From: Actinomycetes bacterium
GTDB lineage: Bacteria; Actinomycetota; Actinomycetes; JACCUZ01
Direction of reading: 5' to 3'
NCBI GenBank assembly: GCA_036269735.1
Contig: DATBDW010000111.1
Coordinates: 1 to 58,398, forward strand
Length of the DNA: 58,398 bases
The translations under genes and the position numbers were made by a program. How positions within the stretch are numbered: the stretch's first letter is position 1; each line of letters begins with the position of its first letter. The notes under the pieces are model-generated. The model saw only the letters and a program-made list of their open reading frames with translations, did not search any database and was not told the origin of the DNA. Below are positions 1 to 58,398 of this stretch, one piece after another.

Positions 1-1
1 C

Positions 2-1075
2 TACTTCTTCCGGCTCTCGGCGTACGCCGACCAGCTGCTCGCGCTCTACGAGGAGCACCCGGAGTTCGTCCAGCCGCCCAGCGCGCGCAACGAGGTCGTC
101 TCGTTCGTCAAGCAGGGCCTGCAGGACCTCTCGATCTCGCGTTCGACCTTCAACTGGGGCATCCCGATCCCGTGGGACGACAAGCACGTTCTCTACGTGT
201 GGATCGACGCCTTGCTCAACTACCTCACGGCGGCGGGGTACGGCGACGAGTCGGCCGCCGAGAAGTTCGCGCACACCTGGCCGCCGGACATCCACCTCGT
301 CGGCAAGGACATCCTGCGGTTCCACGCCGTGATCTGGCCCGCGATGCTGCTGGCCGCCGGCGTACCGCTGCCGAAGACAGTCTTCGCCCACGGCTGGCTT
401 CTGGTGGGCGGGGAGAAGATGAGCAAGTCCAAGCTGACCGCGATCGCCTCGAGCGAGATCGTCGACGTCTTCGGCTCGGACGCCTTCCGCTACTACTTCC
501 TGCGGGCGATCCCGTTCGGGCAGGACGGCTCGTTCTCCTGGGAGGACCTCAGCGCGCGCTACAAGGCCGAGCTCGCGGACCAGCTGGGCAACCTCGCGTC
601 GCGGTTGACCTCGATGGTGGGTCGCTACCGCGACGGCGTGCTGCCCGCTCCGGCCGACGAGCCGCTGCTGGCCGGTGCGGCACTGACGGCGGTGGCCGAC
701 GCCGACGCGGCGATCGACCGCCTGGAGCTGCAGGCAGCGATCGTGGCCGCGATGGACTACGTCCGGGTCATCAACAACTACGTGACCGAGTCGGCGCCGT
801 GGCAGGTCGCGAAGGACGACGCGCGAGCAGCGGACCTCGACCGGATCCTCTACGCGACCGCCGAGGCGCTGCGGGTCGTCGCCGTGCTGCTCAACCCGGT
901 GATGCCCAAGGCGTGCGCAGTCCTGTGGCAGGCGCTCGGCGCGGAAGCCACCCTCGGCCCGATCGCGGACGCCCGGGTGCAGGACGCCGGCCGCTGGGGC
1001 CAGCTGCCCGCCAGGGCGCCGGTCCTGAAGTCGGCCCCGCTGTTCCCGCGCATCGAGGACCCCGAGCCGGCGTGA
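2..1075 (+). CDS. metG: methionyl-tRNA synthetase, C-terminal part (5' end lies outside the window)
   Basis: The reading frame is open from the window edge. The translation reads YFFRLSAYADQLL...VWIDALLNYLT...HLVGKDILRFHAVIWPAML...GGEKMSKSKL, which contains the class I KMSKS loop. The stop is TGA at 1073-1075. Confidence 0.95.
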   Translation, partial: YFFRLSAYADQLLALYEEHPEFVQPPSARNEVVSFVKQGLQDLSISRSTFNWGIPIPWDDKHVLYVWIDALLNYLTAAGYGDESAAEKFAHTWPPDIHLVGKDILRFHAVIWPAMLLAAGVPLPKTVFAHGWLLVGGEKMSKSKLTAIASSEIVDVFGSDAFRYYFLRAIPFGQDGSFSWEDLSARYKAELADQLGNLASRLTSMVGRYRDGVLPAPADEPLLAGAALTAVADADAAIDRLELQAAIVAAMDYVRVINNYVTESAPWQVAKDDARAADLDRILYATAEALRVVAVLLNPVMPKACAVLWQALGAEATLGPIADARVQDAGRWGQLPARAPVLKSAPLFPRIEDPEPA

Positions 1076-1902
1076 GCGAGCGGCCGCCGGCACCCGCGCC
1101 ACTGCAGGTGCCGGTGGCCGACTCGCACTGCCACCTGGATATCGCCACCTCCGCGGACGACCGGCTCGAGGTCGGCGACGCCCTGGCCCGGTCCGCCGCG
1201 GTCGGCGTACCGCGGATCGTGCAGATCGGCTGCGACCTGCCCGGCGCGCGATGGGCGGTCGAGACCGCACGGCGGTACGCCGACATCGTCGCCGGCGTCG
1301 CGCTGCACCCCAACGAGGCGCCGCGCCTTGCCGAGAAAGGCACTCTCGACGCGGCACTCGCCGAGATCGACGCCCTCGCCGCCGACGACGTGGTGCGGGC
1401 TGTGGGCGAGACGGGCATGGACTTCTTCCGCACTCCCGCCGAGGGGCGCGCAGTACAGGAGGCTTCCTTCCGCGCGCACATCGAGATGGCCAACAGGCAC
1501 GGCAAGGCGCTCGTCATCCACGACCGCGACAGCCACGACGACGTGCTGCGGATCCTCGAGGACGCCGGCCCCCCCGACCGGGTCGTCTTCCACTGCTTCT
1601 CCGGCGACACCGCGATGGCCGAGCACTGCGTACAGCGCGGCTGGTGGCTGTCCTTCGCTGGCACGGTCACGTTCAAGAACGCGCAGGGTCTGCGCGACGC
1701 CCTCGCCGTGACGCCGCTGGACCGGGTGCTGGTCGAGACGGACGCACCGTTCCTCACCCCGACGCCGTACCGCGGCCGGCCCAACGCCTCGTACCTCGTT
1801 CCGCACACCGTGCGCGCGATGGCCGAGGTGCTCGGCGTCGGCGAGGACACGCTCGGCACCGCGATCGCCGCCAACACCGAGGCCGCCTTCGGCCCCTGGT
1901 GA
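1072..1902 (+). CDS. tatD: TatD-family metal-dependent hydrolase/DNase
   Basis: A GTG start overlaps the metG stop (GTGA). TatD motifs are present: VADSHCHLD, GETGMDF, VIHDRD, HCFSG and VLVETDAPFLTP. The position after metG matches conserved synteny. Confidence 0.9.
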   Translation: MSERPPAPAPLQVPVADSHCHLDIATSADDRLEVGDALARSAAVGVPRIVQIGCDLPGARWAVETARRYADIVAGVALHPNEAPRLAEKGTLDAALAEIDALAADDVVRAVGETGMDFFRTPAEGRAVQEASFRAHIEMANRHGKALVIHDRDSHDDVLRILEDAGPPDRVVFHCFSGDTAMAEHCVQRGWWLSFAGTVTFKNAQGLRDALAVTPLDRVLVETDAPFLTPTPYRGRPNASYLVPHTVRAMAEVLGVGEDTLGTAIAANTEAAFGPW

Positions 1903-1918
1903 CCCGCCAGAAGAAGAT

Positions 1919-1986
1919 CGTTTGCGACCTGGTTCCCCGACACGCCGGTCTACCGACTGGCGTGTCGGGGACTCAGGTCGCAAACG
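1919..1986. terminator. long compound hairpin between the convergent tatD and MMPL genes (probable bidirectional terminator)
   Basis: The outer stem CGTTTGCGACCTG (1919-1931) pairs perfectly with CAGGTCGCAAACG (1974-1986). The inner stem CCCCGACACGCC (1935-1946) pairs perfectly with GGCGTGTCGGGG (1959-1970). The hairpin lies in the 118-bp gap between two convergent stops. There is no T-tract. Confidence 0.6.
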
Positions 1987-2020
1987 AGCAGCCCGAGAGG
2001 CATGGGGCGGGACGGGCGGG

Positions 2021-4246
2021 TCAGCGTCCAGCCGGTACGAGCGGCTCAGCCGCCTGCTGCTCGCTGGAGTCCGGCACCCCGTCCAGCATGGCTGTGAGCT
2101 TCTCGCCCTCGACGTCGAGGTCGGGGAGCAGCCGGTCGAGCCAACGCGGCAGCCACCACGCGTGTTCGCCGAGCAATGACATCACCGCGGGAACGATCGT
2201 CATCCGGACCAGGAACGCGTCGGCGAAGATGCCCACCGCGAGGGCGAAGCCGATCGACTTGATGACCGCCTCGTTGGCCGTCACGAAGCCACCGAAGACG
2301 CCGACCATGATGATTGCGGCCGCTGTGACGACCCGAGCACCGTGCCGGAAGCCGAGCACGACCGACTCCTGGGCACTGGCGCCGTGCACGTGCTCTTCCC
2401 GCATCCGGGTGACCAGGAAGACCTCGTAGTCCATCGCCAGGCCGAACAGGATGCCGACGAGAAGGATGGGCAGGAAGCTGATGATCGGGCCGGTCGAGCT
2501 GACGCCCAGCAGGTCCGCGCCCCAGCCCTTCTGGAAGACCGCGACGACGGCACCGAAGGCAACAGCGACACTGAGCAGGAAGCCGGCGGCCGCCTTGAGG
2601 GGCACCAGGATGCTACGGAAGACCAGCATCAGAAGGACGAAGGCGAGCCCCACGACAACTGCGAGATAGGGCAGCAGTGCGCTCGACAACTTCTGCGACA
2701 CGTCGATGCCCACGGCGGTGGTCCCGGTGACGTACGTCGAGGCGCCGGTGTCGGTGCGCCAGCCCGCCGCGTCCGAGCGGATGCCGTGCACCAGGCTCTC
2801 CGTGGCGGGGCTGGTTGGGGAGCTCTTCGGCATGACCGACCAGATCGCGGTGGTCCCGTCCGGGGTCAGGGTGACGGCGCTGACCGCGACCACGTCGGCG
2901 ACCTTGGCCAGGTTGGAGCCAATCGTCGCGGCCGCCTGCTTCGGCTGGTCAGCGCCCACGAGGTCGGCGACCACCACGAGGGGTCCGTTGAAGCCGGGGC
3001 CGAAGCCCGTGGCAAGGGCGTCGTAGGCCTGGCGTTGCGTCGTTCCGCGTGCTGCGCTGGCGTCGGAAGGAAGGGCCAGGCGGAGGTCCAGCGCCGGGAG
3101 AGCCACCATGCCGAGCGCGACGACGGTGACCACCAGTGCGACCGCGCGGTGCCGGAGCACCCCACGGGCCCATCGCTCGCCGAAGGGAGCACGCGACGGC
3201 GTGACCTGGCCGGCCTCGGTGTCGCGCGCGGTTCGCCCCCGGCGGCCGAGCACCCGCCGGCCGGCGAAGCCGAGCAGGGCGGGCAGCAGGGTCAGCGCGA
3301 TGAGCACGGCAAGGAGCACCGTCCCGGCCGCGGCCAGGCCCATCTGGGTCAGGAACGGGATGCCGACGACCGAGAGTGCGGCCAGAGCGATCACCACCGT
3401 GGCGCCGGCGAAGACGACTGCCGACCCGGCCGTCCCGACTGCTCGACCAGCGGCCTCTTCCGGCGTGCGGCCGCGCAGCAGCTCGTGCCGGTAGCGGGAC
3501 ACGATGAACAGCGCGTAGTCGATGCCGACCGCCAACCCCAACATCAGTGCGAGGGCCGATGTCGTGGAGCTCAGCGCGAGGAAACCGGTCGCGATCTGGA
3601 TGCCCAGCACGCCCAGCCCGACGCCGATCACGGCGGTCAGGAGCGGCAGGCCCGCGGCCACGAACGAGCCGAACGTGATGACGAGCACGAGGGCGGCAAC
3701 GAGGAGACCGATCCCCTCGCTGGCGCTCTGCCCCGCCTGTGGCTGCACAGCGTCGCCCCCGAATGCGACGGACAGGCCCGCGGAGCGCGCATCGTGGCCC
3801 GCGGCGAGCAGGCGATCCTGGTCGGTGGTGGTGAGGTCGGTGGCCGGCACCTGGTAGGTCACCGTCGCGTAGGCCGTGTGCTCGTCCGCCGACACCGCGC
3901 CCGTCGTGTACGGGTCGCTGACCGCGACCACCTTGGGCAGCCGCGACAGGTCGGCGACCGACGCCGCGACGGCCGCCTTCTCCCGCGTCGCGCTCAGCGT
4001 CGTGCCGGCCTTCGCGACGAAGACGACCCGAGCCGAGGCGACATCGGCGTTCGAGCCGGTCCGCTGCGAGAGCAGGTCGAGTGCGCGTTGCGACTCGGTG
4101 CCCGGGATGGAGAAGGAGTTGGAGGTCGGGCCGGCCAGCGTGGCCGCGCCGACTCCGGCGCCGGCCAGCACGAGAATCCACAGGATCAGGACCATCCGGC
4201 GACGCCGGAAAGCGAGCTGGCCGAGGCGGTAGAGGAAGGTTGCCAT
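2021..4246 (-). CDS. MMPL/RND-superfamily membrane transporter
   Basis: The 741-aa ORF begins MATFLYRLGQLAFRRRRMVLILW. It has two blocks of multiple hydrophobic helices separated by soluble loops, which is the typical MMPL layout. A TetR gene lies divergently next to it. Confidence 0.85.
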   Translation of the reverse strand: MATFLYRLGQLAFRRRRMVLILWILVLAGAGVGAATLAGPTSNSFSIPGTESQRALDLLSQRTGSNADVASARVVFVAKAGTTLSATREKAAVAASVADLSRLPKVVAVSDPYTTGAVSADEHTAYATVTYQVPATDLTTTDQDRLLAAGHDARSAGLSVAFGGDAVQPQAGQSASEGIGLLVAALVLVITFGSFVAAGLPLLTAVIGVGLGVLGIQIATGFLALSSTTSALALMLGLAVGIDYALFIVSRYRHELLRGRTPEEAAGRAVGTAGSAVVFAGATVVIALAALSVVGIPFLTQMGLAAAGTVLLAVLIALTLLPALLGFAGRRVLGRRGRTARDTEAGQVTPSRAPFGERWARGVLRHRAVALVVTVVALGMVALPALDLRLALPSDASAARGTTQRQAYDALATGFGPGFNGPLVVVADLVGADQPKQAAATIGSNLAKVADVVAVSAVTLTPDGTTAIWSVMPKSSPTSPATESLVHGIRSDAAGWRTDTGASTYVTGTTAVGIDVSQKLSSALLPYLAVVVGLAFVLLMLVFRSILVPLKAAAGFLLSVAVAFGAVVAVFQKGWGADLLGVSSTGPIISFLPILLVGILFGLAMDYEVFLVTRMREEHVHGASAQESVVLGFRHGARVVTAAAIIMVGVFGGFVTANEAVIKSIGFALAVGIFADAFLVRMTIVPAVMSLLGEHAWWLPRWLDRLLPDLDVEGEKLTAMLDGVPDSSEQQAAEPLVPAGR

Positions 4247-4255
4247 GCAACGAAG

Positions 4256-4296
4256 TTAGCCGATCGACTAAGAATGGGCAAGCCGATCGGCTAACT
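4256..4296. promoter_or_regulatory. two copies of a GATC-centred palindromic operator in the MMPL/TetR divergent intergenic region
   Basis: TTAGCCGATCGACTAA lies at 4256-4271 and AGCCGATCGGCTAA at 4281-4294 (core AGCCGATCGGCT is a perfect palindrome). Both share AGCCGATCGRCTAA and start 23 bp apart. They sit between divergent starts at 4246 and 4345. Confidence 0.55.
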
Positions 4297-4344
4297 TGCC
4301 TAGGATCGGGCCCGGCGAACACGCGAAAGGGTGGGTCGAGGGAG

Positions 4345-4914
4345 ATGGCACGACCGATCGGACCGCGTGGCCAGGGGCGCGCTCGGGTGCTGGACGCTGC
4401 GTTAGAGCTGTTCGCAGAGCACGGGGTCAGCGGCACCTCGCTGCAGATGATCGCCGACCACATGGGGGTGACGAAGGCTGCCGTCTACTACCAGTTCCAG
4501 GCCAAGGAGCAGATCGTCCTGGCGGTGCTCGAGCCGGCTCTGACTCAGATGGCCACGGTGGTCGCCGCCGGCGAGGCGGCGCCGACCCACGGGGAGGCGG
4601 CCGAGGTGACGGTTCAGGGCCTGGTCGACCTGATGATCGACCATCGGCAGGTGGTCGCGGCGCTGTCCCACGATCCCGAGTTCGGTCGGGTGATGGAGTC
4701 GAACGACGAGTTCCGGACCCTCGCCGAGCGGCTCGGCCAGCTCCTCACCGGGCCGGACCCAGATCCTCGACGCCGGGTCGCCACGTCGGTCCTCGGCGCC
4801 GGTCTGGCGCGGGCCGGGACGGACCCCACGCTCGCTGACGTCGACGACGACGCGCTGCGGGTCGAGATGCTCCGGTTGTGCCGCCTCCTCCTCGACGCGG
4901 GCGTCAGCCGCTGA
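4345..4914 (+). CDS. TetR-family transcriptional regulator
   Basis: ATG at 4345 is preceded by GGTCGAGGGAG. The N-terminal HTH reads RVLDAALELFAEHGVSGTSLQMIADHMGVTKAAVYYQF. The gene is divergent from the MMPL transporter. Confidence 0.9.
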   Translation: MARPIGPRGQGRARVLDAALELFAEHGVSGTSLQMIADHMGVTKAAVYYQFQAKEQIVLAVLEPALTQMATVVAAGEAAPTHGEAAEVTVQGLVDLMIDHRQVVAALSHDPEFGRVMESNDEFRTLAERLGQLLTGPDPDPRRRVATSVLGAGLARAGTDPTLADVDDDALRVEMLRLCRLLLDAGVSR

Positions 4915-4950
4915 TCAAGGCCCGAGAGCTGCCCCACTTGAACGAGCATT

Positions 4951-6183
4951 TTGCGGCCCGCCGTGGGGCCGGTGGGACTCGTGTTGCCCCTGCCGGAGGC
5001 CGCCCGCTACCGTCGTCGGCTTATGGGCCAGCAGCAGGGAGCCGGGCGGCACGCCGTCGGGCGCCACTCCGCGGGGTGGCGCTCCCGCCTGCGGTCGGCC
5101 CCCGTGGTGGTGCTCCAGGTCGCGGTCGTCGTCGCGCTGCTCGCCGGCACCACGGCCTTCGTCCAGCTGGACAAGACGGTGACGGTGTCCGTCGACGGGC
5201 ACGCCCGTCACGTGCACGGCTTCGCCCGCACGGTCGGCGACCTGCTCGACGGTGAGGGCATCGGGTACGACGTGCAGCACGACCTCGTCTCACCGTCGCC
5301 GGCCAGCACCCTGCACGACGGCGAGACCGTGCTGGTCCGCTATGGCCGGCCGGTGGTGCTGACCGTCGACGGCGAGACGCGCACGGTGTGGACGACGGGG
5401 CGCACCGTTGCCGAGGCCCTCATGCTGCTCGGCGTCCGCTCCGGTGGCGCGTACGTCTCGGCGTCGCGCAGCAGGCCGATCGGTCGCGGGGGCATGTCCC
5501 TGGACGTCCGGATGCCGCACCACCTGACGTTTCTCGCCGACGGCAAGCGCCACGAGATCACCACGACCGCGACCACGTTGCGCAGCGCGATGCAGGATGC
5601 CGGTGTGACCGTGCGCCGCCAGGACCGCACCTCGACCGACGTCGCGGGTCAGCCGTTCTCCGAGGAGGTCGTGTCGGTCACTCGTGTCGACGGGAAGCGC
5701 ACCGTCGAGCAGCGCCCGATCCGGTTCGACACCGTGAAGAAGAAGTCGAAGACCATGTACGTAGGCCAGACCAAGGTCGTCACCCCGGGCAAGGTCGGCA
5801 TCGAGGTACGCACGTTCCACGAGACCTACCTCGACGGCAAGCTCGACTCGCGCAAGCTGGTCGAGAAAGAGGTCACCGAAGAGCCAGTGACCCAGGTGCT
5901 GATCGTCGGTACCAAGAAGCTGCCCCAGCACGCGCCCTCGGCCGACGGGCTGAACTGGGCGGCGCTGGCCAACTGCGAGTCCGGCGGCAACCCCCAGGCG
6001 TACAACCCGGCCGGGCCGTTCTACGGGTTGTACCAGTTCATGTCGAGCACCTGGCAGGCCGTCGGCGGCGTCGGGCTCCCGACCGATGCCAGCTCGTCGG
6101 AGCAGACCTACCGCGCACAGATCCTCTACAACCGCAGCGGTGCCGGCCAGTGGCCGGTCTGCGGCCACTACCTGTTCAGCTGA
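4951..6183 (+). CDS. rpfB: resuscitation-promoting factor RpfB-like protein (DUF348 repeats, G5 domain, Rpf transglycosylase domain)
   Basis: The C-terminus [39 protein letters not shown] is the Rpf lysozyme-like domain. A G5-like segment ([21 protein letters not shown]) and a single TM helix lie upstream. The position before rsmA-ispE matches the mycobacterial arrangement. The start is uncertain; ATG at 5023 is an alternative. Confidence 0.85.
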
Positions 6184-6194
6184 GGCGGCCGCCG

Positions 6195-7064
6195 ATGGCC
6201 GCCGAGGACGCCGCCCTGCTCGGGCCGGCGGAGGTCCGCGAGATCGCGGCGCGTCTCGGCGTACGCCCGACCAAGACTCTCGGCCAGAACTTCGTCATCG
6301 ACGCCAACACCGTGCGGCGCATCGTGCGCGCCGCGGAGGTCACGCCCGAGGACCACGTCCTCGAGGTCGGACCCGGCCTCGGCTCGCTCACCCTTGCGCT
6401 GCTGCCGGCGACCGCCGGTGTGACGGCCGTCGAGATCGACCCGGTGCTGGCGGCCGAGCTGCCGGCGACGGTACGACGGTTGGCTCCCGCGCTCGCCGAC
6501 CGCCTGACCGTCGTCACCGCTGATGCCCTGCGGATCGACGCGCTCCCCGGTCCCGACCCCACCGCGATGGTCGCCAACCTGCCCTACAACATCGCCGTAC
6601 CCGTGCTGCTGCACCTGCTCGACCAGGTGCCCTCACTGCGGCGGGTGCTCGTCATGGTGCAGGCCGAGGTGGCCGACCGGCTCGTCGCCGGACCCGGCAG
6701 CAAGGTCTACGGCGTGCCGTCGGTGAAGGCGGCGTGGTACGCCGACCTGCGGCGCGCCGGTGCGATCGGGCGCTCGGTGTTCTGGCCCGCACCCAACGTC
6801 GACTCCGGGCTGGTCGCGATGACTCGGCGCGAGCCACCGGCCACGACCGCGAGCCGGGCGGAGGTTTTCCGGCTCGTCGACGCGGCGTTCGGCCAGCGCC
6901 GCAAGACGCTGCGCGCCGCCCTGGCCGGCTGGGCGGGGTCGGCGCCGGCCGCCGAGGAGGCCCTGCGCGCGGCGGGGATCGACCCGCGTACCCGCGGCGA
7001 GCGGCTCGGTGTCGCCGATTTCGCCCGGCTGGCCGAGCACGGCCCTCCTAGGCTCCCCACGTGA
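6195..7064 (+). CDS. rsmA: 16S rRNA (adenine1518/1519-N6)-dimethyltransferase
   Basis: The start is ATG at 6195. Motifs present are [31 protein letters not shown] and [13 protein letters not shown]. Confidence 0.93.
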
Positions 7065-7978
7065 CGTCGGTGACCGTGCGAGCGCCAGCGAAGATCAACC
7101 TGGCGCTGGCGGTCGGTGCCGCGCGGGCCGACGGCTTCCACGAGCTGTCCACGGCCTACCACGCGGTCTCGTTGTACGACGAGGTCGTTGCGGCCGAGGC
7201 CGACGAGCTGTCGATCAGCGTGACCACCTCGGAGGGCGAGCCGGTCGACGGCGTACCTCAGGACCGCAGCAACCTCGCCGTCGCGGCGGCCGAGATGCTT
7301 GCCGAGCGCGTCGGGCTCGCGGCCAACGTGCGGCTGCACGTGACCAAAGCGATCCCGGTCGCGGGCGGGATGGCCGGCGGGAGCGCCGACGCGGCGGCCA
7401 CCCTCGTGGCCTGCGACGCGCTCTGGCAGACCGGGCTGGGCCGCTCCGAGCTGCTCGGCCTCGCGGCGGCGCTGGGCAGCGACGTGCCGTTCTCGCTGGT
7501 CGGCGGCACGGCGCTCGGCACCGGTCGAGGCGAGGTGCTCACGCCGGTGCTGGCCAGGGGGACGTTCTCGTGGGTGATCGCGGTGTCCGCCGAAGGGCTG
7601 TCCACGCCGAAGGTGTACGCCGAGTGCGACCGGCTTCGCGACGGCGTACCGACAGCGGAGCCTCGGGTGCCCGACGGGCTGATGGCCGCGCTGCGGTCCG
7701 GGGACGCCGCCGCGCTCGGTGCGGCGCTCACCAACGACCTCGAGGACGCGGCGGTGTCGCTTCGACCCGAACTGCGGTCGACGCTGGAGACCGGCGTCGA
7801 CGCGGGCGCGCTGGGCGGCATCGTGTCGGGCAGCGGTCCGTCGGTCGTCTTCCTCGCGCAGGGACCCGAGCACGCCATCGACATCGCGGTGGCGCTCAGC
7901 GCGACGGGCACCTACCGGGCGGTACGCCGGGTGCACGGCCCGGTGCCGGGTGCGCGGCTCGTGGGCGGCGAGGGCTGA
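7061..7978 (+). CDS. ispE: 4-diphosphocytidyl-2-C-methyl-D-erythritol kinase
   Basis: A GTG start overlaps the rsmA stop. The translation contains [11 protein letters not shown] and the GHMP kinase motif [15 protein letters not shown]. Confidence 0.93.
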
Positions 7979-7983
7979 GCCGG

Positions 7984-9777
7984 GTGGCCCGCAACCTGGT
8001 CAACCTCGAGGACGCCACCAAGGCCTACGGCACCCGGGTGCTGCTCGACGGTGTCTCGCTCGGCGTCGCCGAGGGTGACCGGACGGGGGTGGTGGGCCGC
8101 AACGGCGACGGGAAGTCGACCCTGCTGCGGCTGCTGACCCGCCGTGAGGCACCCGACGCCGGCCGGGTCACCCAGGCCGGCGGCCTGCGGGTGGCCGAGG
8201 TGCTCCAGCACGACGACCTCGACCCCGCCGCGTCGGTCAGGTCGCTCGTGGTCGGCGAGGGGCCGGCGCACGAGTGGGCCGCGGACCCGCGGACCCGCGA
8301 CGTGCTCGGGGGCCTCTTCGGCGACCGGGACGACCTCGACGCGATGCTCGACCGGACGGTCGGGCCGCTCTCCGGCGGCGAGCGGCGCCGGGTCGCGCTG
8401 GCCCGCGCGCTGGTCACCGACCACGACCTGCTCGTGCTCGACGAGCCGACCAACCACCTCGACGTCGAAGGCATCGACTGGCTGGCCGGCCACCTGGCCG
8501 GGCGGCGGGAGGCGCTCGTCGTCGTGACCCACGACCGCTGGTTCCTCGACGCCGTGTGCCGCACGACGTGGGAGGTCCACGGCGGTGCGGTGCGGGCGTA
8601 CGACGGTGGCTACTCGGCGTACGTCCTGGCCCGTGCCGAGCGGGAGCGGATGGAGGCCGTGACGGACGCGCGGCGGAGCAACGTGCTGCGCAAGGAGCTG
8701 GCCTGGCTGCGCCGCGGCCCGCCGGCCCGCACGTCCAAGCCGCGGTTCCGCATCGACGCAGCGAACGCGTTGATCGCCGACGAGCCCGAGCCGCGGGACC
8801 GGGTCGAGCTCGTGCGCTTCGCCAGCTCCCGGCTCGGCAGGACGGTGTACGACGTCGTGGAGGCCACCCTCGAGCTCGGCGGCCGGACGCTGCTCGACCA
8901 CCAGACCTGGCTGGTCGGGCCCGGTGACCGGGTCGGCATCGTCGGGGTCAACGGCTCGGGCAAGACCTCGCTGCTGCGGCTGCTGGTCGGCGAGCTTGCG
9001 CCCACGTCGGGCCGGGTCGTGCGCGGTGTGACCGTGCGGCCGGCGTACCTCTCCCAGGACGTCGCCGAGCTCGACCCGGCGCTGCGGGTGCTCGAGGCCG
9101 TCGAGTCGGTCCGCCGAGAGGTAAACCTCGGTCGTGGGCGCACGATCACGGCGACCCAGATGTGCGAGCGGTTCGGCTTCGTGGGCAACGCGCAGTGGAC
9201 CCCCGTGGGGGAGCTCTCCGGCGGCGAGCGGCGGCGCCTGCAGCTGCTGCGCCTGCTGATGGACGAACCCAACGTGCTGCTCCTCGACGAGCCCACCAAC
9301 GACCTGGACATCGACACGCTGACGGCGCTGGAGGACCTGCTCGACGGCTGGCCGGGGACGCTGCTGGTGGTCTCGCACGACCGGTACGCCGTCGAGCGGA
9401 TCTGCGACCGGACGGTGGCCCTGCTCGGCGACGGCCGGCTGCGCGACCTGCCCGGTGGCATCGACGAGTACCTCACCCTGCGTCGGGCCTCGCGCCTGTC
9501 AGCCGCGGAACGACCCCCCGGTCGTCCAGCGGCTGACAACTCGGCGGGGGTGTCGGGGGCGGCGGTGGCGCGAGAGGTGCGCAAGGAGCTGGCCCGGGTG
9601 GAGCGGCGCCTCGAGCGCCTGCGGGCCGTGGAGGGCCGGCTGCACGAGGAGCTCGCCGCGGCGGCGACCGACCACGAGCGCGTCCTGGACCTCGACGCCC
9701 GGCTGCGGGCGGTGACCGACGAGCGGTACGGGCTCGAGGAGCGCTGGCTGGAGCTCGCCGAGGCATCGGAGGGCTGA
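7984..9777 (+). CDS. ABC-F family ATPase (two ABC domains, no TM domain)
   Basis: The start is GTG at 7984. There are two Walker A motifs (GRNGDGKST, GVNGSGKTS), two ABC signatures (LSGGERRR twice) and two Walker B motifs (LLVLDEPTNHLD, VLLLDEPTNDLD). The C-terminus looks like a coiled coil. Confidence 0.9.
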   Translation: MARNLVNLEDATKAYGTRVLLDGVSLGVAEGDRTGVVGRNGDGKSTLLRLLTRREAPDAGRVTQAGGLRVAEVLQHDDLDPAASVRSLVVGEGPAHEWAADPRTRDVLGGLFGDRDDLDAMLDRTVGPLSGGERRRVALARALVTDHDLLVLDEPTNHLDVEGIDWLAGHLAGRREALVVVTHDRWFLDAVCRTTWEVHGGAVRAYDGGYSAYVLARAERERMEAVTDARRSNVLRKELAWLRRGPPARTSKPRFRIDAANALIADEPEPRDRVELVRFASSRLGRTVYDVVEATLELGGRTLLDHQTWLVGPGDRVGIVGVNGSGKTSLLRLLVGELAPTSGRVVRGVTVRPAYLSQDVAELDPALRVLEAVESVRREVNLGRGRTITATQMCERFGFVGNAQWTPVGELSGGERRRLQLLRLLMDEPNVLLLDEPTNDLDIDTLTALEDLLDGWPGTLLVVSHDRYAVERICDRTVALLGDGRLRDLPGGIDEYLTLRRASRLSAAERPPGRPAADNSAGVSGAAVAREVRKELARVERRLERLRAVEGRLHEELAAAATDHERVLDLDARLRAVTDERYGLEERWLELAEASEG

Positions 9778-9868
9778 CACCTGGGCGTTCGGCGCCCGGC
9801 GTCCGCCGTTCGGTCGGAGATCAGTCGTCCCGGGCGCGCCGTGCCACGGGGCGGTTACGCTCCGCCGC

Positions 9869-10561
9869 ATGCCGGTCGCGCTGGAGTGGGGACCCGTCGG
9901 CGCCCGGACCCTGGCCGAGCGCAGCGACGTCGTCGTCGTGGTGGACGTGCTGTCCTTCTCGACGGCGGTCACGGTTGCGGTAGAGCGCGGTGCGAAGGTC
10001 TGGCCGCACACCGGCGGTGAGTCGGCCCGCCAGCTGGCCCGCGACATCGACGCGGTGCTCGCCGGCACCCGCTCCTCGCACGAGGGGCTGACGCTGTCGC
10101 CAGCGAGCCTGCTCGGCGTCGACCGTGACACCCGGCTGATCCTGCCGTCGCCCAACGGCTCGTCGATCGCGTTCGCCGCGGTGAACGCCGAGGTGCCGGT
10201 CGTCGTGGGCTGCTTGCGCAACGCGAAGGCGGTCGCGCTGGCCCTGCAGGAGGTCGACCGGGTCGCGATCGTCCCCGCAGGGGAGAGCTGGTCGGACGGG
10301 TCGCTGCGCCCGGCGTACGAGGACCTGGTCGGCGCGGGGGCGGTCATCGACCGGTTGATGGCTGCCAACCCGGAGCTGGAGCTCACGCCGGAGTCGGAGG
10401 TGGCCGCGATGGCGTTCCGCTCGCTGCGGCCGCTGGAAAGCTGCGTGTCGGGGCTCGAGCTCGTCGAGCGGGGCTTCGCCGAGGACGTGGCGATCGCGGC
10501 CGAGGTCGACTCGAGCAACGTGGTCCCTCGTCTGGTCGAGGGCCGCTTCGTCGCCGTGTAG
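9869..10561 (+). CDS. 2-phosphosulfolactate phosphatase (ComB)-family protein
   Basis: The 230-aa ORF contains VVVVDVLSFSTAVTVAVERGA and other segments that resemble the ComB family. The assignment comes from motif recall only. Confidence 0.55.
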   Translation: MPVALEWGPVGARTLAERSDVVVVVDVLSFSTAVTVAVERGAKVWPHTGGESARQLARDIDAVLAGTRSSHEGLTLSPASLLGVDRDTRLILPSPNGSSIAFAAVNAEVPVVVGCLRNAKAVALALQEVDRVAIVPAGESWSDGSLRPAYEDLVGAGAVIDRLMAANPELELTPESEVAAMAFRSLRPLESCVSGLELVERGFAEDVAIAAEVDSSNVVPRLVEGRFVAV

Positions 10562-10568
10562 CCGGCGG

Positions 10569-11063
10569 TCAGGTGTCGGTCTCGAACGGGGCGACCAGGG
10601 CGCGCAGCAGGCTCGAGAGCTGCTGCTGCTCGCCGCTGGTCAGCGAGGCGAGCAGTTCGCGCTCCCGGGCCAGCAGGTCGGCCAGCGCGGCGTCGACCCG
10701 CTCCTTGCCGGGCGGGGTCAGCCGGACGTGCACGCCGCGGCGGTCGGCGGGGTCGGGCATCCGCTGCACCAGGCCGCGGGACTCGAGGCGGTCGACCCGG
10801 TTGGTCATGGTCCCCGAGGTCACCAGGGTCTGGGCGAGCAGCTGGCCGGGGGAGAGGACGTAGGGGCTGCCGGCCCGGCGCAGTGCGGCGAGGACATCGA
10901 ACTCCCACACCTCGAGGTCGTGCGCCGCGAAGGCGCCCCGACGGGCCCGGTCGAGGTGGCGGGCCAGGCGGGTGACCCGGCTGAGCACCTCGAGCGGTCC
11001 GACGTCGAGGTCCGGGCGCTCGTGGGCCCACGCCGCGACCAGACGGTCGACCTCGTCCTGCAC
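10569..11063 (-). CDS. MarR-family transcriptional regulator
   Basis: The winged HTH reads FDVLAALRRAGSPYVLSPGQLLAQTLVTSGTMTNRVDRLESRGLVQRMPDPADRRGVHVRLT. GTG at 11063 is preceded by GGAGGGAGAGG; GTG at 11084 is an alternative start. Confidence 0.88.
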   Translation of the reverse strand: MQDEVDRLVAAWAHERPDLDVGPLEVLSRVTRLARHLDRARRGAFAAHDLEVWEFDVLAALRRAGSPYVLSPGQLLAQTLVTSGTMTNRVDRLESRGLVQRMPDPADRRGVHVRLTPPGKERVDAALADLLARERELLASLTSGEQQQLSSLLRALVAPFETDT

Positions 11064-11124
11064 CCTGCACCTCTCCCTCCGCACGCGACCAGACGATCTC
11101 CGTCCCGAGTATCGACGTGATGTC

Positions 11125-11172
11125 TCTTGACATCAAGACAGTGACCGTGCACGGTTATCTTGATATCAAGAT
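11125..11172. promoter_or_regulatory. two palindromic operators in the marR/tam divergent promoter region
   Basis: TCTTGAcaTCAAGA lies at 11125-11138 and the perfect 16-bp palindrome ATCTTGATATCAAGAT at 11157-11172. An additional CTTGAC half-site lies at 11174. These AT-rich sites stand out in GC-rich DNA. Confidence 0.65.
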
Positions 11173-11195
11173 ACTTGACGGGAGAGGACGCGGCG

Positions 11196-11978
11196 ATGCG
11201 CTGGGACCCGGAGCAGTACCTGGAGTTCGCGGCCGAGCGGGGCCGCCCGTTCCACGACCTGGTACGCCGGGTCGGCAGCGAGGATGCCCGCCATGTTGTC
11301 GACCTGGGGTGCGGGCCGGGCAACCTGACCCGGACCCTGCGCGACCGCTGGCCGGACGCGCGGATCGAGGGGCTGGACGCGTCGCCGGAGATGATCGAGC
11401 AGGCGCTGGCCGGCGGGTCCGAGGACGGGCTCTCCTTCGCGGTGGCCGACCTGCGCGAGTGGGCACCGGCCGATCCGGTGGACGTGGTCGTCTGCAACGC
11501 CACGCTGCAGTGGGTGCCGGGGCACCTCGGTCTGCTCGCACGGCTGGTCGAGGCGGTCCGGCCCGGCGGGTGGCTGGCCTTCCAAGTGCCGGGCAACTTC
11601 GGCGACCGGACGCACACCGCGATGGCTCTGGTGGCGACCTCGACGCGGTGGGCCGAGGTCTTCGGCGGCACCGATCGGGCCCGCCCTGCGGTGGAGCAAC
11701 CGTCGACGTACCTGGAGACCCTCGCCGAGCTCGGCTGCAGGGTCGACGTGTGGGAGACGACCTACCTTCATGTGCTGCGCGGTCCGGACGCCGTGGTGCG
11801 CTGGGTGTCCGGCACCGGTCTGCGCCCATACCTGCAGGTACTCGAGTCGGACAGGGAGCGTGAGGAGTTCCTCGCCGACTACCGCCGGGTGGTCGCCTCG
11901 ACGTACGCAGAGCGGCCGTGGGGGACGGTGCTGCCGTTCCGGCGGATCTTCGCGGTCGCGCAGCGGGTGGGGTCGTGA
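11196..11978 (+). CDS. tam: trans-aconitate 2-methyltransferase-like SAM-dependent methyltransferase
   Basis: ATG at 11196 follows GGGAGAGGA. The protein begins MRWDPEQYLEFAAERGRPFHDL and has the SAM motif VVDLGCGPGNLT followed by CNATLQWVP. Confidence 0.85.
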   Translation: MRWDPEQYLEFAAERGRPFHDLVRRVGSEDARHVVDLGCGPGNLTRTLRDRWPDARIEGLDASPEMIEQALAGGSEDGLSFAVADLREWAPADPVDVVVCNATLQWVPGHLGLLARLVEAVRPGGWLAFQVPGNFGDRTHTAMALVATSTRWAEVFGGTDRARPAVEQPSTYLETLAELGCRVDVWETTYLHVLRGPDAVVRWVSGTGLRPYLQVLESDREREEFLADYRRVVASTYAERPWGTVLPFRRIFAVAQRVGS

Positions 11979-12343
11979 GCCTCGTCGGGGTGCATCACGT
12001 GCAGCTGTCCGCCCCGATCGGGTCGGAGGACGTGCTCCGTGGCTTCTACGGCGAGCTGCTCGGCATGGTCGAGGTCGCCAAGCCGCCGGTGCTCGCGGCG
12101 CGTGGCGGGGCCTGGTTCCGGTCGGGTGCGCTGGAGCTGCACCTGGGGGTCGAGGACGACTTCCGGCCTGCTCGCAGGGCGCATCCGGGGCTGCTCGTCG
12201 AGGACCTGGACGCGTTGGCCGAACGATTGTCGGCAGTCGGGGTCGAGGTCGATTGGGATGACAACTTCCCCGGCTACCGGCGGTGCTACGTGCACGACCC
12301 GCATGGCAACCGGCTCGAGCTGCTCGAGCCGATCCAGAGCTAG
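11975..12343 (+). CDS. VOC/glyoxalase-family protein
   Basis: A GTG start overlaps the tam stop. Motifs present are VHHVQLSAP, FYGELLGM and YVHDPHGNRLELLE. Confidence 0.8.
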   Translation: MSLVGVHHVQLSAPIGSEDVLRGFYGELLGMVEVAKPPVLAARGGAWFRSGALELHLGVEDDFRPARRAHPGLLVEDLDALAERLSAVGVEVDWDDNFPGYRRCYVHDPHGNRLELLEPIQS

Positions 12344-13008
12344 GACGTGCCGGCGCTGCGCAGGCCCGGCTCGGGCTCGAGGCCGGAGAGCCCGTTCCAC
12401 GCGAGGTTGACCAGGTGCGCGGCCACGACGGCCTTCTTCGGCTTGCGTGCGTCGAGCCACCACTGGCCGGTGAGCGCGACCATCCCCACGAGCATCTGGG
12501 CGTACATCCCGGCGAGCTTCGGGTCGAAGCCGCGCTCGGTCAGCTGCTGGCCCATGATGTGCTCGACCTGGCTGGCCGCGTCGCTGATCAGTGAGGCGAA
12601 CGAGCCGGTCGACTGCGCCACGGGGGAGTCGCGGACGAGGATCCGGAAGCCGTCACTGGAGGTCTCGACGTAGTCGAGCAGCGCGAACGCGGCCCGTTCC
12701 AGCAGGTCGCGCGGGTGGCCGCTGCTGGCCAGGGCGCCGGTGATGGCGCCAAGCAGGGCACTCATCTCGCGGTCGACCACGACCGCGTAGAGGCCCTCCT
12801 TGCCGCCGAAATGCTCGTAGACGACGGGCTTGGAGACGCCGGCCTTGGCGGCGATCTCCTCCACCGACGTCGCGTCGAAGCCCTTCTGCGCGAACAGCGA
12901 CCGGCCGACGTCGAGCAGCTGTTCGCGCCGCTCCTTGCCGGTCATCCGACCCCGCCCGTCGCGGCGGGTGCGAGTCGCCGGCCCCCGTTCCGTGTCGTCG
13001 CTCACCAC
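12340..13008 (-). CDS. TetR-family transcriptional regulator
   Basis: The HTH reads REQLLDVGRSLFAQKGFDATSVEEIAAKAGVSKPVVYEHFGGKEGLY. Its stop shares CTAG with the convergent VOC gene stop. The position next to glmU matches the mycobacterial TetR/glmU neighbourhood. Confidence 0.9.
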   Translation of the reverse strand: MVSDDTERGPATRTRRDGRGRMTGKERREQLLDVGRSLFAQKGFDATSVEEIAAKAGVSKPVVYEHFGGKEGLYAVVVDREMSALLGAITGALASSGHPRDLLERAAFALLDYVETSSDGFRILVRDSPVAQSTGSFASLISDAASQVEHIMGQQLTERGFDPKLAGMYAQMLVGMVALTGQWWLDARKPKKAVVAAHLVNLAWNGLSGLEPEPGLRSAGTS

Positions 13009-13092
13009 CGCAGCACCGTATCCCCCGGTGCACCGAGCACCTGCTCACGCGTTGGCGAGGAGTTGTGTCCCGGGTCCCTGCTCGGATGTCCC

Positions 13093-13904
13093 ATGGCCAC
13101 CGATCCTGAGCTCGTCGAGCGGGCTCGCACCCTCCGCCGCGGCGGTCTGAGCATTGAGCAGATCGCTACTGGGCTCAACCTGCGCAGCCGCTCGGTGGTC
13201 CGTCGATGGGTCCGCGACCTCCCGGTCCCGCAGTGGACGGCCCGCCCCAATGCCAAGGACGCCCTGCGTGAACAGGCCCGCGCGATGCGCGCCGACGGGG
13301 CCTTGCGTGACATGCCGTGGCCCCAGCGATCCATCGAACGCAGGGACGCGGCGAAGGCGGCCATGAGAGCGGGTCACAGGCGGTACTACGAGGAGCGTGC
13401 CCTGGTCGAGCGCAAGGCACGCGACGAGGAAGTGGTCGCATCCGCCGAGGTGACCGGATCGTGCTCCGACCGGGACCTCTGGTCGCGGGTGCGACGGCCT
13501 ACTGGGCTGAGGGAAGCAAGAACAAGGAGTGGCGTGTCGCGGACCAGGTGACCTTCATCAACAGCGACGTCGACATGATTCGCTTGTTCCTGGCCTTCCT
13601 GAGACAGCTCGGTGTCGCAGAGGACCGGCTGCGGTTTCGCGTATCGATCCACGAGTCGGCCGACGAGGCGGCCGCGCGGGACTTCTGGGGCCGGGTGGTC
13701 GGTCATCCCGCCGCCACCTTTCAGCGGTCGACCCTGAAGCGTCACAACCCCGTGACCGTGCGCACGAACGTGGGCGCCAGCTATCACGGCTGCTTGGTGA
13801 TCAACGTTCTCCGTAGCAAGCACGTGTACCGGCAGATCGAAGGTATCTGGCGGGCGATCAGCGCGCCTGGTTCTAGGCTTGGGCCACCTTCCCGGATCGT
13901 CTAA
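13093..13904 (+). pseudogene. frameshifted HTH + LAGLIDADG-like (homing-endonuclease fold) gene
   Basis: The first frame (ATG 13093) gives MATDPELVERARTLRRGGLSIEQIATGLNLRSRSVVRRWV...AEVTGSCSDRDL. A second frame continues LVAGATAYWAEGSKNKEWRVADQVTFINSDVDMIRLFLAFLRQLGV...GCLVINVLRSKHVYRQI. The join lies at about 13478-13482, where one missing nucleotide would restore DL-LVAGATAYWAEGS. The 3' end overlaps tRNA-Gln by 15 nt. Confidence 0.55.
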
Positions 13905-13963
13905 TGGCAGGACGCGATCTTTTGGCGGTCGTCATCGGGGTTCGATTCCCTGTCCGGGAGCCA
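13890..13963 (+). tRNA. tRNA-Gln (anticodon TTG), CCA encoded
   Basis: The cloverleaf was folded by hand. The acceptor stem is TCCCGGA/TCCGGGA, the D stem GTCT/GGAC and the anticodon stem CGATC/GGTCG. The anticodon loop is TT-TTG-GC. The T arm is CGGGG-TTCGATT-CCCTG, followed by discriminator G and CCA. Confidence 0.88.
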
Positions 13964-14097
13964 CGGTTCGGATCCCTGGCCAGGTGGGGCATCCGACCCG
14001 CACCAGAGGTGGCGGAGGAGGGGTGAACCCCGGGTATCCTCCAGTTGTACGAGCAGCACGACGTCAGCCTGCCGCCTCGCCCAGGAGCGCTCCCAGC

Positions 14098-15558
14098 GTG
14101 AGCCCCGCCCGACCGGCCGCCGTGGTCGTCCTCGCCGCTGGTGAGGGGACCCGGATGAAGTCGTCGATCCCCAAGGTCCTCCACCAGGTCGGCGGCCGCG
14201 CCCTCGTGCACCACGCGGTCCTGGCCGCCCAGGCCCTCGAGCCCGAGCACCTCGTCGTCGTCGTCGGCCACGGCCGCGACGAGGTCACCGCTCACCTCGA
14301 CGAGGTCGCACCGGGCGTGCAGACGGCCGTCCAGGACCAGCAGCACGGCACCGGCCACGCCGCGCTGTGCGCGCTCGGGGCCCTGCCTCCGCTGACCGGC
14401 ACGGTCGTGGTCACCTACGGCGACGCCCCGCTGCTGACCGCCGACACCCTCCACGACCTGCTCGAGGAGCACCAGGTGCACGGCGACGCGGTCACCGTGC
14501 TTACCGCCCTCGTCCCGGACCCGACGGGCTACGGCCGGGTGATCCGCGACTCCCACCGCGCGGTGGCGCGCATCGTCGAGCAGAAGGACGCCACCGAGGA
14601 GGAGCTGGCCGTCCGCGAGGTCAACTCCGGGGTCTACGCCTTCCAGGCCGACGCGCTGCGCGACGGCCTCGGCCGGCTCGACACCGACAACGCCCAGGGC
14701 GAGCTCTACCTCACCGACGTCGTCGCGCACGCCCGCGCGGCCGGCGGCCGGGTCGGCGCGGTCGCGGTCGCCGACACCTGGCAGGTCGAGGGCGTCAATG
14801 ACCGGGTCCAGCTCGCGGCCCTCCACCGGGAGCTCAACCGCCGTACCGTCGAGCGCTGGATGCGCGCGGGTACGACGGTCATCGACGCCGCAACGACCTG
14901 GATCGACGCCGACGTCGTCCTCGAGCCCGACACCACCCTCGAGCCGTCGACCATCCTGCGCGGCCGCACCACCGTGGCCCGCGGCGCCAGCATCGGGCCC
15001 GACTGCCAGCTGGTCGACACCACCGTCGGCGAGGGCGCCCAGGTGACCCGCACGACGTCGTACGGCGCTGTGATCGGCCCTGAGGCCACCGTCGGCCCGT
15101 ACACCTACCTGCGCCCCGGCACCCGGCTCGGCCGCGGCGCCAAGGCGGGCGGCTTCGTGGAGCTGAAGAAGGCCGACGTCGGCGACGGCGCCAAGGTGCC
15201 GCACCTCTCCTACGTCGGCGACGCCACCATCGGGGCCGGCGCCAACATCGGAGCGGGCACGATCTTCGCCAACTACGACGGCGTCGAGAAGAAGCACAGC
15301 ACCATCGGCGAGCACACCTTCGTCGGCAGCGACTCGGTGATCATCGGCGGGGTGCACGTCGCCGACGGCGCCTACATCGCCGCAGGCTCGACGATCACCA
15401 ACAACGTGCGGCCGGGCGAGCTGGCCGTGGCGCGCGGACGACAGCGCGGCATCGCCGGGTGGGTCGCCCGGCGCCGGGCCGGCACCAAGACAGCTGCCGC
15501 GGCGGAGCGGGCCGCCGCGGCCGAGCAGGCGAGCAACGACGAAAGGTCCGGCGGATGA
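14098..15558 (+). CDS. glmU: bifunctional UDP-N-acetylglucosamine pyrophosphorylase / glucosamine-1-phosphate N-acetyltransferase
   Basis: The start is GTG at 14098. The translation contains AAVVVLAAGEGTRMKSSIPKVLH, and the C-terminus carries left-handed beta-helix hexapeptide repeats (YVGDATIGAGANIGAGTIFANYDG). Confidence 0.93.
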   Translation: MSPARPAAVVVLAAGEGTRMKSSIPKVLHQVGGRALVHHAVLAAQALEPEHLVVVVGHGRDEVTAHLDEVAPGVQTAVQDQQHGTGHAALCALGALPPLTGTVVVTYGDAPLLTADTLHDLLEEHQVHGDAVTVLTALVPDPTGYGRVIRDSHRAVARIVEQKDATEEELAVREVNSGVYAFQADALRDGLGRLDTDNAQGELYLTDVVAHARAAGGRVGAVAVADTWQVEGVNDRVQLAALHRELNRRTVERWMRAGTTVIDAATTWIDADVVLEPDTTLEPSTILRGRTTVARGASIGPDCQLVDTTVGEGAQVTRTTSYGAVIGPEATVGPYTYLRPGTRLGRGAKAGGFVELKKADVGDGAKVPHLSYVGDATIGAGANIGAGTIFANYDGVEKKHSTIGEHTFVGSDSVIIGGVHVADGAYIAAGSTITNNVRPGELAVARGRQRGIAGWVARRRAGTKTAAAAERAAAAEQASNDERSGG

Positions 15559-16535
15559 GCTTCATCAAGACCACGGGCGAGAAGAAGCTGATGCTCTTCT
15601 CCGGCCGCGCGCACCCCGACCTGGCCGAGTCGGTCGCGATGGAACTCGGCATCGAGATCACCCCCACCACGGCGTACGACTTCGCCAACGGCGAGATCTA
15701 CGTCCGGTACAAGGAGTCGGTCCGCGGCTGCGACGCCTTCGTCCTCCAGTGCTGCACGTCGCCGATCAACACCTGGGTGATGGAGACGCTCATCATGGTC
15801 GACGCGCTCAAGCGCGCCTCGGCCAAACGGATCACCGTGGTGCTGCCCTTCTTCCCCTACGCTCGTCAGGACAAGAAGGGCCGAGGCCGCGAGCCGATCT
15901 CGGCCCGCCTGATGGCAGACCTGTTCGCGGTCGCCGGCGCCGACCGGATGATGGCGATCGACCTGCACACCGCGCAGATCCAAGGCTTCTTCGACGGCCC
16001 TGTCGACCACCTCTACGCCCTGCCGCTGCTCGCCTCCTACGTCAAGCGTCGGGTCGACCACAAGAACGTCACCATCGTCTCGCCGGACGCAGGCCGGTTG
16101 CGTCTCGCCGAGCGCTGGTCCGAGACGATGTACGGCGCGCCGCTCGCGTTCATCCACAAGACCCGCGATCCCGACCGCCCCAACGAGACCACGGCCAACC
16201 GGGTCGTCGGTGACGTCGCCGGCCGCACCTGCATCCTGCAGGACGACATGATCGACACGGCCGGCACGATCAGCAAGGCCGCCGACGCGCTGTTCGCCGC
16301 AGGCGCCGCCGACGTCATCATGGCCGCGACGCACGCGATCTTCTCCGGGCCGGCCGTCGACCGGCTGAAGAACTCCAGCGTCAGCGAGGTCGTCGTCACC
16401 GACACGCTGCCGATCCCCGACGACCTGCGCTTCGACAAGCTCACGGTGCTGCCGATCGCCAGCCTGCTGGCCCGCGCGGTGCGCGAGGTCTTCGACGACG
16501 GCTCGGTGACCAGCCTCTTCGACGGCCACGCCTGA
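15555..16535 (+). CDS. prs: ribose-phosphate pyrophosphokinase
   Basis: The ATG overlaps the glmU stop (ATGA). Motifs present are KKLMLFSGRAHPDLAESVA, YARQDKK, DLHTAQIQGFF and DDMIDTAGT. Confidence 0.95.
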   Translation: MSFIKTTGEKKLMLFSGRAHPDLAESVAMELGIEITPTTAYDFANGEIYVRYKESVRGCDAFVLQCCTSPINTWVMETLIMVDALKRASAKRITVVLPFFPYARQDKKGRGREPISARLMADLFAVAGADRMMAIDLHTAQIQGFFDGPVDHLYALPLLASYVKRRVDHKNVTIVSPDAGRLRLAERWSETMYGAPLAFIHKTRDPDRPNETTANRVVGDVAGRTCILQDDMIDTAGTISKAADALFAAGAADVIMAATHAIFSGPAVDRLKNSSVSEVVVTDTLPIPDDLRFDKLTVLPIASLLARAVREVFDDGSVTSLFDGHA

Positions 16536-16549
16536 CGCGCGTTCCCGCC

Positions 16550-17341
16550 GTGGCGACCGTCGCACTGCTCCACCCCGGTGCCATGGGCTCGCGGGTCGGT
16601 GGCGAGCTCGCTGCCGCGGGGCACACGGTGCGCTGGCGGCCGGAGGGCCGCAGCGGGCGCAGCGGGGAGCGGGCCGAGCGCGAGGGGCTGACCGCCGTAC
16701 CAGACCTGGCGTCGCTGGTCGACGGTGCTGACCTGGTGCTCAGCGTGCTGCCGCCGCAGGCAGCGCTCCCTGTGGCCGAGCAGGTCGCCACGAGCGGCTT
16801 CACCGGCACGTACGTCGACGCCAACCCGCTGTCGCCCGCCACCCTCGAGCGGGTGCGCGCCGTCGTCGAGGACACCGGTGCGACCCTGGTCGACGGCGGC
16901 ATCGTCGGACCTCCACCGGCCGAGGGGCATCGCACCCACCTCTACCTGGCCGGTGACCGCGACCGGGTCGCCGCGGTGGCCGCCCTGCTGCCTGGCCCGC
17001 GACTGCTGCCCGTCGTCGTCGGGGAGGGGGTCGGTCAGGCGTCGGCGGCGAAGCAGGCCTACGCACTCGTCAACAAGGGCCGGATGGTGCTCGCCGCGAT
17101 GGCCGCGGACCTCGCCGACGCGCACGGTGTCGGTGACGTGCTCGCGGCCGAGCACGACCGGTCCGACGCGTCGCTGCTCGCCGAGCTGCCCGAGCTGCGG
17201 CAGGGACTGGCCCGGGTCGGCTGGCGGTGGGCGCCCGAGCTGGACGAGCTCGCGGCCTCGCTCGACGACGTCGGGGACGACTCGGCCGCGGTCCGCGGGC
17301 TGGCGGCCCGGCTGCGTACGCTGGGCCCTACCGGCGGGTGA
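16550..17341 (+). CDS. NAD(P)-binding (6-phosphogluconate dehydrogenase-like / DUF1932-type) oxidoreductase
   Basis: The 263-aa ORF begins with a Rossmann-like segment, VALLHPGAMGSRVGGELAAAGHTV. The remainder is helical and Ala-rich. Confidence 0.5.
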   Translation: MATVALLHPGAMGSRVGGELAAAGHTVRWRPEGRSGRSGERAEREGLTAVPDLASLVDGADLVLSVLPPQAALPVAEQVATSGFTGTYVDANPLSPATLERVRAVVEDTGATLVDGGIVGPPPAEGHRTHLYLAGDRDRVAAVAALLPGPRLLPVVVGEGVGQASAAKQAYALVNKGRMVLAAMAADLADAHGVGDVLAAEHDRSDASLLAELPELRQGLARVGWRWAPELDELAASLDDVGDDSAAVRGLAARLRTLGPTGG

Positions 17342-17519
17342 TCTCGTCGGCGTACGCCGGTTCGCGCGTGGCCCGAGGGCACGGCTAGACTCACGTGGTT
17401 GCCCGGCGAGGGAGGCCATTCCGGTCTCCGTGATCGACGCGGCGGTCCTCCACCTCGTGAGGTCCGTCCTCGCCCGGCGTCAGGCCACCCAGACGTTCGC
17501 ATCGAGGAGTACCCCCGCC

Positions 17520-18227
17520 GTGTCCGAGGTCCGCATCACCGCCGAGCAGCGCACCGAGTTCGGCAAGGGCGCCGCCCGCCGCATCCGTCGCGACAACAAG
17601 GTGCCTGCCGTTCTCTACGGGCACGGTGCCGACCCGCAGCACATCTCGCTGCCGGGTCACGACCTGATGATGGCGCTGAAGACGCCGAACGTCCTGCTCA
17701 CGCTGGACCTCGGCGGCTCCGAGCAGCTGGCACTGCCCAAGGACGTGCAGCGCGACCCGATCAAGGGCTTCCTCGAGCACGTCGACCTCGTCGCGGTGCG
17801 CCGCGGCGAAAAGGTGTCGGTCGAGATCGGCGTCCACGTCATCGGCGAGGCCGTGCCCGAGACGCTGGTCAACCTCGAGCAGAACAGCCTGCTCGTCGAG
17901 GCCGAGGCGACCAACATCCCCACCGGTGTCGAGGTCTCCGTCGACGGTCTCACCGTCGGCTCGCAGATCCACGCCAAGGACGTCGCGTTGCCCGAGGGCG
18001 TGACCCTGGTGACCGACCCCGAGGCGCTGGTCGTCAACATCACCGCCGCCGTCACCGCCGAGCAGCTCGAGGCCGAGCTGGCCGAGGCCGAGGCCGAGGT
18101 CGGCATCGTGCACGAGGCCACCGACGAGGAGCAGGCCGGCGAGGCGGCCGACGAGGCTGCTGCTGAGTCCGGCAGCGACGCCTCGGCCGTCGAGGGCGGC
18201 GACTCGGCCGGCGACGGCGCGAGCTGA
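17520..18227 (+). CDS. rplY: 50S ribosomal protein L25 / general stress protein Ctc
   Basis: GTG at 17520 follows GAGGAG. The translation contains [26 protein letters not shown]...[20 protein letters not shown] and ends in an acidic tail. Confidence 0.92.
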
Positions 18228-18234
18228 GCCTGTT

Positions 18235-18263
18235 CCGCCGCCGTCGGGGGGATCCGGCGGCGG
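18235..18263 (+). terminator. GC hairpin between rplY and pth (possible attenuator/terminator)
   Basis: CCGCCGCCG (18235-18243) pairs with CGGCGGCGG (18255-18263) around an 11-nt loop. It starts 8 nt after the rplY stop and has no T-tract. Confidence 0.35.
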
Positions 18264-18286
18264 CCGGCGGTGCTGCGGACACTTCC

Positions 18287-18862
18287 GTGAACGAGGACGC
18301 CTGGCTGGTCGTGGGCCTCGGGAACCCCGGTCCCGGGTACGCCGGCAACCGGCACAACGTCGGCTTCATGGTCGTCGACCTGCTCGCCGGCCGGATGGGC
18401 GCGCGGTTCAAGGCGCACAAGAAGGTGCGTGCCGAGATCCTCGAGGGGCGCCTCGGAGGCGCCCGGGTGGTGCTCGCCAAGCCCCGCACCTACATGAACG
18501 AGTCCGGTGGTCCGGTCGCCGGACTGCTCGACTACTTCTCGCTGCCGATCGAGCGCCTGGTCGTCGTCCACGACGAGCTCGACCTGCCGTACGGCGGCCT
18601 GCGACTCAAGCTCGGAGGCGGCGACAACGGGCACAACGGCCTCAAGTCGATCCGCCGCTCGCTGGGCTCCGGTGAGTTCAACCGGGTGCGCTTCGGCATC
18701 GGCCGCCCGCCCGGGCGGATGGACGCCGCCGCGTTCGTGCTGCGTGACTTCGGCTCGGCCGAGCGCAAGGAGCTCGAGCTCGAGGTCGACCGCACCGCCG
18801 ACGCCGTCGAGGGGCTACTCAGCGACGGCCTCGACCGGGCGCAGAACACGTACAACACCTGA
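18287..18862 (+). CDS. pth: peptidyl-tRNA hydrolase
   Basis: Motifs present are [54 protein letters not shown]. Confidence 0.95.
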
Positions 18863-18882
18863 CCTGGAGCGGCCCGGCGGAG

Positions 18883-19545
18883 TCATGGCCCGGCGGAGGA
18901 CCGGAGCTCGTCAAGCAGGCCGCGGGTGGCGATCATGGACGCTGCCTGCAGCCGCGAGTGGGCGCCCAGCTTCACCAGCACGTTCTGCACGTGCGTTCGC
19001 GCCGTGCTGGGCGAGATGGCCAGCTTCTCGGCGATCTCGACGGTCGAGTGGCCGTCCACCAGCAGCAGCAGCACATAGCGCTCACGGGGCGTGAGATAGG
19101 TCAGCAACCCCTCGTGCTCGCGGCGTGCGGGACCGGCCCCCCGGCGGACGGCGGCGCGCAGCAGGTCAGGCTGCACCGCCATCTCGCCGGCCTCGACCCG
19201 TTCGAGGGTGGTCAGGATCGAGTCGACGTTCTGATCCTTGCCTACGAAACCGGCGACGCCGGCGTCGATGGCCTGGGCGACGACGGACGCGTCGACCACC
19301 GCGGACAGGATGACCACCTTGGTTCTCGGATGCTCGGCCCGCAGCTGGCGGGCCACCTCGATCCCCTCGGTCGCCCCGAGCAGGTTCACGTCGAGCAGAC
19401 AGACATCGGGATCGGTGGCCGCCACCGCCCGCAGTGCCTCGTCCGGTGTGTAGGCGACGGCCTCGACGACGTGCCCGTGCGCTGTCAGCACAGCCGCCAG
19501 GGCCTCTATCAGCAGGCGCTGGTCGTCGCAGATGACCAGGCGCAT
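18883..19545 (-). CDS. NarL/LuxR-family response regulator (canonical receiver)
   Basis: The start is ATG at 19545 (MRLVICDDQ). The receiver residues are present: DD, the phospho-acceptor in DVCLLDVNL, S in VILSAV and K in GFVGKD. The C-terminal LuxR HTH reads LTPRERYVLLLLVDGHSTVEIAEKLAISPSTARTHVQNVLVKLG. The start lies 2 nt after the kinase stop. Confidence 0.9.
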   Translation of the reverse strand: MRLVICDDQRLLIEALAAVLTAHGHVVEAVAYTPDEALRAVAATDPDVCLLDVNLLGATEGIEVARQLRAEHPRTKVVILSAVVDASVVAQAIDAGVAGFVGKDQNVDSILTTLERVEAGEMAVQPDLLRAAVRRGAGPARREHEGLLTYLTPRERYVLLLLVDGHSTVEIAEKLAISPSTARTHVQNVLVKLGAHSRLQAASMIATRGLLDELRSSAGP

Positions 19546-19547
19546 GA

Positions 19548-20219
19548 TCAGTCCTCGACGCAGAGCCGCAGCTGAACCCGTGCCCCCCCGAGGCGGCTTT
19601 CTCTGATGGTCACCGCGCCGCCGTACTCTGACGCCGCTCGTGACACGACGCGCATCCCCAAGCCATGGTTCCGCGGGATGCGCCCGAATCCCGGGCCGGA
19701 GTCGTCGACCTCGATCATCGCCCAGCGTGCCACCTTGCGGACCCTGATCCGCACGGTGCCGCCGGGACCAGCTGCCCGGCAGGCGTTGTCGACCATGTTC
19801 GCGACCGCGCGCCGGAGCAGGACCGGGTTGGCCCACATCAGGACCGGCCGTTCGCCCAGCTCGATCCGCCAGACGATCTCGTTCCACCCCGGGGCGGCCG
19901 CGCTCTCGCGTGCGGTGTCCCGAAGGTCGATCTCCAGATCGGTCCCCGCAGTGCCGACGGCTTCCGCCTCACGCACGATGCAGGACATCCACGCGGTGGC
20001 GGCCGCGATCTGGTTCAGCCTGGTGTGCGTCGACTCCGAGACCTCGGTCTCGGCGACAGCGGACTCGGCGAGTAACGCGATAGCCGCCAGAGGTTGCATC
20101 AGGTCGTGACAGACCGTCCTGAGCTGCTCACCCGGTACGTCGTTCTCCTCGGCGTCGTTACCGCCGCCAGACTTTCCTGTGAACTGGGCCACCCCCGTGG
20201 TCCATTCGACAGCGCTCAT
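19548..20219 (-). CDS. short cytoplasmic histidine kinase (DHp + HATPase_c only, no TM or sensor domain)
   Basis: The H-box is TVCHDLMQPLAAI, the N-box NMVDNACRAA and the G-boxes DDSGPGF/GLGMRVV. ATG at 20219 is the chosen start and GTG at 20240 is an alternative. No hydrophobic helix is present. Confidence 0.8.
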   Translation of the reverse strand: MSAVEWTTGVAQFTGKSGGGNDAEENDVPGEQLRTVCHDLMQPLAAIALLAESAVAETEVSESTHTRLNQIAAATAWMSCIVREAEAVGTAGTDLEIDLRDTARESAAAPGWNEIVWRIELGERPVLMWANPVLLRRAVANMVDNACRAAGPGGTVRIRVRKVARWAMIEVDDSGPGFGRIPRNHGLGMRVVSRAASEYGGAVTIRESRLGGARVQLRLCVED

Positions 20220-20286
20220 GTTCACGCCCCCCCCAGGCACGTTTCTATGCTCCCCGCGGCCCCTTCTGCCCCCACTGCGGTCGACG

Positions 20287-20310
20287 GATGGTCATTCAGT
20301 GATGACCATC
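20287..20310. promoter_or_regulatory. 9-bp-arm inverted repeat in the divergent HK-RR / glycan-operon promoter region
   Basis: GATGGTCAT-tcagtg-ATGACCATC has perfect arms. It lies in a 316-bp intergenic region whose GC content is locally lower. A second short palindrome, CCACCTGGTGG, lies at 20445-20455. Confidence 0.5.
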
Positions 20311-20535
20311 GATTGACCTCTGCGTCCTCACGCTAGGCCGACACATCAGCCTAGGGCCATCGTTCGTACGGCGGATGAAAGAACGGGCAATTCATCGCAA
20401 GCCCGCCCCCTGACCAGGCACTACGTTGCGTCGGGACATCATCACCACCTGGTGGGATGTCTAGTGCAAGAGGCGTAGCCAACCTCCGTCAGCGGTGGCT
20501 TCTCGTACTTCCCTGCGTCGTTCACCGTTGCGCTC

Positions 20536-21300
20536 GTGTTCACCGTGGTGGTTGCTGACGACGAGCGAGTCTTCGCCGAGGCGCTGACTGGCCTGCTCGA
20601 GACCGACGAACGCCTGCGCGTCCTGTCAGCCGTGTCCACCGCGGAAGAGCTGGACGACGTCGTCCGCCAGGACGTGCCCGACGTCGCCGTCGTCGGATCC
20701 ACCCTCGCCTCCGGCTGCGGCTCGGTCGCTGCGCCGCCCTGGGCCGACGACGAGGGGATCACGCGGGTGCTCGTGGTCGCAGCAGAGACGCGGCTCGAGG
20801 AGGTCACGGCCGCGCTGCAGGCCGGGATCTGCGGCTGGGTGTCCAAGGACGCCACCGCCGACGAGCTGCGCGAAGCCGTGCATGCCGTCGCCAAGGGCGA
20901 CATCCACCTCCCGGCCACCATGATCACGGCTGTGCTACGGCTGCTCGCGGGGCGCGACCGTGGCCGGCGGGAACGGGACGTTCTGGCGACGCTCACGTCG
21001 CGTGAGCGCGACGTCCTCGGCTGCATGGTCATCGGGCTGAACCGCGCGGAGATGTCCCGACGCCTCTTCCTGTCGCCGAACACCGTGCGCACCCACATGC
21101 AGAACGTGCTCCGCAAGCTCGAGGTCCACAGCTCGCTGGCCGCTGCGGCCTATGCGCGCAGCCACGGCTTCGACGGGTCCGACCGGACCGGTCCGGCACG
21201 AGTCGTGGACCTCCGTGCGGCGGGTCGAGCGGGCTCACATCCGGCGCGGACAGTCAAGGACGGAGGGCGATGGATCTCAACGACGCCTGGCAGAGGGTAG
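20536..21300 (+). CDS. atypical LuxR-family response regulator lacking the phospho-acceptor Asp
   Basis: The start is GTG at 20536. The receiver-like N-terminus reads VVVADDE...PDVAVVGSTL, with Gly (codon 20695-20697) where the NarL D59 equivalent is expected. Ala replaces the conserved S/T (LVVAAE) and the Lys is kept (GWVSKD). The LuxR HTH reads LTSRERDVLGCMVIGLNRAEMSRRLFLSPNTVRTHMQNVLRKL. Confidence 0.8.
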   Translation: MFTVVVADDERVFAEALTGLLETDERLRVLSAVSTAEELDDVVRQDVPDVAVVGSTLASGCGSVAAPPWADDEGITRVLVVAAETRLEEVTAALQAGICGWVSKDATADELREAVHAVAKGDIHLPATMITAVLRLLAGRDRGRRERDVLATLTSRERDVLGCMVIGLNRAEMSRRLFLSPNTVRTHMQNVLRKLEVHSSLAAAAYARSHGFDGSDRTGPARVVDLRAAGRAGSHPARTVKDGGRWISTTPGRG

Positions 21301-22643
21301 TTCTGCGGCACCTAGCGCTGATCGGTGCCTGTGTCGTGGTTCCTGTACTGATCGTGATCGCCATGTCCTTCGGCGGCGCACACGACTACTCGAGCTCCGC
21401 GCGGGTCGCCGTCGGCACGCAGGCGGCGCGCAGCACCCAGGAGGCCGCGGCCCAGGCCGCGCAGGTCGGGGCGATCGCCACGAGCCGGACGGTAGTGGCC
21501 GAAGCTCTGCGGACGGCCGGTGTCGACCGCCCGGCGGGACGGACCGCATCGCAGGAGGTCACCGTGACCGGCCTCGGGTCATCGCCCGTGACCCGCCTGA
21601 CGGTCCGCGACCACGACGCCGGTGCGGCCGGAAGGATCACCCAGGCGCTCGCCGACCAGGTGGTTGCGGTGCTGGCCGGGCCGCGGGGCGACCTTGAGCG
21701 CAGCCGCGCCCAGGTCGAGGACCGGTTCACGAGCCTGCAGCTTCGGCGGGGCGACGTGCTGTCTGCCGCGCCGGCCCTGATGTCCGCCAAGGACAGTGCT
21801 GCCATCGCTGGGATCGACGACGAGCTGCGTGGGCTCGGCGACCAGCTTGTCGGGATCGACGCGCAGCTCGCCGCCACCATCGACCCACAGGTCGTGGACG
21901 ACGCGGGCCCCGCGTCACCAGTTCCCTCGTCGCGACTTCCCGACGCCACGCTGGCCGGCCTCCTGGGGCTCGTCGTCGGGCTCGGTATCGCAGCAGCCAG
22001 GGAGTCGGTGCACCCCACCGTCGTCGGCGTCGAGGCGCTGTCGAAGATCTTCTCCGCACCGCCGCTGGGCACCGTGGACCAGCGTGACGGAGTCCGACTG
22101 GGCATGTCCCTGGACCGGCTGGCGACCCGCGTCGACATCGCGGCGCGCCGGGTGGGTGTCAACGTCGTGGCACTCTCCGGACCGCTGCCCGAGGCGAAGC
22201 TAGCCGACCTGGCGCAGGACCTCGATTACCTGACGGCCGGCCACGCCCTCCCTCGGGTCGGCGACGCGCCGGTGAGCCGACTGCAGACCCAGCTGCAGCA
22301 CCGCCTGCAGATCCGCAACCAGAACGGAGCAGGTGCGGCGTCAGCCGTGGCCACCGAGGAACGACACCTCGGGGGAGCCGACCCCACCGTCACGTGGGAG
22401 ACGGTCCGCGTGCTGCCGTGCGACGAGCGCACGCTGTCTCTGCTGGGCCGCTCGGGCGGCGAGCGGATGGGCATGCTCGTCGTCGCCGCTCGCAGCACGC
22501 CACGCGACAGCCTGCTCCACATCGAGGACGTCGTCAGCACGACGGGCTGGCCGCTGATCGGGGTCATCTCCGTGGCGCCGGAGCCGCGGTCCTCGCGTGT
22601 CGTAGACACCGTTCGGCGCGCCGCCAAGGAGCTGTTCTCGTGA
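21270..22643 (+). CDS. Wzz/PCP-like polysaccharide co-polymerase with a degenerate BY-kinase-like C-terminal domain
   Basis: There are two TM helices (residues ~15-33 and ~226-243) flanking a helical, Ala/Gln-rich periplasmic region. The C-terminal part resembles a BY-kinase/ParA fold (MLVVAARSTPRDSLLHIEDVVSTTGWPLIGVISV). The Walker A position reads ALSGPLPEAK (22170-22199). There is no Tyr-rich tail. Confidence 0.65.
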   Translation: MDLNDAWQRVVLRHLALIGACVVVPVLIVIAMSFGGAHDYSSSARVAVGTQAARSTQEAAAQAAQVGAIATSRTVVAEALRTAGVDRPAGRTASQEVTVTGLGSSPVTRLTVRDHDAGAAGRITQALADQVVAVLAGPRGDLERSRAQVEDRFTSLQLRRGDVLSAAPALMSAKDSAAIAGIDDELRGLGDQLVGIDAQLAATIDPQVVDDAGPASPVPSSRLPDATLAGLLGLVVGLGIAAARESVHPTVVGVEALSKIFSAPPLGTVDQRDGVRLGMSLDRLATRVDIAARRVGVNVVALSGPLPEAKLADLAQDLDYLTAGHALPRVGDAPVSRLQTQLQHRLQIRNQNGAGAASAVATEERHLGGADPTVTWETVRVLPCDERTLSLLGRSGGERMGMLVVAARSTPRDSLLHIEDVVSTTGWPLIGVISVAPEPRSSRVVDTVRRAAKELFS

Positions 22644-23860
22644 CAGTCCTCCCGGCCGCCCAGGTCGAGCCGGCGCCGATCGGCTTCGCCACCACCACCA
22701 TCAGCGAGGAGGCGGTGGCCGCGGCCGCACGCGTCCTCCGTTCGGGCTGGGTCACGACCGGTCCCCAAACGGCCTGGTTCGAAGGTGAGTTCGCGCACAA
22801 GGTCGGCGCCCGGCATGCCGTCGGCGTGGCGTCGTGCACCGCGGCGATCGAGATGTCCCTGCGCGGCCTGCACCTGCCGCCGGGCGCCAAAGTCCTCGTG
22901 TCGACGATCACGTTCTGCGGAGCCGTCCACGCCATCACCCACGCAGGCCTGCGACCCGTCCTGGTGGACGTCGAGCCGGTGACGGCCATGCCGAGCGCCG
23001 AGACCACCGCGCGCGCGGCTTCCGAGTGCGGCGGCCCCGACGCGATGCTTGTCGTGCATCTCGCCGGGCACCCGGCACCGGTGGCCGAGCTGGCCGCGGC
23101 CGCCGGCTTGTCGCTGGACCGGGTCGTCGAGGACGCGGCGCACGCTCTGGGCGCGAGCATCGGAGGCCGGCCGGTGGGGACCCTCTCCCGAGCCACCTGC
23201 TTCAGCTTCTACGCGACCAAGAACCTGCCGATCGGGGAGGGCGGCATGGTCACCACCGACGACGAGGAGCTGGCCGCCTTCTGCCGCCGGACCCGCCTGC
23301 ACGGCATGTCGGCCGACGCGTGGCGCCGGTACCTGCCGGGCGGGTCCTGGCGGTACACCGTCGAGGAGGCAGGTCTCAAGGCCAACCTGACCGACCTCCA
23401 GTCGGCGATCGGGTCTGCACAGCTGCGCCACCTCGACCGCTGGCAGCGCCGCCGGCACGAGATCGCGCAGCGGTACGCCGAGGGGCTCGCCGGCCTGGAC
23501 GGGATCGGCCTGCCCGGCATCCCGCACGACGGCGAGCACGCCTGGCACCTCTACGTGATCCGGGTCCGCCCCGAGCTCGGGCTCAGCCGCGACGAGCTGG
23601 CGAGCCACCTGGGTGCTGAGGGGATCGGCACGTCGGTGCACTTCATCCCGCTGCACACGATGCCGCACTTCCGCGCAGTGGCCGAAGTCCCGCGGGGCGG
23701 ACTGCCGGTTGCTGACGCCGTCTTCGAACAGCTGCTCTCACTGCCGATGCACCCGGCCCTCTCCGACGACGAGGTCGACCGGGTCGCCCAGGCCGTGCGG
23801 AACGGCTCACGGCACGGTCTCAAGGCCGCGCTCACGTCTTCAGGAGGGGGATCAGCATGA
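22640..23860 (+). CDS. DegT/DnrJ/EryC1/StrS-family PLP-dependent sugar aminotransferase
   Basis: A GTG start overlaps the upstream stop. Motifs present are VLRSGWVTTGPQTAWFEGEFA, EDAAHALGA and FSFYATKNLPIGEGGMV, the last containing the PLP lysine. Confidence 0.9.
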   Translation: MTVLPAAQVEPAPIGFATTTISEEAVAAAARVLRSGWVTTGPQTAWFEGEFAHKVGARHAVGVASCTAAIEMSLRGLHLPPGAKVLVSTITFCGAVHAITHAGLRPVLVDVEPVTAMPSAETTARAASECGGPDAMLVVHLAGHPAPVAELAAAAGLSLDRVVEDAAHALGASIGGRPVGTLSRATCFSFYATKNLPIGEGGMVTTDDEELAAFCRRTRLHGMSADAWRRYLPGGSWRYTVEEAGLKANLTDLQSAIGSAQLRHLDRWQRRRHEIAQRYAEGLAGLDGIGLPGIPHDGEHAWHLYVIRVRPELGLSRDELASHLGAEGIGTSVHFIPLHTMPHFRAVAEVPRGGLPVADAVFEQLLSLPMHPALSDDEVDRVAQAVRNGSRHGLKAALTSSGGGSA

Positions 23861-25359
23861 GTGTCGAGGTGCCAACGCAGAGAGCCGAAGTGATCGACCT
23901 GCACGCCGACCGGCAGATGAGGGCGCTGATCGTCGGTGCAGGAGCGGCCGGGCGGACGCTTGCGCGCGACATCCTCGGGGTGACCAGCCTCGGGTTGTTG
24001 CCGGTCGGGTTCGTCGACGACGAGGACTCGCTGAGCGATCTCGAGCTGCCGCTGCTCGGGCCACTCCGCGACCTCACGGAGATCGTCATCGACCACCACA
24101 TCGAGGTGGTCGTGCTCGCGATCCCGTCGCTCCCGCCAGAGCGCTTCCGGGTCCTCGCCCTCGACGCGGCGCGCGGTGGCGCGCTGGTGCGCTACCTCCC
24201 GTCCTTCCTGGCCGCACTGCGCCGCGACATGGCCGGGAGCGACCTGCGGGCCCTGGACATCCGAGCGCTGATCGGCCGCAACGAGATGCACCTGGTGAGC
24301 CCGGAGGCACAGGCCCTCGTGAAGGGCCGACGCGTTCTCGTCACCGGCGCCGGGGGCTCGATCGGCAGCGAGCTGTGCAGGCAGGTCAACCGGTTCGGCC
24401 CGAGCAAGCTGTACATGCTCGACCACGACGAGTCCAACCTGCACCGGCTGCAGCTCGAGCTCTCGGGCGAAGCCCTGCTCGACGATGACGGGCTGGTCGT
24501 CGCCGACATCCGCGACCGCGGCCGGATCCACCAGCTCTTCGGAGAGCTCCGACCGGACGTCGTGTTCCACGCCGCAGCCCACAAGCACCTGCCGCTGCTG
24601 GAGAAGCACCCGTGCGAGGGCGTCAAGACCAACGTCATCGGCACGCAGAACCTGGTCGAGGCCGCACTCTGGTTCGGGGTCGAGCGGTTCATCTTCATCT
24701 CGACCGACAAAGCGGCCGACCCGACCTCGGTGCTCGGCGCGACCAAGAGGCTCGGCGAGCTGGTCGTCCGGGAGCACTCGCACGGGGCGGGGTCGTTTGC
24801 CTCGGTGCGGTTCGGCAACGTGCTCGGCAGCCGGGGGTCGCTGCTCACAGTCATCTCCGAGCAGCTGCGCAACGGCCTGGCGGTCACCGTCACCCACCCC
24901 GACGTCACGCGCTTCTTCATGACGATCGAGGAGGCGGTCGGGCTGGTGCTCGAGGCGGCCCGGATGGCCGACCGTGGCGAGGTGTTCGTCCTCGACATGG
25001 GCAGCCCGGTACGCATCGTCGACCTCGTCCGCACCTTCGCAGCACAGGTCCACCTCACCGATGTGGACATCCGCTACACCGGGCTGCGGCCGGGCGAGAA
25101 GCTGAACGAGGCCCTGTTCAGCGAGCACGAGGTGCGCGAGCCGACCGAGCACGAGCAGATCTTCAAGACCTGCCCGGAGGAGGCGGCCTGCACCCGACCG
25201 CACCTGTTCGAGGAGCTCGAGCAGGCGGCCGCGGCCAACGATCCGGCCCGGGTCAAGGCCGCATTGCGGCAGATGCTTCCCGGCTACGAGCCCGCCACGG
25301 CGATGCAGCCGGTGCTGGCCGGCGGGGCCGCACCGGCGCCGTACCCGGACTACTTCTGA
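23857..25359 (+). CDS. CapD/PglF/WbpM-type nucleotide-sugar 4,6-dehydratase (no N-terminal TM domain)
   Basis: Motifs present are VLVTGAGGSIGSELCRQV, MLDHDESNL, FHAAAHKHLPLLEKHP and FISTDKAADPTSVLGATKR. Confidence 0.88.
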   Translation: MSVEVPTQRAEVIDLHADRQMRALIVGAGAAGRTLARDILGVTSLGLLPVGFVDDEDSLSDLELPLLGPLRDLTEIVIDHHIEVVVLAIPSLPPERFRVLALDAARGGALVRYLPSFLAALRRDMAGSDLRALDIRALIGRNEMHLVSPEAQALVKGRRVLVTGAGGSIGSELCRQVNRFGPSKLYMLDHDESNLHRLQLELSGEALLDDDGLVVADIRDRGRIHQLFGELRPDVVFHAAAHKHLPLLEKHPCEGVKTNVIGTQNLVEAALWFGVERFIFISTDKAADPTSVLGATKRLGELVVREHSHGAGSFASVRFGNVLGSRGSLLTVISEQLRNGLAVTVTHPDVTRFFMTIEEAVGLVLEAARMADRGEVFVLDMGSPVRIVDLVRTFAAQVHLTDVDIRYTGLRPGEKLNEALFSEHEVREPTEHEQIFKTCPEEAACTRPHLFEELEQAAAANDPARVKAALRQMLPGYEPATAMQPVLAGGAAPAPYPDYF

Positions 25360-26327
25360 TGCGCGCCGTGCTGCAGACCGCCGGCGAGGTGGTCGAGGTC
25401 GACGCGGCAGGGTCCTGGGCGACCGAGGTGGTCCGCGACCTTCCACCCCGGGCGCCCGCCCCGCACGACGGCCCGCCGACCGTCCGGGTGCGTGACGGCT
25501 GGCCCGAGCAGCTGCTCGCTTCGGGCCGGCGGATGGGGCGGGGGATGAGGGCCCACGGCGGCGCCGTGGCGCTGACGTCAGCGTGCTCGTCTGGTGTCGA
25601 CCTGGATGTCAGAGCAACCGACGTCGTGGTGTCTGTCCTCGCGGCCCGGCGCCCGACGATCCGGGAAGCAACTCTGCACCGCGTGCTGCCCGAGCGAGCC
25701 CGCCTGTTGACCGCCGACGTGCTGCTGCACTACCCGGCGATCTGGCGCTCGGGCTGGCGCGGTCGGGCACCCCTGCACGCCGGTGCACTCGTCGTCGGGG
25801 GGCTGGGCGTCCTGGTGGTGGGCGCCAGCGGGGTGGGCAAGTCGACCCTGGCCATGGCCGAGGTCGGATCAGGTGCGACATTCGTCAGTGACAACCTGGT
25901 CGTCTCCGACGGCCGAAGCGCCTGGGGGCTGCTCGAGCCGGTCCGTGCGGCGGGAGGCGACGGGGCTCGCACGACACATGGTCGGCGGCTGGTCGAGGTG
26001 CCCGCCCGGCGGCTGTCGGCGCAGGTGGACCTGGTCGTGGTCCTCCGGCGCGAGGGCAGTGCGGTGCAGGCGCGGGAGATCGCCCCCGATGTCGCGGCCC
26101 GGGAGCTGACGGCGAGCACCTACGCGGCCGGCGAGCTGCGCAGGTACTGGGGCTTCGCGGCGACTCTTGCGGCCGGGACCGGTCGGGGTCCGGTGCACCC
26201 GCCGGTCGCCTCGGTCGCCGAGCAGGTCTGCTCGGGAGCTCCGTGCCTCGAGCTCGACCTGGGTGACCGGCCCGGTCCGCACCTCAGCCACGTGGTCGAG
26301 ACCCTCGGGGTGACCCAGTGGACGTGA
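25359..26327 (+). CDS. HPr kinase C-terminal-domain-like P-loop protein (HprK-related kinase)
   Basis: The ATG overlaps the capD-like stop (TGATG). The translation LHAGALVVGGLGVLVVGASGVGKSTLAMAE has its P-loop at 25821-25847 and is followed by FVSDNLVV. This is the pattern of the HprK/P C-terminal domain. Confidence 0.7.
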   Translation: MRAVLQTAGEVVEVDAAGSWATEVVRDLPPRAPAPHDGPPTVRVRDGWPEQLLASGRRMGRGMRAHGGAVALTSACSSGVDLDVRATDVVVSVLAARRPTIREATLHRVLPERARLLTADVLLHYPAIWRSGWRGRAPLHAGALVVGGLGVLVVGASGVGKSTLAMAEVGSGATFVSDNLVVSDGRSAWGLLEPVRAAGGDGARTTHGRRLVEVPARRLSAQVDLVVVLRREGSAVQAREIAPDVAARELTASTYAAGELRRYWGFAATLAAGTGRGPVHPPVASVAEQVCSGAPCLELDLGDRPGPHLSHVVETLGVTQWT

Positions 26328-27757
26328 CGGTGTTCACCCGTGCGATGGACGCTGCCACCGACCCGCGGGTGTTCGACAGCGCGGACCTGCGGGCGGACCC
26401 GAGTGCGCTCGACACGCTGCGGCGGGGCACCGCCGATGCCGACCTCGCGGCCCCGCCGGTCGTGCTCCCGGACTTCCACCACAAGCGCAAGCTCGAGATG
26501 CCGTCGAGCATCGCGGTGGCAACGCGTGAGTCCATCCGGCCCACCCTCACCAGCGCGTCGGTCAACTGCGGCATGGCGCTCATCGCCCTCAACAGCGACG
26601 TCCCGTCGCGCGCGGCGATCGACGCCTTCTACCGCGGTGTGCGTGAGCGCTACCCCTTCCCGACCACCAACCGGCGAGACCTCACCCGGTCCGAGGTCTT
26701 CCTGGCCGCGGCTCGGGGCGCGGGCTTCGGCCAGGAGCGATGGGGTGTCCACGACGACGACGTCGAGCGGATCGAGGAGCACGGGCAGCTCGATCTGGAG
26801 CCCTTCGGCGGCGAAGCGAGGCTGCGCAAGGAGCTGCCGGCGCTCGCCTTCCAGCTCGCGAGGCTCCGCTTCGGGACGGTCGGACCGAGCAACCACTTCG
26901 TCGAGCTGCAGACCGTCGAAGAGGTCTACGACCAGACGACGGCTGACCGCCTCGGCGTACGCGAGGGGCAGCTCGTGCTGCAGTACCACGCCGGGGGCGG
27001 TGTGCTCACCGGCGAGATCGGCCGCCTGTTCGGTCGCCGCAAGGACTACCCACGGCACCTGAGGGCGGCGATGTCGGTCGAGAAGCCGCTCGCGCACCTG
27101 GCCTCGGCCCGATCGGTCGCCCAGCTGCGCGATCGGCTGGCGCTGTACTTCAGCGACGGCTGCCCGCCCGTTCCCCGCCACAGCGACGAGGGGCGCCGCC
27201 TGATGCTGGCGAATGCGGCAGCGATGAACTACGGGTTCGCGTTCCGGATGGCGACGTACGCGGCGCTGCGGGCGCTGGCCGTCACCGCCTTCGGCGGGAC
27301 CCCGGGCCGGCTGGTCGTCGACTCGCCGCACAACTCGGTCTACGAGGAGGAGGTCGACGGCGACCTCGCCGTCGTCCACCGGCACAACTCCTGCCGAGCC
27401 TTCCCCGCCGAGCGGATGAGCCGCGGCACGGTGTTTGCCACCACGGGCCAGGCGGTTCTCGTGCCGGGGACGCACCGCACGTCGTCCTACCTTGCGGTGG
27501 CAGGCGAACGAGCCGCGGACAGCCTGCACTCCGCCTGCCACGGCGCGGGGACGGTCGTCCAGCAGTACGCCGATCGCGGCCTGTCGGCGTCGGACCCGGC
27601 CCGGCACTCGACCCTTCGATACCGCTACTCGGGCGCCGACCCCGAGGCGGTCCAGCACTATGACGACCGCGGCGTCGACGCGGCCGTCGACGTCCTGGTC
27701 TCCCACGAGCTGGTCCGGCCGGTCGCGCGGCTTCGGCCGATGGCGGTGCTGCACTGA
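26318..27757 (+). CDS. RtcB-family (RNA 3'-phosphate ligase fold) protein, divergent
   Basis: All RtcB signature blocks appear in order: LPDFHHK (Asp/His), SASVNCGMA (Cys), GTVGPSNHFVELQ (His), LQYHAGGG (His), SPHNSVYEE (His), VVHRHNSCRAF, LVPGTHRTSSY and SACHGAGT (the nucleotidyl-His equivalent, CAC at 27539-27541). The GTG start at 26318 overlaps the upstream gene by 10 nt; ATG at 26345 is an alternative. Confidence 0.75.
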   Translation: MDVTVFTRAMDAATDPRVFDSADLRADPSALDTLRRGTADADLAAPPVVLPDFHHKRKLEMPSSIAVATRESIRPTLTSASVNCGMALIALNSDVPSRAAIDAFYRGVRERYPFPTTNRRDLTRSEVFLAAARGAGFGQERWGVHDDDVERIEEHGQLDLEPFGGEARLRKELPALAFQLARLRFGTVGPSNHFVELQTVEEVYDQTTADRLGVREGQLVLQYHAGGGVLTGEIGRLFGRRKDYPRHLRAAMSVEKPLAHLASARSVAQLRDRLALYFSDGCPPVPRHSDEGRRLMLANAAAMNYGFAFRMATYAALRALAVTAFGGTPGRLVVDSPHNSVYEEEVDGDLAVVHRHNSCRAFPAERMSRGTVFATTGQAVLVPGTHRTSSYLAVAGERAADSLHSACHGAGTVVQQYADRGLSASDPARHSTLRYRYSGADPEAVQHYDDRGVDAAVDVLVSHELVRPVARLRPMAVLH

Positions 27758-28668
27758 TGACCACTCTTCCGCTTCAGCGCGTTCGCCGGCCGGACCTCGC
27801 CGAGCTGCTCAGCAACCGGGCAGCCGAGGTCGTCGACCTCCGGGCTGGCAGCAGGCCGATGACGCACCGACTCACCGTGGCCGACCGCGCGACCGGATGC
27901 GAGCTGCTCAGTGCCGTGGCCGCGTCGTGCGAGGAGGGGGTGCCCGCCGTCGAGGAAGAGGGGCGTCTGCTGGTCGAGCTGCGCCGGGGTGACCACGGCC
28001 CCGGAGTGCGGGTCGCATCGCGTCACGTCGGTGTCGCCGAGCACGCCGGGCGCCCCGTGCTCCTGATGACGCCTCTTCCCGGACGGCGGCTGTCCGCCAG
28101 GGCCCGGCTCGGCAGCCGCGACGTGGCGGGCGTCTTCGAGTGGCTCGCCGCGTTGCGGGATGGGCCTCGCCTCGACCGGGTCCCGATCGACCTCGGTCGG
28201 GAGGCGGTCGAGATCCTGACGGCTCAGTCGGTGTCCGACCCCGTCGTGCTGCGCGTGCTGGAGCGCGTCATGGGCTCGCGGGGCCGGCTGGAGGACGTCC
28301 TCGTCCGGCCGGCCGTCACGCATGGCTCGCTGGCGATGGACAAGATCGCCGTGGCGGGCGGCCGGGTCGTCGGTGTCGAGGACTGGGCGTGCGCGACCTT
28401 GGCGGGCGACCCGGTGCGTGACCTCGCGGGGTTCGCCGTGGCCTGCGCCGGTCTGGACCTCGTGGCCCTGCTGAACGGCCGCAACGCCGTCCCGTCGACC
28501 CTTCGCCGCGGCGTCCGTGCCGGCCTTCGGTCCCTGGGCGTGGACCCACGGCTGTACGCCGACGTCCTCGTGCTCGCGGTTGCCGAGTGGGCCGCCGAGC
28601 CCGCCCTGCTCCGCCGCCATGCCGGCCTCGCCGGGCTCCTCTCCTGCACGCCTGCCATCAAGGAGTGA
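27757..28668 (+). CDS. aminoglycoside-phosphotransferase (APH/protein-kinase-like) fold protein with a degenerate catalytic loop
   Basis: The ATG overlaps the rtcB-like stop (TGATG). The segment THGSLAMDKIAVAGGRVVGVEDWACATLAGDPVRDLAGF aligns to the APH motif HGDxxxxN...DWE...GDPxxDLA. Ser replaces the catalytic Asp and Lys replaces the Asn. Confidence 0.6.
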   Translation: MTTLPLQRVRRPDLAELLSNRAAEVVDLRAGSRPMTHRLTVADRATGCELLSAVAASCEEGVPAVEEEGRLLVELRRGDHGPGVRVASRHVGVAEHAGRPVLLMTPLPGRRLSARARLGSRDVAGVFEWLAALRDGPRLDRVPIDLGREAVEILTAQSVSDPVVLRVLERVMGSRGRLEDVLVRPAVTHGSLAMDKIAVAGGRVVGVEDWACATLAGDPVRDLAGFAVACAGLDLVALLNGRNAVPSTLRRGVRAGLRSLGVDPRLYADVLVLAVAEWAAEPALLRRHAGLAGLLSCTPAIKE

Positions 28669-28670
28669 CC

Positions 28671-31600
28671 ATGTCCCGTCTCCCCAGCCGCAGCCGGACC
28701 AGCGCCTTCTTGGCCGGGTCGGCGGTCGTGGCGTCGCTGGTGCTGTTGCCCGCGACCGCCGCGACGGCGGCCACGACGTGGTACGTCGACGGTACGTCGC
28801 CGTTCTGCACCGACACGGCCGCGGGAGGGACCCAGGCGACGCCGTTCTGCACGATCACCGCCGCCGCCAAGAAGGCCGTCAACCCGGGCGACAGCGTCAT
28901 GGTGGCGCCCGGCACCTATCGGGAGCAGGTGACGGTCGCCGGCTCCGGCACGGCCGCGGCCCCGATCGCCTTCACCGCCGCCGGACCCGGCGTGGTCGTG
29001 GTGGGCACGCAGGACGTCAGCGATCCGGCGAGCTGGTCACCGATGGCGACCTCGGCATGGAGCCGGCCGTTCGCGGTTCCGAGCGCACCCCGGCAGGTCT
29101 TCGTCGACGGCAACCGCCTGGCGACGGCGTCCTCGGCGACGACAACGACCAATGGGTCGTTCTTCTACGACAGTGTGGCGAAGGTCCTGTATGTCGACCT
29201 CGGAGGCGGGAACCCCGGCACCGGTCACACGATCGAGGCCGGAGCGCAGACCTACGGCTTCAACGTGGCCAGCCGGTCGGGTGTCATCATCGACGGCTTC
29301 GTCATGCGAAGGCAGAACAGCGCGGGGGTTCGGGTCCTGACCGGGTCCGCGGTCACCGTCACGGGGATCACGGCGACCGAGTCCGGTGTCAACGGCGTCC
29401 TCGTCGACAGCTCGACGACGTCCGACGTCCTCGTCACCGACTGCACGGTCAGCGGCGCGGCATCGGTGGGTGTGCGGGTCGTCAACTCGGTCGGGACCAC
29501 CGTGCGCGGCTGCACCAGCCACGGCAACGGGTTCCATGGCTTCGCCCTCAGCGCATCGCAGGGCGTGCGCCTCGAGGGCAACACCGCCTACGGCAACGCT
29601 GTCGTCGGCGGGACGTCCACTGCTGCGGGCTTCGACGTGAACAACGCCTCCACCGACTCCGTCGTCGTGCGCAACACGGCTTACGGCAACCAGGACTCGG
29701 GTATCCAGGTCTACAACGGGTCCGACCGGACCGTCGTGGCACGCAACGCGAGCTGGGGCAACGGCGACCACGGTCTTGACACCAACAAGACGCTGGGCGT
29801 CAGCTACCTGTCGAACACCGTCACCATGAACCACCGGGACGGACTGTCGATCGAGGGCAACTCGTCCGGTGCGACCGTCGCGGACAACATCTCCGTCGAC
29901 AACGGCACCGGCGTCGGCGAGTACGACCTCTGGATCGACCCCGGCTCGGTGCCCGGCACCACGGCGGACCACGACGTCGTGTGGAACTCGTCGACCGCTC
30001 CCGCAGTCAAGATCGGCACCATGGTCTACCCCCGAGTCGGCGACGCGGCTGCGGCGACGGGGCTCGAGCCACATGGCCTGGGCGTCGACCCACGCCTGAC
30101 CGGCCCGGCGTCGGGGGACCTGACGCTGCGGCTCGGGTCCCCGGCGACCGACGCAGCCGACGTCACGGTGGCCGGGTTCCTGGGCGCAGACCATGACGGC
30201 GCCCAGCCGTCCGACGATCCCTCGGTACCGGACACGGGTGTGGGGAGCCCGAGCTACGTCGATCTCGGCGCGTTCGAGCTGCAGGCAAGCGGGGGACCGG
30301 TCGACTACGCGCCGAACGCAGCGCTGGTCGTCACTCCTACCTCCGGCGAGGTGCCTCCCGCGTTCCAGGTCACGGCCGACGCGTCCGGGTCCAGCGACAC
30401 CGACAGCACCGGCATCGCGAGCTACTCGGTGGACTTCGGTGACGGCACGGTGGTCGGTCCGCAGCCGTCGCCGGTGTTCATCCACGCCTACGGAAGTGCG
30501 GGCACGTTCACCGTGACCCTGTCGGTGCGTGACACTGCCGGCCAGCTGGCCACCGCGTCCCGGTCGGTCAGCCTCACGACGCACGTGCCGGTCACGTACA
30601 CCGTCGACGGGTCCGACCCGTCGTGCAACGACGCCGGTCCTGGCACGTCGTCCGCGCCGCTGTGCACCATCTCGGCCGGTGCGGCGCAGGCGAGGGCCGG
30701 TGACACGGTCGCGGTCCGGCCCGGCGTGTACGCCGAGCAGGTGACCGTGCCGCGTTCCGGTGCGCCCGGTTTCGACCTCACCTTTGCCGCCTCCGGGCCG
30801 GGCGTCGTGATCAAGGGCACCCGCGACGTGACCGACGCCACGGCCTGGTCTGCGACGGGCACGACGGCCTGGTCGAGGAGCTACACACCGCCCAGCGCCC
30901 CGACGCAGGTCTGGCTGGACGGGACCAAGCTGGCGCCAGCCGGCTCGGCGACGTCGACGACGAACGGGACGTACTTCTACGACTCGCTCGCCAAGCGGCT
31001 GTACGTCGACGTCGGGGGCACCGATCCGGGCACCGGCCACGCGGTCGAGGCCGGCGCGCAGACCTACGCCTTCAAGGTCTGGAATGAGGATCACCTGGTC
31101 ATCGACGGGTTTACCGCGGACGGTCAGAACAACGCGATGGTCAGCCTGCAGAACGACACCGCTGTCTCGGTCCGCAACCTGACCCTCAGCCGCAGCGGCG
31201 GCTACGGCATCAGCGCGGACACCGTTTCCGGCTCGACGATCTCCGGCAACAGTGTGTCCGGCTCCACGTCGGTCGGCATCCGCTGCCTGACCTGCACCGG
31301 ACTCAACATCAGCGGGAACGTCTCGCACGACAACGGGTTCCACGGCATCAGCCTGCAGGGCAGCAGCGGCAACACGGTCGCGGGCAACACGGCGTACCGG
31401 AACATACGCCCGAACGTCCGCTCGGCGAACGGCATCGATGTCGAGCTCTCGTCCAACAACAACACGGTCGAGGCGAACACCACCTTCGACAACCAGGACT
31501 CGGGGATCCAGGTCTACAGCGGCTCGTCGGGCAACGTCGTGCGCCGCAACGTGACCCGGGGAAACGGTGACCACGGCATCGACCTCCTGAGCTCGCCCGG

Positions 31601-32894
31601 CAACACGGTCGTGAGCAACACCGCCTACAGCAACTTCAAGGACGGGGTGTCGGTCGAGGGCACCTCGACGAACGTGACCCTGCGCGACAACGTCCTGGTC
31701 GACAACGGCATCACCACGAACGAGTACGACCTGTACCTCGACGACGCGGCCGTCGCTGGGTTCAGCTCGAACCGCGACCTGATGTGGAACTCGACCGCGG
31801 CGCCCGCGGTCAAGCACAACCTCGTCATCTACAACACGCTGCAGGCCTACCGCGCCGCGACCGGCCAGGAGCTGGCCGGCGTCGGGGCAGACCCGAGGTT
31901 CGCGGCTGCCGCGTCGGGTGACCTGAGACTGACCGGGCGGTCTCCAGCGATCGACGCGGCAGACAGCGCCGTCTCCTCCTTCCGCACCCTCGACCACGAC
32001 GGGGCAGCACCGGTCGACGACCCGGTGGTCGCCAACACCGGAGCTGGGACGCCTGCGTGGGCAGACCTGGGCGCCTACGAGTACCGAGGTCCCGCTGCCC
32101 GGCTCGTGCTGACTCCCGCCCAGGTGGCCGGCACGGCGCCGACGACCGCCGATGCCACCGGGTCGAGCGCGCTCGGTACGGCCATCGCGAGCTACACGTT
32201 CACCTTCGGCGACGGCAGCACGACCGGACCGCAGTCGGCGCCGACGGCCTCGCACAGCTACGCCAGGACGGGGACCTACACGATCGTCGTCCGGGTCACC
32301 TCGGCCGACGGGCAGTGGGACAGCGCGAGCGCGAACGTGAGCGTGGTGACTGACACCTCACCGGTGGCCCGACTGACTCTGTCGCCGAACAGTGACTACG
32401 TACCAGCCACCATTACGGCCGACGGCTCGGCGTCCTCCGACGGCCAGGGTCCGATCGCGAGCTACCGGTTCGACTGCGGCAACGGGGCTGTGACCGGGCC
32501 GGGGGCCGCGTCGCGGGTTACCTGCAGCTACCCGGCGGCCGGCAGCTACACCGTGCGGCTGACCGTCACTGACAACGCCGGGCACGCAACGACCATCTCG
32601 GCCACGGCGACCGCGAAAGCCGACCAGGCCCCGACGGCTCGCCTCTCCGCGCCCAACGGGCAGCAGCGGGCGCCGGTGACCGTGACCTTGGACGCGTCGC
32701 AGTCCAGTGACCCGGACAAGACGCCGATCGCGTCCTACCGGTTCACCTGCGGCAACGGCGTGTCCGTCCCCGACCAGCAGTCACCCACGACGACCTGCCG
32801 CTACACGTCGCCAGGCAGCTACACGGTCACAGTCGTGGTGACCGACACGGGTGGCAAGACCGGCACCGCACAGGACGTCGTGAAGGTGAAGTGA
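28671..32894 (+). CDS. 1407-aa secreted protein: signal peptide + 2 x (right-handed beta-helix module + PKD domain) + 2 further PKD domains
   Basis: ATG at 28671 follows AAGGAG. The signal peptide is MSRLPSRSRTSAFLAGSAVVASLVLLPATAATA. Module 1 spans about 28777-30581 and module 2 about 30582-32350. The modules share long conserved runs (PGTGH..EAGAQTY, NQDSGIQVY, GNGDHG, EYDL, DHDGA). The PKD-like units read IASY.(V/F).(F/C)GDG......H.Y...G.YTV.L.V.D. Confidence 0.85.
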   Translation: MSRLPSRSRTSAFLAGSAVVASLVLLPATAATAATTWYVDGTSPFCTDTAAGGTQATPFCTITAAAKKAVNPGDSVMVAPGTYREQVTVAGSGTAAAPIAFTAAGPGVVVVGTQDVSDPASWSPMATSAWSRPFAVPSAPRQVFVDGNRLATASSATTTTNGSFFYDSVAKVLYVDLGGGNPGTGHTIEAGAQTYGFNVASRSGVIIDGFVMRRQNSAGVRVLTGSAVTVTGITATESGVNGVLVDSSTTSDVLVTDCTVSGAASVGVRVVNSVGTTVRGCTSHGNGFHGFALSASQGVRLEGNTAYGNAVVGGTSTAAGFDVNNASTDSVVVRNTAYGNQDSGIQVYNGSDRTVVARNASWGNGDHGLDTNKTLGVSYLSNTVTMNHRDGLSIEGNSSGATVADNISVDNGTGVGEYDLWIDPGSVPGTTADHDVVWNSSTAPAVKIGTMVYPRVGDAAAATGLEPHGLGVDPRLTGPASGDLTLRLGSPATDAADVTVAGFLGADHDGAQPSDDPSVPDTGVGSPSYVDLGAFELQASGGPVDYAPNAALVVTPTSGEVPPAFQVTADASGSSDTDSTGIASYSVDFGDGTVVGPQPSPVFIHAYGSAGTFTVTLSVRDTAGQLATASRSVSLTTHVPVTYTVDGSDPSCNDAGPGTSSAPLCTISAGAAQARAGDTVAVRPGVYAEQVTVPRSGAPGFDLTFAASGPGVVIKGTRDVTDATAWSATGTTAWSRSYTPPSAPTQVWLDGTKLAPAGSATSTTNGTYFYDSLAKRLYVDVGGTDPGTGHAVEAGAQTYAFKVWNEDHLVIDGFTADGQNNAMVSLQNDTAVSVRNLTLSRSGGYGISADTVSGSTISGNSVSGSTSVGIRCLTCTGLNISGNVSHDNGFHGISLQGSSGNTVAGNTAYRNIRPNVRSANGIDVELSSNNNTVEANTTFDNQDSGIQVYSGSSGNVVRRNVTRGNGDHGIDLLSSPGNTVVSNTAYSNFKDGVSVEGTSTNVTLRDNVLVDNGITTNEYDLYLDDAAVAGFSSNRDLMWNSTAAPAVKHNLVIYNTLQAYRAATGQELAGVGADPRFAAAASGDLRLTGRSPAIDAADSAVSSFRTLDHDGAAPVDDPVVANTGAGTPAWADLGAYEYRGPAARLVLTPAQVAGTAPTTADATGSSALGTAIASYTFTFGDGSTTGPQSAPTASHSYARTGTYTIVVRVTSADGQWDSASANVSVVTDTSPVARLTLSPNSDYVPATITADGSASSDGQGPIASYRFDCGNGAVTGPGAASRVTCSYPAAGSYTVRLTVTDNAGHATTISATATAKADQAPTARLSAPNGQQRAPVTVTLDASQSSDPDKTPIASYRFTCGNGVSVPDQQSPTTTCRYTSPGSYTVTVVVTDTGGKTGTAQDVVKVK

Positions 32895-32895
32895 C

Positions 32896-34209
32896 GTGAC
32901 CGCGCTCGACCTGTGGTCGCCACCCGGAGCCACTCCGGCGCCGCGGGCGCCGTGGTACGGGCGCCTGCGACTGACGCCTGTGGGGCTGGTCGCCGGGCTG
33001 GTCTGCACCGCCATCGTCATCCTGCCGGTGCTGGTGCCCTCGGGGCCGGCAAACACCGGGCCGGTCGACCTGCTCATCCTGGTGGCCCTTGGCGTGCTCG
33101 CCCTGGACAGCCTCGCCTACCGGACGGTGCTGCACCTCCCGTACGGGCTGCCGGTCGCGGTGCTGATCGTCGCCGGCGGCTTGGCCGCGCTGGATCGGGG
33201 ACGGGCGCTGACGTCCGGGGTAGCCCTGGTGCAGGACGTGGTCCTCCTCCTGTGGGGGGCCACCGTCGCCTCGCTCGGTCGTAACCCGGTGCTCCTGCGG
33301 CGATTCCTCCGGCTCTGGGTCGCGACCGCGACCACCTGGTCGGTCGTCCTCGTCGTGGCCGTCAACGTCGGGTTCGACCGGGTCGCCGGCATCAGCGCGG
33401 ACGAGGGTGGGCGCGCATCGCTGACCTTCGGCGACCCCAACCGCGCCGGCAGCTACTTCGCGACGTCGTTCCTCCTTCTCATGGCCGCCGGCTGGCCGAC
33501 GAAGAGGGCCGCCCGCTGGTCCTGCGGTGCGATCCTGCTCCTGGCCACCGCGTACACCGGGTCGAACGCGGCGATCGTCAGCCTGGTGGTGGCATGCCTG
33601 TTCGGTGCCGGCGTGCGCTACTGGCGACGGCACGGCGTGATCTCGCTGGCCCTCGCGGGTGCCGTCATCGCCGCGCCGATCGCCCTGGTGCTCACGACCG
33701 TGGACGTCTCGTCGTTGGCGCAGCGAGCCACCCACGGCGGCCGGATCCTCGCCAACTCCGTCGCCCGCAGCGACAAGGGCGCCAGCGACCGCGTGCTGCT
33801 GGTCTCGGAGAACCTCGCGATCTACCGCAGCCACGGCATCGAGGGCGTCGGACCCGATGGCACCAAACCACTGCTCTCGGCCGAGCAGGCGCCGTACGTC
33901 AAGGAGGCGCACAACGACTACCTGGCGGCCCTGCTCGAGCGCGGGGTGCTCGGTGCGATCGGGCTGATCGCCCTCTGGGTAGCGGTCATCGCGCGCTGTC
34001 TTCCGCTGTGCAGCCGCCGACCCGATCCGCGTCTGCTCGTGGTCATGGCCCGTCCGGAGATGCTCGCGGGCGCGGCGCTCGCCGCGGCGACCTTCGGCTG
34101 GTTCCACGAGGCACTGCACTTCCGTCACGTGTGGGTCGTCTTCGGCCTCGTGGCGGCCACGTCGCTCATGGCAGGTCGAGAGACATCGGGCGAGGGAGGG
34201 GGAGCATGA
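32896..34209 (+). CDS. O-antigen ligase/polymerase (Wzy-like) family membrane protein
   Basis: The 437-aa ORF has about 10-12 hydrophobic helices and a periplasmic loop carrying KEAHNDYLAALLERGVLGAIG, the Wzy_C/O-antigen ligase signature. Confidence 0.8.
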   Translation: MTALDLWSPPGATPAPRAPWYGRLRLTPVGLVAGLVCTAIVILPVLVPSGPANTGPVDLLILVALGVLALDSLAYRTVLHLPYGLPVAVLIVAGGLAALDRGRALTSGVALVQDVVLLLWGATVASLGRNPVLLRRFLRLWVATATTWSVVLVVAVNVGFDRVAGISADEGGRASLTFGDPNRAGSYFATSFLLLMAAGWPTKRAARWSCGAILLLATAYTGSNAAIVSLVVACLFGAGVRYWRRHGVISLALAGAVIAAPIALVLTTVDVSSLAQRATHGGRILANSVARSDKGASDRVLLVSENLAIYRSHGIEGVGPDGTKPLLSAEQAPYVKEAHNDYLAALLERGVLGAIGLIALWVAVIARCLPLCSRRPDPRLLVVMARPEMLAGAALAAATFGWFHEALHFRHVWVVFGLVAATSLMAGRETSGEGGGA

Positions 34210-35153
34210 AGGTTCTCGTCACCGGCGCAGCCGGGTTCATCGGCTCGCACCTGTGCGAATGGCTCTTGGCACAGGGCGACGACGTCCAGGGTCTGGACGC
34301 CATGACCGACTTCTACGACCCGTGGCGCAAGGAGCAGAACATTCGCGCGCTGCTGGACTGGGACCGCTTCAGCCTGTCCCGGGACGACCTTCTGGAGGCG
34401 CCCCTCGACCGGATCCTGGACGGCGTCGACGTGGTCTACCATCTCGCCGGCCAGCCGGGAGTGCGGCCCTCGTGGGGAGAGGAGTTCGGGGTCTACCTCA
34501 CGCGCAACGTGCTCGCCACCCAGCGGCTGCTCGAGGCAGCCCGACAGGCCTCGCTGTGGAAGTTCGTCTATGCCTCGTCGTCCTCGGTCTACGGCAATGC
34601 GGAGACGCTGCCCACCGTGGAGACGCTCCGGCCGCAGCCGGTCTCGCCGTACGGGGTCACGAAGCTGGCGGCCGAGCACCTGTGCGAGCTGTACCGCGAG
34701 AACTTCGGCCTGCCCACGGCGTCCCTGCGGTTCTTCACGGTGTTCGGCCCGCGGCAGCGGCCCGACATGGCCTTCTCGCGGCTGGTGACCGCTGCGTTGC
34801 GCGGTGAGCCCTTCCCGCTCTACGGGGACGGTGAGCAGACCCGCGACTTCACCTACGTCAGCGACATCGTGCATGCACTGCGCCAGGCGGCGCTCAGCCC
34901 ATGGTGCGGGGTGGCCAACCTCGGTGGCGGCTCGCGGGTATCAATGAACGAGGTCGTCGACGTCGTCTCGTCGCTCGCACACCCCGTCCAGCTCGATCGG
35001 CTGCCGACGGCCAAGGGGGATGTGCGGCACACTGCCGCCGACACGACGACGGCGCGGCTCGCGTTCGGCTACCGGCCGACGACCTCCGTGGCCGAGGGAC
35101 TCGCGGCGATGGTGGCCGCCGAGCGGGCGATGACCGAGATGGCGACGTCATGA
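34206..35153 (+). CDS. NAD-dependent nucleotide-sugar epimerase (UDP-glucuronate 4-epimerase-like)
   Basis: Motifs present are MKVLVTGAAGFIGSHLCEWLL, GLDAMTDFYDPWRKEQNI, ASSSSVYG and the SDR YxxxK motif in SPYGVTKLAAE. The ATG overlaps the upstream stop. Confidence 0.8.
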   Translation: MKVLVTGAAGFIGSHLCEWLLAQGDDVQGLDAMTDFYDPWRKEQNIRALLDWDRFSLSRDDLLEAPLDRILDGVDVVYHLAGQPGVRPSWGEEFGVYLTRNVLATQRLLEAARQASLWKFVYASSSSVYGNAETLPTVETLRPQPVSPYGVTKLAAEHLCELYRENFGLPTASLRFFTVFGPRQRPDMAFSRLVTAALRGEPFPLYGDGEQTRDFTYVSDIVHALRQAALSPWCGVANLGGGSRVSMNEVVDVVSSLAHPVQLDRLPTAKGDVRHTAADTTTARLAFGYRPTTSVAEGLAAMVAAERAMTEMATS

Positions 35154-36457
35154 CCGCGACCTGGACGCCGACTCCGCCGCCAGCGGTCGACCCGGCCCAC
35201 TTGCCACCGCAGCCCGAGCCGGAACGCGTCAAGGTGCTACACGTCATCACCCGGTTCTGGGCCGGCGCCGGTGGCAACACGTTGCTCACCGCGATGGGCA
35301 CCGATCCAACCCGGTTCGAGGTGTGGGTCGCCGGCTGCCCCGGCGGGGACCTGTGGCCCCGCGCGGAGGACGCGGGGATCCGCTGCGTCGAGGTGCGCGG
35401 GTTCCGCGAGGTGCTACGCCCTGGCGACGTCGCCGTCCTGTGGCGACTCGTCCGGCTCATGCGCCGCGAACGGTTCACCGTCGTGCACACCCACTCCGCC
35501 AAGGGTGGATTCCTGGGCCGCGTCGCTGCTTGGCTCACGCACACGCCGGTCGTCGTGCACACATTCCACGGGTTCTCCGTCCATGACGGGCTGTCGCGGC
35601 GCCGGACAGTGCTGTACAACCTGCTCGAACGGTCCGTGCGGCCCTGCACCGACGCGTTCCTTGCCGTGTCACCCCGGGTCGCCGCCGAAGCGGTGCAACG
35701 GCGGTTCGCACGCCCCGGCTCGGTCAGCGTCGCCCCCTCCGCGGTCGAGCTGAACGACGTCCCGATCGACGGTGACCGGACCGCGCTGGTGCGCATCGGG
35801 TTGGTAGGAGCCGGCCCGGTGATCGGCACGGTCGGCCGGATCGACCACCAGAAGTCCCCGCTGGACTTCGTCCGGATGGCCGCCCGGATCGCCCTCGACC
35901 ATCCGGACGCGAGGTTCGTGATGGTGGGCGACGGTCCGCTCGCCGGAGAGGCGAAGAAGCTGGCCGACCATCTCGCCGTACCACTGACGGTGACCGGGTA
36001 CCGCACCGACGCCCCCCAGCTCTCCGCCGCGATGGACGTCTTCGTCATCACCTCGCGTTACGAGGGGCTCGGCCGAGCCCTGACCGAGGCGCTGGGGTCG
36101 GCCCGCCCGGTCGTGGCGACCGCGGTGAACGGGGTCCCCGACCTGGTCGAGCCCGGGGCGACCGGCCTGCTGGCAGGAGTGGGGGACGTCGAGGCGCTGG
36201 CGACCTGCGTGCGCTGGATGCTGGACCACCCGGCGGGCGCCCGGGCCATGGGTCTGGCCGGCCGGGAGCGGGTGCGTGTCGGCTTCACCCCCGAGCTGAT
36301 GTGCTCGGCGGTGGAGGCCTGCTACCGCGACCAGCTCGGGCTGCCGGCCCCGGCGGTCGTTCCCGCGGCGACCGGCCGGCACGTGATGGTCGTCCCCGAT
36401 GCCCGGACGAGCCCGATCCGCGTGCCGATGTCGACGGTGGTCGCTGGTGGGCGTTGA
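35150..36457 (+). CDS. GT4-family (GT-B fold) glycosyltransferase
   Basis: The ATG overlaps the upstream stop. Motifs present are VLHVITRFWAGAGGNT, HTHSAKGGFLG, GRIDHQKSPLDFV, and SRYEGLGRALTEALGSARPVVATAVNGVPDLV, which is EX7E-like. Confidence 0.85.
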   Translation: MTATWTPTPPPAVDPAHLPPQPEPERVKVLHVITRFWAGAGGNTLLTAMGTDPTRFEVWVAGCPGGDLWPRAEDAGIRCVEVRGFREVLRPGDVAVLWRLVRLMRRERFTVVHTHSAKGGFLGRVAAWLTHTPVVVHTFHGFSVHDGLSRRRTVLYNLLERSVRPCTDAFLAVSPRVAAEAVQRRFARPGSVSVAPSAVELNDVPIDGDRTALVRIGLVGAGPVIGTVGRIDHQKSPLDFVRMAARIALDHPDARFVMVGDGPLAGEAKKLADHLAVPLTVTGYRTDAPQLSAAMDVFVITSRYEGLGRALTEALGSARPVVATAVNGVPDLVEPGATGLLAGVGDVEALATCVRWMLDHPAGARAMGLAGRERVRVGFTPELMCSAVEACYRDQLGLPAPAVVPAATGRHVMVVPDARTSPIRVPMSTVVAGGR

Positions 36458-37922
36458 CGCGCGGACCACCCGCCCGACGGCACGGGCCGTCGCGGCGGGC
36501 TCGACGTGGCAGCTGGTGACGTTCCTGGCGCGGTTCGTCGGAGGGTTCGCCGCTGTGGTGCTCGTTGCTCGGGCAGGCGGTCCCGCGGAGCTGGGCACGC
36601 TGCAGCTCGCCCTCACGGTGGCCGGGCTGTTGATGACGGTCGTCGGCTTCGGTCTGCCCAACCTGATCGCCCGCGAGATCGCCCGGGCCCCCGACCAGTC
36701 GCGGGTCTGGATCGAGGCCACGGTCTTCACGGCGCTGGTCGCCGGCGCCGGGGTGACCGTCGTCACGGCGGTCGCCCCGGCGCTGTGGGGCGCCGACGCC
36801 CGGGCAACCCTGCCGTTCGTGGTCGCGGTCGCCTCGCTGGCGTTCGATGCGAGTGCCCGTGCCCTGTTCGCAGCCTTCTGGGGCTGGGAGCGGATGCACC
36901 TGGAGTCGTTCGCCACCTGGCTGCAAGAGGGCTCGTACGTGGTGAGCGCAGTGCTCGTGGTCCGCGGTGGCGGCGGGGCCACCGCAGTCCTGGTCTGTTA
37001 CACGGCGACGCGCGCTCTTGGTGCGGTGGCCGGCTGGCTGCTCGCGAGCCGGTGGGTCGGCGCGGTGCTGATTCCCAGGCCGCACCGGCTCTTCCTCGTC
37101 CCGACGCTACGCCGTGCGGCCCCGTTCGCCGCCGACGACCTGCTCTCGATGGCCTACATCCGGGCCGACTCGGTCCTGCTCGGGGTGATGAAGGGCCAGA
37201 CCGCGGTCGGTCTGTACCAGGCCGGGACCAACCTCGTCCTCAACTGCAACGTCTTGGCCCGGATGTTCAACAACGCGCTCTACCCGCGGATGAGTCGGTG
37301 CTGGCCGGACCAGATCGAGCGGCTGCGTCGCCTGCGGGTGTTCTCGCTGCGGGTACTGGCCGTGATCGGGCTGCCCATCACAGTGGCCTCCCTCCTGCTG
37401 GCGAGCCGGATCATCCCAGCCGTGTACGGCGACGGGTTCGACTCGGCCGTGTTCTGCTTCCAGCTGCTCGCCCTCGTGATCCCGATGCGGATGCTCGGGC
37501 ACACCCTCGGAACGACCCTGACCGCGGCCGACGCGCAGACCTGGCGCACCTGGGGCGTCACCGCCGCCGCGGCGGCCAACATCGGGCTGAACCTCGTGCT
37601 GGTGCCGTCCCTGTCGTATGTCGGAAGTGCTTGGGCCACCGTCGTCACCGAGCTGGGGCTGCTGGTGGGTTACTCGGTCCTGGTAGGCCGCCGCACCGGA
37701 TCGTCGGGTCTGGTCGAGGCGCTCGCGGTGCCGGCGGCAGCGTGCGTGCCGCTCGCGGCCGTGCTCGTGGCGCTGGACGGAGCCCCGCTCCTTGTCGCGG
37801 TCGCAGCGGGGGCCGTCGGCTACGCCGCCGGCATCGCGGCGGCGCTGGGCCTGCGGTTGCTCGTGGTCCCGGATCGTGGTCCGAGGGCAGCGGTCTCGGC
37901 GTACCTCCTGGGGGGCGCATGA
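36447..37922 (+). CDS. Wzx-like polysaccharide flippase (MOP superfamily)
   Basis: The ORF is about 490 aa with 12-14 hydrophobic helices and begins TWQLVTFLARFVGGFAAVVLVARAGGPAELGTLQLAL. The start is uncertain: GTG at 36447 or ATG at 36399. Confidence 0.75.
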   Translation: MGVDARTTRPTARAVAAGSTWQLVTFLARFVGGFAAVVLVARAGGPAELGTLQLALTVAGLLMTVVGFGLPNLIAREIARAPDQSRVWIEATVFTALVAGAGVTVVTAVAPALWGADARATLPFVVAVASLAFDASARALFAAFWGWERMHLESFATWLQEGSYVVSAVLVVRGGGGATAVLVCYTATRALGAVAGWLLASRWVGAVLIPRPHRLFLVPTLRRAAPFAADDLLSMAYIRADSVLLGVMKGQTAVGLYQAGTNLVLNCNVLARMFNNALYPRMSRCWPDQIERLRRLRVFSLRVLAVIGLPITVASLLLASRIIPAVYGDGFDSAVFCFQLLALVIPMRMLGHTLGTTLTAADAQTWRTWGVTAAAAANIGLNLVLVPSLSYVGSAWATVVTELGLLVGYSVLVGRRTGSSGLVEALAVPAAACVPLAAVLVALDGAPLLVAVAAGAVGYAAGIAAALGLRLLVVPDRGPRAAVSAYLLGGA

Positions 37923-38545
37923 CCGACGCCCGGACCCTGAACTGGCGTTTCGTCGTCCCTGCGGCGACCGGAAGCCTGCTGGTGCTGCCGGTCGGTGACG
38001 AGCTGGTGCCTGGGGCAGTGCAGCCGGCACCGAACGGAGCCGGCCTACGCGGCGTGCTCGCCGAAGGGCCGTTCTCCGGCGTGGTCGCCGTCGACGTGTC
38101 GGCGTGGTCCGCTCGCGCCGGTGTCGGCAGTGTGCGCCTGTTGGGGCAGCTCGCCGATGCGGTGGCCCCGGGCGGATATCTCTATGCGGGCTTCCCGGGC
38201 CGCGGGTACCCGTTGAACGCCGTCAGCCGCGGAGCGGTCCTGCGGTTCCGGGCGACGTCGGTCCTGCGCCGGCACGGGCTGCGGCTCGAGTCGGCCTACG
38301 TGGCTCTCCCCGCGGCGTCCTGCCCAGCCATCATCGTGCCGGTGGACAGCCCGAGCGAGCTTGACTACGTGCTGCGGAACCTGAGCTTTCCGTACGCGCC
38401 GTCGACCCGCCCGTTCGCGGGTCGCGCCCGGCATGCCCTCGTCCGGGCCGGGCAGGCCGCCGCAGTCCGGGCACCGCACCGGCTGCGTGTCGCCGGCTCG
38501 CCGGCTCACGTGGTGCTCGCGGTTCGGCCGGGGGTGCCGGCATGA
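37919..38545 (+). CDS. hypothetical protein (208 aa), possibly a remnant of a Rossmann-like methyltransferase fold
   Basis: The gene is translationally coupled on both sides (ATGA overlaps). The only suggestive segment is VDVSAW...LADAVAPGGYLYAGF. No confident family assignment can be made. Confidence 0.4.
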   Translation: MTDARTLNWRFVVPAATGSLLVLPVGDELVPGAVQPAPNGAGLRGVLAEGPFSGVVAVDVSAWSARAGVGSVRLLGQLADAVAPGGYLYAGFPGRGYPLNAVSRGAVLRFRATSVLRRHGLRLESAYVALPAASCPAIIVPVDSPSELDYVLRNLSFPYAPSTRPFAGRARHALVRAGQAAAVRAPHRLRVAGSPAHVVLAVRPGVPA

Positions 38546-39669
38546 GCGCGGTCGTCGCGAACGCACCGGGCGAGCTCTCCTCCTTCGCGGACCCGCTGGT
38601 CGCCCAGGTGGCCGAGCGCTGGCCGGACTGGGACGCCCAGGGCCGGCCGCCGGTCCGTGGCGTCGTCCTGGGCATCGACCGGTCGCCTGACGCCAAGGTG
38701 GTCTGCCTGCTCTTCGACGCCGCCGGCCAACTGGTCGCGGTCGCCAAGGCGGCCCGCAGCGCTGCCGGCGAGGACGCGCTGGCAGTCGAGTACGACGCCC
38801 TGCACGCCCTCGACCGCGACCGGTCGCCACGACTGGCCCGAACGGTGCCGCGGGTGCTCGGCACCGTATCGGTGGCCGGGCTGCGCGGACTCGTCGAGAC
38901 GCCGGCTGCCGGCCGCCCGATGAGCGCCGACTACTACGCCGCAGGTCACGTCTCTGACGCCTGCGCGGTCACGATGGACTTCGCGGCCGCCGCCGGCTGG
39001 CTCGACGTCTTTCACCGCGGCACCGCTCGAGGACGTACGACGGTGGCCGGCGCGGCCCGTCGCTGGCTGTACCCGGCCCTGGACGGCTACCTCGCCGACG
39101 CCGGGGACGAGCCGGAGGCCCGCGACCTCGTCGCGGCGGTCCATGCGCGGGTCACACGCCATGCCGACGCGACGGTGCCGGTCACCGCCGTGCACGGGGA
39201 CTTCTGGATGGGCAACCTGCTGCGGGTGCGGAGGGGTGAGGTCAGCTCGGTCGTCGACTGGGAGCGCAGCCGTCCGGCAGGTGTGCCGCTCGACGACGTC
39301 TTCAAGTTCCCGACGTCCTACGGGATGTACCTCGACCGGGCCGAGCCGTGGCGCCGCGGGCGGCTGCCGGCACACCCCGGCCGCGCGGCGCTCGCGGCCC
39401 GCTGGACTGCCTACGGCAGGGAGCCCAATGTCGTCGGCTTCGGCTACACCTGGTTCGGCCTCGGCTGGTTCCCCGCACTGGCCCGGTCCTTCGTGACCGA
39501 CGGCCTCCGGCGGCTCGGGGTGCCGCCGGTCGTTGCCGGCCCGTTCTTCGTGGGCTTCCTCGCTGAGCAGCTGCTCGCCGCCAACACCGAGGACTTCCGG
39601 GCCGGCTACCGCCAGATCCTGCGGGCCTTCTCCGTCGAGCGGGACAGGAGCTGGTTATGGCGGGCTTGA
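38542..39669 (+). CDS. aminoglycoside-phosphotransferase/choline-kinase-fold kinase (catalytic motifs intact)
   Basis: The Brenner motif is VHGDFWMGNLL (HGDxxxxN) and is followed by SSVVDWERS, the DxD/DFG equivalent. The upstream Lys-containing strand reads LVAVAKAARS. Confidence 0.75.
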   Translation: MSAVVANAPGELSSFADPLVAQVAERWPDWDAQGRPPVRGVVLGIDRSPDAKVVCLLFDAAGQLVAVAKAARSAAGEDALAVEYDALHALDRDRSPRLARTVPRVLGTVSVAGLRGLVETPAAGRPMSADYYAAGHVSDACAVTMDFAAAAGWLDVFHRGTARGRTTVAGAARRWLYPALDGYLADAGDEPEARDLVAAVHARVTRHADATVPVTAVHGDFWMGNLLRVRRGEVSSVVDWERSRPAGVPLDDVFKFPTSYGMYLDRAEPWRRGRLPAHPGRAALAARWTAYGREPNVVGFGYTWFGLGWFPALARSFVTDGLRRLGVPPVVAGPFFVGFLAEQLLAANTEDFRAGYRQILRAFSVERDRSWLWRA

Positions 39670-40742
39670 GCGGGATTCCCGGCCGGGCGCTGGCCCTGGC
39701 GGTCTGCCTCGCGGCGACGGCGGCCTGTGCGCCGGCGTCCGGCAGCTCAACGGGGCCGGCCCGCACCCACCGCGGTTCCGGTTCTGCGACATCGGTGACC
39801 GTCCCGGCCAGCGGGGCGGGCGGAGCAGGGGCCCCGCTGGGCACCCTGAGCAAGTACGCCGACGCCGTGGACGCTGCGCACCGGCACGGCCTCGCCGTCT
39901 GGTTGGAGGCCGACCTGGTGAGCCGCTGGCTGCAGGGGCCGCCCTCGCTGGCCGCGGGGGTGGCACGGCTCGCCGAGCTCTCTCGCCACGGCGGCGTGGT
40001 CGGGGTGAAGATCGCCGATGAGCTGGGGGAGGACGACGGGCTCGGGTCGCCCGCGCGGGTGCTCGCCTTCCTCCATGACGCGGCCGCCGCCCTGCGACCG
40101 GTGCTGCCGTCCGGCGTCCAGATCCTGGTCGATGTCGTCGTACCGGAGCTCGGCTGCGCTCCCGGCGAGTCCGTCGCGGCTCCGCTCCGGGCGGCCTGCG
40201 TGGCGCGGGTCCGCGACCGTTGGCCCGGCGCGACCCTCGCGTCGGTCGACGCCGTCGTGCGGTCGGGAGACGTCGACGCGGTGGACGTCAGCACCGGCCT
40301 GCTGGACGGCACGCAGTACGCCCAGTGGGGACTGACGACCGAACAGGCGCAGCGTGCCGCGTGGGCCGAGATCGCCCGCCGCGGTTGGGGCGGGCTGGTG
40401 ACGCTGCGCGCCCGCAAGGCGATGGCCGTGCCGGCGCCGTACCCGACAGCGGCGGCCGCCGCGGCGGTACTGCCGACCTTCGTCGACGCCCCGATCGCGG
40501 GCGGCGCCCGCGCCGTGGACATCTGGACCTGGCGGCAGCACTACGACGGCACCACCGTCGGGCTGATGAGCGCCGGTCTGCGCACCAACGCGCTCTGGGA
40601 CGGGCTGCTCGCCCGGCATGCCCGTGGCGTCGCACTCCTCACCCATCTCAGCCCGAGCCTGCTCCTGAAGGGGCTGGACGCGGATCTCGCGCAGGTTGCG
40701 CTGGTCTTCTCGGGCGTGTTCCTCGCGACGGGCACCGGATGA
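39657..40742 (+). CDS. putative lipoprotein, unknown function (possible TIM-barrel glycan-binding or hydrolase fold)
   Basis: The signal peptide has a lipobox-like end, LAVCLAATAAC. No catalytic motif was recognised. The gene overlaps its upstream neighbour by 13 nt and its downstream neighbour by 4 nt. Confidence 0.5.
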   Translation: MAGLSGIPGRALALAVCLAATAACAPASGSSTGPARTHRGSGSATSVTVPASGAGGAGAPLGTLSKYADAVDAAHRHGLAVWLEADLVSRWLQGPPSLAAGVARLAELSRHGGVVGVKIADELGEDDGLGSPARVLAFLHDAAAALRPVLPSGVQILVDVVVPELGCAPGESVAAPLRAACVARVRDRWPGATLASVDAVVRSGDVDAVDVSTGLLDGTQYAQWGLTTEQAQRAAWAEIARRGWGGLVTLRARKAMAVPAPYPTAAAAAAVLPTFVDAPIAGGARAVDIWTWRQHYDGTTVGLMSAGLRTNALWDGLLARHARGVALLTHLSPSLLLKGLDADLAQVALVFSGVFLATGTG

Positions 40743-41395
40743 GCCGGGTCACCGCACCGACCGTCGGCGGCACCCGGGTCAGCCCCGGCCGCCGCGCGCT
40801 GGACGTGGCCGTGTCACTGACGGCGTTGATGGCTCTGCTGCCGATCCTGCTCGTCCTCGCGGTGCTGGTGCGGTGCACGAGCCGCGGCCCGGTCCTCTTT
40901 CGCCAGGTTCGCGTGGGTGCCGGCGGCCGGCCGTTCGTCATGCTCAAGTTCCGCAGCATGTCGGTCGGTGCGCTGGGCGGCCCCCAGGTGACGACGCAGA
41001 CCGACCAACGCATCACCGCGCTCGGGCGGGTGCTGCGCCGGAGCAGCCTCGACGAGCTGCCGCAGCTGGTCAACGTGCTGCGTGGCCAGATGACCCTCGT
41101 CGGTCCCCGTCCGGAGACCGTCGATCTCGCGGCCCGCTACCCCGATGACTGCCGCTGGGTGCTCCAGCACGCACCGGGCCTGACCGGTCCCTGTCAGATC
41201 CGGCTTCGGGACCGCGAGGCCCTGCCGCCCGAGGCTGTCGACGCCGAGGACTACTACCTCTCGGTCCTGGTGCCGCGCCGCGTCGCGCTGGACATGACGT
41301 TCCTGGGCCGGCCCACCGTCACAGCGACGATGGCGGTCCTGCTGGAGACCTTCGGCTACCTGGTCGGCCGGCGGCCGGCCGGGCTCGACGTCTGA
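40739..41395 (+). CDS. small monotopic phosphoglycosyl transferase (PglC/WbaP C-terminal-domain 'bacterial sugar transferase' family)
   Basis: There is a single N-terminal re-entrant helix (LDVAVSLTALMALLPILLVLAVLV). Motifs follow: GPVLFRQVRVG, FVMLKFRSM, DELPQLVNVLRGQMTLVGPRP and PGLTGPCQI. Confidence 0.88.
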   Translation: MSRVTAPTVGGTRVSPGRRALDVAVSLTALMALLPILLVLAVLVRCTSRGPVLFRQVRVGAGGRPFVMLKFRSMSVGALGGPQVTTQTDQRITALGRVLRRSSLDELPQLVNVLRGQMTLVGPRPETVDLAARYPDDCRWVLQHAPGLTGPCQIRLRDREALPPEAVDAEDYYLSVLVPRRVALDMTFLGRPTVTATMAVLLETFGYLVGRRPAGLDV

Positions 41396-41450
41396 GCACC
41401 TCTCGCCAGGTCGCCGGTCCACGTCGGTCGGGTGGCGCCGCACGACCGAA

Positions 41451-41499
41451 GTGGCCCGGCCAGCGTCCCCTGCGACGTACGTACCGCTGGTCGGGCCAC
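41451..41499. terminator. 15-bp-stem hairpin between the convergent operon end and the beta-helix gene (bidirectional terminator candidate)
   Basis: GTGGCCCGGCCAGCG (41451-41465) pairs with CGCTGGTCGGGCCAC (41485-41499), with one G-U position. The 19-nt loop contains ACGTACGT. Confidence 0.55.
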
Positions 41500-41529
41500 T
41501 TGTCTCGGGACGGGCCGGCTATTCGCTGA

Positions 41530-42906
41530 TCAGTGCCGCTCGTACGCGCCGCGGTCGTCGTAACTGCGTACGCCGGTGCCCGTGTCGGTGACGGTCGGAT
41601 CGTCGAACCGGGCGGCGCCCTCGACGTCGACCGCCTGTGCGCCCGGGGCGGAGGACCACGCGGAATCGATGGCCGGTGAGCCGGCGAGAAGGTGGAAGTC
41701 CCCTCCGGCCCGGTCGACCCAGCGCGGGTCGGCCTGGATCCCGTGCGTCTCCTGGCCGGTTGCCGACCGGAAGGCGGAGAGCGACTTGTAGCTCGTGGAG
41801 CCCCAGACGTAGACGACGTAGCCGCTGGGCACATTGACGACATTCCAGTCGACCAGGGTGCCGGACTCGGACGCGGCGTCGACGCGGATGTCGGACTTGG
41901 TCCGGGGGCTGCCGACGCCGTTGTCGACCGAGATGTTGTTGAAGACGGAGCCGCCTGTGGAGCCGCCCTCGAGGTTGATGCCGGCGGCGACGTTGTCGTA
42001 CACCGTGTTGCCGGTGATGACCTGGTCGGTCGCGCCGAGATCGTCGATCCCGTGGTCGCCGTTGCCGAAGGTCACGTTGTCAGCCACCAGGTTGCGCTGC
42101 GCGCCGGTGTAGAACTGCAGGCCGGTGTCCTCGTTCCCGAACGTCACGTTCCACAGGACCGTGTTGTCGTCTCCGCGGACGTCGATGCCAGGTGCTGCCC
42201 GGGTGTACCCCCGGGCGTTGCTGTAGGACCTGTTGGCCGAGATCGTGTTGCGCACCGAGGACGCGTCCAGGTAGATCCCCGCCTCGGTGTTGCCGTGCGT
42301 CACGTTCCCGCTCACGACCGAGTCGGTGACGGCACTGAGGTAGATACCGCGCTTGGTGGAGCCCGAGACCGGCTTGCCGGAGCCGGAGACGTCGTTGCCG
42401 GTGATCGTCAGGTGGCTACCCGTGGTGAGGCTGATCCCGTTGCCGAGGCTTCCCTTCACGGTGAATCCTGCGACGGTGATCCAGCTGCGGGACGACAGCT
42501 TGAAGCCCGAGCCCGTCGCACCGCCGGTCACGACGACGTTGCCGCCCGTCGCGGCCCGGAAGGTGATGGGTGATCCCGCCCCCCCCGACCGGGCGGGTGA
42601 GACCTGCTCGGCGTAGGTCCCCGCGGAGACGAGCACGGTCTGACCCGGCTGGGCGGCCTTGGCGGCGGGTGCGATCGAGCAGTACGGGACGTCTTGCGTC
42701 CCGGCGCCCGCGTCTGAGCAGGCTGGGGACGACCGGTCGACGTACAGGGTGCTCGGCAGGGCCGCGGCGGGACTGGCCGCCCCGAGCGCGAGGCCCGAGG
42801 CGACCAGCACCGCGGCACCGAGGGACCCGGGCTGGGGGGCGTGCCACGCCCTCGACGACGCGATCCTGTGCCTACCCGTGGGAGCGGATCTGCGGCGTCG
42901 GACCAC
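41530..42906 (-). CDS. secreted right-handed beta-helix repeat protein (single-module paralog of the 28671-32894 protein)
   Basis: The N-terminus is an Arg-rich signal, MVRRRRSAPTGRH...AAVLVASGLALGAASPAAA. It shares the cap motif YVD...C.D....T...P(Y/F)C(S/T)I..A......PG.TV.V..G.Y.EQV with the larger protein. It also shares GNEDTGLQFY, GNGDHGID and a C-terminal DDP.V.DTG.G..SYDDRGAYE. Confidence 0.8.
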   Translation of the reverse strand: MVRRRRSAPTGRHRIASSRAWHAPQPGSLGAAVLVASGLALGAASPAAALPSTLYVDRSSPACSDAGAGTQDVPYCSIAPAAKAAQPGQTVLVSAGTYAEQVSPARSGGAGSPITFRAATGGNVVVTGGATGSGFKLSSRSWITVAGFTVKGSLGNGISLTTGSHLTITGNDVSGSGKPVSGSTKRGIYLSAVTDSVVSGNVTHGNTEAGIYLDASSVRNTISANRSYSNARGYTRAAPGIDVRGDDNTVLWNVTFGNEDTGLQFYTGAQRNLVADNVTFGNGDHGIDDLGATDQVITGNTVYDNVAAGINLEGGSTGGSVFNNISVDNGVGSPRTKSDIRVDAASESGTLVDWNVVNVPSGYVVYVWGSTSYKSLSAFRSATGQETHGIQADPRWVDRAGGDFHLLAGSPAIDSAWSSAPGAQAVDVEGAARFDDPTVTDTGTGVRSYDDRGAYERH

Positions 42907-42970
42907 AGGACCAGTGAAGCGCCGAACGGCGGACCGTGCCTCCGTCAGAAGCCGTAGATAGGTGCGATCC

Positions 42971-43837
42971 TCAGCGGGTGGGTGTGCCGCAGTCCTTGTC
43001 GGTGTTGAGGCAGTCGGCGACGAGTCGGTTGAGGCGGGTTTGGTCCCAGGTGTTCCAGAAGTCGCCGTGCTCCGTGTATGTCGGACCGCTGGCGAGCGTG
43101 ATGGTGCCCGTCGTTGGGCCGACCGGGTACTCCAGGCGCAGGATCACCCGGGGCAGCGCGGTGGGGTACTTCGCCGGGCACCGGTAGGAGTGCGGGTAGA
43201 CGACATGAACGGTGTCGTTCGCGTGGGTCCGGACGCCGTCCCAGCAGTTCGGGAAGCCGATGTGGAGGCTGATGATGCCGCTCGAGCAGGACGCCGGCGG
43301 CGCGACCAGCTTTCCGGTGCTGTTGTCCGAGCAGCCCCAGTAGATCTCCTTGCCCAGCTCGGGGTTCTCCGCGGCGTTCATGGCGTGGCTCTGCCCGGCG
43401 ACCAGGCGCAGGTCGGCGGGGATGGTGTGGATGTGCGTCCCGGGGGCGACGTTGTCGTCCCGGTAGTAGATCTGCTGGCGGGTGTCGTGCCCCGCCCAGG
43501 ACCCGCGTGGCAGCACGCGGGCGCCGTCGCGGTAGATCGCCGGTGCCCAGTAGCCCGCGGTGTCCGTCTTGAGGGTGCAGGTCGTGCCTGCCGCCCGCAT
43601 GGACCTGAGCGTGCTCCGCGCGGCGGTCGATCGGTTGCCGAGGAAGTCGTGCAGGTGTGACGCGCCCGGTTGCCGCGGGAAGACGATCGGGTCGTTCATG
43701 GAGCTGTGGGAGTAGCCGCACTTGTTCAGCCAGCCGGGCGACGAGGCGACGGCGGCGGGGCCGGTGACGACGGTGCCGACCAGGGCGGCAAGGGAGGTGA
43801 TCAGAACGAGCGGCAGGGCGCGCGTGGAGCGAGACAT
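42971..43837 (-). CDS. secreted DUF1996-domain protein
   Basis: A signal peptide is followed by CGYSHSSMNDPIVFPRQPGASHLHDFLGN, GYWAPAIY, and the FPNCWDG pattern typical of DUF1996. Confidence 0.7.
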   Translation of the reverse strand: MSRSTRALPLVLITSLAALVGTVVTGPAAVASSPGWLNKCGYSHSSMNDPIVFPRQPGASHLHDFLGNRSTAARSTLRSMRAAGTTCTLKTDTAGYWAPAIYRDGARVLPRGSWAGHDTRQQIYYRDDNVAPGTHIHTIPADLRLVAGQSHAMNAAENPELGKEIYWGCSDNSTGKLVAPPASCSSGIISLHIGFPNCWDGVRTHANDTVHVVYPHSYRCPAKYPTALPRVILRLEYPVGPTTGTITLASGPTYTEHGDFWNTWDQTRLNRLVADCLNTDKDCGTPTR

Positions 43838-43913
43838 GGGTGCTCCTCCAGTCGAGACAGCGGCTCACGCTACGCGCGGTGACCGCACTGAAGCACACCG
43901 TCGGCGTGTCGGA

Positions 43914-44023
43914 AGATCGACTGAAAGATCCACCTGAAGATCAACCGGTGGCTGCACTCAAAGACGGCGGGTCGGAACGGAGATCGACACCGGTAGATCG
44001 ACCGTCCGTGGCTAGAGATCGAC
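43914..44023. repeat. cluster of six AGATC(G/C/A)AC octamers upstream of the DUF1996 gene
   Basis: The copies start at 43914 (AGATCGAC), 43926 (AGATCCAC), 43938 (AGATCAAC), 43981, 43995 and 44016 (all AGATCGAC). The first three have exact 12-bp spacing. The last copy lies in the final codons of the upstream CDS. Confidence 0.7.
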
Positions 44024-45592
44024 CGGCTGGTCGGCCGCCTGCTCGACCCGGCGCGCCACGATCGGGTCGCAGCGGGCGTTCAGGCACCGCCCGGTGGCCA
44101 GGTCGAAGTCGAAGTTGTGTCCGAGGCAGCGGAGCACGCCGCCCGACACGACCGCGCCCATCTCGAGATCCTCCCCGGCGTGCGGGCAGAACCTGCTGAC
44201 CTCCCAGCGTCCGCCGTCGGCGGAGACCACCACGGTGTCGGCGGGGTCGCGAGAGGTCTCGTACGCCTCCACCGCCTCGAGCGCGGAGGGGTCGGCGTGC
44301 TTGAGCAGCCCGACGAGGTAGTCGTTGTACACGTCCGGTTCGCGCCACGCGGAGAACCGCAACGACAGGAAGAGCTCCTCCCAGCGCGTCCGTCCGGTGA
44401 TCACCGCGTCCAGCCAGCGCGAGTCCAGTCGCAGGCGGTACTGCGCCTCGCGCCGCCGAGGTGTGAGGTGGACGGCCACATCCGGCTGGCCGAGGTCGAC
44501 GTCCCACGTGCCGCCCGCGGGCCCGGTCACCTCGAACCGCAGCGTCAGCCCGATCCGCTCGAGGAAGTAGCTGCTCATCGAGCCGAGCTGGCGGAAGTGC
44601 TCCGCGAACCGCTCGTCGAGGTCGCTCGCGGGGTCCGGCTCGGGGTACGCCGCATGGATGGCGGCGAGCTCCCCGGCGCGCCGCTCGGCGTACGCGTCGA
44701 GGCAGCCGTCCAGGTCGTCCCAGCTGAAGCCGTCCCACTGGGGGTCACGCAGCACTCGTCCGGTACCCAGGTCGAAGGTGTCGCCCGGCAACATGGTGAC
44801 CGTCTGCTGGTGGGGCAGCCGGTCGTCGAGCCAGCGGGCGGCCTGGGTGGGGTCCGGGAAGATCCCCGGCTCGGGGATCCAGCGGTTGTGCTGCCGCAGG
44901 TCGTCGTCCAGGAAGCAGGGCGGACCCGCGTAGGGCATGACCACCTTCGGCTGTGCACCGCGCACCAGGCGGGTGACGGCCTTGAACTTGCCGGCCCGCT
45001 TCTCCGCGCAGATCCGGGCGGTGACGTCCTCGGGGTACTCGTAGCAGATGGGGTGCCACGAGGCGCCGGACATCTGGACCGCCATGAAGTCCAGCGAGCC
45101 GCCGACCTCGGCCATGGCCCGCCGGGCCTGCGTGAGCGAGAGCCGCGCGTCGTTGGTGTGCATGATCGCCCGCCCGGCCGCGAAGACCATGATCGCGGCG
45201 TCATGACACATCGGCGACTGCTCCGGGATCACGGTCATCCAGTCGCCGCGGGTGTTGAGCGGCAGACGCTCCCAGGCGTCGAGCTCTACGACGTGACGCA
45301 CCCCCGCCTCCCGCAACCTGGTGCGCAGGATCGGCGATGGGTACCTCGGCACGACGACCCGCACATGGCTTGGCAGCGAGGCGAGCAACGGCAGGTCGAG
45401 ATGGTCGAGATGCTCGTGCGAGACCGCCACCCAGTCGCAGTCGAGGATCTGCGGGGTCCGCAGGTGACTGTTGTCGGGAAGCGGGAACCACGAGCCCAGG
45501 AACGCGCCGCCGGGCGACAACCACGGATCCGCGAGCAGGCGCATGTCCGGCGTCTCGATCCGCAGGCCCGCGTGACCGAGCGAGGTGACCAT
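44012..45592 (-). CDS. MBL-fold metallo-hydrolase fused to a C-terminal Rieske [2Fe-2S] domain
   Basis: The start is ATG at 45592 (MVTSLGHAGLRIE). The MBL motif is VAVSHEHLDHLD. The C-terminal Rieske ligands are CPH-x17-CLGH (RFCPHAGEDL...LRCLGHNFDFD). Confidence 0.75.
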   Translation of the reverse strand: MVTSLGHAGLRIETPDMRLLADPWLSPGGAFLGSWFPLPDNSHLRTPQILDCDWVAVSHEHLDHLDLPLLASLPSHVRVVVPRYPSPILRTRLREAGVRHVVELDAWERLPLNTRGDWMTVIPEQSPMCHDAAIMVFAAGRAIMHTNDARLSLTQARRAMAEVGGSLDFMAVQMSGASWHPICYEYPEDVTARICAEKRAGKFKAVTRLVRGAQPKVVMPYAGPPCFLDDDLRQHNRWIPEPGIFPDPTQAARWLDDRLPHQQTVTMLPGDTFDLGTGRVLRDPQWDGFSWDDLDGCLDAYAERRAGELAAIHAAYPEPDPASDLDERFAEHFRQLGSMSSYFLERIGLTLRFEVTGPAGGTWDVDLGQPDVAVHLTPRRREAQYRLRLDSRWLDAVITGRTRWEELFLSLRFSAWREPDVYNDYLVGLLKHADPSALEAVEAYETSRDPADTVVVSADGGRWEVSRFCPHAGEDLEMGAVVSGGVLRCLGHNFDFDLATGRCLNARCDPIVARRVEQAADQPVDL

Positions 45593-45717
45593 CGGAGCGT
45601 CCACCGCGTCAGTCTGCGGAGCCCGCTGCCACCTGCCAACCGGCACGCGCAGTAGAAGTCCTACGTCGATCGTCCTAGACCTTTCGGTCGCGGTCGACGC
45701 CGGACGGCCCGGTGCAG

Positions 45718-46218
45718 CTAAGCGACCGCGGTGTGGGGCATCGCCGGGAGTGCCCAGGCGCGCAGGTCGCTGAGGGGCCGGGTGATGGTGCACACGCCGT
45801 CGGCGAACGACGTCGCATGAGCGCCCCGGCTCAGCCGGCGCAGGAGGCGGGTGTTCTCTGCGTGGACGTGCAGGCGCACCTTGGTGAGTCCGCTCCCCGC
45901 GGCTTCGGCAAGGGTGGGCGCGAGCAGCGCTCGCCCCAAGCCCAGGCCCTGCGCGGGGTCGGCCACCAAGACCCCGAGCTCGGCGGCGTCGCCGTCGCGC
46001 CCCCACATCGCGTGCCCCAGCAGCCCGTCCCTCCCCGCCGCCACCCAGGCGCCGTGGTCCCCATCGCGCCGGAGCAGCGCCGCGACCAGGCGGGGTGACG
46101 GCGTGCCGATCCCGGCGAAGAAGCGATGCAGCGCAGACCGGAGGGAGAGTCCTCCGACCAACGCGGACAGGGCGGCGGCGTCGGCCGCAGCCGCCGGTCG
46201 CACCTGGATCTGGAACAC
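45718..46218 (-). CDS. GNAT-family N-acetyltransferase
   Basis: The acetyl-CoA binding motif is LVADPAQGLGLGRALL. The start is taken as GTG at 46218 (VFQIQVRPAAAADAAAL); GTG at 46263 is an alternative. Confidence 0.7.
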   Translation of the reverse strand: MFQIQVRPAAAADAAALSALVGGLSLRSALHRFFAGIGTPSPRLVAALLRRDGDHGAWVAAGRDGLLGHAMWGRDGDAAELGVLVADPAQGLGLGRALLAPTLAEAAGSGLTKVRLHVHAENTRLLRRLSRGAHATSFADGVCTITRPLSDLRAWALPAMPHTAVA

Positions 46219-46324
46219 GGACTCAGAGTGCGACCGCTCGCTGGGTCTGTCAAGTAGACTCACGTGACGATCCCGCAACGACCTGGTCTCTCCGGCGCCT
46301 GCCGGCGGACCAGAGGGAGGTCCC

Positions 46325-46801
46325 GTGGAGCCTGAGGCACTGAACTGGTCGGCGGACACCTGCACGGTCGGCCTGGCCGCCGAGGTGGTGTGCGAGCGCT
46401 GGACCCTGCTCATCCTGCGCGAGGTCTTCCAGGGCATCCGGCGCTTCGACCAGCTCACGATCCGCACCGAGATCCCCCGCCAGGTCCTGACCGAGCGGTT
46501 GGCCCGGCTCATCGACGACGGGCTGCTCCGTCGTGAGCCCTACCAGGAGCCCGGCCAGCGGCGCCGGTTCGAGTACCGGCTGACGACCAAGGGGCTGGAC
46601 CTCTACCCGGTCCTGGTTGCGCTGGGTCGCTGGGGCGACAAGTACCTCGCCGACGAGTCCGGTCCGGCGGTCGAGTTCGTCCACCGCGACTGCGGTGCGC
46701 ACGTCGACCTGGTGCTGCGCTGCACCGAGGGACACGAGCTGGTCGAGAGCCGCGCGGTCGGCGGCCGACCGGGGCCGGGCGCCCGTCGCCGTACCGCCTG
46801 A
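46325..46801 (+). CDS. HxlR-family winged-helix transcriptional regulator
   Basis: The translation contains CTVGLAAEVVCERWTLLILREVFQGIRRFDQLTIRTEIPRQVLTERLARLIDDGLLRREPYQEPGQRRRFEYRLTTKG. The gene is divergent from the GNAT gene. Confidence 0.88.
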   Translation: MEPEALNWSADTCTVGLAAEVVCERWTLLILREVFQGIRRFDQLTIRTEIPRQVLTERLARLIDDGLLRREPYQEPGQRRRFEYRLTTKGLDLYPVLVALGRWGDKYLADESGPAVEFVHRDCGAHVDLVLRCTEGHELVESRAVGGRPGPGARRRTA

Positions 46802-46972
46802 TCCGCAAGTCCCGGCCGGACGATTGCGACGAGCCGTCGCAAATCACGTGCCGTCAGCCGGGTCCCCGGTAAAGACCCGGCCACGTTGCTCGACGTCCTC
46901 GCAGCGCAGGTGTTTCGTGAAGGGGACACAGTGCCCTCGGGAGGGGGCACGGCACCGGAGGGGGAGCCCGTC

Positions 46973-47125
46973 ATGACCACCACACCTGTCGATACGGCCG
47001 ACGACCTGGCCCTCGGCGACAGCCTCACCATCGCCGAGGACTTGACCGACCCGGACGACGCGGACGAGCCGACGGCCCCCGTGACGTTCCACGTGCTCGA
47101 CGTCGCCGGGGTCGACCCGTCATGA
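46973..47125 (+). CDS. 50-aa highly acidic hypothetical protein
   Basis: ATG at 46973 follows GGAGGGGGAG. The protein is MTTTPVDTADDLALGDSLTIAEDLTDPDDADEPTAPVTFHVLDVAGVDPS, with 13 Asp/Glu and no Lys/Arg. Its stop overlaps the next gene's start (ATGA). Confidence 0.45.
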   Translation: MTTTPVDTADDLALGDSLTIAEDLTDPDDADEPTAPVTFHVLDVAGVDPS

Positions 47126-47814
47126 CCGAGATGCGCAAGGTCGTGGCGGTCGATTTCCTGTCCCGACCGCCGCGGTTCTCGCCGTTGGAGGCGCTGACCA
47201 TCTGCCGGCAGATGGTCGACAAGAAGGCCGGCAAGTGCCGGCACGGTGCCACGGTCTTCGAGGCCTGCGGGCACCTGTCCGCGTGCCACTACGGGTTCGT
47301 GCACCTCGGCTACAACGACCCGGTCTCGGCGTGGCACAACATGACGCCGAAGTACCGCCACCACGGCCTCGAGAAGATGATGGAGGCCCCCGCGGGAGCG
47401 GTCCTGTTCTGGAAGGGCGGCAGCGCGGGCCACGGCCACACCGGGCTCGCGGACGGAAAGGGCAACCTGTTCTCCAACGACTTCCCGGTCTCCGGTGAGT
47501 TCGCCCGGTTCCCGATCGACCAGGTCGCGGCACACAGCAACGCGGCCAGCCCCCTCGTGCCGCTCGGGTGGACGTTCCCGTTCTTCAAGATGGCCGTGTC
47601 CGACCGGCAGGACCCGCCGCTCGTCACCGGGCACTCCAGGCGCGAGGAGCACATCGTCGACCTGATCATCATGAGCCAGCAGGACGTCATCGCAGCGGCC
47701 CGCAAGGCGCTGCACGTCCGCAAGAGCCCGGCCGACCAGAAGGCGTACCGCCGGATCATCACCGCGAGTCGCAAGCAGATCGACATCGCCAAGGAGCTGC
47801 ACGCGAAGGTCTGA
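47122..47814 (+). CDS. cytoplasmic CHAP/NlpC-P60-like (papain-fold amidase-like) protein with a C-terminal helical extension
   Basis: The segment PAGAVLFWKGGSAGHGHTGLADGKGNLFSND resembles the GD.v.....GHVGI..G.G motif of NlpC/P60-CHAP enzymes. Candidate nucleophile cysteines lie upstream (TICRQM, GKCRHG). There is no signal peptide. Confidence 0.45.
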   Translation: MTEMRKVVAVDFLSRPPRFSPLEALTICRQMVDKKAGKCRHGATVFEACGHLSACHYGFVHLGYNDPVSAWHNMTPKYRHHGLEKMMEAPAGAVLFWKGGSAGHGHTGLADGKGNLFSNDFPVSGEFARFPIDQVAAHSNAASPLVPLGWTFPFFKMAVSDRQDPPLVTGHSRREEHIVDLIIMSQQDVIAAARKALHVRKSPADQKAYRRIITASRKQIDIAKELHAKV

Positions 47815-47935
47815 CGGTGCGGTCAGGGCCGGACGACGTCGGACGGCCCCGCTGGACCAGGAACTCGGTGGCCGGTCGGCGGGTCGGCTTCTAGCGTCGT
47901 CGGCATGCCGACCTCCGTCTTCGCCATGATCCGTC

Positions 47936-48475
47936 GTGTCCGGGGCCGGGCGGCCACCGGGCGGCTGGGGATGGCACCCGCTCGATGACCTGTGGGCGCT
48001 CCGGGTGGTGGCGGCTGCGGCGCCACGACCCGGTGAGCTGGTGCTCGACGTCGGTGCCGGTACGGGCGCGCTCACGGCGCCTCTCGTCGCGGCCGGTGCC
48101 CGGGTGGTCGCGGTTCAGCTGCATCCTGGTCGGGCGGCGACCCTGCGGCGGAGGTTCGCCGACGCCGACGTGACCGTCGTCGAGGTCAACATCGCGGCGT
48201 TGCGCTTGCCGCGGCGGCCGTTCCGGGTCGTCGCGAACCCGCCATACGCCGGCTCGACCGCGCTGCTGCGCCTGCTGCTCGACCGGGGATCGCTGATGCA
48301 GGCAGCCGATCTCGTGCTTCAGGGTGCGCTGGTGCGGCGCATCGTCGACGGCGACCTGCGCGGAGTGCGCCGGCCCGGCCGGTTCCGCGTCGAGCGCGGC
48401 ATGTCGCTGCCCCGCCGCGCTTTCCACCCATCGCCGCGTGTCGACTCCGCCGTCCTGGTGGTCAGGCGCCGGTGA
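47936..48475 (+). CDS. short Erm(37)-like rRNA adenine N6-methyltransferase (catalytic domain only)
   Basis: The protein is 179 aa. Motifs present are WGWHPL, the SAM motif VLDVGAGTGALTAPL, RVVAVQLHP, the catalytic RVVANPPY and FHPSPRVDSAVLVVRRR. It lacks the C-terminal helical domain found in KsgA and in typical Erm proteins. Confidence 0.7.
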   Translation: MSGAGRPPGGWGWHPLDDLWALRVVAAAAPRPGELVLDVGAGTGALTAPLVAAGARVVAVQLHPGRAATLRRRFADADVTVVEVNIAALRLPRRPFRVVANPPYAGSTALLRLLLDRGSLMQAADLVLQGALVRRIVDGDLRGVRRPGRFRVERGMSLPRRAFHPSPRVDSAVLVVRRR

Positions 48476-48481
48476 GGCCGG

Positions 48482-48753
48482 TCAGCTGATGCAGAACTCG
48501 TTGCCCTCCGGATCGTGCATCACCGTGACGTAGTAGGCGTCATCAGCCTCGTCGTGCCGGGTACGTCGTTCGACGCCGGCTCCCAGCGCGACCAGGTCGG
48601 CGACCTTCGCCTCGACGACCTCGACTCGCTGCTCCATCGGCATCGCGTCGTCTCCGACCCCGCTGCGGGCATCGGCTGGTAGTTCATTGCCTGCGCCCAG
48701 AACCGAGCGAGCAGTGCGAGGTCGTTCGCGTCGATGGTCGGCTGCCAGAACAT
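48482..48753 (-). pseudogene. frameshifted/truncated VOC (glyoxalase-like) gene
   Basis: The N-terminus MFWQPTIDANDLALLARFWAQAMNYQP lies in one frame (from 48753). The C-terminus VEAKVADLVALGAGVE...YYVTVMHDPEGNEFCIS lies in another frame (ending at 48482). The combined length is much shorter than typical family members. Confidence 0.55.
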
Positions 48754-48811
48754 GTCCCGACACCAGGTCCGTCCCCGACGACCGTTGAGTCTGTCGGTGC
48801 GGGAGACGACA

Positions 48812-49162
48812 GTGAACGCCGTGGTGACCGTGGACGACGTGCGCGGCTGGGTGGCGGACCTGCCGAGGAGCTACGAGGTGCTGGTGCACGACCGGATCAA
48901 GTTCCGCGTCGGCAGCATGGTGTACGCCGCGTTCTCGCGAGACGAGCGCGAGCTGGGTGTCGGGTTCCCGAAGGACGAACGCGCGGACGCCGTCGCGGCC
49001 CGGCCGGAGGTCTTCGCGCTGCCGCGGGAGTCGGACCTACGGTTCCACTGGATCGTTGTCCGTCTCGGCGCCGTCGATCTCGACGAGCTGCACGAGATCG
49101 TGCTCGACGCCTGGCGGATGGTCGTGCCGAAGAAGGTCGCCCGCGAGCACCTAGGCGGCTGA
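48812..49162 (+). CDS. MmcQ/YjbR-family protein
   Basis: GTG at 48812 follows GGGAG. The translation contains VVTVDDVRGWVADLPRSYEVLVHDRIKFRVGSMVYAAFSRDERELGVGFPKDE...ELHEIVLDAWRMVVPKKV. Confidence 0.65.
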   Translation: MNAVVTVDDVRGWVADLPRSYEVLVHDRIKFRVGSMVYAAFSRDERELGVGFPKDERADAVAARPEVFALPRESDLRFHWIVVRLGAVDLDELHEIVLDAWRMVVPKKVAREHLGG

Positions 49163-49339
49163 CGACGTCTGACGACTACGACGCGGCACGCACCGAGGCG
49201 ACGCGTGGACCGGAAGGACGACGCCCTGCCGAAGACACCGACTCGCGACCGAGCCTTGCCCTGGTCCTTGGTCGGCGATTGAATCGTCTTTCGGGTACCT
49301 GTTACGTCTTACGTCTCCCCGCGCATCGTGACTTCGGCG

Positions 49340-52069
49340 TCAGCCGGTGTTGCGCAGGCCGGCCGCGATGCCGTTGACCGTGAGCAGCAGCGCCTCCCGC
49401 AGCTGCGCGTCGGCACTGTCGACGCCAACGAGTGCTCGTGATCGCCGGAGCAGTGAGACCTGCAGATAGCTGATCGGGTCGAGGTAGGCGTCGCGGACCT
49501 CGAGGGTGCGCGCGAGCAACGGGTTCGCCCCCAGGAGCGAACCTTCGCGGGTCACCTTGAGGACCTCGTCGACGGTCCGGTCGTGCTCGGCGCGTACGTC
49601 GTCGAACAGGTGCCGCAGGTCCGGGTCGACCAGCGAGTCGACGTAGTGCGCCGCGATCCGCAGGTCGGTCTTGGCCAGCGTCATCGACACGTTGGACAGG
49701 AACGTGCGGAAGAAGTGCCAGCCGTCGTACATCTCGTCCAGAGCGTCGCCCCGCCCGGCCGCTCGGACCGCGGCCAGGCCGGTGCCGACGCCGTACCAGC
49801 CGGGCACCACCTGGCGGGACTGGGTCCAGCCGAACACCCACGGGATCGCGCGCAGCCCGGAGAGGCCTGCGCCCGTGTCCGGGCGCCGCGCCGGCCGCGA
49901 GCCGATGTTCAGGTCGGTCAGCAGCTCGACGGGTGTCGACTGGACGAAGTACCCCGGCAGGTCGGGGTCCTCGACGAGTGCCCGGTAGCGGTCCTGGGCG
50001 GCGCTGGACAGCAGATCCATCACGTCGTCGTAGCGGGCCAGGGCGGACGTCGTCGTGCGCGGGACCCGGTGCAGCACGGTCGCCTCGAGCGTGGCGGCCA
50101 GCGTGAGCTCGAGGTTCTCCCGCGCGAGTGCCGGCAATGAGTACTTGTCCGAGATGACCTCGCCCTGCTCGGTCACCTTGATCTCGCCGTCCAGCGTTCC
50201 CCACGGCTGGGCCAGGATCGCCTCGTGCGTCGGGCCGCCGCCGCGGCCGATCGTCCCGCCGCGGCCGTGGAAGAGCCGCAGCCGCACGCCGAACCGCCCG
50301 GCCACGTCGCGCAGCTGCCGCTGCGCCCGGTGGATCTCCCACTGCGACGTGGTGATGCCGGCTTCCTTGTTGGAGTCCGAGTAACCGAGCATCACCTCCT
50401 GCACGTCGCCGCGCAGCGCGACCAGGCTGCGGTACGCCGGGTCGCCGAGCAGGTCCTCGAGAAGGCGCCCGGCCTCGCGCAGCTCCCCGATGGTCTCCAG
50501 TAACGGCACGAAGCCGATCCGCGCGACGCCGCCGTGCAGGTCGACCAGGCCGGCCTCGCGGGCCAGCAGCACCGCCGCGAGCAGGTCGTCGGCGCCCCGG
50601 GTCATCGACACGATGTAGCTCTCGCAGACCTCTGGGCCGAACACGTCGAGGGCCGCACGGATCGTGTCGAACACCGCGAGGGTGCGCGCGCCCGCGTCGT
50701 CCAGGTCCGCGGGCTGCGGGCTCAGCGGGCGCCGCCCGGCGAGCTCCTTGCGCAGTGCGTCGAGGCGGTGCGCGCGCGGCAGGTCGGCGTACCGGAAGGA
50801 CAGCTCGCCGAGCCGGTCCACGAGCTGCGCCAGGGCGTGGTGGTGGGCGTCGGCGTGCTCGCGCACATCGAGAGTGGCCAGGTGCAGCCCGAACGTCTCT
50901 ACGGTGCGGAGCAGGCGGTCCACCCGGCCCCGCGCGACGAGCGATCCGCGGTGCGTGACCAGCGAGTCGCGCATCAGCCGCAGGTCGGCGAGCAGGCCGG
51001 CGCTGCCGAGGTAGTCGCTCCCCGGCCGGTGCGCCGCACCGGCCGCGATCCGGTCGCGGGTGTGCGCCAGCTTGAGCTGCACGCACCGGCCCTTGAGCCG
51101 GTAGGGCTCGTCGGCGTTGACCCGGCGGACCCGTGCCGGCAGGTCCGGCAGGGCGGCGAGGTCGCGCTCGATGCTGGCCATCAGCTCCGGGCTGGCGCCG
51201 ACCAGCTGCTCCGAGGTGGACAGGTCCTCCATCAGGTCGTCGACCAGCGCCGACAGGTCGCGCAGCGCGTGCCCGTGCTGGAGCACGAGCACCTCGGAGG
51301 TGACCGCAGGCGTGACGTGCGGGTTGCCGTCGCGGTCGCCGCCGATCCAGCTGCCGAACCGCAGCGGCCGGGCGTCGGGTGGCAGCTCGACGCCGAGCGA
51401 GCCCAGCTGGTCGGTGAGCTCCTCGAGCACGTCGGCGACGGTGTCGCGCATCAGCTCGTCGAGGTAGTACGCCGCGTTGCGCGCCTCGTCGACCGGCTCC
51501 GGGCGGTCGTGGCGCAGCTCGGCGGTCTGCCACAGCAGGTCGATGACCTCGGCTATCCGCCGGTCCGCGCGCGGGTCGCCGGTGGCGTCGAGCAGGTCGG
51601 CCACTCGCCGGCGTTTGGACAGGATCGAGCGGCGGGCCGCCTCGGTCGGGTGTGCGGTGAACACAGGACGTACGGCGAGGCGCGCGACGAGACCAGACAC
51701 CTCCGCCGCCGGCAGCCCGGCCGCGCGGATCCGCTCCGCGGTGCGCGCCAGCCAGCCGCCCTTCACCGCCCGCTCCGCCTGCATCTCGCGAGCCCGATGT
51801 ACCTGCTCGGTGACGTTGGCCAGGTGGAAGTAGGTGCCGAAGGCGCGGACCAGTTTGGCGGCGGTCGCCACGTCGACGCCCTCCAGCAGGTCGGCCAGGC
51901 CGGCGGTATCTGACCGGCTGAGCGCGCGGACGCGCTCCACCAGGTCAAGCAGCTCGGGGCCCTCCTGGCGCACCAGCGACTCGCCGAGCAGGTTCCCCAG
52001 CCGGCGTACGTCGGCCCGGAGGGCGGCCTGCTCAGCCGGTCCGTGCAGCGCCTGGTCGTCGGCCGTCAC
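49340..52069 (-). CDS. ppc: phosphoenolpyruvate carboxylase
   Basis: The protein is 909 aa. Motifs present are [55 protein letters not shown] and the C-terminal AAGLRNTG. Confidence 0.95.
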
Positions 52070-52151
52070 CCGCTCACGGTAGGTGCGCCGGCGTGGCAGG
52101 CCGACCCGCGGACCGCGATCCGAGACCCGCCCGCCGACCTGGCCAGCCTGT

Positions 52152-52244
52152 CAGTCGATCACGTTTACGTGATCCACGGACGCCTTGCAGGGCGTGCAAC
52201 CCGTGCAAGGCGACAGTCGATCACGTTTACGTGATCCACGGACG
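52152..52244. repeat. two perfect 31-bp direct repeats, each carrying an 8-bp-arm GATC palindrome, flanking a 9-bp-stem hairpin (ppc/mfd divergent intergenic region)
   Basis: CAGTCGATCACGTTTACGTGATCCACGGACG occurs at 52152-52182 and again at 52214-52244. The internal palindrome GATCACGT-TT-ACGTGATC lies at 52157-52174 and 52219-52236. Between the copies, CGCCTTGCA (52181-52189) pairs with TGCAAGGCG (52204-52212). Confidence 0.85.
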
Positions 52245-52371
52245 GGGGCGGTGGGGGTGGGGTGGCGGCGCGGCGGTGGGGTGTCGCCCGGGGCGACGTA
52301 CGCTGGGAAGCCCCGGCCGCCCTGCGGTCCGGGGCAGCAGTGCTGGCCCGACCTAGTTCTGGAGCGACCCC

Positions 52372-55300
52372 GTGAGCGTCACCGGTCTCCTCGACGTGCT
52401 CCTCGACGAGCACGCCGGCGATCCCGCGCTGCGCTCGGCGGTCGAGGCCGCCCGATCCGGCGCGCACACCGCCCTGGACCTCACCGCGCCGACGGGGATC
52501 CGCCCCTTCCTGCTCGCCGCCGTCGCGGCGCGCGCCGGCCGGCCGGTGCTCGCGGTCACCGCCACAGGCCGGGAGACGGAAGAGCTCGCGACCGCCCTGG
52601 GCGACCTCCTGGCGCCCGAGGCCGTCGTCGAGTTCCCTGCCTGGGAGACGCTGCCGCACGAGCGCCTCAGCCCGCGCAGTGACACCGTCGGCCGCCGGCT
52701 GGCCGTGCTGCGCCGGCTCGCCCACCCGGACGCCGACAGTGCTGGGCACGGCCCGGTCCAGGTGGTGGTCGCCCCGATCCGCGCGGTCCTGCAGCCGATG
52801 GTCGCGGGCCTGGGTGACCTCGAGCCGGTCTCGCTGCGGGCGGGTGACGAGATCGAGCTCGACGACCTGGTCGAGCGGCTCGCGGCCGCGGCGTACACGC
52901 GGGTCGACCTCGTCGAGCGGCGCGGCGAGTTCGCCGTCCGCGGCGGCATCGTCGACGTGTTCCCCGCGACGGAGGAGCACCCGCTGCGCGTCGAGCTGTG
53001 GGGCGACACCGTCGAGGAGGTGCGCTGGTTCAAGGTCGCCGACCAGCGCTCCCTCGAGGTGGCCGAGCACGGGCTGTGGGCCCCGCCGAGCCGCGAGCTC
53101 CTGCTCACCGAGGCAGTCCGGGCGCGCGCCGCAGAGCTCGCTGCGTCGCACCCTGGCCTGGCCGACGTCCTCGGCCAGGTCGCCGAGGGCATCGCGGTCG
53201 AGGGCATGGAGTCGCTCGCGCCGGTGCTGGTCGACGAGATGGTCCTGCTCCTCGACCAGCTGCCGTCGGGGACCCACGTCGTCGTGGCGGACCCGGAGCG
53301 GGTCCGGACCCGGGCGCACGACCTGTTCGCGACCAGTGCCGAGTTCCTCGAGGCGTCCTGGGCGAACGCGGCTGCCGGCGCCGCGACACCGCTGGACCTC
53401 GGGGCGGCGGCGTACCGAAGCCTCGCCGACGTGAGGGCCCGGTCGATCGAGCTCGGTCTGCCCTGGTGGACCGTCAGCCCGTTCGCGGCCGACGAGGAGG
53501 ACGAGACCGACGAGTCCACGATCGTGCGGGCACGCGCGGTGGAGGGCTACCGCGGCGACGTGGCCCGTGCGATCGCCGACCTGAAGGGCTGGCTCGGCGA
53601 CGGCTACCGCGTGGTGCTGCTGACCGAGGGGCACGGCTCTGCGCAGCGCACGGTGGAGGTGCTCGGCGGCGAGGACGTCGCGGCGCGCCTGGACGAGTCC
53701 CTCGACGGGGCGCCCGACCCGGCCCTGGTGCACGTGAGCTGTGCCTGCCTCGTGCGCGGTTTCGTCAGCGACGAGCTGCGACTCGTCGTACTCACCGAGA
53801 CCGACCTGATGGGCCAGGTCGGCCCCTCCACCAAGTCGATGCGCCGGATGCCCAGCCGTCGGCGCAACCAGGTGGACCCGCTCGAGCTGCGCACCGGCGA
53901 CTACGTCGTGCACGAGCAGCACGGCGTCGGTCGGTACGTCGAGATGGTGCAGCGGACGGTGCAAGGCGCGACGCGCGAGTACGTCGTCATCGAGTACGCC
54001 GCGTCCAAGCGCGGCCAACCAGGTGACCGGCTGTACGTGCCGACCGACCAGCTCGACCAGGTCACGCGGTACGTCGGCGGCGAATCACCGACGTTGCACC
54101 GCCTCGGTGGCGCGGACTGGCAGAAGGCGAAGGGTCGAGCCCGCAAGGCGGTCAAGGAGATTGCCGCCGAGCTCATCCGCCTCTACGCCGCGCGCACCTC
54201 GGCACCGGGCTTCGCCTTCAGCCCGGACACCCCGTGGCAGCGCGAGCTCGAGGACGCCTTCCCCTACCACGAGACCCCCGACCAGCTCGGCGCGATCGAC
54301 GAGGTCAAGCTCGACATGGAGAAACCGGTCCCGATGGACCGGATCGTGTGCGGCGACGTTGGGTACGGCAAGACGGAGATCGCCGTGCGCGCCGCGTTCA
54401 AGGCGGTCCAGGACGGCAAGCAGGTCGCCGTTCTCGTCCCGACCACCCTGCTCGTCAGCCAGCACCTCTCGACCTTTGCCGAGCGCTACGCGAGCTTCCC
54501 GGTCAAGGTGGCCGCGCTGTCCCGGTTCCAGAGCGACAAGGAGGCCAACGAGGTCAAGGCCGGTCTCGCCGACGGCACGATCGACGTCGTCATCGGCACC
54601 CACCGCATCCTGTCCAGCGAGGTGCGGTTCAAGGACCTCGGCCTCGTCGTGGTCGACGAGGAGCAGCGCTTCGGCGTGGAGCACAAAGAGCAGCTCAAGC
54701 ACCTGCGCACCAACGTGGACGTGCTCACGATGTCCGCGACGCCGATCCCGCGCACCCTCGAGATGGCCGTCACCGGCATCCGGGAGATGTCGACGATCCT
54801 CACCCCGCCCGAGGAGCGGCACCCGGTCCTCACCTTCGTCGGCGCCCACGACGAGAAGCAGATCGGCGCCGCGGTACGCCGCGAGCTGTTGCGCGAGGGG
54901 CAGGTCTTCTACATCCACAACCGGGTCGAGTCGATCGACCGCGCGGCCACCCGGCTACGACAGCTCGTGCCCGAGGCGCGGATCGCGACCGCGCACGGGC
55001 AGATGAACGAGCACGCCCTCGAGCAGGTTGTGCTCGACTTCTGGGAGAAGCGCTTCGACGTCCTGGTCTGCACGACGATCGTCGAGAGCGGCCTGGACAT
55101 CTCCAACGCCAACACACTGATCCTCGAGCGCGCCGACGTGATGGGCCTCTCCCAGCTGCACCAGCTGCGCGGTCGGGTCGGTCGCAGCCGCGAGCGCGCC
55201 TACGCCTACCTGCTCTACCCGCCGGAGAAGCCGCTGACCGAGACCGCGCACGACCGGCTCGCGACCATGGCCGCGCACAGCGACCTGGGCTCGGGCATGT

Positions 55301-55950
55301 GGATCGCGATGAAGGACCTCGAGATCCGCGGTGCGGGCAACCTGCTCGGTGGTGAGCAGTCCGGGCACATCGCGGCCGTGGGGTTCGACCTCTATGTCCG
55401 GCTCGTCGGGGAGGCGGTCGCGGACTTCAAGGGGGAAGGCGCCGTCGAGCTGCGGGATGTCAAGGTCGAGCTCCCCGTCGACGCCCACCTGCCCCACGAC
55501 TACCTGCCGGGGGAGCGGCTGCGGCTCGAGGCTTACCGCAAGCTGGCGGCGGTCGCCTCCGAGGAGGACCTCGGGGCGGTGCGGGCCGAGCTCGAGGACC
55601 GGTACGGCGAGCTGCCGCGGCCGGTCGAGAATCTGCTGGCCGTGGCCCGGTTCCGCACCCTGGCCCGCCGGGCCGGCCTCACCGAGGTCGCTTTGGCCGG
55701 CAACAGCATCCGGTTCGCGCCGGTCGACCTCCCCGAGAGCGGCCAGCTGCGCCTGCAGCGGCTGTACCCGGGCACGCTGGTCAAGCAGGCGGTCCGTACG
55801 ATCCTGGTGCCGAAGCCGATGACCGCCCGGGTGGGCGGCCAGCCGCTCCGCGACGTCGAGCTCCTGGACTGGTGCCGGGACTTCGTGGAGGCGGTGCTGG
55901 TGCCCGCTCCAGCACCCGTTGCACCCGTAGCAGCCGAAGGACCCCGATGA
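52372..55950 (+). CDS. mfd: transcription-repair coupling factor
   Basis: The protein is 1192 aa. Motifs present are the CarD-like [14 protein letters not shown], the helicase motifs [35 protein letters not shown], and [12 protein letters not shown]. Confidence 0.95.
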
Positions 55951-56597
55951 CCCGCCTGTCCCGTCGCACCCTCTCCCGCCCGACCCGGGTGGCCGCTCTG
56001 CTGGTGGCCGCCCTGGCCGCGGTCGTCGCCCTGTCGGGGTGCGGCGAGCAGGAGAAGCTGGGCTCGGCCGCGGTCGTCGACGGTCACCCGATCAGCACCG
56101 ACCAGCTGCAGACCGCGACCAACGACTTCCTCAAGGTCGTCCCGGGCCAGGACACGGCGAACGCGCAGCTGCGGATCCTCGAGCGGATGATCCTGTCGCG
56201 ACTGATCGACAAGGAGGCCGCCGACCTGGGCGTGCACGCCTCGCCCGGTCAGGTGGCGCGGGCCCGCGACAGGCTGCTGCCCAGTGTGGGCGGCAAGCTC
56301 GGCCTGGTCCGGCAGCTCGCTGCGGGGCAACAGCCGATCCTCGTCCCGCCGTCCTACGTGGACCGTTGGTTCAAGGACCGGGTGCTCTACACCAAGATCG
56401 CCCAGAAGCTCGCGGTGAATGGCGATCCGACGTCGCAGCAGTCGGTCAACGCCACCACCAAGGCGCTGATCAACACCGGTCGGTCGATGGACGTCGAGGT
56501 CAGCCCCCGCTACGGCACCTGGAACTCCAAGCGGGGCCTCACGCCGCTCGTTTCCGGCGGCCTGTCCAAGACCGCCGCCGAGATCGCCAAGGGCTGA
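55947..56597 (+). CDS. SurA N-terminal-domain-like lipoprotein
   Basis: The ATG overlaps the mfd stop. The signal peptide ends in a lipobox (VVALSGC). The chaperone-like helical region reads [15 protein letters not shown]...[12 protein letters not shown]. Confidence 0.65.
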
Positions 56598-56606
56598 CCC
56601 CGAGCC

Positions 56607-57596
56607 GTGACGGGCCGGCTGGTCCTGCTCCCGACCTCCCCACGGGTGGCGCCCGGGCTGCTCGCGGCGGCCGCCTGGGACGTGCTGCGCTCCGGCGCAC
56701 GCGTCGAGGCCGACGCCGAGCATCCGTTGTCGCCGTACCTCGGTGCCGAAGGTGTCGCCGTGGTCGGCGCGCCGGCGGAGGGGCCGCGCGACCGGGCGGC
56801 CCGTCTCCTCGAGCTCGCCTCCCGCGGCGACACCGTCGTGTGGCTGGTCGGGGCGGAGGGCGACGAGGCCCTCGGCCGGGCGCTCGGTGAGCTGCTGGAG
56901 TCGGGCGCCGCGCCGGTCGAGCTGGAGGTGCTGCCCGGCTCCTACGACCTGCCGGGGGCGCGGCTGCTGGACCTGGTCGCGGTGATGGACCGGTTGCGCT
57001 CACCGGGCGGCTGCCCGTGGGACGCCGAGCAGACCCACGCGTCGCTGGCGACCTACCTCGTCGAGGAGACCTACGAGACGCTCGAGGCCATCGACACCGG
57101 CGACCGCGACCACCTGCGCGAAGAGCTCGGCGACCTGCTGCTGCAGGTCGTGTTCCACGCCCGGATCGCGGGGGAGCACGAGTCGGAGCCCTGGTCGGTC
57201 GACGACGTGGCGGCTGACATCGCCGACAAGCTGGTACGCCGGCACCCGCACGTCTTCGGCCCCCACGTGTCCGGCCGGACCGCGGAGACGGCCGCCGACG
57301 TCGAAGCGGGCTGGGAGCGCGCGAAGGCGGCCGAGAAGGGCCGGTCCTCGGCGGTGGACGGCGTGCCGATGGCGATGCCTGCGCTGTCGCTTGCGGCGAA
57401 GATGGTCCACCGCGCCGAGAAGAACGGGGTTGCCGTCGACCCGGTCGACGGTGACGGGCTGGGCGACCGGCTGATGGCGCTCGCGGTGGAGGCCCGCGCC
57501 GCGGGGCTGGACCCCGAGGCCGAGCTACGCGCTGCCGTGCGCCGCTTCGCCGCGCGGGTGCAGGCCGCGGAGGCCGCCGAGGCGTCCCAGGGTTAG
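56607..57596 (+). CDS. mazG: MazG-family nucleoside triphosphate pyrophosphohydrolase
   Basis: Motifs present are RLRSPGGCPWDAEQTHASLATYLVEETYETLEAID and LREELGDLLLQVVFHARIA. The position after mfd matches conserved synteny. Confidence 0.9.
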   Translation: MTGRLVLLPTSPRVAPGLLAAAAWDVLRSGARVEADAEHPLSPYLGAEGVAVVGAPAEGPRDRAARLLELASRGDTVVWLVGAEGDEALGRALGELLESGAAPVELEVLPGSYDLPGARLLDLVAVMDRLRSPGGCPWDAEQTHASLATYLVEETYETLEAIDTGDRDHLREELGDLLLQVVFHARIAGEHESEPWSVDDVAADIADKLVRRHPHVFGPHVSGRTAETAADVEAGWERAKAAEKGRSSAVDGVPMAMPALSLAAKMVHRAEKNGVAVDPVDGDGLGDRLMALAVEARAAGLDPEAELRAAVRRFAARVQAAEAAEASQG

Positions 57597-57607
57597 GGTC
57601 GCGGGCT

Positions 57608-58398
57608 GTGACCCAGCAGAGCGCGCCCACGACCGATACGCACGAACTCGCGGCAGCCGTGCTCGACGAGCTGCTCGAGCGCCACCCCGAGTGGGCGACG
57701 ATCCTCGGCGACCATCGCTTCGACGACCGCCTCGGCGACCTGGGCGCCGAGGCCAAGGCCGAGGAGCTCGCCTGGGCCGGCCGCCGGCTGGCCGACCTGG
57801 ACGCCGTCGACGGGGCCGCGCTGGACCGGGCCGACCGGGTCGACGTCGCCATCCTGCGCAACACGTTGCGGGCCCGGCGGTTCGACCTCGAGTCGCTGCG
57901 CGACACCGAGTGGGACCCGCTGGCGGCGAACCCGGGTACGGCGATCTACACCCTGCTCGCCCGCGGGTTCGCCCCGCTGGGCGACCGGTTGCGGTCTGCG
58001 GCCGGCCGGCTCGTCGCTGTACCGGAAAGACTGGCGCAGTCGCGTGCGGCGCTCGGTTCGATGCCCCGGGTGCATGTGGAGACGGCCATCGGACAGTTCA
58101 CCGGGACCCGCACGCTGATCGCGACCCAGCTGGAGCAGGCGCTGAGGGAGGAGCCGTCGCTGCGCCGCGAGATCGATCCGGCGCGGGACGCTGCCGTCGC
58201 CGCGCTCGACGAGCACATCGCGTGGCTCGAGGCCCAGGTGGACGACGCCGACCGCGACCCGCGGATCGGCGCCGAGCGCTTCGGCCGCAAGCTCGGGTAC
58301 ACGCTCGACGCGGCGAACGACTCGGACGCCGTGCTCGCCCGCGCCGAGGCCGACCTGGACCGCATCGAGGAGCGCATCGAGGAGACCGCGGCCCGCCT
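57608..58398 (+). CDS. DUF885-family protein (3' end lies outside the window)
   Basis: A GTG start at 57608 opens a frame that runs to the window edge. The translation begins VTQQSAPTTDTHELAAAVLDELLERHPEWATILGDHRFDDRLGDL and later contains DRVDVAILRNTLRARRFDLESLRDTEWDP. This pattern is typical of DUF885 proteins. Confidence 0.6.
   Translation, partial: MTQQSAPTTDTHELAAAVLDELLERHPEWATILGDHRFDDRLGDLGAEAKAEELAWAGRRLADLDAVDGAALDRADRVDVAILRNTLRARRFDLESLRDTEWDPLAANPGTAIYTLLARGFAPLGDRLRSAAGRLVAVPERLAQSRAALGSMPRVHVETAIGQFTGTRTLIATQLEQALREEPSLRREIDPARDAAVAALDEHIAWLEAQVDDADRDPRIGAERFGRKLGYTLDAANDSDAVLARAEADLDRIEERIEETAAR

Follow-up and report, generated by a model that had tools for sequence, protein, structure and literature searches.

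Introduction

Several described systems invite comparison with the locus studied here. In the LicA/LicC/LicD phosphocholine and CDP-alcohol pathways, a kinase, which in the case of LicA has the APH fold, produces a phospho-alcohol, which a nucleotidyl-transferring enzyme converts into an NDP-activated form; the phosphorylated group is then passed from it onto a glycan hydroxyl, forming a phosphodiester. CDP-alcohol phosphotransferases likewise form a phosphodiester from an NDP-activated phospho-alcohol and a hydroxyl, and WbdD is an O-antigen terminating kinase and methyltransferase. The HprK-family enzymes characterised so far phosphorylate a serine on HPr, and lasso-peptide precursors are a second class of substrates. 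The RtcB2-PrfH ribosome-repair module is reported to consist of a specialised RtcB paralogue with a dedicated adjacent partner gene (PMC13166195).

The window analysed here is a whole stretch of 58,398 nucleotides from an actinomycete contig, in which a sequence-only reading had pointed to an HprK-like protein, an RtcB-family protein and an APH-fold pseudokinase encoded together in a Wzx/Wzy glycan operon. That reading knew of no described pairing of an HprK-related kinase with an RtcB paralogue and a pseudokinase, and in the searchable literature we found no described system that pairs the HprK-like and RtcB-like proteins. Our analysis supports the view, with a probability of roughly 0.85, that the HprK-like and RtcB-like proteins are a dedicated enzyme pair of a glycan pathway and not an RNA ligase.

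Results

The Wzx/Wzy operon comprises 16 genes (21270-41395), nearly all overlap-coupled, with ATGA, GTGA or TGATG overlaps at the junctions and otherwise gaps of at most 2 nt (Table 1). The genes, junctions and motifs of the trio all lie where the sequence-only reading had placed them. The TGA stop of the CapD-like gene (25357-25359) shares a TGATG with the ATG of the HprK-like gene, which in turn overlaps the GTG start of the RtcB-like gene by 10 nt; the RtcB-like gene ends on base 27757, which is also the first base of the APH-like start codon ATG (TGATG), and AAGGAG precedes the ATG of the beta-helix/PKD gene. The starts at 25359 and 26318 are supported by the N-termini of homologues. No tRNA genes or Rfam families were detected within the operon.

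Table 1. Genes of the glycan locus, with their positions in the window and the evidence for each assignment.
Feature	Position	Strand	Evidence or remark
LuxR-type response regulator, head of locus, start uncertain	20536..21300	+	Response_reg and GerE; in 53/57 loci
Polysaccharide co-polymerase-like (PCP-like), 457 aa	21270..22643	+	weak Wzz match, E 0.069; homologues in 53/57 loci
DegT/PglE-type sugar aminotransferase	22640..23860	+	PF01041, E 8e-104; GTG start overlaps preceding stop
CapD/PglF-type NDP-sugar 4,6-dehydratase	23857..25359	+	Polysacc_synt_2, E 1.5e-99
HprK/PEPCK-fold P-loop protein, 322 aa	25359..26327	+	Hpr_kinase_C, E 4e-7; Foldseek
Non-canonical RtcB-family protein, 479 aa	26318..27757	+	PF01139, E 1e-45
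Degenerate APH-fold paralogue, 303 aa, HGSLAMDK for HGDxxxxN	27757..28668	+	PF01636, E 1e-5
Secreted beta-helix/PKD protein, 1407 aa	28671..32894	+	Beta_helix, NosD, PKD, DUF1565
Wzy-type polymerase	32896..34209	+	Wzy_C, E 2.6e-12
NAD-dependent epimerase/dehydratase	34209..35153	+	Epimerase, E 2.4e-55
GT4 glycosyltransferase	35150..36457	+	Glyco_trans_1_4 / Glyco_transf_4; in 56/57 loci
Wzx-type flippase	36399..37922	+	Polysacc_synt, E 8e-27
Small conserved ORF 'sm', degenerate class-I methyltransferase remnant	37919..38545	+	ortholog profile vs L092 methyltransferase
APH-fold kinase, predicted catalytically intact, 375 aa, VHGDFWMGN and VDWE	38542..39669	+	PF01636, E 4.5e-9
Conserved lipoprotein, 361 aa, fold unknown	39657..40742	+	ortholog consensus with lipobox-like AGC
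Small PglC-like phosphoglycosyl transferase (Bac_transf), last gene of operon	40739..41395	+	tblastn, 53% identity to Dactylosporangium Bac_transf

The RtcB-like protein is genuinely homologous to RtcB and shares its fold; its match to PF01139 spans residues 48-478, and its AF2 model, of moderate quality (pLDDT 68.7), matches RtcB structures only. The motifs PDFHHK, NCG, GPSNHF, YHAGGG, PHNS, HRHN..RAF, PGT..TSSY and CHGAG are all present in the translation, as the sequence-only reading had noted in taking every signature to be kept and the enzyme to be competent; however, that reading overlooked several substitutions. Alignment to P. horikoshii RtcB (PhoRtcB) showed that the His-GMP nucleophile (His408), the metal-1 site and most GTP contacts are retained, whereas the metal-2 ligand Asp95 (P. 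horikoshii numbering) is replaced by Ser81. The other changes are Arg238 to Gly, Arg190 to Leu, His242 to Gly and Lys480 to His, and the arginines holding the 5'-OH nucleic-acid strand are thereby lost.

The same pattern was found in a census of 232 RtcB-like relatives (120 actinobacterial and 112 broad-clade; 25-70% identity), in which the equivalents of Cys98, Asn202, His203, Glu206, His234, His329, Asn330 and His404 are 100% conserved. Position 95 is Ser in 220, Ala in 11, Glu in one and Asp in none, and position 238 is never Arg (0/232) but Gly, Glu or Asp, plus one Ser and one Ala. Leu or Phe occupies position 190 in all 120 actinobacterial sequences, and among the 112 broad-clade sequences only 12 have Arg there. 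Asp95 is an M2 ligand in every PhoRtcB-GTP-metal structure, and Asn202 contacts the attacking hydroxyl and also GTP (PMC9745838, PMC8051266). The beta and gamma phosphates sit on M2 in PhoRtcB, so that losing this Asp could impair the GTP chemistry, and as the guanine-O6 contact Lys480 is replaced by His, Asn or Thr in the actinobacterial lineage, the nucleotide used by the RtcB-like protein is uncertain.

The HprK-like protein contains GASGVGKST followed by SDN, and it matches Hpr_kinase_C in the P-loop region only, below the cut-off (30.1 bits against 33.3); only 6 of 32 family members reach E 1e-3 with this profile, and scores fall far under the HprK_rel_A, HprK_rel_B and ScmC cut-offs. The AF2 model (pLDDT 90.8) retrieved only HprK/P and PEPCK structures in Foldseek (E about 1e-6), in agreement with the sub-threshold match and with the family assigned earlier. 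His140, Asp178-Asn179, Glu193 and Arg196 are invariant in the family, and the P-loop G-x-G-K-S/T is conserved.

Gene neighbourhoods within ±10 kb of the RtcB-like gene were surveyed in 57 full-flank Actinomycetota loci from many genera, in which an HprK-like gene accompanies the D95-less RtcB in 56, DegT and CapD genes occur in 55 each, GT4 in 56, APH in 54-55, PCP-like in 53 and Wzy in 51. Three different gene orders were observed: the commonest places the HprK-like gene directly after the co-polymerase-like gene, the RtcB-like gene often has the beta-helix gene immediately downstream, and the exact order of the window, including the APH-like and beta-helix genes, recurs in L087 (RtcB identity 84%). 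Since the same set recurs across these loci, the arrangement is not due to chance. In other lineages (Dormibacterales, Gaiellaceae, Polarisedimenticolia, Anaerolineae, Chloroflexota, a 'Patescibacteria' bin and three further contigs), the HprK-like gene, identified by profile HMMs (E 1e-15 to 1e-155), lies directly upstream of the RtcB-like gene in 9/9 loci, all in glycan clusters. Metagenome gene calls also include natural HprK-like::RtcB fusions (P0264, P0345) and a Wzx::RtcB fusion (P0344), the latter with the essential Cys replaced by Asp and hence possibly inactive.

As a negative control, 43 canonical RtcB loci were scanned within ±6 kb and none had an HprK-like gene, whereas four of six D95-less loci did in the same scan. 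The remaining two have a CDP-alcohol phosphotransferase directly downstream, in glycan clusters; by analogy, the outcome of that enzyme would equal that of the third step of RtcB. All inspected contexts of D95-less RtcB are glycan clusters. In P0345, L098 and L135, an HprK-like partner is present though the RtcB still has Arg238; the presence of the partner and the loss of these residues are thus not strictly tied to each other.

The co-conservation claimed for the whole trio thus holds for the HprK-like and RtcB-like core, but the adjacent pseudokinase is limited to one lineage. Its APH fold was borne out by a PF01636 score above the cut-off (25.9 bits against 23.2), and HGSLAMDK is present in its translation. 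A motif-degenerate ortholog occurs in L006, L087 has a syntenic 305-aa gene matched by position only, and the other architectures have no extra APH gene after the RtcB-like gene. Judged by sequence, it appears to be a degenerate extra paralogue confined to near relatives of the window. In contrast, the intact APH, a second APH gene that the sequence-only reading had left unmentioned, is the widely conserved one, with orthologs in 54-55/57 loci; HGDxxxxN is kept in 63/65, and its best PDB sequence match is maltokinase. It is always preceded by 'sm', which has no Pfam or PDB match, although a 15-ortholog profile matches the C-terminal half of the methyltransferase adjoining APH in L092 (E 9e-8).

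The beta-helix protein, which also has a weak AlgG-like match, was detected by tblastn in 31-32/57 Actinomycetota loci at varying positions and is present in 2/9 loci of other lineages (L086, L093). This patchy distribution makes the earlier suggestion that it is the substrate unlikely; it is probably an accessory glycan-processing protein, lyase or epimerase-like. The lipoprotein gene was found in 38/57 loci (tblastn), with no Pfam or PDB sequence match for its product.

Discussion

The best explanation of these data is an ancient two-enzyme module, composed of an HprK/PEPCK-fold phosphotransferase and a non-canonical RtcB-family enzyme, which the APH-fold kinase assists in most lineages. The RtcB-like protein could instead be a normal ligase of RNA repair or splicing, placed in a glycan operon by accident or co-regulated with it, as its full-length PF01139 match, RtcB fold and intact His nucleophile would allow. 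We regard this as very improbable, because Arg238, Arg190 and His242, which bind the polynucleotide, have been lost, Arg238 often to an acidic residue, the operon has no RNA gene, and rtcA, rtcR, archease and prfH are absent from the window ORFs scanned and from the Pfam gene tables, in those loci for which such tables exist. In addition, glycan synteny and the HprK-like partner hold across several phyla, and this partner is missing from canonical loci. The doubt about an RNA substrate raised by the sequence-only reading was therefore justified, and the RtcB-like enzyme probably acts on a phosphate of a cell-surface glycan. The RtcB family, known only for RNA joining, has a large overlooked branch in glycan clusters of several bacterial phyla.

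As a tentative scheme, which we rate slightly below even odds, the pair would act on the cytoplasmic face ahead of Wzx flipping. The HprK-like protein and/or the intact APH would phosphorylate a hydroxyl on the undecaprenyl-diphosphate-linked repeat unit, or on a small alcohol or sugar that is later to be added to it. GTP and His408 would then form enzyme-His-GMP via the intact metal-1 site, and GMP would be passed to the phosphomonoester, giving R-O-P-P-G, which a second hydroxyl would attack, releasing GMP and leaving the glycan with a phosphodiester-linked substituent or bridge; overall, this would be RtcB chemistry on a non-nucleic-acid substrate. We infer every chemical step, as well as the substrate identity and which kinase feeds the RtcB-like ligase. 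The evidence fits the phosphate-activated ligation on a sugar polymer suggested earlier from the sequence. Two kinases, the HprK-like protein and the intact APH, exceed the needs of a simple scheme.

The RtcB-like enzyme might also stop after GMP transfer, acting as an unconventional nucleotidyltransferase; from a sugar-1-phosphate or alcohol phosphate supplied by a kinase it would make a GDP-activated donor (R-O-P-P-G) for a separate transferase of the GT4 or CDP-alcohol-phosphotransferase type. The loss of residues placing the 5'-OH nucleophile strand, the two D95-less loci with a CDP-alcohol phosphotransferase and no HprK-like partner, and the lack of a nucleotidyltransferase for a second sugar in the conserved actinobacterial set would agree with this, as would the maltokinase match, the APH fold including anomeric sugar kinases. 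Stable 3'pp5'G caps that RtcB leaves on DNA have also been reported (PMC10630183). However, Asn202, the attacking-hydroxyl contact, though also a GTP contact, is fully conserved, the Wzx fusion suggests a lipid-linked intermediate at the membrane and not a soluble precursor, and a dedicated phosphotransferase is not evident in the actinobacterial operons; we consider early termination clearly less likely than the full scheme.

Less plausible still is a protein target, in which the HprK-like enzyme would phosphorylate a serine on the co-polymerase, Wzy or the beta-helix protein, and the RtcB-like enzyme would nucleotidylate the phosphoserine or ligate glycan there, for regulation or phosphoglycosylation. 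The established HprK-family substrates, HPr and lasso-peptide precursors, and the frequent adjacency of the co-polymerase-like gene to the HprK-like gene and of the beta-helix gene to the RtcB-like gene are in line with this, but the co-polymerase adjacency is lost in other gene orders and phyla, tblastn did not detect the beta-helix protein in about 45% of the actinobacterial loci and 7/9 loci of other lineages lack it, a secreted protein would need modification before export, and no conserved peptide emerged as a candidate substrate. It is very improbable that the metal-2 Asp loss has left a catalytically dead protein that serves the assembly machinery as a scaffold or by binding substrate: although this M2 ligand position is never Asp in the clade and the Wzx-fused member also lacks the essential Cys, full conservation of eight further positions with catalytic, metal or GTP-contact roles is the pattern expected of purifying selection on an active site, and the uniform Ser or Ala at position 95 looks re-tuned, not decayed.

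Comparison with known systems

Canonical RtcB (P. horikoshii, E. coli, human RTCB; PF01139) shares with the RtcB-like protein the fold, full-length homology, the His-GMP nucleophile, the metal-1 Cys/His/His and the equivalents of His203, Asn202, Asn330 and Glu206. The two differ at Asp95, Arg238, Arg190, His242 and Lys480 (Ser, Gly, Leu, Gly and His, respectively, in the RtcB-like protein), and in that canonical loci have no HprK-like partner (0/43), whereas RtcB-like genes lie with one in glycan loci. HPr kinase/phosphorylase and HprK-related proteins (Hpr_kinase_C; NCBIfam HprK_rel_A/B; ScmC; lasso-peptide kinases) and the HprK-like protein have in common the PEPCK-like P-loop fold and a Walker A GxxGxGKS/T after a conserved His, followed by an Asp motif; however, this motif is DN instead of DD in the HprK-like protein, its N- and C-terminal regions are distinct, and it is paired with an RtcB-like enzyme in place of HPr or a PqqD-like protein.

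The LicA/LicC/LicD pathway is a functional analogue in its general logic, and the RtcB-like protein has no sequence relation to LicC or LicD; activation here would proceed via covalent His-GMP on an RtcB fold, and one RtcB-like enzyme may catalyse both this activation and the final transfer. WbdD, as generally described, resembles the 'sm' and APH genes in pairing a methyltransferase-like with a protein-kinase/APH-like part, and L092 has a genuine methyltransferase and APH. In contrast to WbdD, the genes are split in the window, the methyltransferase is degenerate in Actinomycetota, and the pathway is Wzy-dependent, not ABC-transporter-dependent. Finally, RtcB2-PrfH shares with the HprK-like/RtcB-like pair a specialised RtcB paralogue with an adjacent partner, but that paralogue still ligates RNA (16S rRNA), whereas the partner here has a kinase fold and the context is glycan synthesis.

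Operon organization

The trio proposed by the sequence-only reading, namely an HprK-like, an RtcB-like and an APH-like gene, was recovered at the positions claimed for it, with the junctions TGATG, a 10-nt overlap and TGATG in that order, and the gene of the 1407-aa beta-helix/PKD protein was found to start 2 nt past the APH-like stop, as proposed. All of the motifs named in that reading were present in the translations, and profile searches with Pfam supported each of its family calls.

The operon comprises sixteen genes joined by overlaps or gaps of at most 2 nt. The GC content is high across the window (about 0.71-0.75), whose flanks hold housekeeping genes of actinobacteria (metG, an MMPL gene, an rpfB-like gene, ispE, glmU, pth, ppc, mfd and mazG). 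The components of a Wzx/Wzy-dependent glycan assembly locus are present, including Bac_transf, GT4, a Polysacc_synt flippase, Wzy_C and a co-polymerase, the last by a weak match of its Wzz-like N-terminus only. Pfam at E ≤ 1 gave nothing for the lipoprotein u361, the small ORF "sm" or most of the co-polymerase, and sequence-profile searches of u361 and "sm" against solved structures gave chance-level matches only; u361 was also without a match in Pfam and PDB sequence searches.

Coordinates and gene order of the features in the window and in compared loci (L001 to L099)
Location	Feature	Coordinates	Strand	Place in operon
Window	tRNA-Gln(TTG)	13890-13963	+	
Window	Whole operon	21270-41395		
Window	LuxR-type response regulator			head, counted as sixteenth
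Window	PCP-like co-polymerase	21270-22643	+	1
Window	DegT aminotransferase			2
Window	CapD/PglF-like dehydratase			3
Window	HprK-like protein	25359-26327		4
Window	RtcB-like protein	26318-27757		5
Window	Degenerate APH (APH303)	27757-28668		6
Window	Beta-helix protein			7
Window	Wzy			8
Window	Epimerase			9
Window	GT4			10
Window	Wzx			11
Window	Small ORF "sm"	37919-38545	+	12
Window	Second APH (APH375)	38542-39669	+	13
Window	Lipoprotein u361	39657-40742	+	14
Window	PglC-like phosphoglycosyl transferase			15
Window	Shorter beta-helix protein	41530-42906	-	
Window	DUF1996 protein	42971-43837	-	
Window	Metallo-beta-lactamase + SCP2-like + Rieske-domain protein	44012-46006	-	
L001	Lactamase_B/Rieske protein	17253-18878	-	
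L085	Formyltransferase and PIG-L deacetylase	12706-14332		
L096	Two tandem RtcB-like genes, overlapping CDP-alcohol phosphatidyltransferase	5920-7362, 7891-9339, 9305-10168		
L099	RtcB-like gene, overlapping CDP-alcohol phosphatidyltransferase	5593-6906, 6866-7675		

Several other features of the window were observed. The C-terminal roughly 200 aa of the co-polymerase-like protein resemble, by eye, a BY-kinase/MinD-like domain without the Walker A lysine (VNVVALSGPLPEAK...MGMLVVAARS...PLIGVISV), and this part could be a pseudo-tyrosine-kinase domain. The u361 protein (361 aa) has a lipobox-like AGC in its orthologue consensus and invariant Trp, Asp and Glu positions. Two genes converge on the operon end; one encodes a further beta-helix protein (NosD/chondroitinase-B-like), shorter than the first, and the other a DUF1996 protein, and this pair also follows the operon in locus L010. 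Just downstream, on the opposite strand, lies the metallo-beta-lactamase/SCP2-like/Rieske gene, and a similar protein occupies the same place in Dactylosporangium (L001).

Conservation among Actinomycetota

A species scan, with one genome per species, identified 200 species with an RtcB bearing SVNCGMAL or GP[ST]NHF[VI]EL; 80 of the scanned loci were fetched, and genes were counted by tblastn over the 57 with full ±10 kb flanks. The HprK-like and GT4 genes were each found in 56/57 loci, DegT and CapD in 55/57, APH in 54-55, the PCP-like gene and the LuxR regulator in 53/57, Wzy in 51/57 and the beta-helix gene in 31-32. The lipoprotein u361 was present in 38/57, always between Wzx and the phosphoglycosyl transferase. 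Three gene orders occur among the operon relatives, and the order of the window, including the degenerate APH and the beta-helix gene, recurs in L006 and L087 (84% RtcB identity). Given these counts and gene orders, the HprK-like, RtcB-like and APH genes are constant components of a single operon without always being neighbours. The actinobacterial operons lack an N-acyl transferase that would act on the predicted 4-amino sugar, the amine of which may stay free or be modified otherwise.

The RtcB-like protein

The RtcB-like protein scored 157.2 bits with PF01139 (cut-off 27), and its residues 48-478 covered profile positions 16-424 of 426. Its AF2 model, built from a 16-sequence alignment and of moderate quality (pLDDT 68.7), had 16 structural matches, which were RtcB structures only (E 6e-20 to 9e-17, TM about 0.6). 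The low-confidence stretches coincide with the remodelled regions, and the shallow alignment may explain them. NCBIfam offers no subfamily-level name for this or the HprK-like protein, and the source databases label them "tRNA-splicing ligase RtcB" or "hypothetical protein".

The window residues were assigned by alignment to P. horikoshii RtcB (PhoRtcB), for which the roles of active-site residues are taken from structures (PMC9745838, PMC8051266), and conservation was counted over 232 full-length relatives. The metal-2 ligands in RtcB are Asp95, Cys98 and His203 (PMC9745838), and the 5'-OH polynucleotide strand is contacted by Arg238, Arg190, His242 and Gln194 (PMC8051266).

Active-site residues of PhoRtcB and their equivalents in the window protein
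PhoRtcB	Role	Window protein
His404	GMP nucleophile	His408, kept
Cys98, His234, His329	metal 1	Cys84, His224, His338, kept
His203	metal 2	kept
Asn202, Asn330	phosphate contacts	kept
Glu206	guanine N1/N2	Glu196, kept
Asp95	metal 2	Ser81
Arg238	binds two phosphates of 5'-OH strand	Gly228
Arg190	5'-OH strand	Leu180
His242	5'-OH strand	Gly232
Gln194	5'-OH strand contact	Arg184
Lys480	guanine O6	His479

The eight kept residues are 100% conserved among these relatives. The Asp95 position is never Asp (Ser in 220, Ala in 11 and Glu in 1), so that the metal-2 ligand set of the binuclear-metal RNA ligase is incomplete, with Asp95 lost and His203 and Cys98 kept. No relative has Arg at the Arg238 position, where Glu or Asp is frequent. 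In the actinobacterial lineage, the Lys480 position is occupied by His, Asn, Thr, Ser or, in a single case, Arg; in the wider clade, 106/112 members retain the Lys. This pattern is that of a re-tuned, still-selected active site that has given up its hold on a polynucleotide.

The HprK-like protein

The AF2 model of the HprK-like protein (pLDDT 90.8) matched only HprK/P and PEPCK in Foldseek, 28 of these with E ≤ 1e-3. An invariant His140 precedes Walker A. Conservation extends to the G-x-G-K-S/T loop at 155-162, of which Gly158 and Gly160 do not vary in alignment A5, and to Asp178-Asn179, Glu193 and Arg196. The score against PF07475 (Hpr_kinase_C) was 30.1 bits, under the 33.3 cut-off and over residues 139-182 only, and only 6/32 family members matched this profile at E ≤ 1e-3. 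Scores also stayed low against TIGR00679 (29.7 against 240), HprK_rel_B (28.7 vs 200), HprK_rel_A (19.4 vs 200) and ScmC (16 vs 125). By these cut-offs, the protein falls outside Hpr_kinase_C, HprK_rel_A/B and ScmC; it is an unmodelled family of the HprK/PEPCK-like P-loop superfamily.

The APH kinases and the small ORF

The protein adjacent to the RtcB-like gene product lacks the catalytic HxDxxxxN, having HGSLAMDK instead, in agreement with its earlier description as a pseudokinase, and its L006 orthologue is also degenerate (HGCLCQEH). A second APH, overlooked in the sequence-only reading, has the intact HGDFWMGN/VDWE signature; against the PF01636 cut-off of 23.2, APH303 scored 25.9 bits and APH375 36.9 bits. 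HGDxxxxN is kept in 63/65 orthologues of this second APH, which "sm" always precedes. The APH partner conserved across loci is therefore the second APH with "sm" and not the HGSLAMDK protein; the adjacent "pseudokinase" is an accessory of the window's lineage, and the core consists of the HprK-like and RtcB-like proteins (with APH).

In a 21-sequence search, the "sm" profile matched a genuine class-I methyltransferase adjoining APH in L092 over its C-terminal half (E 9e-8), and "sm" is thus probably a decayed methyltransferase partner. It had also been considered as a PqqD-like peptide chaperone, to which no similarity was found.

The wider clade and its gene fusions

A library-wide HMMER search gave 146 representative clusters at E ≤ 1e-30, so that the clade comprises at least 146 clusters at 50% identity, and Asp95 was absent from all 46 full-length representatives aligned out of the top 150. 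Members of the clade occur in Actinomycetota, Chloroflexota, Dormibacterota, Acidobacteriota and other lineages, and the distant-member profile retrieved proteins named from Acidobacteriota (Polarisedimenticolia), Anaerolineae, Chloroflexota, Thermoflexia, Verrucomicrobiae and Patescibacteria. In Dormibacterales and Gaiellaceae genomes, the HprK-like homologue lies immediately upstream of RtcB in DegT/GT4/Bac_transf/Wzy/Wzx loci. The HprK-like gene was directly upstream of the RtcB-like gene in all seven distant loci inspected (7/7; HprK-like profile, E 1e-15 to 2e-70), each of which had glycan or lipid-glycan neighbours, including GT2/GT4, Wzy, Wzx or an ABC exporter, UbiA, MBOAT, a Hepar_II_III lyase, a deacetylase, PAP2 and an LtaS/EptA-type sulfatase-fold enzyme. 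These loci usually have an additional gene of kinase type, namely APH in L088, L090, L092 and L093 and a PPDK_N/PEP-utiliser phosphotransferase (rifampin-phosphotransferase-like) in L089, L091 and L174.

In the latter three, which are Chloroflexota-type and low-GC loci, UbiA prenyltransferases accompany an HprK-like/RtcB-like/Wzx trio, together with a geranylgeranyl-reductase-like gene in L174, which hints at an unusual lipid carrier. In the Dormibacterales locus L085, formyltransferase and PIG-L deacetylase genes come right after the RtcB-like gene.

Natural fusions were found in three library proteins: HprK-like::RtcB in P0264 and P0345 (885 aa and 755 aa), and Wzx flippase::RtcB in P0344 (996 aa), in which the equivalent of the essential Cys98 is Asp. 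The apparent fusions P0252, P0256 and P0270 were left out, as they look like frameshifted high-GC translations.

A metagenome scan with the pattern GNHF[LI]ExQx[VI] retrieved mostly canonical RtcBs and served as a negative control. Among the canonical RtcBs with both Asp95 and Arg238, 43 had 1.2 kb or more of sequence upstream, and none of these (0/43) had an HprK-like gene within ±6 kb. Six loci from the same scan had an RtcB lacking Asp95 (D95-less). In 4/6 the HprK-like gene directly preceded it; in L096 and L099 a CDP-alcohol phosphotransferase gene directly followed it instead, within GT2/GT4/PMT_2/Wzx clusters.

Discussion

The neighbourhood, the gene fusions and the active-site remodelling of the RtcB-like clade point toward glycan biosynthesis. 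To our knowledge, all characterised RtcB enzymes have nucleic-acid substrates (tRNA splicing, unfolded-protein response, rRNA/tRNA repair and DNA capping). RtcB chemistry joins a phosphomonoester and a hydroxyl via enzyme-His-GMP and R-O-P-P-G. RNA breaks come pre-phosphorylated; a glycan hydroxyl would need a kinase before RtcB-type ligation, and the obligate partner here is a kinase-fold protein. From the observed linkage, fusions, context and residue pattern, we infer the chemistry of the RtcB-like/HprK-like pair as follows: the multi-phylum D95-less branch, also lacking the polynucleotide-binding arginines, would not act on RNA and would form, with its dedicated HprK-fold kinase, a GTP-driven "phosphorylate-then-ligate" machine by which lipid-linked surface glycans would receive phosphodiester linkages or NDP-activated phospho-intermediates. 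We assign this reading a probability of about 0.4.

Concerning the order of steps, phosphorylation, then guanylylation and then phosphodiester formation on the repeat unit is the scheme that we favour, at odds somewhat short of even, because the kinase-fold partner is obligate, some clade members are paired with a CDP-alcohol phosphotransferase and a Wzx fusion exists. The CDP-alcohol phosphotransferase pairing is consistent with an NDP-activated phospho-intermediate, and the Wzx fusion with a reaction on the lipid-linked unit ahead of flipping. A two-step "GDP-donor synthase" variant ranks next and is considered rather unlikely. An RNA substrate in cis was rejected, since Rfam and ARAGORN detected a single RNA gene in the window, a distant tRNA-Gln just upstream of a glmU-like gene and unrelated to the glycan operon. 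No rtcA, rtcR, archease or prfH domain was found in the available Pfam gene tables of the loci or the scanned window ORFs. A defence-system reading was dropped, as six operon proteins were all without a match to the PADLOC models at E ≤ 0.01, and the occurrence data rule out the beta-helix protein as an obligate substrate. Pyrophosphate can serve HprK/P as a phosphate donor and is set free in RtcB guanylylation, so that, speculatively, the two enzymes might be chemically coupled.

The RtcB-like/HprK-like pair would represent a functional form not described before, in an enzyme family and an operon type that are both known; in the open-access literature, no paper was found that places RtcB in glycan loci or beside an HprK-like partner. 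A glycan role would widen the chemistry credited to the RtcB family, would assign a function to long-unexplained HprK-like genes of polysaccharide loci, and would reveal a hitherto unknown step in the modification of an envelope glycan that is conserved in actinobacteria. Caution is needed with current annotation, in which genome pipelines name all proteins of this clade "tRNA-splicing ligase RtcB".

Among known systems, WbdD is a terminator that combines a kinase and a methyltransferase, and the "sm" and APH pair recalls it. The chemistry, if confirmed, would be new to glycan biosynthesis, and the joint machine, if true, would provide a way, so far unrecognised, of making phosphate-bridged glycan structures, standing beside NDP-alcohol transferases, sugar-1-phosphate transferases and lipid-derived phosphotransferases.
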